Source of the DNA: Chrysomallon squamiferum
Taxonomy: Eukaryota > Animalia > Mollusca
Assembly (NCBI GenBank): GCA_012295275.1
Contig: CM022675.1
Location: 3,472,001 to 3,536,000 of the forward strand
DNA: 64,000 nt
Reading direction: 5' to 3'
Position numbers and translations under genes: made by a program. The notes under the pieces were generated by a model that saw only the letters and a list, made by a program, of their open reading frames with translations, was not told where the DNA came from and did no database searches. Below are positions 1 through 64,000 of the stretch, one piece after another (position 1 is the stretch's first letter; each line of letters begins with the position of its first letter).

Positions 1-213
1 CTCAGACACTACAACAAGCTGAGGATTTTTTACAGGAGTCGGTTTGACTCGAGAGAAACACGCTCTACTGACTTGTCGAACATAGTTCTCTTCTTCAGAA
101 TCAATCGGGAGACTTCGTAGAACAAGATTATCAAAGTTTAATGTTTCGAGATTCGACATAGTGCAGCAGTTTTTCAAAATGTAGCCAAAAGGTGCATATC
201 TAGAGAAAGTCAT
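1..213 (-). CDS. SELENOO: Selenoprotein O (protein adenylyltransferase SelO) first coding exon, partial; runs off the left edge; possibly the functional parent copy
   Basis: Minus strand reads (MTFSRYAPFGYILKNCCT)MSNLETLNFDNLVLRSLPIDSEEENYVRQVSRACFSRVKPTPVKNPQLVVVSE, with in-frame ATGs at 213 and 159. It matches the SelO N-terminus (LNFDN..LR.LP.D...R.V..ACFS.V.PTP..NP). It keeps LPID where the two internal copies have LQID. Confidence 0.85.
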   Translation of the reverse strand, partial: MTFSRYAPFGYILKNCCTMSNLETLNFDNLVLRSLPIDSEEENYVRQVSRACFSRVKPTPVKNPQLVVVSE

Positions 214-1490
214 AAATTTGTTTTTTTTGATTTTTGATAACCCATCCAAGTGTATTCATTTAATTTAAATTATTTATCTTCATCCTGAAAAGTAAATTCA
301 GAGATTTAGTCGTGGATTTGTTTATGTATATTATTAGTGGTTAAGCAATTAAACTTTATCTAAGATTCAGTGGAATTTTATAAACTGTATTTTTATTTTT
401 ATTTTTTATTTTTTTGTTACTGTAATTTTTTTGCACACACATTCATACAAGTTTGTAAAAAGAAATAATTACTTATCAACAAAAAGCTAAAGACCATAAC
501 TATGTAATATGTTGTAAAGGTTTTATCAAGTAAGTGAGTATGAGTTACTGTTTTAATATAAAATAATAATAATGACAAAATCATAAAATGTGAGGATTCG
601 ACGAGCACATTCAGGCGAATTTTTAAAAGCTTCTAACATTCGATAAATATTAAATAATATAAATACCAAAACATTAATATTTTTTTACTTATCCAGTCAC
701 CTGTGATGACATGTCAAAGGTGACAAAGATAAAGAATTATAATTTAAATAAACCTTTGATTTCGCCGATCAAACCATAAAAACAACAAACAGGAAGTGAT
801 ATAGTAACATGTATTTTCCACAATCAACTTTGAGAGCATCGAATCGCAGAGTTAAGAAAGGACTTGATGAATTGTGAAATGATAGGGCATTTGGTTATTC
901 ACATAAAAATATGGTTTAGAAAGAGTCCGCCCTGTTTATATAAGCTAACGGAAGGAACAATATTTAAGATTTTTAAGAATGTTAAGACAAAATACATAAA
1001 CGCCAAAATATGAGACAATCGACTTATATATAATTTTTTGAATGCATTTATACGTATTAAAACAAATAAACAACTATATAATTGTTATTATATTTAATAT
1101 TATGGTGCTGTTTGTGTTGTTGTTGCCGCCGTTTTGTTTTCTATTACTGTTATTTTGATTTATTGTTTTCTTGTTGTGCAGGTAAACAAAGAATCTAAAA
1201 TCATTTTACATATCTCAAAATATTTATTCATTCATTCATTCATTCATTCATTTTGTTCAGAACCTGTTTTTGGCGTTTTTATTGTACTGTACAATATATA
1301 ACTCAACATTCCAATTCGTGTTCAAACATCAAATAAAGATAACAAAAGATACAGATATACATAGAATCTTTATTTCATGATTATTTTATATAATTACATT
1401 TAACTTCTTATTATTATGATTTATTTCCTGTTTTAGCTCAAACGCCTAAGGGGGTGAGGAAAATATTACTACTACTACTACTACTACTAC

Positions 1491-1521
<31 letters not shown>

Positions 1522-2618
1522 TTTAATAATAATTTTAATTATAATAACAATAACAATAAAACTAAATGATTTATTAATCCGATTCTATTGTTGTTGGGTT
1601 TTTTTTGGGGGGGGAGTGAGGGGGTGTTTTTGTCTACATAGCTGATTTTTATTTGATAATTAATGTAATTATTTAATTTATAATTATCTGTTTGTAATAA
1701 TAACACACACATATTCACACCTCTTCTCACTGACATTTATTTACATATCTATTTCTGTGTATATGTGTATAGGTACATACACACGTACATCTGTCTTATC
1801 TATCTGCGTATCTGTCTATATAATTGCATAAATATACACATATTTACCTATGGTAACACTAACAGCTGATAAATATTTTGCTGAGTAATTAACTGCGAAT
1901 TACTAATTATTCACAATGATACATAAATCACTATACCTCAAAGTGCAAAAACGATCTACTCTCCCTGTGAGACGTATTTTACTAATTCCAGTTCCAACCA
2001 GTCATCTTGACATGTTTACTTATGTTTATGGTTATTGCAAAATGTACATATATATATATTTGTGTGCGTGTGTGTGCCTCTGTGTGTGTGTGTGTCTGTG
2101 TCTATGAGTGATCAAATGAACGAGTGTAAAACACAAAAATATATTTTTTTAAAGTTTGAGTAATCACATATACAAAATTTCCTCTCCATATATGTTTAAT
2201 CCTTAATCACTTGTATGTCGCCATGCAATTACGTGTTAAAAACGTGTTTAATGTGTCAATTATTACAACATTTCTTCTTCCTATGAAATCAAGAAATCAC
2301 AAAAGAACAGAGAATTATTAACATAATCAACCTCTCACAGAATCAAGGTGGTTATAATCACCACTGGTGTAGTCAACATTACTCAAATCCATGTCAGCGA
2401 TGTTGTAGTCGTCTTCAGTCACAGCAGCGACGTGGTTGTACGTGTCATCATGATAAGATTTCGACTTTGGTGCTGTTGTATCGTAATCACCTTCCATGAT
2501 GTCTCCGATGTGGTTGTATGTTTTGTCATGAGTAGACATGGACTTTTGTTTTGATTCAGTTGTATCATAATCACCTTCAACGTTGCTCTCTGTGTGGTGG
2601 TAGTTGCTATTCTGATTG

Positions 2619-4568
2619 TCAACAATGGGGGTGTGGCCCAGATGTTTTGTTCTTCTTCATCTTTTTGTTTATTTGACTGTAGACATCAGAACTTGATTTA
2701 ACTTCATTGTTTTCATTTAGGACATTATAGTCATCATCGATGTTGTTGTTGTAGCTGTTGTTTATTTGAACATTTCCTGCATTCAGATCAGATGCCAGTT
2801 CGCAGTCACTGGAGTTTGGCTTGGTTGCCATGGTAACATCTGTTAGAGTTTCAAACTCGTAATGTGAATCAGTGTCTGGTTTGATCTCATCGTAATCTGA
2901 CAAGTTTTGTTGATTCACAGATCTGATTTGTCTAGTCATGCTGCTTTCTGGTTTAGTCTGGAAACAAAATTTATATGATCTGAAGTAAAAAATAATTTAA
3001 AAACAAACAAATGAACAAAGCCAAAAAAAATAATAATAATAATAAAAAAATAAAATAAATAGACACACAAGCAAACAAATAAACAAAGAAATATATAATA
3101 AATGAACAAATAAATAAACAAACTGATAGACAAATAAATAAACAAATGAAAAAGTAATAAAAAAATACTAAAGAAATAACAACAAGTATAACAAACAAAC
3201 AAAAATGTATTTCATTGTAGAAATATTCACAGCTGAATTTAAAAAAGAAAAGAAAAAAGCTTGAAAAGTACAAAACAGAAAAGTTTGTATTTACCTTTTC
3301 ATCCAAACTGTCACAACAACAGCTCCAACCACGAGTATAATTAGAGTAATAGAAACACCCACAGCAACACCTACATAAATAAACAAATAAACAAACAAAC
3401 AAACAAATAAATCAATAAATAATATAAACTGTGACATGAATTATAATATAAATAATAATGTAAATAAATATTTATGCACGTTATTTTCTAAATATTGGTG
3501 TATTTTATTAAATTTTCTATTTGTTTAATTTCAAAAGTTATTTATTTGTGTCCTTATTAAATTACACTAACAATGGTTTGATTGCAAATATCAATTAAGA
3601 ATTTAAAGAAATATTAACTAAGTATTTACGTAGTACGGAAGTGAACGGAGTTGTCTCCCTTCCAGACTTTTCTGATGCAGACGACTTGTGACTTGTTTTG
3701 TCTTCTCTTGAAGTTGGAACTAACAAATTTGAATGAGATAAAGTCATTTGTTTTAACAACGTACTAAGAAATATGACGTTGATATTCTTAACAGAACATG
3801 ATCTGAATATAATAATAATTTTAAAAAATGTCTAGTTTATCTGTTAGGTCATTGAAACATTTTAGGTCATCACTCGAATATGCCATTTTATCATCAAAAT
3901 ATTATTACAGAATATAATTGCTTTAGAAATAATCAGGAAAAAATCAACAACAAACAAACCTATCTATCTGTATATCAATAATAATATCTATACATATGTA
4001 TGTATCCATCTATCTGTTTATGTGTATGTCTGTCAGTCCATCAATCAATTTTAATAAATTTCGTGAAATAGAAGTATCCAAAGATTAAAAATACATTTGT
4101 ATTAATACCTGGACTTGAAAGGTTAGATGTTCGAAAATTCGAATCTGTAATATATAAAATATGTAACTACATTCTTAGAAATAATTTTATCAACAGCATT
4201 TAAATAAATGTCAACGTAAGTTTACTATCACACACTGTTAGACCTAACCTTCCTCAGTACACAGCGGCGTAATCCTTTTTTCATGCAGTGCTTCATAAAT
4301 TATTTATCGACGTAAATGTGAATAACCGTCTGTCTGTACGAAAGAGGAACTAACAGAACCGTAGGTTCTCGAAGAAAAGTGTAGCTGAATGCATTTGAAG
4401 ATCATCATATACATCCACTTACTGTTAATTCAGCAGAAAATTATATAATATAATATAATGTTAAGTTTAATATCCAGTAGATGATGATAAAAATTAACAG
4501 GTTTGTTCAGATAAACAAAAGAGGATTAAAGACTCAGATTTTCAAAGAATCAGTAGTTCTAAAAAAAA

Positions 4569-4618
<50 letters not shown>

Positions 4619-7600
4619 CTATTAATAAAAATGGCGGAATTGTGGATACTGCAGTTACTGATTGAAAATGAAATTTTGCCATTTGATAATTTTTCTAACA
4701 ACACGCAGCCATTTTGTGTAATGTTTATATTCAGCGTTTCATCTTCTAAAATTGAAATGATATAATCAGAAGTCCCTTTTATCGACTGATTAATAAATTA
4801 GTTTAAATCAATTTTTGTATTTGTCAGAATAATAATAATAATAATAATAATATAAATAAATAAATAAAAAAATAAATAAATATTGAAATAATTAATTAAT
4901 TAAAACAACAACAAAGAAACCACTCCCATCAAACGAGAAAAATAAAGTAGTAATAATAAGAAGAAGAAGATGAAGAAGAAGAAAAAGGTGGAACTGACAA
5001 ACAAAATCTAATAAAAGTTGTCTTTTCGTTTTAACTTGAACAAAATAACTCACTGAAATGACTGTCAATCCAGCCTATTAGTTTATCACGTTTTAATCCA
5101 ATCCAGTACTCTCTATTTTTACACAAAGTTTGTCTTATTGTTTCAGCGTTGTTTTTGTTTAGTTTTGCTAACACACAGCTTGAATTAGATGAAAACCAGC
5201 TCTTAGTCATACGATGATTGTAACACGATCGATTAGAATACTGCCCTGGACCTGAGTTGAAAAGAAAAAGAAGAAATATGCTGTGTTAAATGAAACAGTG
5301 CTAATCGAATATAAAAAGTATGTGTAAAATTATGTAAGTTTTAGGGGGGTTTATTACTAGTATTATTATATATATATATATATATATAAATTTTTATATA
5401 TTATTAAAAGGAAATTGAAAAAAACAAAATTTACTGAGCGCAGCTATTACGTCTAAAAATATTTTTGGATGAACTTTGTTTTGTCTTCTTGCATTACTAA
5501 GTAGAAGTTGAAACCTTTATTAATATTTCAGTAGACTTATCCGCTGCGTTTAGGAGCTACTGAGAAATATATTTTACCTACCACTGCACTGACTGTTTTC
5601 TAAAGTGAGGGGGGAGGGTTAAACTTTTAATTTTTAATAGTATACGTACTAAGAGGAATAGGATTATAGGTAGGTAAGTTCGATCATTTTTTCAATTCGA
5701 TTTCAATTAATTTGCATATCAGTTGAATATGATGCTTGAATCGAATATTTCTTATTATTGATTATTTCATTCCGAAAGAACGCCAGATTTTTCATTTTTT
5801 ATCACAATTTTCAAGCCTTTGTTTCCAGTTTTTATTCTTAAGTTACAGCTTTTCGCTGTTCCTTAATACTGATACACTTTGTTTTTGTCCAGTTTTAAGT
5901 TAAAAGAAAAATTGGGAATAGAAAACAAATAAAACAACACCCACAGAACCCCCCAAAAAGCACACAAAAACAGACAAACAAAATAAATAACTGAAATTAT
6001 ACCATCCCCTACTCAGCATTAGAAAACAGGTTTAACATGATATTTGACATGACTGACTTATATCTGTACTTATTTGTAAGATAAACACACACACCTGTAT
6101 GTATGTGTATATATATATAAACAGTTATATATAAGCGAGAGTATGAGCGTTCGTGGATGTTTGTGTATAGTTACAATAGGCAATGACCATAAATTGATCC
6201 CAATTGTTACCTATTGTTATATAAAACTAAGCACTCAAGGATAGCAAACAATGAAACAAAATGAGAGACGGAATCATCATATTCTATTGCAGTCTTATGT
6301 CCTGACAAGAGGAGCATTTGCTGTTGACGTATTTCAAAGTCACTATGTCAACCTTCCACCAGATTTTAATTGTAAAATTGTAGATTCAACAAAGGCCTCT
6401 TGTTGTCTCTTAATCATGTCTATGAATTTGAAAATGTTGGGATGACTGCTGCCCAGCGTCTTCAGTTTTCAGTGCCACCCCTCAACGTGATTCGTTGTAC
6501 TGGCACATTTGTTTCGAAATGGTTCCAGACTTTTCTGAGGGAGATTCAATCCAGTGTTTGATGACATACTTCGCAAATCTTAAATCTTGTGGATTCTCTA
6601 GATCGGCTTGGATTCTGAGTAGTTAACTTTAACTTTAATGACACTGACTACAGCGACTGAATAGTTCAGCCATATCACTTAATTCCTTACTAATCCCTAC
6701 AGACTGCGGGCACAAACTGAGGTTAAACCAGTTAAATAATATAAAAAAGTTAAAAACATGTTATATATTGTTTTTAATTAATCAGGTCAGTTTATTAAGA
6801 AGATTCATATACTGTAAGTGAAAATATTCAAAACGTAAACAGTGTTTAAACTATTCAAATATGAACGCTTTGAAACTGGCTTGCAATGTGTAAAATAGTT
6901 TGTATGTCTAAACTGCTTATTAAAATGATTAACTCACAGTTACAAATAAATCCTTTTTTTATCTCACAGTTCTCTTCTGATTTGACAGTTAAACTGCGTA
7001 CATCTTGTTTAACAAATCCACACATACCGTGAATATCCAAATGAACAGTTATATCTGTAAAAGAAATCAAAATATCAAACAAAAAAAAACAACAAAAATA
7101 AACAATTAATTATATACATAATAGTAACAGTGGAATCTCACTAATGATAGAAATAGTTATATTACAATTACTGTAGTAGTAGTAGTAGTAGTAGTAATAA
7201 TAGTAGTAGTAGTAGTAGTAGTGGTAGTGGTAGTAACAGTTTTAGTGGTGATATTAGTAGTATGAAGTGCCTGTAAAAGCTGTAGAATATAATTATAACT
7301 GATATTAACAAAAAACATTGAGGCACAGAGAAAGATGTTACTAATCCTAGGATAATCCTTCTTATAGTTTTATTAAATATTCTTAGAGTTAAATTTAGCA
7401 AGAATTTTTGAATTTTACAAAAATACACTTCTTTCTTTCTTTTTTTTTTCGCGTTTTCAAAGATAAAAAATAAAAAAATAAATTGTTTTTTTTAATATAG
7501 ATTTTATGAAAGTATTTTCGTTAAAGTAAACAAATGAATATAAAAACTAATTATAGCCGTTACGTTCAGATAAATATTGTTTTGTTACCTGTTTGATCGT

Positions 7601-8631
7601 TATTAAAAATCTCAGATTCTGTAGCATCAGTACCTACAACAATAGCAATAAAAATAGCAAATAACATTAACAATAATAATAACAATAAAAAATAATGATA
7701 GTAATAATAACAGGAACAGGAAAAACAAATAATAATAGTAGTAATAATAGTACTAGTAATGATAATTATAATCGTAATAATGACAATAACAATAATGGTA
7801 ATGATGATAATAATAACAGTGCTAATAATTGTAGCTTATTTCGTTACCACCATCATCACTGATGGCTAATTTATAAAGTAAATGTGGATACTTTATATAT
7901 AAATGAGCAAAGTTTACAGATGTAATAAAATGTTACCTATTTTATAAATACTCATTGTGTTTTCAGTCCCGCAGTTTTCTTTGAAGTTTCCCAAACAACC
8001 AGTTTTATTTTCTCTATTAACAAATTCCAATGGAAGCTTAAGCCAGTCTATCAAGTTAAAACAGTAACACTTCTCTCTCTGCAATTCAAACATTTAAAAT
8101 AATAAATAAATGTCAGTGTATAAATGTATGTGTACATCTATGCATGTACATGCAGCTGTGTTTATGCATGCCTTTTTGCATGCATGTGTACGTGTGTGTG
8201 TGCATTTTTCTGTGTCTTTGCTTATGTATTATTTACTTAATCGTGTTACTAACCTGTAATCCCACATATCTTACACTTGAAGTGGTTTGGTGTTGCTGAC
8301 ATTCGTAGTAACATCGACTTGCCTGGTTGTCGTATTTGATTTGATAAAACTGTAAATTTTCTAGTTGTTCATTCACTTCTCCAACATAATGAAATAGTGG
8401 TGTGTTATCCGCTGTAAAACAAAATTAATTTGTTTAATATAATCAGTCATTTTATTATAAAATGAAGTCTGACTCGCACACACATATAGAGAGATACGCA
8501 CTCGAACACACATAGACACACATATTATTAGCTTGACGTTCAATAACTATACTAATAACAAAGAAAACAACAGCATGTACTACTGCAACAATATTAATAA
8601 TAATAATAATAACAATAACAACAGCAACATC

Positions 8632-8662
<31 letters not shown>

Positions 8663-9663
8663 CCGCAGTTTTTATTTAATAAAAGCAATGAAAAAATAAT
8701 TAAAAAAGGAAGAGAGAAAAACAACACAACAGCCGCACAAAAAAAGACAAAACAACAACAAAGAAAAACAAATATATATATTTAATTGTCGTTATTTTTA
8801 TTTTTATCTTAATAAGCTGTGTCAATCAGATATTGCTGTTGTGATCTACTTTACATCACGTGACAAAAGAAATGCTATCTTTAAAGAAGGGAGAAAAAAT
8901 ACTGAAGCTCCTGTTTAGTAAAATCTCTTGTTTAATTTTCTTATTGTGTATATAACGATAGAAAATGCATTGTATTAAACAATATTAACAGATACATATA
9001 TATGGATATTTTTATCATAAATGTACCAATATACTTGCTCATATTAAACAGTAATATAAATTTAATACAGACGAATATTTACAGTCGCCATAACTTTTGA
9101 TCTATGTATTCCTTTACATTTTGTTATCGTAACTGCTCATTTAAACAACTTAATAATTGATATCACCTGTCCACATCCATGAACTGTACTGAACTTTAGC
9201 TCCAATCCAGTAAGATCCAGCTGTGACATCACTCAGTGATGTAATATCTGACGTACTGTACAGTTGTTCTCCATGTTGATGACATGTATAAAACGCTGTA
9301 TCCCATGTGACATTATTTAATATATGCATAGTAGCTGTAATGAAACGGAATATATTTACTTTTAAAACAAACTATAAAATTAAAATCTCTCTCTCTTTGA
9401 CACAAGTGCTTTTCACGGTCAGATATCTAAATATAAATTATATTAATATTAATAATGAATAACTGAAAGACGTTCGTAAATTATTAAAATTATTATACTT
9501 TTTAAAAGATTATTTTCCATCTGAAAATTATAAACATTGGAAAATAAAAACTAACTTCTTTCACGTGTAATTAAAATATTTTACCTGACACAGAAAACAG
9601 CTGACATAAAATCCCGCCGAAAATTGTAAGAAGCAGACGACTTGTACTCCATAGTTCAGCCAT
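2619..9663 (-). CDS. Receptor copy A: SP-CTLD[WSC insert]-CTLD-stalk-TM-Tyr tail, about 531 aa, tail truncated by a frameshift
   Basis: Phase-consistent GT-AG exons: 9663-9585 (MAELWSTSRLLLTIFGGILCQLFSVS), 9334-9167, 8411-8254, 8078-7937, 7633-7589, 7054-6938, 5251-5054, 4745-4620, 4144-4109, 3719-3630, 3370-3295 (TM GVAVGVSITLIILVVGAVVVTVWMKR), 2979-2619. A 4-bp insertion at about 2627-2631 gives GPHPHC-stop. The ancestral tail continues out of frame to TGA at 2327. Confidence 0.8.
6330..6610 (-). mobile_element. Decayed MULE (Mutator-like) transposase fragment in an intron of copy A
   Basis: With frameshifts and a stop, the minus strand reads FAKYVIKHWIE..VWNHF....TTNHVEGWH*KLKTLGSSHPNIFKFIDMIKRQQE. 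This is the typical MULE C-terminal W-N...TNNxxEGWH...HPNI.xF motif. Element boundaries were not resolved. Confidence 0.7.
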
Positions 9664-10069
9664 GACACCCTGTTAACTGTACAAGGAAGTGCAAAATTGA
9701 TCGGTTTTTACAGCCGTTTTTCATTAATAATAATAATAATAATAATAACAACAACAACAATAATAATAATAATAATAATCTTTTTTTTAATTTGGTTAAA
9801 AGATGACAACTTCAAAAACTAATACCACGAAAATATTTATACGTAGATGATTAATAATAAAATATTTTAATCACCGAGGTAGCTAGAACTCGTTTGAAAT
9901 CTTACCCTGGACTTTGTACATTAAAACGCTTTTATCTTTAACAAACCAGGAAGTGAGTGACACAGAGTATTTCGCTGTCCTAAAAAAAGTATAACTTAAA
10001 CGTTCGCACCAAATAAACTTGCTAAATATAGACTATCTACCTATTTGCTTTGTGTTCGTTTTTATGATG

Positions 10070-10192
10070 AAGATGACGACGGCTGTGATAACTGTCTATA
10101 ATTACGACGATGCTGTTATTATATTAAGATGACGACGGCTGTGATAACTGTCTATAACTACGATGATGCTGTTATTATGTTAAGATGACGAC
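10070..10192. repeat. 56-bp tandem duplication (about 2.2 copies) upstream of copy A
   Basis: aagatgacgacggctgtgataactgtctataa(t/c)tacga(c/t)gatgctgttattat(a/g)tt starts at 10070 and again at 10126. Confidence 0.85.
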
Positions 10193-10397
10193 GATGATGT
10201 GATGGAAAATTTAATGATTCTGATAATGGGAATTATGTTATGGTTGGCTGAAATTATTTCAGTATTTAACAGAAACCTTTTTGTTGAATATAAATATTGT
10301 ACACAGTTTTATGCTAGAAATTAATAAATACACGCAAAAACACATACACATATACATACATATAAACACATATATATGCATATACATACACTACGTA

Positions 10398-11602
10398 CAA
10401 ATACCGAACAAAATAAGAAATTTCCGCTAACATTGCTTTAACATAAGTTGACGAAAACAAATTGGAGGAATAATTGTTATATAAGACTTTAAAGAATGTT
10501 CTATTACGCATTGTTTGGTGCAAAAAACATGGCCACAGGTTAAAAGAAACTGGGAGAAATTGTGACCGAGTGTGGTAGGGGTTAAAAAACAACAAAAAAA
10601 CACACTTAATAACGGGTATTACCACCTCTTGAACTGACCACTGCAGTGTATTATAGGCTCATAGAACTGACTAAAGTTTTGATTTCTGACACTGGAATAT
10701 TGTTCCAGTCCTGAATGATCGCTTGACGAAGTTCGTTGATGTTAGGGGTGGGTTGGGACGACGCCTCAGTCGTCTGTCCAGACTTTCCGAGACAGGTTCT
10801 GTGTGGCAGTCGTCAGTGAAATCCATGTTACTGTTTGTGTACACGTGCCCAGTTAAGACGATTTAGACGATGACGTTGTGTTAAAACTCATCCGACGTAA
10901 AGAGTCGTGCATGTAAACCGTCATCTCGCAGACGATTAGAACAGTTTGCCCGCTGATTTGGTTATTATGAAGCCAGGTGTGTTAGCAGCAGAAGCAGTGG
11001 CAGTTTGGAATCGATTACGCAAATGTGTATTCATGACGTAGCGATCTTGACCATGAGTTGTAACACGCGTTGTAACACGCGGACATCAAAGACGAGGCGA
11101 AGTCCTTGGTGCTTCCTGTCAGTCGAAATCTTATGCAGAGATGTCGTATCGCTCGATCAGAACTCCCAAAATGCCTTGAAACCACTTCTCTCGACATGAC
11201 AGCATCAAGCATGCCAATCTCCCGTTCGCGTAAATTATTGGGAATCCTTGGCAAACTGAAAATGATACAATGCCAAAAACATAACGTTATTTTATTTTTC
11301 CTTTTTTTCTTTATTTATTTTTTTTTTTTTTATCCCGTTTTCGTTCACTTTACAACCATGTCAATAAGACAAGTAAATAAACTGGCCGAATACTACAAGG
11401 GACATGTGGAACAATTAATGCACGTGCAAACTGAGTTTCACGTTGTCGACGATTAACAGTGCAAAATAATCGACAAAATTCATGAATCCTGATAATACAG
11501 CCAAATCTAATACTACCTACATAACTTCATTGCACAATACATTCTTTAACACAACAAATACTATATGTATAAAACGGAAGTTTCTTTAATTTTTTCAGGA
11601 TG
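10398..11602 (-). mobile_element. Defective Tc1/mariner DNA transposon, about 1.2 kb, DDE core largely deleted
   Basis: N-terminal HTH MPRIPNNLREREIGMLDAVMSREVVSRHFG..IRFRLTGSTKD (11254 down). ISGQTV / NRLRDDGLHAR near 10900-10960. C-terminus LDRRLRRRPNPP..NELRQAIIQDWNNIP..EIKTLVSSM....SRGGNTRY* ending at 10606. Degenerate TIRs caaataccgaacaaaataagaaatttccg (10398) and cggaagtttctttaattttttcaggatg (to 11602), flanked by TA. Confidence 0.85.
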
Positions 11603-11810
11603 TATATACGTGTTTATCATTTTGTATGTATGTTTAGATAAACACACATACACGTGTGTTTATATAGATGCACATATCTACCCAGATGCATGTACACATA
11701 GGAAGACACTAGCATATACATATACATAACAATTATTCCGTCACTGAGGTCTGCTTTTCTCTGTTTCTTTTTCTTTTAGTTTTTTATTATTTCTTCAGAT
11801 CACCTTTTTC

Positions 11811-11990
11811 TTAATCGTCGATAACGTGAAACTCAGTTTGCACGTGCATTAATTGTTCGACATGTCCCGTGTAGTATTCGGTCAGTTTGTTTACTTGTTT
11901 TACTGACATTGTTGTCAAGAGAACGAAAACGGTAAAAAAAAAATGTAAAAGTTAAAAAACAAAAATAGTAAAAATAAAATAACGTTTTTT
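11811..11990 (+). repeat. Inverted copy of the Tc1 5' subterminal region (about 11283-11456)
   Basis: ttaatcgtcgataacgtgaaactcagtttgcacgtgcattaattgttc... at 11811 is the reverse complement of ...gaacaattaatgcacgtgcaaactgagtttcacgttgtcgacgattaa ending at 11456. Confidence 0.85.
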
Positions 11991-12120
11991 CTTTCAACGT
12001 CAGAAAAGTCTGATGTGAGATTTCAAACGAGAAATAGCTACCTCGGAATAACTGTTATATAGTATGTCCTTGTGTTTTTCTGTGTATATATCCATGTAGG
12101 TAGATTGTGAATTTACATAA

Positions 12121-12182
<62 letters not shown>

Positions 12183-12929
12183 TTACATAAAAATAATAAA
12201 AAAGTGAAAAGAAAACGAAATCAGTGACGGAATAATTGTTACGCAGTAGAAGCCAGCGTGTTTCTGTGTATATATTACAATACATAGATATACACATCTA
12301 AGTAAACATACGTGTGTGTGTGTGTGTGTGTGTGTGTATAAATCTGTGTGTGTTTGTATATATATATATATATTTATGAAAGTAGATATGTGCATCTAAG
12401 AAGATACATTTGTGTATATTAATACACACACGTACACAAACATACTCACACAGACACATATACATATATAAGGATGTGTATATACATACTGAGCGAGGTG
12501 TGTATATTTGAGTATGTGTCTATGTATATATGTTGTGGATATGTGAATGTACGTGCGTATCTGTGTCTGTATTTGTGTATGAATGTATGTACACATGTGT
12601 ACATTGTGTTGTATGTATGTATGTATGTATGTATGTGTATGTATAGGTGTATTTATTAGATTCTAGGCAGACAACGTTGCACAATAATTATATTAAACAC
12701 AAATTCCAGTTTCTGTTAACTATTTAAATAATTTCAGCCAGCCTTTCCATCTTTCTCATTATTATCATCACAATATCATCATCATCATCTTAACATAATA
12801 ACAAATTATCATAATTATCACCATCATCGTCGCCGACTTCATCTTTAAAAACGAACACAAAGTAAACAGGTAGGTAGTCTATATTTAGTAAGATTATGTA
12901 ATAAAGACGTGTGAGTTATTTTCTTTCTA

Positions 12930-13170
12930 GGACAGCAGACACACTCTGTTCACTTCCTGGTTTGTTAAACACAAAAGTGTTTTAATGTACAAAGTCTAAC
13001 GTAAGATTTAAAACGAGTATTAACTACCTCGGTAATTACGATCAACTATTTTCGTTTATCACTAGAGTTTTTGAAGTTGTTATATTGTTTTACAAAACTG
13101 ATATTCATGAAAACGAGTGTTTGTGAAAATAGATCAATGGTTTACTTCCTTGTACAGCTAGCAGGGTGTC
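12930..13170 (+). promoter_or_regulatory. Putative promoter and non-coding first exon/intron of copy B
   Basis: Block conserved upstream of A, B, C and E: ggacagcagacac..cacttcctgg (ETS-type core at 12951, clear in A and B)...aatgtacaaagtcNNN|GTAAGA donor (13001), then a polypyrimidine acceptor ttacttccttgtacAG just before the ATG. Confidence 0.45.
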
Positions 13171-13422
13171 ATGGCTGAACTATGGATTACAAGTCGTCTG
13201 TTTCTCACAATTTTCTGCGTGATTTTTTGTCAGTTGTCTTCTGCGTCAGGTAAGATATTTTAATTACAAGTGAAATAATTTTATTTTTATTTTCCTATTT
13301 TTGTGTTTATAAAAAGCACTGAGACTTTCCGATTATTTTTAATAATTTACGAATGTAAGTATGCTATTAGCAATTTTTAAATTTTATTTATATTTAGAGT
13401 TCTGACCCTCAGCGGCACTTCT

Positions 13423-13473
<51 letters not shown>

Positions 13474-13551
13474 ATTTTAAAGTTTGTTTTATAAGTAAAT
13501 ATATAATTCATGAAATTTATTTATATATGAAATAAATAAAATTAGATGACA

Positions 13552-13619
<68 letters not shown>

Positions 13620-16268
13620 CACATACATACAGCATTATTTGAATTCAAAACTTTTTTTTCTAACTGAATAGTATTAATGAAAAAAAGAAATTGTAATATT
13701 TGTTCTGTAAGTAAATATGTTCTGTTTTATTACAGCTACTCTGCGCGTATTAAATGACGTCACATGGGATACAGCGTTTTATACATGTCATCAACATGGA
13801 GAACAACTGTACAGTACGTCAGATATTACGTCACTGAGCGATGTCACAGCAGGCAGTTACTGGATTGGAGCTAAAGTTCAGTACAGTTCATGGATGTGGA
13901 CAGGTGAAGTAAACAGTTATTAGTTTACTTTACTGAGCAGGTACGATCATAAAACATAAAGGAATACTACCTCATATAAAGAGATATATAGCATCTAGTC
14001 ATGTGATGTAAAATACGTCACAACAGGAATATCTATTTAACACAGACAGCTATTTAATATAATTAATCTTTTTTAACACAAATATATATATATTTCTTTT
14101 TGTAGTTGCTGTTGCTCGTGGGTGGATTTATTATTATAATTTTAGTAATTGCTATTGTTTGTTATTAATACGTTTATTGAAAGTCGAACTAGCTTAGAAA
14201 TAAAGAAATGAAATTTTTGTAATTATATAATATGTGTTTATGTGTGTGTGTGCAAGTGCGTATCTGTGTACGTGTGTCTGTGCGTTTATTTGCGTGTGTG
14301 TGAGACTAGATTTTATGTACAAAATAATGCTTACATTGTAAAATCGATTATACTAAAGAAATCAATTTTGGTTTACAGTGGATAACACACCACTGTTTGA
14401 TTATCTCGAAGAACTGAACAAATCACAGTCTGTACAGTTTTATCACATCAAATATGACAACCAGGCAAGCCGATGTTACTACAAATGTCAACAAAACAAA
14501 ACTACTAGAAGTGTAATGTATGTGGGATTGCAGGTTAGTAACATAGATTAAATAAATAGTTACATACGCAAAGACATAAAGACATGTACATAAATACATA
14601 CATACATACATACATACAAACGTACATACATACATTCATACAAACATATATATCTATATACACATATAGATATATATATATACATGCATAGGTGTAAACA
14701 TACATTTATACATATGGAACCATATGTACATACATACTTATATACTGATATACGTACGTATGCACATATACATATAAACTTTAAAAATATTTCTTAGTGG
14801 TAAAAACGTTTTGGAAAAAAAGATATTTATATCAGGCTGTTGTGAGGATTGTTTCTCACTGATATCTTAATAATGTGTTACCTGTTTGGAAAGGGAAACA
14901 GAATCAGTTGATGTGAAAGTGGTAAGAAATTATTTTTAACACGTGTTATATTTATTATTTTAAATGTTTGTATTACAGAGAGAGAAATGTTATTGTTTTA
15001 ACTCGAGAAGCTGGAATCAGATCCCAAATAAGTCTGTTCAAAATGAAAAGAAAATTGGTTGTCTAGGAAACTTCAAAGAAAACTGTGGTACTGAAAATTC
15101 AATAAGTATTTATAAAACAGGTAAAATCTTCTTTACGTCTGTAGGCTTGTTTGTGTTCATCTATTTCTCTGATATTATCGGCAATATTGAGTATTTATTT
15201 ATTTAGAAGACATTTTTTGTTTGCTTGATGACACGTTAAGATTTGATGGCAATCGTGTTGCCATAGTAATTAATATGGAGTTCCAGATTTTTTAATGCCT
15301 TTTGTTGAGTATTTAATTAAACAGAATTTGATACATTTTTTATTCACAATATTATTTCTAAAGTAGAAGTGTAAAAAGAAATACCACTGATACACGAATT
15401 TTTATTTTATTTTATATTTGATAACTACCAAAAACGAATATCCGCAAAATATTAAAATAAAACAATAATATTTTTTTATGATGATTTGTCCAAATACGTA
15501 ATTATTTATTTATTTATTTATTTCCATTTATTTATTATCTTTATTTTATTTTGTTTTTGTTCATTTATTTTATTTTATTTGTTTTATTTATTTACAGATT
15601 TGACAATGAGGTATGTTAAGTGGTTACTTGATGTTGATGGTGTTTGTGGCTACATTGAACAAAGTGTAAATACTTTTGTGAAAACAGATAAAAACTGTAA
15701 CACACAGAGAGGATTTGTCTGTGACTGTGAGTGAATTTTTTTCTTTCTTTCTTTTTTTCCCTTCGGTTTGTGGAATTTTCTTTACTTTTTTCTAGAAGAT
15801 TTCTCGCTGTGTGTGTGTGTGGTGAGTGTTTGTAATAGTTAATAAAATGTTTTATTACAAAACAAAATTATATAATATAGATATATAATGTTGCTTTTTA
15901 TTTCAGATAAGTTACCTTGATATTATTTGTTTCCTCGTTTATTACAGGTGCTGAAGATTACAACAATACTTCATGTTATCATCATGACAAGACTCACAGC
16001 TGGTTTTCATCTAACTCAACTTGCTCATTAACAAACTTTAATAAAAACAATGCTGAACTAATTAGAAGAAAAATTCAGGGTGGAGTACAGTACTGGATTG
16101 GACTAAAACGTTACAGACAAATAGTTTGGTTTGACAGTTTTTACAGTGAGTTATTGTAAAACTGATTAATTTTTGTTTATGTTCTCCTTTTCCAGTCTTT
16201 TTTTTTAATTCATTCTAATTTAATTCTTCGTTCAGATGATTTAGGTTTTTATTTCAATAATAATAATA

Positions 16269-16307
<39 letters not shown>

Positions 16308-17476
16308 ACTAACACTAATAATAATACTAATGTGACTATTTATTTACTTACCTACTTACATATTTACTTATTCAATTATTCTATGGAATACTAGGTGGTA
16401 CTCTTTTCGTTTGTTTAATTAAGTATACTTTGAATTTCAGATCAAACGCCAAATGTAAACATTACACAAAATGGCTGTGTATTGCTAGAACATTTCTCAA
16501 AAGGCAACTTTTCATTTTCAGTTGGTAATTGTAGAGATGTTCATTCCGCTATTTGTATTAGGAGTAAGTATTATTTATTTATTTTTATTTATTTATTTAT
16601 GTATTTATTTATTTATGTATTTATTTATTTATTTATACACAGGTATTTGTCAAGTATTGTATTCATTAGTAAAATGAAATTTTCAGTGAACAGCTTAAAG
16701 AATTTACAGTAGACGACTTTGGACACAGCTGTTAGTGCTAACCATCGAGTATTTGAAATCCTCTTTTAGTTTATCTGAACGCTACGATTAATTTTTTATC
16801 ATCACCAAGAACATATTAATCTTTGTGAATTAGATTTTAATAATTTTCTAAAGAACTAAAAATGAACTGATAATAAGGTATGTTCAAAAGTATTCTGCTA
16901 CAGTTTTCATTGAGAACCTATTGATATGTTATTTGCTCATTCTCACAGACAGAAGTTTATACACACTTATACTAAATAATTAATGAAGCACTGGATGAAA
17001 CAAGCAATAACCCATACAAATAATGGCAATCGCTAAAAACAGTATGGTCAGTGTATAATAGTAAATTTATGTTGACAGTTATTTAAATATTGTCGATAAA
17101 ATTATTTCAAAAAATATATAGTTACATATTTTTTGTTTTACAGATTCCAATTTTCGAACATCTAACCTTCCAGGCAGTGAAACATATAAATCAAGTCCAG
17201 GTATTAATAACAATGTATTTTTAATCTTTGGATAATTCTCTATTAAGAAATGTATAAAAACAGATGAATGGACGGATCAATGGACAGACAGAGAGAGAGA
17301 GATACATTCGTATATACAGATACAGATTATAGATCTATAGATAGATTGTTTGCTGCTGTTTTGTTGTTGTTATTTTTGTTGGTGTTTTGTTTTTGGGTTT
17401 TTTTTTTGTTGTTGTTATTTGGAGGTTTTTTGTTCTTTTGTTTTTCTTTTAATCTTACTACCAATAGAAACCTTTA

Positions 17477-17538
<62 letters not shown>

Positions 17539-19533
17539 TTACACTTCTCGTAAAGCACTTATGAACTTTAAGAAAATATACGTCTTATTTCTTAAAACGT
17601 TGTTAAAATATTTGACTTTATCTCATTCACATTTGTTAGTTCCAAGTTCCTCGGAAATAACAACTTCGAAAGGAGATAAAACAAGTCACAAATCTTCTTC
17701 GTCAGAAAAGTCTGCAAAGGAGACAACTCCCTTCACTTCCGTACCAGGTACACTAATTATTTCCCTTCGTAAATAGTTAGTTAATAATTTCTTTAAATTC
17801 ATAATTGAAAATTACGAATAAACCATTGTTAGTGTAATTTCGCATATAAATAATTTTTGAAAACTAACAAAAAATTAAATGAACATTTCAAAAATAACAT
17901 ATATATATATATATTTGGTGGTAACAGGATTGTATCCAAATTTTAAAATATTGGATATTGATTATTAATATATTGAAATTAATAATGTTTGTCACATTTC
18001 ATAAAACGTTGTTAAAACATACGATTTTTTCACATTCAAATTTGTTAGTTGCAAGTTCCTCTGAAATAACAAAATCAGGAGAAGACAAAACAAATCAGAC
18101 GCCAACTGCGTCAGAAATGTCTGGAAGGCAGACAACTCCTTTCACTTCCGTACCAGGTAAAATACTTATTTCCCTTAGTTAATTTCTTTAAATTCATATT
18201 TGATATTTACAATTTAACCATTGTTAGTGTAATTTCACAAATAAATAACTTTTGAAACCTAACCAACAGAAAATTAAATGCAATACAGCAATATTTTGTG
18301 CTAACAGAATTCTAACAAAACAATAAATATTAGATATTATTTATTATTGTATTGAAATTAATAATAGCAAAACTGTAGAAGTTGTTTTATTACTATAGTT
18401 GTTGTATTTGTAATAGTAGTAGATGTTGTTATAGTACTACTAGTAAAAGAAATTCTATTAACTTTCTTCTTTTTATTATGATATTAATAGTACTGTCGCT
18501 ATTGTTGTTGTTGTTATTATCATTATTATTTTTATCACTGTGATCATTATCATTGTTTTCATCATTTTTACCATCATCATCATTATAATTATCATTGCTA
18601 CTACTACCATTATTATTTGTTTTCTTGTTATTGTTATTGTCAATGTTATTTTTAATGTTGTTGTTAATGTTATTGGCATTATTGTTTGTTGTTGTTAATA
18701 TTGTTGTTGTCATTGTATTGTTCTTGTTATGATTGTTGTTGTTGTTGTTGCAGGTGCTGCAGTTACAAAAGCTCAGATTCTTAATAAAAATGAAAAAGAT
18801 CAAACAGGTAAGATAAAAACAATGTTTACCTGAATCTAACATGTGTACTTTAGTTATTAATATTTATTTACTTTCATAAAAACTGCATATGCGACGAAGT
18901 ACAATATATTTGATTTATCTTTGTAAAAAAGAAAAAAAAATGAAATAAAATATAAAATTTAAATATCTATCCTGTAAAATGTAACTCTAATACTAACATT
19001 AAACAAAACTAAATTAATATAATTATACTGTTAATAGTAAAATAGTCAGTAGATTATGTGTCAACAAATCAATTTATTTGTTTTTCATTTACAAATGTTT
19101 ATTTATTTATTTATTTATTTATTCATTTGTTTGTTTGTTTAATGTAATCATACACAGACATTTCTGAAGTATTTTAATCACTACTAAAACCAAATTTTCA
19201 ATGAATACCATAAATAATATAAAATATGATCTGGATCCACTTGTTAGCGCTAACCACTGAGTCTATGAAAATCTGAACCTATAACCCACTTTTGTTTATC
19301 TGAACAAACCGATTCACTTTTTATCATCACCTACTCGATAACTTTATTTTATTATTGTATATAATTTTCTATAGAAATAAAAATCAACGAAACTGTTATT
19401 TATGTAGGTGTTGCTGTGGGTGTTTCTGTTACTCTAATTCTACTCGTAGTTGGAGCTGTTGTTATGACAGTTTGGATGAAAAGGTAAACATAAAAACAGT
19501 TCTATGTTGTACTTTTCATGCTTATTAAAATTC

Positions 19534-19564
<31 letters not shown>

Positions 19565-20475
19565 ACTTCTTTTTTTATTCAAATCTGACTGTTTGTAAAT
19601 GAAATACATTTCGTTTGTTATATTTATTTATTTATTTGTTTCGTTTGTTATGTTTGTTTATCTTTTCATTTGTTCATTTGTTTTTTGTTGTTTATATATT
19701 TATTTGTTTACTTATTTATTATATGTTTGTTTATTATTTTTTGTTTCTTAATTTTTTGTTGTTTATTTATTTATTGTTTGGTTTATTTGTCCTATTATTT
19801 TTTCTTTTCTTGTTTTTCTTTCTCTTCAGATCACATACATTTTGTTTCAAGACTAAACGAGAAAGCAGCAATACTCGACAAATCAGATCTGTGAATCATC
19901 AAAACTTGTCAGATTACGATGAGATCAAACCAGGAACTGATTCAAATTATGAGTTTGAAACTCTAACAAACGTTACCATGGCAACCAAGCCAAAGTCCAG
20001 TGACTACGAACTGGCGACTGATGTGAATGCAGCAAATGTTCAAACAACCAACAACTACAACAACATCATTGATGATGACTACAACGTCCTAGATGAAAGC
20101 AATCCAGTTAAATCAAGTTCTGATGTCTACAGTCAGGTAAACAAGATGAAGAAGAACAAAGCATCTGGGCCACACATCATTGACAATCAGAATAGCAACG
20201 ACAACCACACTGACATCACCGTTGAAGGTGATTATGATACAGCTGACTCAAAACCAAAGTCCATGTCTACTCATGACAAAACATACAACCACATCGGAGA
20301 CGTCATGGAAGGTGATTACGATACAACAGCTCCAAAGACGACATCTTCTCATGATGAGACGTACAACCACATCGCTGCTGTGACTGAAGACGACTACAAC
20401 ATCGCTGACATGGATTTCAGAAAAGCTGACTACACCAGTGATGATTACAGCCACCTTGATTCTGTGAGAGGTTGA
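13171..20475 (+). CDS. Receptor copy B (intact): signal peptide, CTLD split by a WSC domain, second CTLD, Ser/Thr stalk, TM, 13-Tyr cytoplasmic tail; about 680 aa
   Basis: 13 canonical GT-AG exons with consistent phase, totalling 2043 nt: 13171-13249, 13736-13903, 14379-14533, 14979-15120, 15598-15726, 15948-16145, 16441-16563, 17144-17200, 17640-17747, 18049-18156, 18754-18807, 19408-19483 (TM GVAVGVSVTLILLVVGAVVMTVWMKR), 19830-20475. CTLD motifs W..A...C...G..L and YWIG; WSC motifs C...C...YVGLQ..CYC...C.GN..ENCG...SIY.T. Confidence 0.9.
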
Positions 20476-20779
20476 TTATGTTCCCACAACACGTACTACT
20501 CTTTCTTATTATTAACAAGATATGTACCCTCTCATAGACAGGAAAACCAGTCACTTGGTACTGGCTGGAACAGGAAATATTTTACAATAATCATAAATAT
20601 TAGTACACATGTCAACATCAGGGGTTGGAACTGGAATTAGTAAAATAAGTGACAGTTTTAGCTGTGAAGAGTAGTTGTATAAATTTGTGAATAATTAGTA
20701 GTTTGCAATTAATTAGTAAGCAAAATATTGTTTAATGATACAAGCTTTAGCTGTTAGTGCCACATATTTATGTAATGAT

Positions 20780-20812
<33 letters not shown>

Positions 20813-21569
20813 TAGAAAACAGATGCATGGGTCTACATATGTATACAGAAATACATAGAATATGATATAAATAAATCTGCATGCAGAGATGTGTGCAAAT
20901 GTGTATATATTCAAACATACATAAATGTATGTATTTAGTCTGTATGTATGTATGTATGTATGCATGAGTATAAACTACATCTATCTGTATATCTGTTTCT
21001 TTGAGCATGTGTTTTTGTACAATCAATTTATAATTTAAATTAATAGATAGATACAAGAGTTATCTGGTTTGCATTAGAACAGTTTATATTGAAACCTCTC
21101 CTGTCTCTCAGTTTTTATAATGAAATACAATTCACAGCAAATTTAGAGAAAAAACAACAACAAAAAAACATTTCCTTGTAAGAAAAAGTTTTTCTTGGAA
21201 CCTCAGAATGAAGCTACTGTATTTTGTAGTTTTTTATAGAAACAAATAGATTTAAAATAAACAAAAATCACCTAGTTATAATTGCATAATAATATTTGAT
21301 TGGATAGTATATATACTTTATGTACAAAAATAAATCACTTACAACTGCTTATCCTGTCATAGATTTGTCAACGACACTAAATTTAACACAATAATCAATT
21401 TACTATACACAACCAATTTCTCTTGTTTTTAACATTACAACATTAAACATTATTTCATAATAATACAGTAAACTGGACTGACTGTTTTATACTGCAAAAC
21501 ATTCATCCATGACACAGCTAATATAAACCAACAATTTCATTACAGAGTTGTAGCAAGTTCATTCTTAAC

Positions 21570-24500
21570 AAGAAAATCTATTTCATAAATTGTTTATAGA
21601 TAAGAACTTAAGACAAATAAATTAACTTACTAGATAAGAATGGGAGAAGACAAATACACTTACTTTTTCTTTGTATTTTTTCTTTTCTTTTTTCTTTTCT
21701 CTATATTTTTAAATAATGTCTGCATTAAATTTGTTCTCTTTACTAACAAAGGAAGAGCTATGATTATAAACATCTCCCTAGAAAATGTTTATTATTTAAA
21801 AATAAAAATAAAACACGAAAACACAAAAATTAATAAAGTCATATTATTATCCTGCATATAGACAGACCTGGTGTATATAACTGGTATAAAATCATTCTTG
21901 TTTATATCAAATTTTCCCTCACATTCTCATATAAACATTAGTCAAGTTAACAAAATGATTTGAAAATATAAAACGTAGACAATATATCTCTGCTTTGTAC
22001 ATAAAGTCTCTAATGAATGTATAATTTATGTACATTTTATAATAATAATTACAATATTATTAAACAGAAAGTTAATTAACAAAATTAATGAGTGCTTAGA
22101 ACCAAAGTGGTCTAAAAATTAGAAAATGATTATCTGATGATAGATTTTTGATAAGATGCATAACTGTGCAGAGGTTCTAACTTTTGACAATCATTTTTAA
22201 CTCAATCCAGTTTTGTGAGTATTATTTTACTTTTGTACACTTTGATAACTTCATTATCAATCATCTAAAAATGTAATTTCTATGTTTAAGACAAAACTGA
22301 TTCTATGCCCTTCTTTTTATATTGTTATATTAATAAAATATTTACGTATTTTTATATAACGAATAAAGTATTGATCAACAAATCCTGGAGTTTTTTCTTG
22401 TTTTTTTTTTATCATTTCTGAGTTTTGTTTTGTTGTATGCTTTTCTAATAACAATTCTTCAATTATTAATCTTGTTAAAAAATTTTGCCATGATATATTT
22501 GATATTAAACTTATTAAAATAACAAAAGTTTATCTCATACTAAACTCTCTGAAATTGCATAGCAAATTTTATTATATTTTATGATTGAAGAAATATATGG
22601 ATATCTGAAGACATTAAAAATATTTGGGTTATTTAAAACCTTTTAAAACCATTTTAAAATTAAAAATTAAAAATAATAAAAATAATAATAATAAAAAAAT
22701 AATAATAATATTATTTTTTTTTATTTGTTTTTTTTCTTTATTTATTTATTTATTTATATTGTTATAAATTTAAATTTTTGAATATAAAAAATAAAACTGA
22801 TAAAGGCATGTTGTATGGTGTTTAATTTGAAATATTTTTCTCAATGATTATTTTTCAAAATTATTTCACTGATCTGATGCACAAAAGTGATTTTTTTTTG
22901 TTCCTAGTTAACACAATAAAATATTCAAAAAAATAAAATTGATTAAAAAAAAAAATCATAAAAAAAAGAAGTAAATAAACAGCAGTAAAACAGAATAAAT
23001 TAAAAATTCATTCATAGAATAACACTTAAAAAAATGTCTCATAAAATATTATTGAAAAATAAAATACAAATTTTTCTGACATCGAGGTAAACACTTTTAT
23101 TTTTACATTTTTTTTATTATTAGATTTTTTTTTTTTATAATCAAGTGTAAATTTTATATTTCATTTGCTTGTGAAAATTTGTATAATTTGAAAACTGTTT
23201 CTGTTTACTTCCTCTATCTTTTCCAAAATTTGACATTATAAAACAATCATTTGTATATTTGTTCTATTGTTTATAATGCATTAATAACTTAACAATAGTC
23301 AATTCAAAAAGTTATTTCGGTCTCGACAAAAGTTTTGAGTTCATCGCATTATTATAATTCATAAACACTGAAATAACTTGACAAATACAAACTGTGTGGT
23401 ATGTGATGCTCTGTTTAAATTATTCTATCACAAACCTTGAACATCACAAAGTCAACATGAATAAAACTTTTAACATGTGTTAGCCTTTTTACATTCGAAC
23501 ACACCACACAACAAATTTATTTCAGTAATATTTGTGATTGTTTATATTTGTACGTCACAAACTTGAAATTAACTTCATAATATCACAGTGTTTACACAAG
23601 TATATCACAGTTTACTGATAAAACAACATGAATGGTATTATCTATGACACTTTATATATATTTTACTGTTTTTTATACAAATTTAATTGTTTGTTATGAG
23701 ACTAAAATCAAGTTAAAAAATATTTTTAAAATTCAAATATCAGTTTGAGCTCAAAGAAATATTATTATACAAATAAGTTTTTCAGAAATAAAATAAAATA
23801 AATAGGTAACCTGTCTTTTTAAGTCAAGCATGTCTGTACCCACATACACACACGCACATAATCACAACTGAATTTCAAAAGCAGATATAACAATCTATGG
23901 AAATTCTACCTGTAAATAAAAAAAGTCTAACATCTGATATTTTCATTCTGTCATACAATTTAAATTTTGTTTCTTTTTGTTTTTCTTCACTTTTGAAACA
24001 CTTCAGTTTTCTTATCTTCACATATATTTATATACAGGTTTAGTAATTGCCCGTGTATTGTTTGTAAGATATATATAGTTTTTAATTATATAAATCTCAG
24101 AATTTATTTATTTTAATTTTTATTTATTTATTTACTTATCTATTTATTTCAAGGAAATTAAAATCAGCACTTGTAACTTTACAACGTTAAAGGCCCAATC
24201 ACACCATTAAAATGCTATACTGATTGAGTCTCCAGATTACGTTATCTTTTAAGTTACTATGAAGACTGAGCCTCCGCTTGAAACTTATTTTGTGCTCCAG
24301 CATTTTTAATTAAATTTAATAAAAAATAAATAAAAAAAAGTGTCCTGATAATGATTTAATTCCTGTGGGGTTCTTAATTTTTGTTAAACTTAAATACATA
24401 TTAAGAATTAAGACACTTATTATTAGTTCTCTCTACTGTGTAACACGTTACATTATTTCACAAAATAACAGTGACATTTTTAAAACCACTAAAATATATT

Positions 24501-25590
24501 TGTAAGAAATAAAACTCTAAACAAAACAGTAACAGAGATCACACACACATTAAAAATACATTTTATATAGTTGTAGTTTGGGTGTTTCTCAGTAAATTTA
24601 TTTAAAATGTATTTTTAATGTAAGTCTGATCTCTGTTACTGTTTAGTTTACAGTTGCATTTCATAGAAATATATTTTAGTGGTTTTAAAAAAGTCACTGT
24701 TGTTTTGTTGTGTTTTAACTTGATTGTAGTTTGTGTTAATAGACAACGAAATTATTCAAAGTGATTGTTTCTTTTTTCCCCTTTTTTCTTCATACACACG
24801 CACGCACGCACGCACACACATTTTGCTATTGAATAAAAAGTCTAAATTACTTTTAAATTGTTTAAAATTTTTACTTTATTGATTTTCACCTCTGTCTTTG
24901 ATAATAAATAAATTACAACAGTAAAATAAAACTGCTACGAAATGTTTGAGTTCCGCCATTTTCCCATTTTCTGATTATAATACTGTAGCATAAACTGTGG
25001 ATTGTGACCATGTTTCTATTTAAAACAAGTAAACGACTGCAGTGCACTGCTTTATGTTAAATTGATTAATCTGTGTTTTAGCAAATTGCTAAATAAGCTA
25101 TTTAAAAAATGTAAAAATTAAAATATTTGTGCAGATTATGCAGTACATGTGTAAAAGTTTTATTTTAACTAGTACATCGAGTATTTAACTCAGTGAAACT
25201 TTATTTGTTTTAGTCTTCAGCGTTTGAGCGCATTACACAGTAAACATGTTCTGTTTCACGTGGCACGTTCATGTACTCATTTTGACAACTTTGGGCCATG
25301 TTGTGTCACCTGCAATAAGAAAACCAAAACTGTCTGTCGTGTAGAAAACAAAATATGAAATTTTAATCAAAATTATTTTAAAAAATAAATTATAATAACA
25401 TGAATTAAGCATAATATTTCCTGGACATATGAAATAATCATAACGAACGAAAATATTATTACATAAATCTAAAAGGATATCTAAAACCATGTTATCAACC
25501 AAGAAAGGTAACTCTATTTACCTTTTAATCTAAACAGCGATGACTGCGCATGTTACTAAACAACCGTAAGGACTGTTACAGAAACACGAA
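21570..25590 (+). repeat. 3' flank of B, segmentally duplicated at about 36850-39480 (3' flank of C)
   Basis: Shared anchors such as gataagaacttaagacaa, aatcattcttgtttatatcaaatt, ccgccattttcccattttctgattataatactg and ccgtaaggactgttacagaaacacgaa. About 1.5 kb (22640-24130) has no counterpart in the second copy. Confidence 0.85.
24461..24707. repeat. Hairpin/inverted repeat with about 105-bp arms and a 38-bp loop (MITE-like)
   Basis: caaaataacagtgacatttttaaaaccactaaaatatattt...ttaaaaatacatttta pairs with taaaatgtatttttaa...aaatatattttagtggttttaaaaaagtcactgttgttttg. Confidence 0.85.
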
Positions 25591-27275
25591 AAAAAAAAAA
25601 AAAAAAAAAGTAAATTTATAAAATACAAGAACAAAAATAAAATGAAGTAGTATTACTAAATAAGAAACATTCGCTAAAATCCACGTTTCCAAAGAGAAGA
25701 AGGAGCACATTTTCTGTTCACTGATTATAATGACAAATACTTACTCATCAAAAACAAGTTTCTTAATATTTTCTGTAGTTAATGAAATAAAGAACATTTG
25801 TTTTAACTTTGAAATAATAACGTTAAGTTTAATAATGATACATTATTCATAAAGTTACCTGAATTTTTTGATTCTGTTTTACTTAAAATTTTCTGTGTGC
25901 TTCTACTTGAACTTTGACCTATAAAAGGTAGCTATATCTAATTTACCCCAATGAAAAATGTTCTTATACTCTTAAAAATATCTACTGAGAATATTAATAC
26001 ACATTAAAATGTTAATTTTAGCTTTGTTTGGAGTTCATCCAGCAAAAGTTAGTTGGAAGAAACATTCCCAAACGTTTTGTTAAAGATCAGTTAAATTTAG
26101 GCGACCTGTTTAAACAAAATCGCGTGCACGGTCGCACACACACATATACACGCAAACAAAAACAACAACAACAACAAAAATACTTACGTTTTAGATTTTT
26201 TAGACATTTCAGTTAAAACAGGAATTAAATAATAAAATCGAAGAAGGTACATATACATACATAAAAATATATATAATCATGAAATAAAGATTTTCCGCGT
26301 TTATGTCTGTCTCTTGTCATATATTATTATGATTAAATAGGAATTAAAATGAGCAAATATGCAACACAAAATGCCAAATACCTATTCTGAAGAAAATAAA
26401 TAAAAACGAGACGAGGTAAAATAATAAGAAGAAAAAGTAAGAAAATGAATGAATATATAATAATAATAATTTAAAAAGCACAGTAAAACTTTGTGACAGT
26501 AATAATGACAAGACCGGCAACAACAACAGAAACAGCACCAAAATATTAAGTAGAAAAACAACAACAACATATAGTTGTTTGTATGTTTTAATACGTATAA
26601 ATCCATTCACAAATTTATATATGTCAGTTGTGTCATATTCTAAAGTTAATGTATTTTGTGGAACCTACAAAAGACATGGATACACTTTGTCTTAAAATCT
26701 TTAAAAATATATGAAAGGAAAATGTCGTTTAACTTTAAAGCTGTTAGATTCGTTAGTGTAAATAAACAGGGCGGATAAACAAGATTTTTTGTGAGTAAAT
26801 AACCAAATGTGGTATCATTTAACAATTCAACAAATCCTTTTTTTACCTTTGTGATTCAATGCTTCGATGCTTCGAAGTTTCTTGTAGAAAATACATCTTA
26901 ATATATCACTTCCTGTTTACAGTTTTCAGGTTACGACCGGCAAAATCAAACTTCTAAGGTTTGTTTTATTTATAATTCTTAGCTTTTGTCACCTTTGACA
27001 GGTCATGACAGGTGACTGGATAAATATTAACTTTTTTGTGTTTTTTTATTTTTTAATATTTATCGAATGTTAGAATCTTTTAAACATTCGCTCGAATGTC
27101 TCGTCTGATCCTCGCATTACTTCACTGTGAGGCAGTGCGGTGTGCAAGAGCGAGAAAAATAATAATAAAATAAAACAAAAACAAATAATAATACATTTGT
27201 ATACATTTGGAATGATGTTATAAGCTGACTGTTAATTATCATTATAATTATATTATAAAATTACAATCCTGAAAC

Positions 27276-27329
<54 letters not shown>

Positions 27330-27419
27330 ATCAGTACATTTTACCTGATTATGGTCTTTAATGTTTGTTGATAACTTGAATTACTAATTATTTCTTTCTA
27401 GAAATGTGTGTCAAAGTGT

Positions 27420-27450
<31 letters not shown>

Positions 27451-27695
27451 TTACAGTTACAAATTAAAAAAAAAAAGAAATACAGTTTATGAAATTCCAT
27501 TGCACAATATGCATTCTTATTGTTTGAATTTAAGATAAAGTTTAATTTTTTGACTAATAATACACACATCAGTAAAATGAGTAATGGAAAACTAAATCTA
27601 TGTATTTTCCTTTCAGGATGAAGATAAAAAAAATTTATGACTTTCAAAATCAAAGATATGGATTTTTTGGTTACATTTTGAAAAACTGCTGCAAT

Positions 27696-28613
<918 letters not shown>

Positions 28614-29588
28614 TAAATTATTTATGATATTACTTCTGTAATTTTAAGTCATTTATTTTCATTATTATGTTTTTCCTCATAGTATTACTAAAATGATACT
28701 CTCATTTTATTATTTTCATTGCTATTTGTTATTGTTGTAATATTTAAATGGCATATCCCCTACTTTTTATAATAATATATGTTTGTATCTATGTACTATA
28801 TATATATATATATATTATACAATCACTAAGTTTTTACTAGGGTGGGAGTGAAGGATCTCAAAATATTTGAGTTTTTACATGCATACATCCATACACACAC
28901 ATGTAATTATATATGTGTATATGTGTTTTTCACTGTGTATATATGTTTATATATGATAACTTGTGAACAAAACACACACACATGCACACACAGACATATA
29001 AGCATGCAGACTTTCGTACACTGTATAATAATTATTCTGTGAATGCTGTCTACCTTCCTGTTTGTTTTTCATTTTATCTTTCTTATTTCTTCAGTTGACC
29101 TCTTTTTTTTTCTTTTTTTTTTGTTATTGTGGTTTGTTGACACAAGTAATAAACTGAATAATGTAAGCTAATTTAAAATTCAAAATTCATAATTTAAAGA
29201 CAGCAATAAAGAACAGGTGATTTAAAAAAATAAAAAAATAAAAATAAAACAAACAAAAACAAGCAGATAGAAAGATACTCTATATTAGTAAGTTTATTTG
29301 AAGTTGATGTGTAAGTTATTGTCTTCCTAGGACAACAGACACACAATATTTGTCTGACTTTCGGATTTGTTAAAGATTAGTGTGTTTTAATGTACAAAGT
29401 CTCATGTAAGATCATAAACAATTACTAGCAATAAAGATATTTATCACTGAAACATCTGTTTAACAGCTTTTTCCATATATCACTGGAGTTTTTTACTTAT
29501 ATCACTTTACAAAATGAATCTTCTTGATCAACAGGTTTTGTTGAAAACAGATCAATGTTTTACTTCCTTGTACAGCTAGCAGGGTGTC

Positions 29589-36729
<7,141 letters not shown>

Positions 36730-38652
36730 AACATCGCTGACATGGATTTGAGAAATGCTGACTACACCAGTGATGATTACAGCCATCTTGATTCCATGAG
36801 GGGCTGATTATGTTCCCACAACATTCTTAACAATAAAATCTAATTTGTAAATTTTTTGTAGATAAGAACTTAAGACAATTACATTAACTAACTAGATAAT
36901 GATGTGAAAGGTCAAATACAATTTATTATTATTATATTCTTTCTATTTTTTTTTTTTTTTTTATTTTATTTTTTTTTTTTTTATTTTTTTTTATATTTTT
37001 TTTTTTTTTTTTTTTTTATAATATACACTTTAAATTTGTTCTCTTTATTAACAAAGGTAGAAGTCTGATTATAAACATCTCCCAAGAAAATTTTTATTAT
37101 TTAAAAATGAAAATAAAACACGACTACACAAAAACAAAAATTAAATAAATCTTATTATTATCCTGCATGTAGATAGAGCTGGTATGTAACTCGTACAAAA
37201 TCATTCTTGTTTATATCAAATTTGCTCGCATTCTCATATAAACATGAGCCAAGTTAATACAATCATTTGAAAATATAAAACGTAGCCAGTATATCTCTGA
37301 TTGATTTGTAACTAATTTATGTTGTGAATTTATACCCTTTTATAACACAATAACAATATTGTTAAACAGAAAGTTAATACAATTAACGAACCACTAAGAA
37401 TCAGAGCAGTCTAATACCAAATATTTTTATTTTTAAATAAGATCAATAGAAAATGATTATCTAATGACAGTCTGACAAAATACATCACTGTCAGAACTGT
37501 GTAATGTTTCTAACTTTTGACAATCACTTTTAACTCAATCCATTAACTGTTCTGTGAATTTTATTTTAATTTGATACACTTTGATAATTTCAGTATCAAA
37601 CATCTGAAAACAAATAAAAAGTTGTGTGTTTTAGACCAAACTGATTCTAAGTCTTTCTTTTTATATTGTTGCATTAATTAAATGATTATATATTTTATAT
37701 AACAAATAAAATATTATTTCAAATTTTTTTTTTTATCCTTTTATCATTTCTGAGTTTGGTTTTGTTGTATTCTTTTTTAATAACAGTCCTTTGAATATTA
37801 ATGTTCTAAAATTGATATACCATGATATATTTTACATTAAATTTACTAAAATAACACACAAAATTATTTCATATTAAACTTGCTGAAATTCCGTAGCATA
37901 ATCTATTATATATTATGACTGCAGAAATATATGGAATATTTGCAAATATTAAAAATATTTGGTTACAGAATTATTGCAGAAATAAATAGAACTATTATCA
38001 GGAATCACTAATTTATCTATTTATTTATTATTATTATTATTATTATTTCATTGTATTTTTATTTGTATTTCACTTAATTTTTTGTATTATTTCTTATTTT
38101 TTAAGGAAACCACAATCAGTACCTTTGTACTTTTACAGAAATTCAGGCTTGTAAAATTCACGCTAAGCGTGGAATTAAAACAATGACTATACTATACAAA
38201 CTGAGCCTCCAACCGTACGTTATCGTTTAGGTTACTACAAAGACTGAGCCTATACGATTTTTAATTAAAATAAATAAGAAATATTCAGATACTATAAAGA
38301 CTGAGCCTGCGTTAAACAATGTGGATATTCTAATAGTGACCTAAATTTTTTAAATTTATTATTTATTTATTTATTTATTTATTTTTTTATTACCTTAAAT
38401 GCAAACAGACATAAAGAATTACAGACACTAATTATTAGTTTTCTTTTCTGTGTAACATATCTTTTCTAAAAATAACAGTGACTTTTTTAAAACCACTAAA
38501 ATATATTTGTATGAATTGAAACTGTAAACTAAAAAGAGATCAGACTTATATTAAAAATACATTTTATAAAAATTTACTGAGAAACACCCAAACTACAACT
38601 ATGTTACTAGACAACGAAATTGTTCAAAGTGATTGTTTTTTTTTTTTTTTTT

Positions 38653-38691
<39 letters not shown>

Positions 38692-39575
38692 TTTGTTATT
38701 TATTATTATTTTATTGAATAAAAAGACTAAATAATTTTACACTGTTTAAAATTTTTACTTTATTGATTTTCACCTCTGCCTTTGATAATAAATAAATTAC
38801 AACAGTAAAATAAAACTGCTATAAAATATTTGAATTCCGCCATTTTCCCATTTTCTGATTATAATACTGTAACATAAACTGTGGATTGTGACCATGTTTC
38901 TATTTAAAACAAGTAAACGACTGCAGTGCACTGCTTTATGTTAAATTGATTAATCTGTGTTTTAAGAAATTGCTAAATAAGCTATTTAAAAAAGTGTAAA
39001 AACTAAAATATTTGTGCAGACTATGCAGTACACGTTTAAAAGTTTTATTTTAACTAGCAGATCAAGCATTTAACTCCGTGAAAGTTTATTTGTTTTACTT
39101 TTCACCGTTCGAGCGCATTACGCTATAAACATGTTCTGTTTCACTTGGAACTTTCATGTACTCATTTTGAGAACTTTGAGCCATGTTGAGTCACCTGCAA
39201 TAAGAAAAAACAAAACTGCCTGTCGTGTAGAAAACAAAATATTAAATTTTTATCAAAATTATTTAAAAATAAATTAAAATAACCATGAATTAAGCAAAAT
39301 ATTTCCTGGATATATGAAATAATCATAACGAACGAAAACATTATTACATAAATATAAAAATATAACTAAAACCATGTTTTCTACCAAGAAAGGTAACTCT
39401 ATTTACCTTTTAAGCTAAACAACAGCGACGACTGCGCATGTCACTAAAACCGTAAGGACTGTTACAGAAACACGAACAGCGACGTCTGCAAAAAAATGTA
39501 AATGTGAACAAAGAAACAACTAAATGAGTAATAGCCTATCAAATAAACAAACAACTTTGTTTAAGATTCACGTAC

Positions 39576-39713
39576 CTGTCTGTGTTGTGATGACGTCAGT
39601 GCTTGTCTGTGTTCTGATGACGTCAGTGCTTGTCTGTGTTCTGATGACGTCAGTGCTTGTCTGTGTTCTGATGACGTCAGTGCTTGTCTGTGTGGAAGTC
39701 TGAACACTGAAAT
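39576..39713 (-). repeat. Mucin-like stalk exon made of a 27-bp x4 coding tandem repeat (TQTSTDVIR)
   Basis: ttcacAG|atttcagtgttcagacttcc(acacagacaagcactgacgtcatcaga)x4 acacagacag|GTacg; 138 nt, phase 1-1, open. Confidence 0.75.
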
Positions 39714-40423
39714 CTGTGAAATATTTAAATTTAGTTACACATCAACCTCATTTAAACAATCAACTACAACATTCCTTTAATCTATAGAATTACGTTCATA
39801 AGTCAACCATATTTAAATATCCAGCAAGACTCTGATATGTATGACTCTTGATTAATCTATCAAATGATACGTATCTATGGATACGTCAATCATATTTAAA
39901 TAATCAACAAACATGAACATTTCAATACTCTATCAATATATAAAGTTATCGTCAAAAGTCAACCATATTAAAATAGTCGACCAAGGTTAATGATACAAAA
40001 CTCAATCTCTCTAAAGATTCACAAATACATCAACCATATTTATGTTGTCAGCCAGGAATATAGCATTCGTTCTGAACAGAAAATGTTTCTAATGCAGACG
40101 CTTTGTCTTATTTTGAAATTGTGATTTCAGAACAGTTTAAAACTAGGAAATGTAACTGAAATAAAGTAATTAATTTTATTAACGTATCTGAACATAAATA
40201 TAACTCAAAGCCGATTTCTTATTTTATCCCTAATGAGACACAATCACTCTGTTTTTACTAGGGTGGGAGTGAACGATCTCGAAATATTTGAACCGTATGG
40301 ATCTAAAACTGCATACGTGTTTTACAAAGAAATTGGTAAAGTCTTAATTTAAGTATGATTCGCAAGTACTAAGAATGAAAACTCTCTAGCTGTATATCTG
40401 TGTCCATAATCTCTGTCTTTCTT

Positions 40424-40477
<54 letters not shown>

Positions 40478-41997
40478 GCACTTATCTATTTGTCTGACCT
40501 TCTGCCTGTCTGTCTGTCTGTCTAACGATCTAAAGATTACAAATACAGTGTTACTAATAGTTGAGCTTGTTCTGTAATTTTCACGACTTGCAAAATTCGA
40601 TTATGTGATATACAGAATGTTTTATTAGCTTTTCTATATTATTATTACAACAACATTTAAAATCAGGCAACATAAATTCTCTTCCATTCTTTGATCATTT
40701 TGCCAACAATTGCCATTACTTTTATCACTATGAGTTCTAGACTACTCTGTGGGCAAGTTAGGTTGTTTTTTGTTTCATTCACTGCTTCGTGACTTGGTTA
40801 TCAAAGACCTTGGAAATTTCTTTCGTATCTATGAGAAGAAGCAAACCCCCCCAAAAAAAACAACAACAAAACAACAAGACTTTAATTCTAGACTAATACG
40901 TTTGAAGACTGCTTATATATATATATAAATAATTCAAGAAATCGCTATAATAATAATAACAATAATAAAAACTAAACAAACAAACAAACAAATAAATAAA
41001 TAATACTTACTACTAATACAAATGGCGGAGTGGAGTTCACTACAGTCACTAATGGAAAACGAAGTTTTGCCGTTTGAAAATTTCTCCAGCAAAACACAGC
41101 CATTTCCTGTGCTGCTTATATTCAGTGTTTCATCTGAAATTCAAAATATCTTTTTGTTTAATTAGTCAAATGAAAAGAATATTATTTAAATTCCCTAGAA
41201 TAAGTAAGTAAATACACACATTTGTGATGATGATAATGATTATGATGATGATGATGATGATAATAAAAATAATAATAATAGTAAGAAGAAGAAGAAGAAG
41301 AATCGAAACCTTAATCATCTGAACGAAGAATCAAAATAGAATAAATGAAAACAAAGAAAGACTGGAAAAGGAAAAGATAACTAAAAATTAGAAAACGTTT
41401 TTGATTTAAGAGTTAATCAGTTTTACAATAACTCACTGTGAAAACCGTCAAACCAAACTATTTGTCTGTCACGTTTTAGTCCGATCCAGTACTGTACTCC
41501 ATCAGACATATTTGGTCTAATTAATTTAGTTTTAAATATATTTATCTTGGTTAACGAGCAGTTAGAGTTTGCTGAAAACCAGCTGTGAGTCATATTGTGA
41601 TGGTGACACGAGGGGCTGCTGTAATCTTCACCACCTGTAATAAACAAACAACCAATGACGACAAAAACAAATCAAAATTACAAATAAACAAAATTAATAA
41701 TAATAAAATTAATAAACTGGAAGACACAGTATTCCAAAAGCACCATTCATCAGAATATTTTAGAATTTTGAAGTCTAAGATATACGTGTCATTATACAAT
41801 ATTCTTTTTCTTCAAAGACTGTTCCCATTAAAGTCAGCCTAGAATGATGAAGATGATGATTGTGGTGATGATAACGATGATTACGATGTAATAATATCAA
41901 AGAGGAATATTAAAGAACATTGAAGACGGAAAAAAAGCATGTTAAATCGTTATAAAAACATTCAAGACGCAAGAAAAAAAGATCATTATAAATCTTT

Positions 41998-42048
<51 letters not shown>

Positions 42049-42583
42049 GTTTAGTCAACGACAGAAATTAACCTTTCTTCTTTAGTGATTAAAAAAAGAA
42101 ATAAAGTATTTTTCGTCTTCTTTTGAAACGTTTGGTGCCCCACAATCGTAGGCCTCTTTCTTATGCTAAAAATAAATTTTCATTTTCAGACCTGTTGCCT
42201 ATTTTTATGGTTAAATGTTTATGATATTCTGGATTCAGTATAAGGACATTTTCAATAGCTTACAGCAGTCACAAAGACTCTGTCCTAATTGTATAACAGA
42301 AATATTCACTCACAGTCACAAATGAATCCTTTGTGAGAGTTACAATTCTCCTCTGACTTCACGTAAATGTGTACATCTTCTTCAATGTAGCCACAAACAC
42401 CATCAATGTCCAGAGGCCATTTAACATATTTAATAATCAGATCTGTAAATAAAAAAATAAAATAGAATAAATAAATAAATAAATAAATAAAGTGAAATTA
42501 AATAAAATAATAATTTTTTGGACAAAATGATCGTAAATACATTTTAGTTTTCTTTGTTTCTTTGTTTTATTGATTTTGTTTTG

Positions 42584-42664
<81 letters not shown>

Positions 42665-42893
42665 TTTACTTTGTTTTATTTTATTTTATTCTGTTTATTT
42701 TTTTGTTTTTTTTCCTAATTATCAAGTATAACGCTGAACTAACAAACTTGTTTAGTGGTAAATTTCGTTTACATTTCTACGATCGAAATTATATAAAGAA
42801 TAAAAATGCAACAAATTTTATAGTTTATTTACATATACATCAATAGTTCCTGTTCAAACCTTAATGTGGCACTTATTATTTTACTTTAAAAAA

Positions 42894-42932
<39 letters not shown>

Positions 42933-42997
42933 TAATAATAATAAAATGTTAAACGTAAAATTTAAAAAGACTTAAATAAAAATTAAAAAAAAAAAAA

Positions 42998-43040
<43 letters not shown>

Positions 43041-43373
43041 AAATATCAAGATGAATCTAAAAAGTCTAGAGACGCAAACAAAATTTTACTTGTGTCATAA
43101 AGACTCATTGTGTCTTCAGTCCCACAGTTTTCATTGGAGTTTCCCTGACAACGCGTTTTATTTTGTCTTTGAAGACTTCTACGTGGAACGTTATAGCAGC
43201 CAATTTCTGGTAAACAATAACAGTTCTCTCCCTTTAAAAGAGACGTTAAAAAAATATTAAATATCTCACGTGTGAAAATAGAAACCACATTTATATCAAG
43301 TTTAAATGAAACTATTTCCTATATTTCAATCAGGATATATATATATGTCACAAACGAATCTATATATTTATAT

Positions 43374-43415
<42 letters not shown>

Positions 43416-44484
43416 TAATAATAATATATATGTGTGTGAGGATGTGTGTGAGGGGTAGGGGGTGAGTGTGTATTTAATTTATGTTACTAACCTGCAAACC
43501 AACACATAGTACATCATGTGCATAAGTTTTGTTTTTTCTACATTCAAAATAACATCGGCTTGCCTGGTTGTCATATTTGATTTGATAAAACTCTACAGAT
43601 TGTGGATTTCTTAAATTCTCCAACGTAACGAAACAGTGGTGTGTTATCCGCTGTAAACCAAACTTGAGTTATTTAATATAATCCATTTTGAAAAGTTAAA
43701 CTAAAAGAAATAGTAACATTTATAGATGTATGTGCATTTCTTTTCTTCAGTTAGCTCTATTTATTGCTAAATTCTGTCTATCAAAAAGAATGTTATAAAT
43801 CAAAATTAATATAATGTTAACACGACTGAAAATTCACAGTAGTCATAATTTTGGATCTGAGTATTCCTTTAGATTTTGTGATTGTAACTAAATAAGTTAT
43901 CTAAAAATAAATATTTACTTCACCTGTCCACATCCATGAACTGTAAACTGAACTTTAGCTCCAATCCAGTAAGATCCAGCTAGGACATCGCTCAGTGACG
44001 TAATATCTGACGTATTGTACAGTTGTTCTGGTCTAATAAAATGTATTTCACTTGTTCTTATAGTTTTTGTGTAACAATACCTGTAAAAAAACAATAAATT
44101 AACGTTATCAAACAACCATTAATAAATATATTGATATATTTAATAAATATGCAGTTTAAAGGAAACATTAATACATATTTAATATAACTGGATAATAAAA
44201 ACAATATATATAACTTTTATAAAACAACCATTAATTTCTCACAGTAGCTGTAATAAAAAAAACAATATATTTACTTAAAAACAAACATTAATGAACTGTA
44301 CTGAACTTTGTAATAAAACTCAGTAAGATCCTGCTGTGACGTCACTCATTAACGTAATATCTGACGTATTGTACAAAACTTATATATACATATGATGACA
44401 TGTATTAAAACGCTGTATTCCATCTGACGTTACTAATGGCATTTAGTTAGCTATAAAAAAAATGTTTTTTAAATTAATACAATC

Positions 44485-44519
<35 letters not shown>

Positions 44520-44766
44520 TTAGTAAATATATATCTATCTATTTATCTAATATATATATATCTGTACATCTGTATGTATATATGTGTATAATATTTGTTT
44601 CATAAAGAAAATAATCTGACGACTTTATGTTTGCTGATATAATTGCGTATAAATTAGAAAATAGAATATAAAAGGTAAATATTTTACCAGACGCAGAGAA
44701 CAGCTGATAGAAAACTGCGCAAACGTTTATAAGAAGCAGACGACTTGTACCCCATCGATCAGCCAT
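39576..44766 (-). pseudogene. Receptor copy D, disrupted and lacking TM and tail exons
   Basis: Exon 1 44766-44688 (MADRWGTSRLLLINVCAVFYQLFSAS). Exon 2 is broken into decayed pieces (about 44450-44290, and 44030-43924 with a 2-bp insertion). Exon 3 43650-43492 is 159 nt (frameshift). Exons 43231-43090, 42442-42314, 41634-41437, 41133-41011 and stalk exon 39713-39576 are open. No TM exon occurs before the junction with C's 3' flank at about 39490. Confidence 0.8.
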
Positions 44767-45479
44767 GACACCCTGTTTTCTGTACAAGTAAGTAAAACAT
44801 CGATCTATTTTAGAATATCTGTTAATCAAACGATTAATTTTGTAAAACGATATAGCAACTTGAAAAACTCTTGTTACACGCAAAAATAGTTATACGTAAA
44901 TGATTAATAATAAAATATTTTAATTACCTAGGAAGCTAGAAGTGTGCTCCAGACTTTGACTTTGTTCTCCTTGAAAGAAAATAACTCAGACATCAGCTTC
45001 AAATAACCTTGCTAAACCTGTTTTCTGTGTGTTCCTTTTATTTGTTATTTATTTATTTTATAAACCATCTCTGTTTCTTTGTCGCTCAGTTTAAAATACG
45101 AATTTTAAATTAACTTGCGTTATTCAGTTTACTATTTGTGTTAACGAAACAGAATAAGAAGAAGAAAGAAAAAGAGGTCATCTAAAGAAATAATAAAAAC
45201 GTGAAAATAAAACGAAAGCAGTGAGGCAATAATTGTTATAAAATATATGCCTCTGCTTATGTGAATATTTGCACGTAGGTAGCTGATGCATCTATATAAA
45301 AATATCTGTGCCTTTGTATGTGTGTGTATGTATCTGTAAACGTACATACAAAAAGACAAGCACACATTTGTATTCATACGTATGTGTTTGTGTGTGTACG
45401 AAGGTAGGTATGTGCATCCATTCATACACATTTTGTATATATAAACATAAACACACGTGTCTGTATGTAGCTGTGTGTA

Positions 45480-45890
45480 TATGTGTGTATGAATTTAGGT
45501 ATGTGTATGTTGACATGTATATACGTGTATGTGTAACTGAGTGTACATGTTTGTACATGTTTGTATATGTGTTTATATGTGTGTGTATATGTGTATATAT
45601 GTGTATATGTATATGTGTGTATATGTATATGTGTGTATATGTATATGTGTATGTATGTGTATATGTATATATGTGTATATGTATATGTGTGTATATGTAT
45701 ATGTGTGTATATGTATATGTGTATATGTATATGTGTGTGTATATGTGTATGTGTGTATATGTGTATATGTATATGTGTGTATATGTATATGTGTGTATAT
45801 GTGTATAAATATTGTGTATATGGATGTGTGTATATATGTGTATGTGTATGTATGTATGTTCGTGTTTACATATGTGTATATGTATGTGTA
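45480..45890. repeat. Compound (TA/TG)n microsatellite block between D and G
   Basis: Alternating gtatat/gtgtgt units; the source of several Y/V/C/M-rich pseudo-ORFs. Confidence 0.9.
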
Positions 45891-46494
45891 GTTATTTATT
45901 TGTGTTTCTAGATAGAATGAATAAACTTCGTACAATACAAACCAGTTTTTTTTTAAATAATTAAATAATAAAATAAAATCATTAATGTTTCCATCATAAA
46001 ATCATCATCATCTTAATTTTAATCATCTAATGTTTTCATCATAACATTATCATAATTTAAATTATAACCATCATCGCCGTCGTCGTCATCTTCATAATAA
46101 GAACAGAATTATTATAATTATACCTTATAATTATACTACATCTTCATCTTCGTCACAAAAACGAACGCAAAGTAAAAACATACATACATACATACATACA
46201 TATATACATATATATATATACACACTCATACACACATACATACATATATACATACTTATATATGTACGTATATGCACATACATACAGCTTCTCAATTATT
46301 TCTTTCTGCTAAAAAAAAAAAAAAGTATATTTCGTTATAGCCACTAAAAAACCTATTGTTACAGTTTAGCAGCAAGTTTTATTTTATGTGAACACAGCTA
46401 TATCATTTCTGTGACTAATGTGTTACTGTTTGGAACGGGAAACATTCAGTCGGTGTGAAAGTGGTAAGAAAGAGTTATATTTGTTATTTTACAG

Positions 46495-46636
46495 AGAGAG
46501 AAATGTTATTGTTTTGCATGGATAAACCGGAATCAGATTTTACGTAGACGTTTTCAAACAGAAATTAAAACTGGTTGTCTAGGAAACTCCAATGAAAACT
46601 GGGGAACTGAAAACACAATTAGTATTTATAACACAA
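46495..46636 (+). pseudogene. Receptor copy G: orphan WSC exon (exon 4) with flanking intron remnants
   Basis: tttacAG|REKCYCFAWINRNQILRRRFQTEIKTGCLGNSNENWGTENTISIYNT|GTaaa, 142 nt like exon 4 of the paralogues. It has a C>W change, and exons 1-3 are absent. Confidence 0.8.
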
Positions 46637-47249
46637 GTAAAATTTTGTCTGTAGACTTTTTTGTACTCATTTCCTTCTCTTTTATTATGGGGAATCTTCA
46701 GTTTTAATTTATTTCTTTGTTTGTTTGTTTAGAAGAGATTTTTTTTTTTTTTTTTTTTTTAGTTTGCTTAATGACAGGTTAAGATTTGATAACAGTCCTG
46801 TTGCCATAGTAATTCGGAATTCCAGATTTAGTAGTGGTAGTATCGTAATTATTATTATTATTATTTGTGGCAAATAAAACACCTGCATAAGCCTATCCTG
46901 CCTGGGGACATAAATGTGAAAATTTAAAGTAATCATGAAGATTTGCCCTATGCTCTGTAGAAGTAACACAGGTAGATAAATTCTGTACATGGAGGTTAAA
47001 ATTAAAGAAAACAGAATTTTAAATATATTACATACACACAAAACATATTTACACAAGATACAAATATTTAGCTTGCAATCTGTATATATTATCCAAGATA
47101 AAAATTTAGATTTTTGTGGACCAGAGTTATATTTATTTATATTTATAGTAAATTACTTGGCACACACACACACACACACACAACACACACACACACACAC
47201 ACACACACATAAACACACACATACACACACACACACACACACACATACA

Positions 47250-47313
<64 letters not shown>

Positions 47314-48209
47314 TACACACTGCTACACACACACATTCTGCTCAGAGCTACTCCTTTACTTTTTAATTACCGATTTAGATCTTAAAAGACCATTCTAAAA
47401 CTGGTTTCAATTTACAAAAATAAATAAATGGTTTCTGTTTATTATTTAGTTTTGATGTATAGCTTTTGTTACTGACGTGTACAAGCATCAACTATAACAC
47501 TTTATCTTTTTAATTGCCGCTCTTTACTTCATTAGAACTGTTTAAAACTAAAACTGATATATGTTCACCAGTAACTATAATTATATATTAATGGTAGTAA
47601 TAATGGCTTTTGTGTACTAAAGGCAGAAATTTGAAAAACCCGCCATTGGCTTTGATAAAGCGGTATCACTGACTGAAAACCATTTTCGTCTTTCTTTTGT
47701 CTAGATCGTCGGTTTTTGGTGAATGTTTTAAAATCTAATGTTTTTTTTTTTTTTTTTTTTTTTTTTTTGTTTTTTTTTTTTTTTTTTAGTTAGAACAAGA
47801 AGAAATTTGTTTCCTTAACATCATTACAAAGAACGAATTATAAACTGAATTATTATCCTAATTATCATTAAAATAGATCATCCGTGCAGCATAATTTGCC
47901 TTTTCCCGCAGAAGTGGCAACTTCTGATTTCGTGCTCTTGAATCATTACACCTCGTCTTGACTCAGTGTAATGTTTAAATCTGTACAAATGAAGTCTCCC
48001 AAGCTTTAACATGAGCTGCACATTGAGTCATTTAATACAAAGAAAGTGTTTCATATAAGCAGACTAATTGAACTTTCGTATTTGACAGGACACTGAGTAA
48101 CTGACTTGCTGATATTATGAAAATCTGGACATTTCTTGGTTGAAGTTCAGTTAACAAAATGCCTGTCACAGGATGCTGAACATAATAAAGGATTTAAAAA
48201 AAGTTCTAG

Positions 48210-54390
<6,181 letters not shown>

Positions 54391-55380
54391 TGTAAGTTGT
54401 AAAAGACAACACAAAGACAGTCATGAAATGTTGGAGATTTTTTCCCCATTAATCACTGTAGTTAGAAAGCTGCTTTATATATATAAATATATATAACAGT
54501 TTTATTCCTGTACATTTATTAATGCTTTCATCCATTCATTCATTCATTCTGAAATATTTTGAAAATAAATTAAGTCAAATGTAAAATGTTAAATTTACTT
54601 TTCAGATAGGACTAAACATTTTAAAAATATTATTATTATTATTATTATTATTTGTGCCAAATTTGAAATAATTCTGCATTGACCAAACAATCTTCGTATG
54701 CCTATCCTCTCTGGGAAAATAAATATAAACAATCTGTTGATAGGGTAATTCTGGATACCTAACATAAATAGTTAAATTGTGTGTCCAGTACATTGTGCTT
54801 AAAACTTAAGAGAACAAGAAAACTGAGTTTTAAATATATTACATATATAATACAGATATTAATACAAGACATATACACAAATAAAATATACAGCCTTTTG
54901 AGGACAGAACTATATTTCTATTAATAAATTACTTATTTTACACACAAACAAACATTTGTATACTTTAATTACAGATTTAAATCTTAAAAAAAACATTCAA
55001 AAATTAGTTTTCATTTACAAAATAAATAAATAGCTTCTATTTGACATTTAGTTTTGATGTATTATTTTTATTATTGACATTTACAAGCATCAGTTGTAAC
55101 AGTTTAACTTTTCATAGCAAATTATTACTTCATTAGTAAATGTTTTAAAGTAAATTGACACAGATTCACCTATCACTATAATAATATAAATATAATTCAT
55201 TGATATATATACTTCACATTGGTAGACATTTTAGAGATGGCTGGATTACATGTGTAATTTTATTGACTGATGCTGCTTTGTGATTTTAGCCTTACTCAGC
55301 TATTTATGTATTGTTGATTTATAATTGTTATTTTATAGTCAGAATTGTTTTCATGTTGCTTGACTATTTATATTTTACAG

Positions 55381-56965
55381 ATTTCACTTTCCACACTTCC
55401 ACTCTGGCTGACAAATTTACAACTCGGACAGGTGAGTGAATCTGAAATAATGTTGTTTGTTTGCTTGTTTCTTTATTTGCTAGTTTAGTATTAATTTATT
55501 TGTTTATTTGTTTGTGTATTTATTAGTTTATTTGTTTGTTGGTTTGTCAGTCTGTTTTTATTTATTCATTTGTTTGTTTTATTACTTGTCTGTTATTTAT
55601 TTGATGTTTATGTTGCTTTTTATTAAACAACAACATTAACTACATATATATATATATAAACTGTTAGACAGTAAAAGCAGTTTTTGTCTTGTTTATGTTC
55701 AAAAGTTTTGTATTACGTGTTTTATAGATTTTTCATCAACTCAAGTTCAGATCACCTCCGAAACAACAATTAATTCAGATAAAAATATAAATTTATTTGA
55801 ATATCTGTGTGATAAAATTTGGGGAATGAGTGAAGGGATGATAGTTTCGCAATTAATTAATTAATTTTTATAATTATTTAAAAAATATATATATTTGTTT
55901 GTTTGTTTGTTTATTGATATATTGTTATTGTTTTTATTTCATTTATTGTTTTGTACCCAGTAGATATTTTTCAGATTACAAGAATATTTTTTCTTTGATG
56001 TAAATTAGATGTAACCATTTTGTTACAGATCAAAGTTCAACTGGAAGCACAAAAACGGTTTTAAGTAAAACAAAATCATCAAATTCAGGTAACTTTGTGA
56101 ATGTAGTATTGTTAAATTCAATGTTATTATTTTAAAGCTAAAATAATGTTATATATATATATATATATATATAAACACAGATTAAGTAGAAGTAGTATGT
56201 AAGTATTTGTCATTAAAAACAGTGAACACAAAAATATAAAATGGCTAGTCAGAAAAGTCTAGTGTTCACTTTCTTTTCCTTGGAAACATGAATGTTAGCA
56301 AACAGCTCTTATTAATGGATAATATTTTTTTTTTTTTTTTTTTGCATTTTATAAATTTATATTTTTTGCAGATGTTGCTGTTGGTGTTTCTGTAACTGTC
56401 GTTATACTTTTAGTAGTGTGCACAGTTGTCGCTGTTGTTTATATGAAAAGGTAAATAGAGTTACCATTCTTGATTGATGACTTGCGATAACTCTTTATAT
56501 TTATGTAATAATGTTTCAGTTCTTAAATTATTTACTATATATAATAAACAAACATAGAAATAATAATAATATCAAAAATAATAATTATTATTATCATCAT
56601 TATTATTATTAATGATTGTCATTATTTTTTAATTGTTATTTTATTTTGCTTATTTCATGTTAATTGATTGCTATTTTTGAAAAGTAAATATTAAAAATTT
56701 ATATTTTGTTTTCTCAATCACACACTTTATCTGTTATTGCAGAAAAAATCTTTTATGTTTTCAACAAAAATCAGTAGACGTCGCTCACAACAACAGCAAC
56801 AACTCAGTGACTACGACAACAGCAACAGAAACTGAGAACAGTGCAATCAGTGACTCAAATTATGAGCAACTCAGTATGACTCACAGTTCTGAAAATGAGT
56901 ACATGAACATGCCACGTGAAACAGAACATGTTTACTGTGTAATGGGCTCAAATGTTGAAGATTAA
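55381..56965 (+). CDS. Intact type-2 stalk/TM/tail exon module (not in the ORF track)
   Basis: DFTFHTSTLADKFTTRT / DQSSTGSTKTVLSKTKSSNS / DVAVGVSVTVVILLVVCTVVAVVYMKR / KNLLCFQQKSVDVAHNNSNNSVTTTTATETENSAISDSNYEQLSMTHSSENEYMNMPRETEHVYCVMGSNVED*. Canonical splice sites, with phases matching the family. A further exon-like segment at 55728-55778 has a dead donor. Confidence 0.7.
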
Positions 56966-58035
56966 AACAAATAAAGTTTGACTGAGTGAAATACTCGATC
57001 TGCAAGTTAAAATAAAACTTTTACAAGTGTACTGCATAGTCTGCAGAAATGTTTATTTATTTTTTAATTTTTAATTTTGTTTACTTTCATATTCAGGAAA
57101 ATACTGAAACACAGATTAATCAGATTCACTTAGCATTTATAATAATAATGGCTAATATTTATTTGATAATTATGATAATTAATTAATTTAGAATTACTTC
57201 TTTGTATTAATAACACACACACATATTCAAACAGCTCTACATGCACATTCATTTACATATCTATTTCTGTGTATATCTCTATAGGCACATACACAAACAC
57301 ATATCTGTCTTATCTATCTATTCATATAATCTATCCATATATCTACCTTTCTATCTAATTTTATAGTGTACACATAAAATAATATATACATGTAGGGGCT
57401 GACAGCTGATAAATATTTCACTTACTTTTTAAATGCAAACTACTAATTATTCACAAAAATACAAAACACACAACTACTCTTCACAGTCAAAATTTACATC
57501 AGAAACATCAAGTGTAATAATGATCTGTTCTCTCTGTGAGACTTATTTAACTAATTCCTGTTCCAACTGGTTATCTTAACATGTTTATCAAGATTACTGT
57601 AAAATGATTATTTATTAATGTCAGTACTGAACAGCCTTTACTTCCCTAATTACAAAAATATTTTGAGAAATGGAGAAGTGTATTTAGAATTTTTAAAATT
57701 AAAGCCACAATAATGAATGTGTATGTGTGTAAATGAAAGATTGTAAAACACAGAAGTAATTTTTTCTTAAAGTTGTGTAATTCAGAGATGGTCACACAAA
57801 ATATTTCCTGTTCCAGTCAATACCAGTGACTGGTTTTCCTGTCTATGAGAGGGTATATATTTTGTTAATAATAAACGAGAGTAGTCCATGCTGTGCTATC
57901 ATTAGGTTTCCTCTCCATACTTTTATGATTCTTAACACTGATATATCACCTTGTAATTATATATTACAAATTAATAAAGCATCTCTTCTTCCTATGACAT
58001 CAAGAAATGACAAAACAACACAGAATTATTAACAA

Positions 58036-61000
58036 TCAACCTCTCACGGAATCAAGGTGGTTATAATCATCACTGGTGTAGTCAGCATTTTTCAGATCCA
58101 TGTCAGCGATGTGGTTGTACGTCTCATTATGAGAAAATGTCGACTTTGGTGCTGTTGTATTGTAATCACCTTCCATGACGTCTCTGATGTGGTTGTATGT
58201 TTTCTCATGAGTAGACATGGACTTTGGTTTTGAGTCAGCTGTATCATAATCATCTTCAATGCTGCTTTCTGTGTAGTTGTAGTTGCTAGTCTGTCAACAA
58301 TGTGTAACCTAGATGTTTTGTTTTTCATCTTCATGTTTATCTGACTGTAGACATTAGAACTTGATTTAACTTGATTGCTGTTATTTAGGACGTTGTAGTC
58401 ATCATCAGTGTTGTTGTTGTAGCTGTTGTTTGTTTGAACATTTGCTGCATTCAAATGAGTTGCCAGTTCGTAATCACTGGAGTTAGACTTGGTTGCCATG
58501 GTAACATTTGTTAAAGTTTCAAACTCGTAACGTGAATCAGTGTCTGGTTTGATCTCATCGTAATCTGACAAGTTTTGCTGATTCACAGATCTGATTTGTC
58601 GAGTGTTGCTGCTTTCTGGTTTAGTCTTGAAACAAAATTTATGTGATCTGAAGAGAAAAAAACAACAACAAACAAACAAAATAATTAAACAGAAATAAAG
58701 AAATAGACAAATAATTAAACAAATAAACAAACAATCAAATAGTTAACAACAAACAAATGAATAGAGAAGCAAACAAATATAATTAAAAAAAACAATAGAA
58801 GATAAATAAATAAACAAAATATAATAAATAAATATAAATAAGCAAACAAATGAATAAACAAAAAACAAATAAACAAAATGTATTGCATGTAGAAACATTT
58901 CGAGATTAATAATAAAAAAAAAAGAATTAATAAGCTTGAAAAGTAGAAAACAGAAAAGATTTTATGTTTACCTTTTCATCCAAACTGTCACAACAACAAC
59001 TCCAGCTATGAGTAGAATTAGAGTAACAGAAACACCCACAGCAACACCTTCATAAATAAATAAATAAATAAAATATAAATATATATATTCTGACAGAATA
59101 TCAATAATTATACATTATCTGTTGAATATAATTATCTTAAATCAATTTTAGTTAAGATTAGTATCATACAGTTACATTTTACGGAAAGTATTTTTACATT
59201 TTGCATGACATTTCTTTCTTTTTATTTTTTCACAGGTAAATAAAATGTATTTTATTTTGTTTCTTAATAAATTTTTGTGCAAGCATACTAATTAAAGTGA
59301 AGAAATAAATATTAAAAACTGAAATAGTCATTCGTTTTAAATTTTTACCTGTTTGATCTTTTTTATCTACAATAATAACAATAATTACAACAGTAATAAC
59401 ATCAACAAGAAAAATACAGCGACAACAACAACAGTATTAACAACACTAATAATAACATTAACAATAACAACACCAAGACAACACAAATAATTATAGCAGT
59501 AGTAGCAGTGGTGGTAGTAACAATGATAATAATGATGATGATAGTGATAAAATAAAATTATAATGATAATAATAATAACAACAATAGCAATAACACTAAA
59601 AATGTCATAATAAAAACAACAATATTAAAATAGTGTTTTTTACTTGTAGTACTAAAACAACAACAGCAACAACTACTATTAATAAAAGAACTTCTACAGT
59701 TCTGCTATTATTAATTTCTATACAATATTAAATAATACCTAATATTTTATTATTTTGTAAGAATTCTGTGTTACATCAAGTATGTATACATGTTATTTTA
59801 AAATGTTACGGTATTTCATTTAATGTTTTTTATTTTTTGTTTTTTATTTATTTATATATTTTTAGTAGGTTTGGAGAGTTATTTATTTGTTTGTTTGTAA
59901 ATTTAAAGAAATTATTAATTAAGTATTTATGAAGGATAATAATTATTTTACTTGTTATGAAAGCGAACGGAGTTGTCTCCCTTCCAGACTTTACCGACGC
60001 AGACGACTCGAAAACAGTTTTCTCGTCTTTAGAAGCTGGTGTTTTGGTACTTGCAACTAACAAATTTGAATGAGATAAACTCGTATGTTTTAAGAAATCT
60101 GACGCACGTTTTCTGAACAGATCTTAATTAGATCATCACTCGAATATGCCATTTTATTATCAGAATATGTTAATATTACATAATGTTATTACTTTACAAG
60201 TACTCAGGAGAAGAAAACAGCAAACAAACCTGTCTATCTTTACATCTCTAATGTGTAACTATATGTATTTGTTCGTGTATGTATGTGTTCATGTATATAT
60301 GTATGTATGTATGTATGTATCTATCTATATGTCTATGTATTTGTCTATCTGTCCATTGATACATTTTTTATATATATAAATTTCTTAATATCAAAAGATT
60401 AAAAAATATATTAGTATTGATATCTGGACTTGGTAGATTAAATGTTCGAAAATTCGAATCTGTAATATATAAAAAATTATAATTACTAAAAACACATTTT
60501 AAAATATTAATATCCTGTAAGTGATGATAAAAAATAATCGGTGTTACCAGATAAACAAAATAGGGTAACAAGATCAGATTTCATATACTGGATGCTTAGC
60601 AGTTCCCTGAACATTTTATTTTACTCCTTAATAGTATGCTTCAAAACAATCTGTGAATAAATAATTAAATAAATTAATTAATTAATGATACTTACTACTA
60701 ATACAAATGGCGGAGTGGACATCACTACAGTTACTAATTGAAAATGCAGTTTTGCCGTTTGAGAATTTTTCTAACAACAGGCAGCCATTTTGTGTAATGT
60801 TTATATTCAGTGTCATATATTCTGAAATAACATTATCTTTTTATTAAATTATATAGCTGAAAAGCGTATTGGTATAGTTCCTAAGAATAAACAAATAAAA
60901 ACATCAAGTTAATAATAATAATAATAGATAATAGATAATTATAATAACAGAAATAACAAAATAAATAAATAAATAAATACGTAAATCAAATCAGAATGGA

Positions 61001-63672
61001 CGAAATCAATGTAAATTAGAAAAGAGAACATAAATAAAAATTGAAAACTGTTTTTAATTACTCACTGTAAAAACTGTCAAACCAAACTATTTGTTTGTAA
61101 CGTTTTAGTCCAATCCAGTACTGTACTCCACCCCATATTTTCTCTAATTAATTCAGCATTGTTACTGTTTAGTTTTGTTAATGAACAAGCTGAGTTAGCT
61201 GAAAACCAGCTGTGAGCCATGTCATGATGATAACACGAAGTATTGTTGTAATTTCCAGTACCTGTAGAAAACAAATAATATCAAGGTAGTTTGGTGAAAT
61301 AAAAATCAACAATATAGACATGAAGTGATTGTCTTCGTATATAAATTTTTGTTGCTAATAAAACATTTTATTGACGATTAAAGACATTCACCACACACAT
61401 TTCGAGAAACGGCTAGAAAAAAAAATTAGAACAACAAAGTAAAGAAAATCCCCAAAACCCAGAACATCAGCAACAACAGGTCCACTATTTTTACAGCTGT
61501 GAACTTTACAATTTATGAAAATAACATTCTAAGAGAAATATTAACTCACAGTTACAGACAAATCCTCTCTGTCTGTTACAGTTTTTGTCTGTTTTCACAA
61601 AAGTATTTACACTTTGTTCTTCAATGTAACCACAAATACCATCAATATCAGGTGACCATGTAACATAATTGAATGTCAAATCTGTAAATAAATAGATAAA
61701 ATAAGTAAACAAACAACAAAGTATGTAATAAAGATAATAAATAAAGGAAATGAAATTGAATAAGAAAATATAACAAATTTAATTTAAAACATTTTAATTA
61801 AATTCACATCACAACATATTTAAAAATCTGGAATACCGAAATACTATGGCAACTGGATCGTCGTCAAATTTTAACCAGTCATTAAGTAAACCCAAATAAA
61901 TAAATAAATAAATACCATCTATATTAGAGAAACAGATAAGTGCAAAAAAGACTACAGTCGTAAACAAGATTTTACCTGTTTTATAAATACTCATTGTGTT
62001 TTCAGTCCCACAGTTTTCATCGGGGTTTCCTTGACAACCAGTCTTATTTTGTCTTTGAACAGATCCATCTGAAACTTTATTCGAGCTTCTCGAGTTAAAA
62101 CAGTAACATTTCTCTCCCTGCAATACAAACATTTAAAAATACATTTTTTACCACTTTCACATCAACTGATTCTGTCTCCCTTTCCAAATTTAACAAAAAT
62201 GCATTTAATGTTACTTACTAACCTGCAATCCCACATATATTACACCTGCAGAAGTTTTCTTTTGTTGACATTCGTAGTAACATCGGCTTGCCTGGTTGTC
62301 GTATTTGAGTTGATAAAAGTGTTCAGACTGTGATTCATTCACTTCTCCAATATAATTAAACAAAGGTGTATTGTCCACTGTAATCCAAACTTAATTTGTT
62401 TAATACAATTGATTTTAAAAATAATATATATATATAGAATATGTTTTTAATATAACATTTAGTCTGAAAGACATATGTACACACAGATACAGATGAATAC
62501 ACACACACACAGATCATTTTATTTCAGATGGAGTTTCTTATTTTGCTAGAGATTTTCAAAACAAATGTTGTGAGAGCTCCCCAAGTATTCAGAAGTTTTG
62601 ATGGTTGATTTAATTTGGGCATTATTCCTCTCAAACTGTGGTTCTTTAATTTCCTAGGGCTGTTTGAAGAGAAGAGTGTATAAAAGAATTTGATTATTCA
62701 TGGTCTTTTGCTCCTCTGATTAGTAACTGTTATGTGTCTATAGTAAAAAAATGTTTTTATAACCCCTCCCTTCAAACAACTCTAGCAAATTAGTGATACC
62801 AGTTTGAGAGTATTACTGGTATTCCAACAGTCTTGCAATGATGTCGAAACTAAATCTACCTTTCTGACTACTCGGGATACTACGAAATCGATTTCTAGGC
62901 CTCTTTTAAAAATCATCTCCCAGACTATTAGAACCATACGTATATTATACACTATACTGATATTCAACAAACAAAACAGCAACAACAATAATAACAACAA
63001 CAGCAAAACAACAACAACAACAATAACAATAATAATAAATAATCCAGACTTATATAATACAATCATTGTAAAAATAAAAAAAATAAAATAAAAACAGGAC
63101 AAAAAAGAAAAACAAAGGCACATAAATAATAATATTTGTGCAAATAAAATCAGTTGTCGTAAATACAATGTTAATGTCTTAACTAGTCGTTCCTATTGTT
63201 ATGGACTTGACTAGATGCTATCTATGCGGCTATTAACAGGAAAGAAAAAAATAAATGTGTACATGTCTGATACAATTTTTTGTTGTTTTCATTATATAGC
63301 ATGTAGCCATTATAAATTCACAGTAAGCAACATTAGCAAATATATCGATTATATACAATTTACAAATCAACTTGTTCAACATTACACAGAAATACAAATT
63401 TAATACAACTGAATATTCACAGTAGTCACAGCTTTTGGTCTGCTTATTTCTTAAAGTTTGATGATCGTAACTTCACAGTAAAGCAAATTAATAATTTATT
63501 TCACCTGTCCACATCCATGAACTGTACTGAACTTTAGCTCCAATCCAGTAAGATCCAGCTGTGACGTCACTCAGTGATGTAATATCTGACGTACTGTACA
63601 GTTGTTCTCCATGTTGATGACATGTATAAAACGCTGTGTCCCATGTGACGTCATTTAATATACGCAGAGTAG
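58036..63672 (-). pseudogene. Receptor copy F (exon 1 lies beyond the right edge), with frameshifts
   Basis: Exons 63672-63505, 62377-62223, 62117-61976, 61681-61550, 61261-61066 (196 nt, 2-bp deletion), 60821-60696, 60459-60424 (donor AT), 60056-59952, 59366-59349 (18-nt remnant), 59047-58972 (TM), 58647-58036 (4-bp deletion near 58291 plus an in-frame deletion of one Tyr motif). Confidence 0.8.
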
Positions 63673-63769
63673 CTGTAATAAAACAGAATATATTTACTTA
63701 TAAAACAAACATTATAATTCTTTCTTTCATTGATATTATTTATTTACAAAATAAAGAGTATAATTAACA

Positions 63770-63778
63770 TCTCTCTCT

Positions 63779-63839
<61 letters not shown>

Positions 63840-63875
63840 CTCTCTCTCTCTCTCTCTCTCTCGCTCTCTCTCTCA
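63770..63875. repeat. (CT)n microsatellite in intron 1 of F; the equivalent (GA)n is in intron 1 of B (13427-13468)
   Basis: Directly visible dinucleotide run. Confidence 0.9.
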
Positions 63876-64000
63876 ATTAAATTTAAAATTAATAATAATA
63901 TACTTGCAACACATTCGTAAATTATTAAAAATAATTGGGAAGTTTCACTACTTTTAAAAAGATTATTTTCCATAACAAAATTATAACCATAAAAAATAGG

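Follow-up and report, generated by a model that had tools for sequence, protein, structure and literature searches.

A WSC-like module probably nested within a C-type lectin domain in a predicted receptor of the snail Chrysomallon squamiferum

The gene at 13171–20475 (plus strand) of the C. squamiferum DNA analysed here, a 64,000-nucleotide window of contig CM022675.1 (positions 3,472,001 to 3,536,000), raises the question of whether one extracellular domain has been inserted into another. A preliminary description had read exons 2 and 5 as the halves of a C-type lectin domain (CTLD), and exons 3–4 as a WSC domain displayed in place of the lectin's own binding loop. The gene has 13 exons with AG/GT ends throughout, which join in frame to give a predicted product of 680 amino acids whose sole stop codon is the terminal one, and all of the peptides quoted in the preliminary description are present in the sequence at the positions assigned to them. 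From the amino terminus, the product is organized as a predicted signal peptide, the CTLD/WSC part (residues 28–225), a second cysteine-rich domain (226–331), a stalk, a single transmembrane helix and a tail.

All exons lie on the plus strand. Exon 1 (13171–13249) contains the start codon and the predicted signal peptide (residues 1–26, with the hydropathy peak at residues 1–14). Exon 2 (13736–13903) encodes the putative N-half of the CTLD, including W37, C44, WIG (69–71) and WxW (79–81), and ends in phase 1. Exon 3 (14379–14533) encodes the end of the WxWxD motif and then the N-part of the WSC-like segment (F89, Y91, E94 in place of the first WSC cysteine, C115 and C119), and exon 4 (14979–15120) its C-part (C138, C140, C162, C170 and Y179, without the sixth WSC cysteine), also ending in phase 1. 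The putative CTLD C-half is in exon 5 (15598–15726), with Y187, W190, a shortened loop lacking EPN, C198, C215 and C223, as well as C225. Exon 6 (15948–16145; C234, C250 and WIGL at 274) and exon 7 (16441–16563; C303, C321 and C329, assigned by cysteine pattern) would encode the N-half and C-half, respectively, of another CTLD-like domain, a degenerate one. A Ser/Thr-rich stalk is encoded by exons 8–11 (17144–18807; individually 17144–17200, 17640–17747, 18049–18156 and 18754–18807), the transmembrane helix (about residues 442–464, hydropathy 2.77, followed by basic residues) by exon 12 (19408–19483), and a 214-residue cytoplasmic tail with the stop codon by exon 13 (19830–20475).

Spliced joints are present in contigs of public sequencing runs at introns 1, 2, 6, 8, 9, 10, 11 and 12 among the joints listed (15 of 23). 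These include the joints of exons 1–2 (runs X8 and X9), 2–3 (an RNA-derived contig of run X8) and 6–7 (16145–16441, runs X6 and X7), and those of the stalk and transmembrane exons. The exon 3–4 joint (intron 3) is present in an RNA-derived contig of run X9, and at intron 4 a contig of run X6 runs from exon 4 into the opening 9 bases of exon 5, a short overhang. Among the same joints, intron 5 is supported by a paralogue-type overhang, intron 7 is not clearly seen, and none skips from exon 2 to exon 5. Runs X6 and X7 were labelled as DNA by guess, yet contain spliced joints; many contigs are 5–10% divergent and come from paralogues, so that part of the joint support is for the family rather than for the 13171–20475 copy.

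Five further copies of the receptor gene are present in the window, together with one lone exon 4, and as assembled none of the five is free of a frameshift or stop. Paralogue A (2327–9663, minus strand) has an open nested module, a divergent exon 5 and a frameshift in its last exon; paralogue C (29589–36808, plus) is open in exons 2–7 and meets a premature stop towards the end of its tail exon; paralogue D (41010–44766, minus) has a broken, partly duplicated exon 2 and a frameshift in exon 3, and its stalk, transmembrane and tail exons were not found; paralogue E (52258–54355, plus) has a frameshift in exon 2 and a stop in exon 5; and paralogue F (58036–63672, minus) is open in exons 2–5 and frameshifted in exon 6 and in the tail, its exon 1 lying outside the window. 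These broken copies, and the overhang of only 9 bases at the exon 4–5 joint, could be taken to mean that the gene model joins exons of different genes, or that the cluster is decaying and makes no functional protein. We consider this extremely improbable, as the 13171–20475 copy is open across all 13 exons, its joints are found in RNA contigs, and independent gene models in the peltospirid gastropod Gigantopelta aegis have the same order; some of the breaks may be assembly errors, and pooled pN/pS, taken over the copies whose exons are open, stays below 1 for all modules (exon 2, 0.25; WSC, 0.59; exon 5, 0.66; second domain, 0.60). The RNA joints, the shuffle controls given below and the G. 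aegis order confirm that the nested exon order is real and more than chance.

The G. aegis relatives (LOC121392170, XP_041379450.1; LOC121385101; and LOC121385106, XP_041371576.1) share the CTLD-N, WSC-like, CTLD-C order and the cysteines, and the first of these (P0006) is identical at 134 of 263 aligned columns (51%) with the parts in the same order. The gene models for these relatives either are incomplete or finish in transposase-like sequence, the transmembrane helix and tail are not seen in them, and the proteins are given no function or domain name. Residues 231–272 of P0022 and the N-terminus of P0008 run into transposase-like sequence (weakly Pfam DDE_3 for P0022), and these two models are probably chimeric annotations. 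A search with P0006, restricted to proteins of 157–503 residues, found three proteins among 697 candidates, all from G. aegis. For longer proteins, neither exon 4 nor the tail exon turned up a homologue in word-index searches, which is weak evidence. Exon 4 had no match in the Atlas, where all scores for P0006 were under 0.9, including that of a 60-member mollusc cluster without a Pfam family (0.77, with 169 of 256 features shared), which is a lead only. One of 71 stretches passed in a metagenome scan, at 38% identity. Apart from the Atlas lead, these database searches recovered no relative more distant than G. aegis.

The proposal that exons 3–4 encode a WSC-like domain holds well. The insert scores 27.3 bits against a WSC profile, the best of 1000 shuffles reaching 13.9, and its own profile matches WSC with a probability of 95.8%. 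When a seven-copy profile of exon 4 was compared with 1.84 billion representatives, 15 matches were returned, comprising 11 Pfam WSC proteins, two unrelated repeats and two G. aegis proteins (P0006 is one of these, the third G. aegis relative having come from the search with P0006), and the best solved-structure match of P0006 is Wsc1. The predicted structure of the insert has a PAN/apple-type WSC fold, the fold match on which the preliminary description had made its proposal depend, and this result is partly circular in that WSC domains formed 11 of the 33 alignment rows. Comparison of exons 3 and 4 with Pfam WSC, which had been suggested as a check, gave no match, nor did P0006, P0008 or P0022 at E<=0.1. 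Matches of single exons to XRCC4, an antibody and an antiholin were dismissed as chance.

Six of the eight WSC cysteines are kept. The first is replaced by E94 and the sixth by K/N158 in all six sequences compared, and these two form one disulfide pair in Wsc1, as described in sections of PMC9024836; the module thus would keep three of the four WSC disulfides. Residue 158 (exon 4, near 15048) is an Asn in an N-x-T sequon in five of the six sequences and a Lys in the 13171–20475 copy. The positions of aromatic cluster 1 of Wsc1 are kept as F89, Y91 and Y179 in 6/6 sequences, and one of three residues of cluster 2 is kept. The sequence comparisons support exons 3–4 as a WSC-like module.

For the flanking exons, the CTLD reference was built from prokaryotic lectin domains (123 loci, 122 translated), of which 11 with all four cysteines were chosen by pattern, all 11 being Pfam Lectin_C. 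Exon 2 matches a CTLD profile with a probability of 72%, and Pfam Lectin_C at E 0.074 (14.2 bits, profile positions 3–57 of 107). Exons 2 and 5 jointly cover positions 11–118 of 119 in the 11-sequence profile at 16.2 bits, a score that 4 of 1000 controls reach when the C-half is shuffled, and exon 5 supplies, in order, exactly the positions absent from exon 2. The profile of all 122 sequences, unfiltered, leaves the C-half unaligned, and the joined halves score 18.3 bits, exceeded by 7 of 1000 controls. In profile–profile comparison the joined halves match CTLD with a probability of 94.5% over 94 columns and a score of 45.2, compared with 37.5 for the best of 150 controls in which the exon 5 columns were shuffled. 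C44, C198, C215 and C223 align with the canonical CTLD cysteines, and these four and the WIG at 69 occur in CTLD order and are invariant in 6/6 sequences. At the level of sequence, then, the earlier assignment of exons 2 and 5 as two halves of one CTLD is supported, and the halves would be closed by disulfides C44–C223 and C198–C215. We note that exon 5 was also considered as an internal repeat of exon 2, and this was rejected (probability 0.1%).

The same exons could be arranged without nesting, with exon 2 a truncated lectin remnant, the WSC in tandem, and exon 5 a small cysteine-rich linker or a partner of the second lectin-like domain. Such an arrangement would agree with the structure model, in which the CTLD halves have a pLDDT of 35–60 and no co-folding is seen, although their helices and strands are in CTLD order, and with the weak match of exon 5 alone to the CTLD profile (1 of 150 shuffles scores higher). 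Three further structural results speak for neither arrangement: a complex prediction for the exon 2 and exon 5 peptides scored 0.09; a single-sequence fold of P0006 had a pLDDT of 35; and no C-type lectin is present in 50 VIA rows or among the Foldseek matches listed for the model, whose CTLD part is of low confidence. Without nesting, however, the invariant C44 would have no partner. The profile positions absent from exon 2 are just those that exon 5 contributes, in order, and exons 6–7 hold a cysteine set of their own, with exons 5 and 6 together scoring no better than exon 5 alone (19.3). If paired as in the known folds, the ectodomain's 16 cysteines would make up two pairs in the CTLD, three in the WSC and three in the second domain. 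We therefore regard the non-nested arrangement as very unlikely, and a WSC module inside one discontinuous CTLD as the highly probable fold.

Where the insert lies within the lectin differs from what was first proposed. The CTLD long loop carries Ca2+ site 2, with EPN/QPD-like and WND-like motifs (outlined in parts of PMC5877582). In the alignment the insert follows WxWxD and precedes YxxW, which places it upstream of the EPN loop, located after YxxW. That loop survives in exon 5, having lost the motif and about five residues of its length. The insert is therefore in the long loop beside a dead sugar site, rather than replacing the binding loop. It would fit there because its first and last strands neighbour each other. 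Exons 3–4 are flanked by phase-1 introns, and their combined length is a multiple of three in five of six copies; an intron downstream of WIGL is a known CTLD intron site in the relevant portion of PMC514892, which does not give its phase there. The simplest origin would be exon shuffling of a two-exon phase 1-1 cassette into the post-WIG intron.

As had been noted before, EPN, QPD and WND are absent, and this extends to the whole 680-residue protein; the WND position is not conserved, and neither are the positions aligned with Ca2+ site 2 among the copies. Ca2+-dependent sugar binding by the CTLD is thus unlikely, rather than excluded, because molluscan lectins tolerate many motif variants, as excerpts of PMC5877582 indicate.

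Behind the nested part, residues 226–331 have a cysteine pattern and a WIGL that fit a CTLD, with a profile score of 14.75 that is not significant (3 of 150 shuffles higher). The stalk has 37% Ser plus Thr across 109 residues, and its exons 9 and 10 form a tandemly duplicated pair. The tail contains 13 Tyr, seven of them in YxxL/I/V motifs, a number reached by none of 10000 shuffles; one transmembrane helix and a tail enriched in such motifs are what characterizes a tyrosine-motif signalling receptor, and the protein is probably one.

Together these features suggest a single-pass surface receptor whose outer end would be one discontinuous C-type lectin fold made from exons 2 and 5, a Ca2+-independent pedestal from whose long loop the WSC-like module hangs. 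The tip would bind a ligand, most likely through the WSC surface, be it a protein or a glycan of microbial or matrix origin, with the second degenerate lectin-like domain and the mucin-like stalk behind it; ligand binding would cluster the receptor, and kinases and SH2 proteins would then act on the tyrosine-rich tail. We lean towards a nested CTLD/WSC surface receptor signalling through its tyrosine tail as the best explanation of the whole. That the WSC is the main binding face is close to an even call, falling slightly on the doubtful side.

The fold may also be nested with the ligand held elsewhere, the conserved exon 2 half of the CTLD or a composite CTLD–WSC groove binding a protein partner, as in NK-type CTLD receptors or Kremen1, with a role in adhesion or development rather than glycan sensing. 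Exon 2 is indeed the most conserved part of the receptor (93–98% identity among copies and 64% to G. aegis), the Ca2+/sugar motifs are absent, and the best matches of exon 5 (CLEC9A C-terminal part, E 0.36, among four solved structures) and of exon 6 homologues (Ly49L1, E 0.083), both weak, are to receptors of this kind. WSC domains themselves bind beta-glucan in a fungal lectin and the protein Dkk1 in Kremen1, and no glycan pocket is evident on the Wsc1 surface, in the sections of PMC9024836 that treat them. However, synonymous divergence in exon 2 is also low (pS 0.12, compared with 0.25–0.37 elsewhere); gene conversion limited to exon 2 is possible, and if recent it may account for part of the conservation. 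The cluster 1 aromatics are kept in all six sequences, and tandem expansion with broken copies would fit immune-type receptors. On balance the protein-partner reading is unlikely. No positive selection on the WSC part was found among the copies, and there is no sign among the paralogues of the WSC as a diversified recognition tip, because exon 5 and the second domain vary at least as much as this part.

The window contains several other features of the cluster. In intron 4 of paralogue A a copy of the 54-base stalk exon 11, with splice ends, is present at 7589–7642 (minus strand), between the WSC exons and the divergent exon 5 (44% identity to that of the 13171–20475 gene); it would extend the return linker in frame and suggests that paralogue A is a recombinant copy. 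The stretch at 56372–56966 (plus), downstream of paralogue E, holds a related transmembrane exon along with a tail exon of a different type, short and tyrosine-bearing; the two may serve the receptor family as an alternative 3' terminus. The lone exon 4 (46495–46635, plus) is on the strand opposite to the adjoining paralogue D, and one of its WSC cysteines is replaced by Trp. Three copies of a SelO (protein adenylyltransferase) gene fragment, covering the 5' part of that gene, are present (27618–28584, plus, with Pfam SelO E 7e-11; 49887–50280, plus; and 1–222, minus), each adjoining a receptor-gene copy, and the duplicated unit appears to include the SelO fragment and a common upstream region. 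About 250 bases at 24460–24708 form an imperfect inverted repeat with 83% identity, of which a partial copy lies near 38409–38602.

Domain insertion as such is well known, and polycystin-1 carries WSC and CTLD in tandem. NK-type CTLD receptors are type II dimers, whereas the snail receptor is predicted to be type I with a long tyrosine-rich tail. Like CTLD (PF00059) members without Ca2+ site 2, such as CLEC9A and Ly49, it has W-x6-C, WIG, WxWxD, YxxW and four core cysteines in order and no EPN, QPD or WND, but its CTLD is split by a domain of about 95 residues. The insert resembles WSC domains (PF01822; yeast Wsc1, PDB 7pz2; human Kremen1, PDB 5fws; the Serendipita beta-glucan lectin Wsc3) in its CxxxC, CxC and CxG...CG pattern, three disulfide pairs, cluster 1 aromatic positions and modelled PAN/apple-type fold, and differs in lacking the Cys1–Cys6 disulfide, in having CGT for CGG, in falling below Pfam detection, and in being nested within another domain rather than a free bead. 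PMC10140915 reports bivalve proteins that combine CTL domains with an added WSC and for which an immune role has been proposed; its text, as far as covered, does not describe an insertion, and its one supplement lacks the term WSC. These bivalve proteins and polycystin-1 have both domains in one extracellular chain, as does the snail receptor. Portions of PMC4581086, PMC11871041 and PMC2659687 add nothing on the nested form, and no description of a domain inserted in the CTLD long loop was found in the literature searched, which covered few subscription journals and no preprint supplements. The architecture is apparently undescribed, and built from two known folds.

A whole domain within the CTLD long loop widens what this loop is known to tolerate, and because the frame survives loss of exons 3–4, the insert is a neat test case for exon shuffling into a domain. 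A role in the recognition of microbes or symbionts is a guess from the behaviour of the family and the host group (sections of PMC7895826). A fuller scenario, which we hold to be well short of likely, is an overlooked, Pfam-invisible mollusc family in which the CTLD long loop became a dock for an entire foreign domain, where a trimmed, glycan-binding WSC cassette of phase 1-1 took over recognition from a dead Ca2+ site and signals through the tyrosine tail, its tandem expansion in symbiotic vent snails serving recognition of microbial surface glycans. Invertebrate C-type lectin repertoires are counted by domain scans, and the expectation that standard scans would report only fragments proved correct, with Lectin_C at 19.7 bits in P0006 (cut-off 22.6) and nothing relevant in P0022; a study of peltospirid vent snails counts CLECs, and WSC occurs zero times in its main text (PMC7895826). 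Immune and symbiosis inventories, those of peltospirid vent snails among them, therefore lack a receptor family that lies below the Pfam cut-off for both of its domains.
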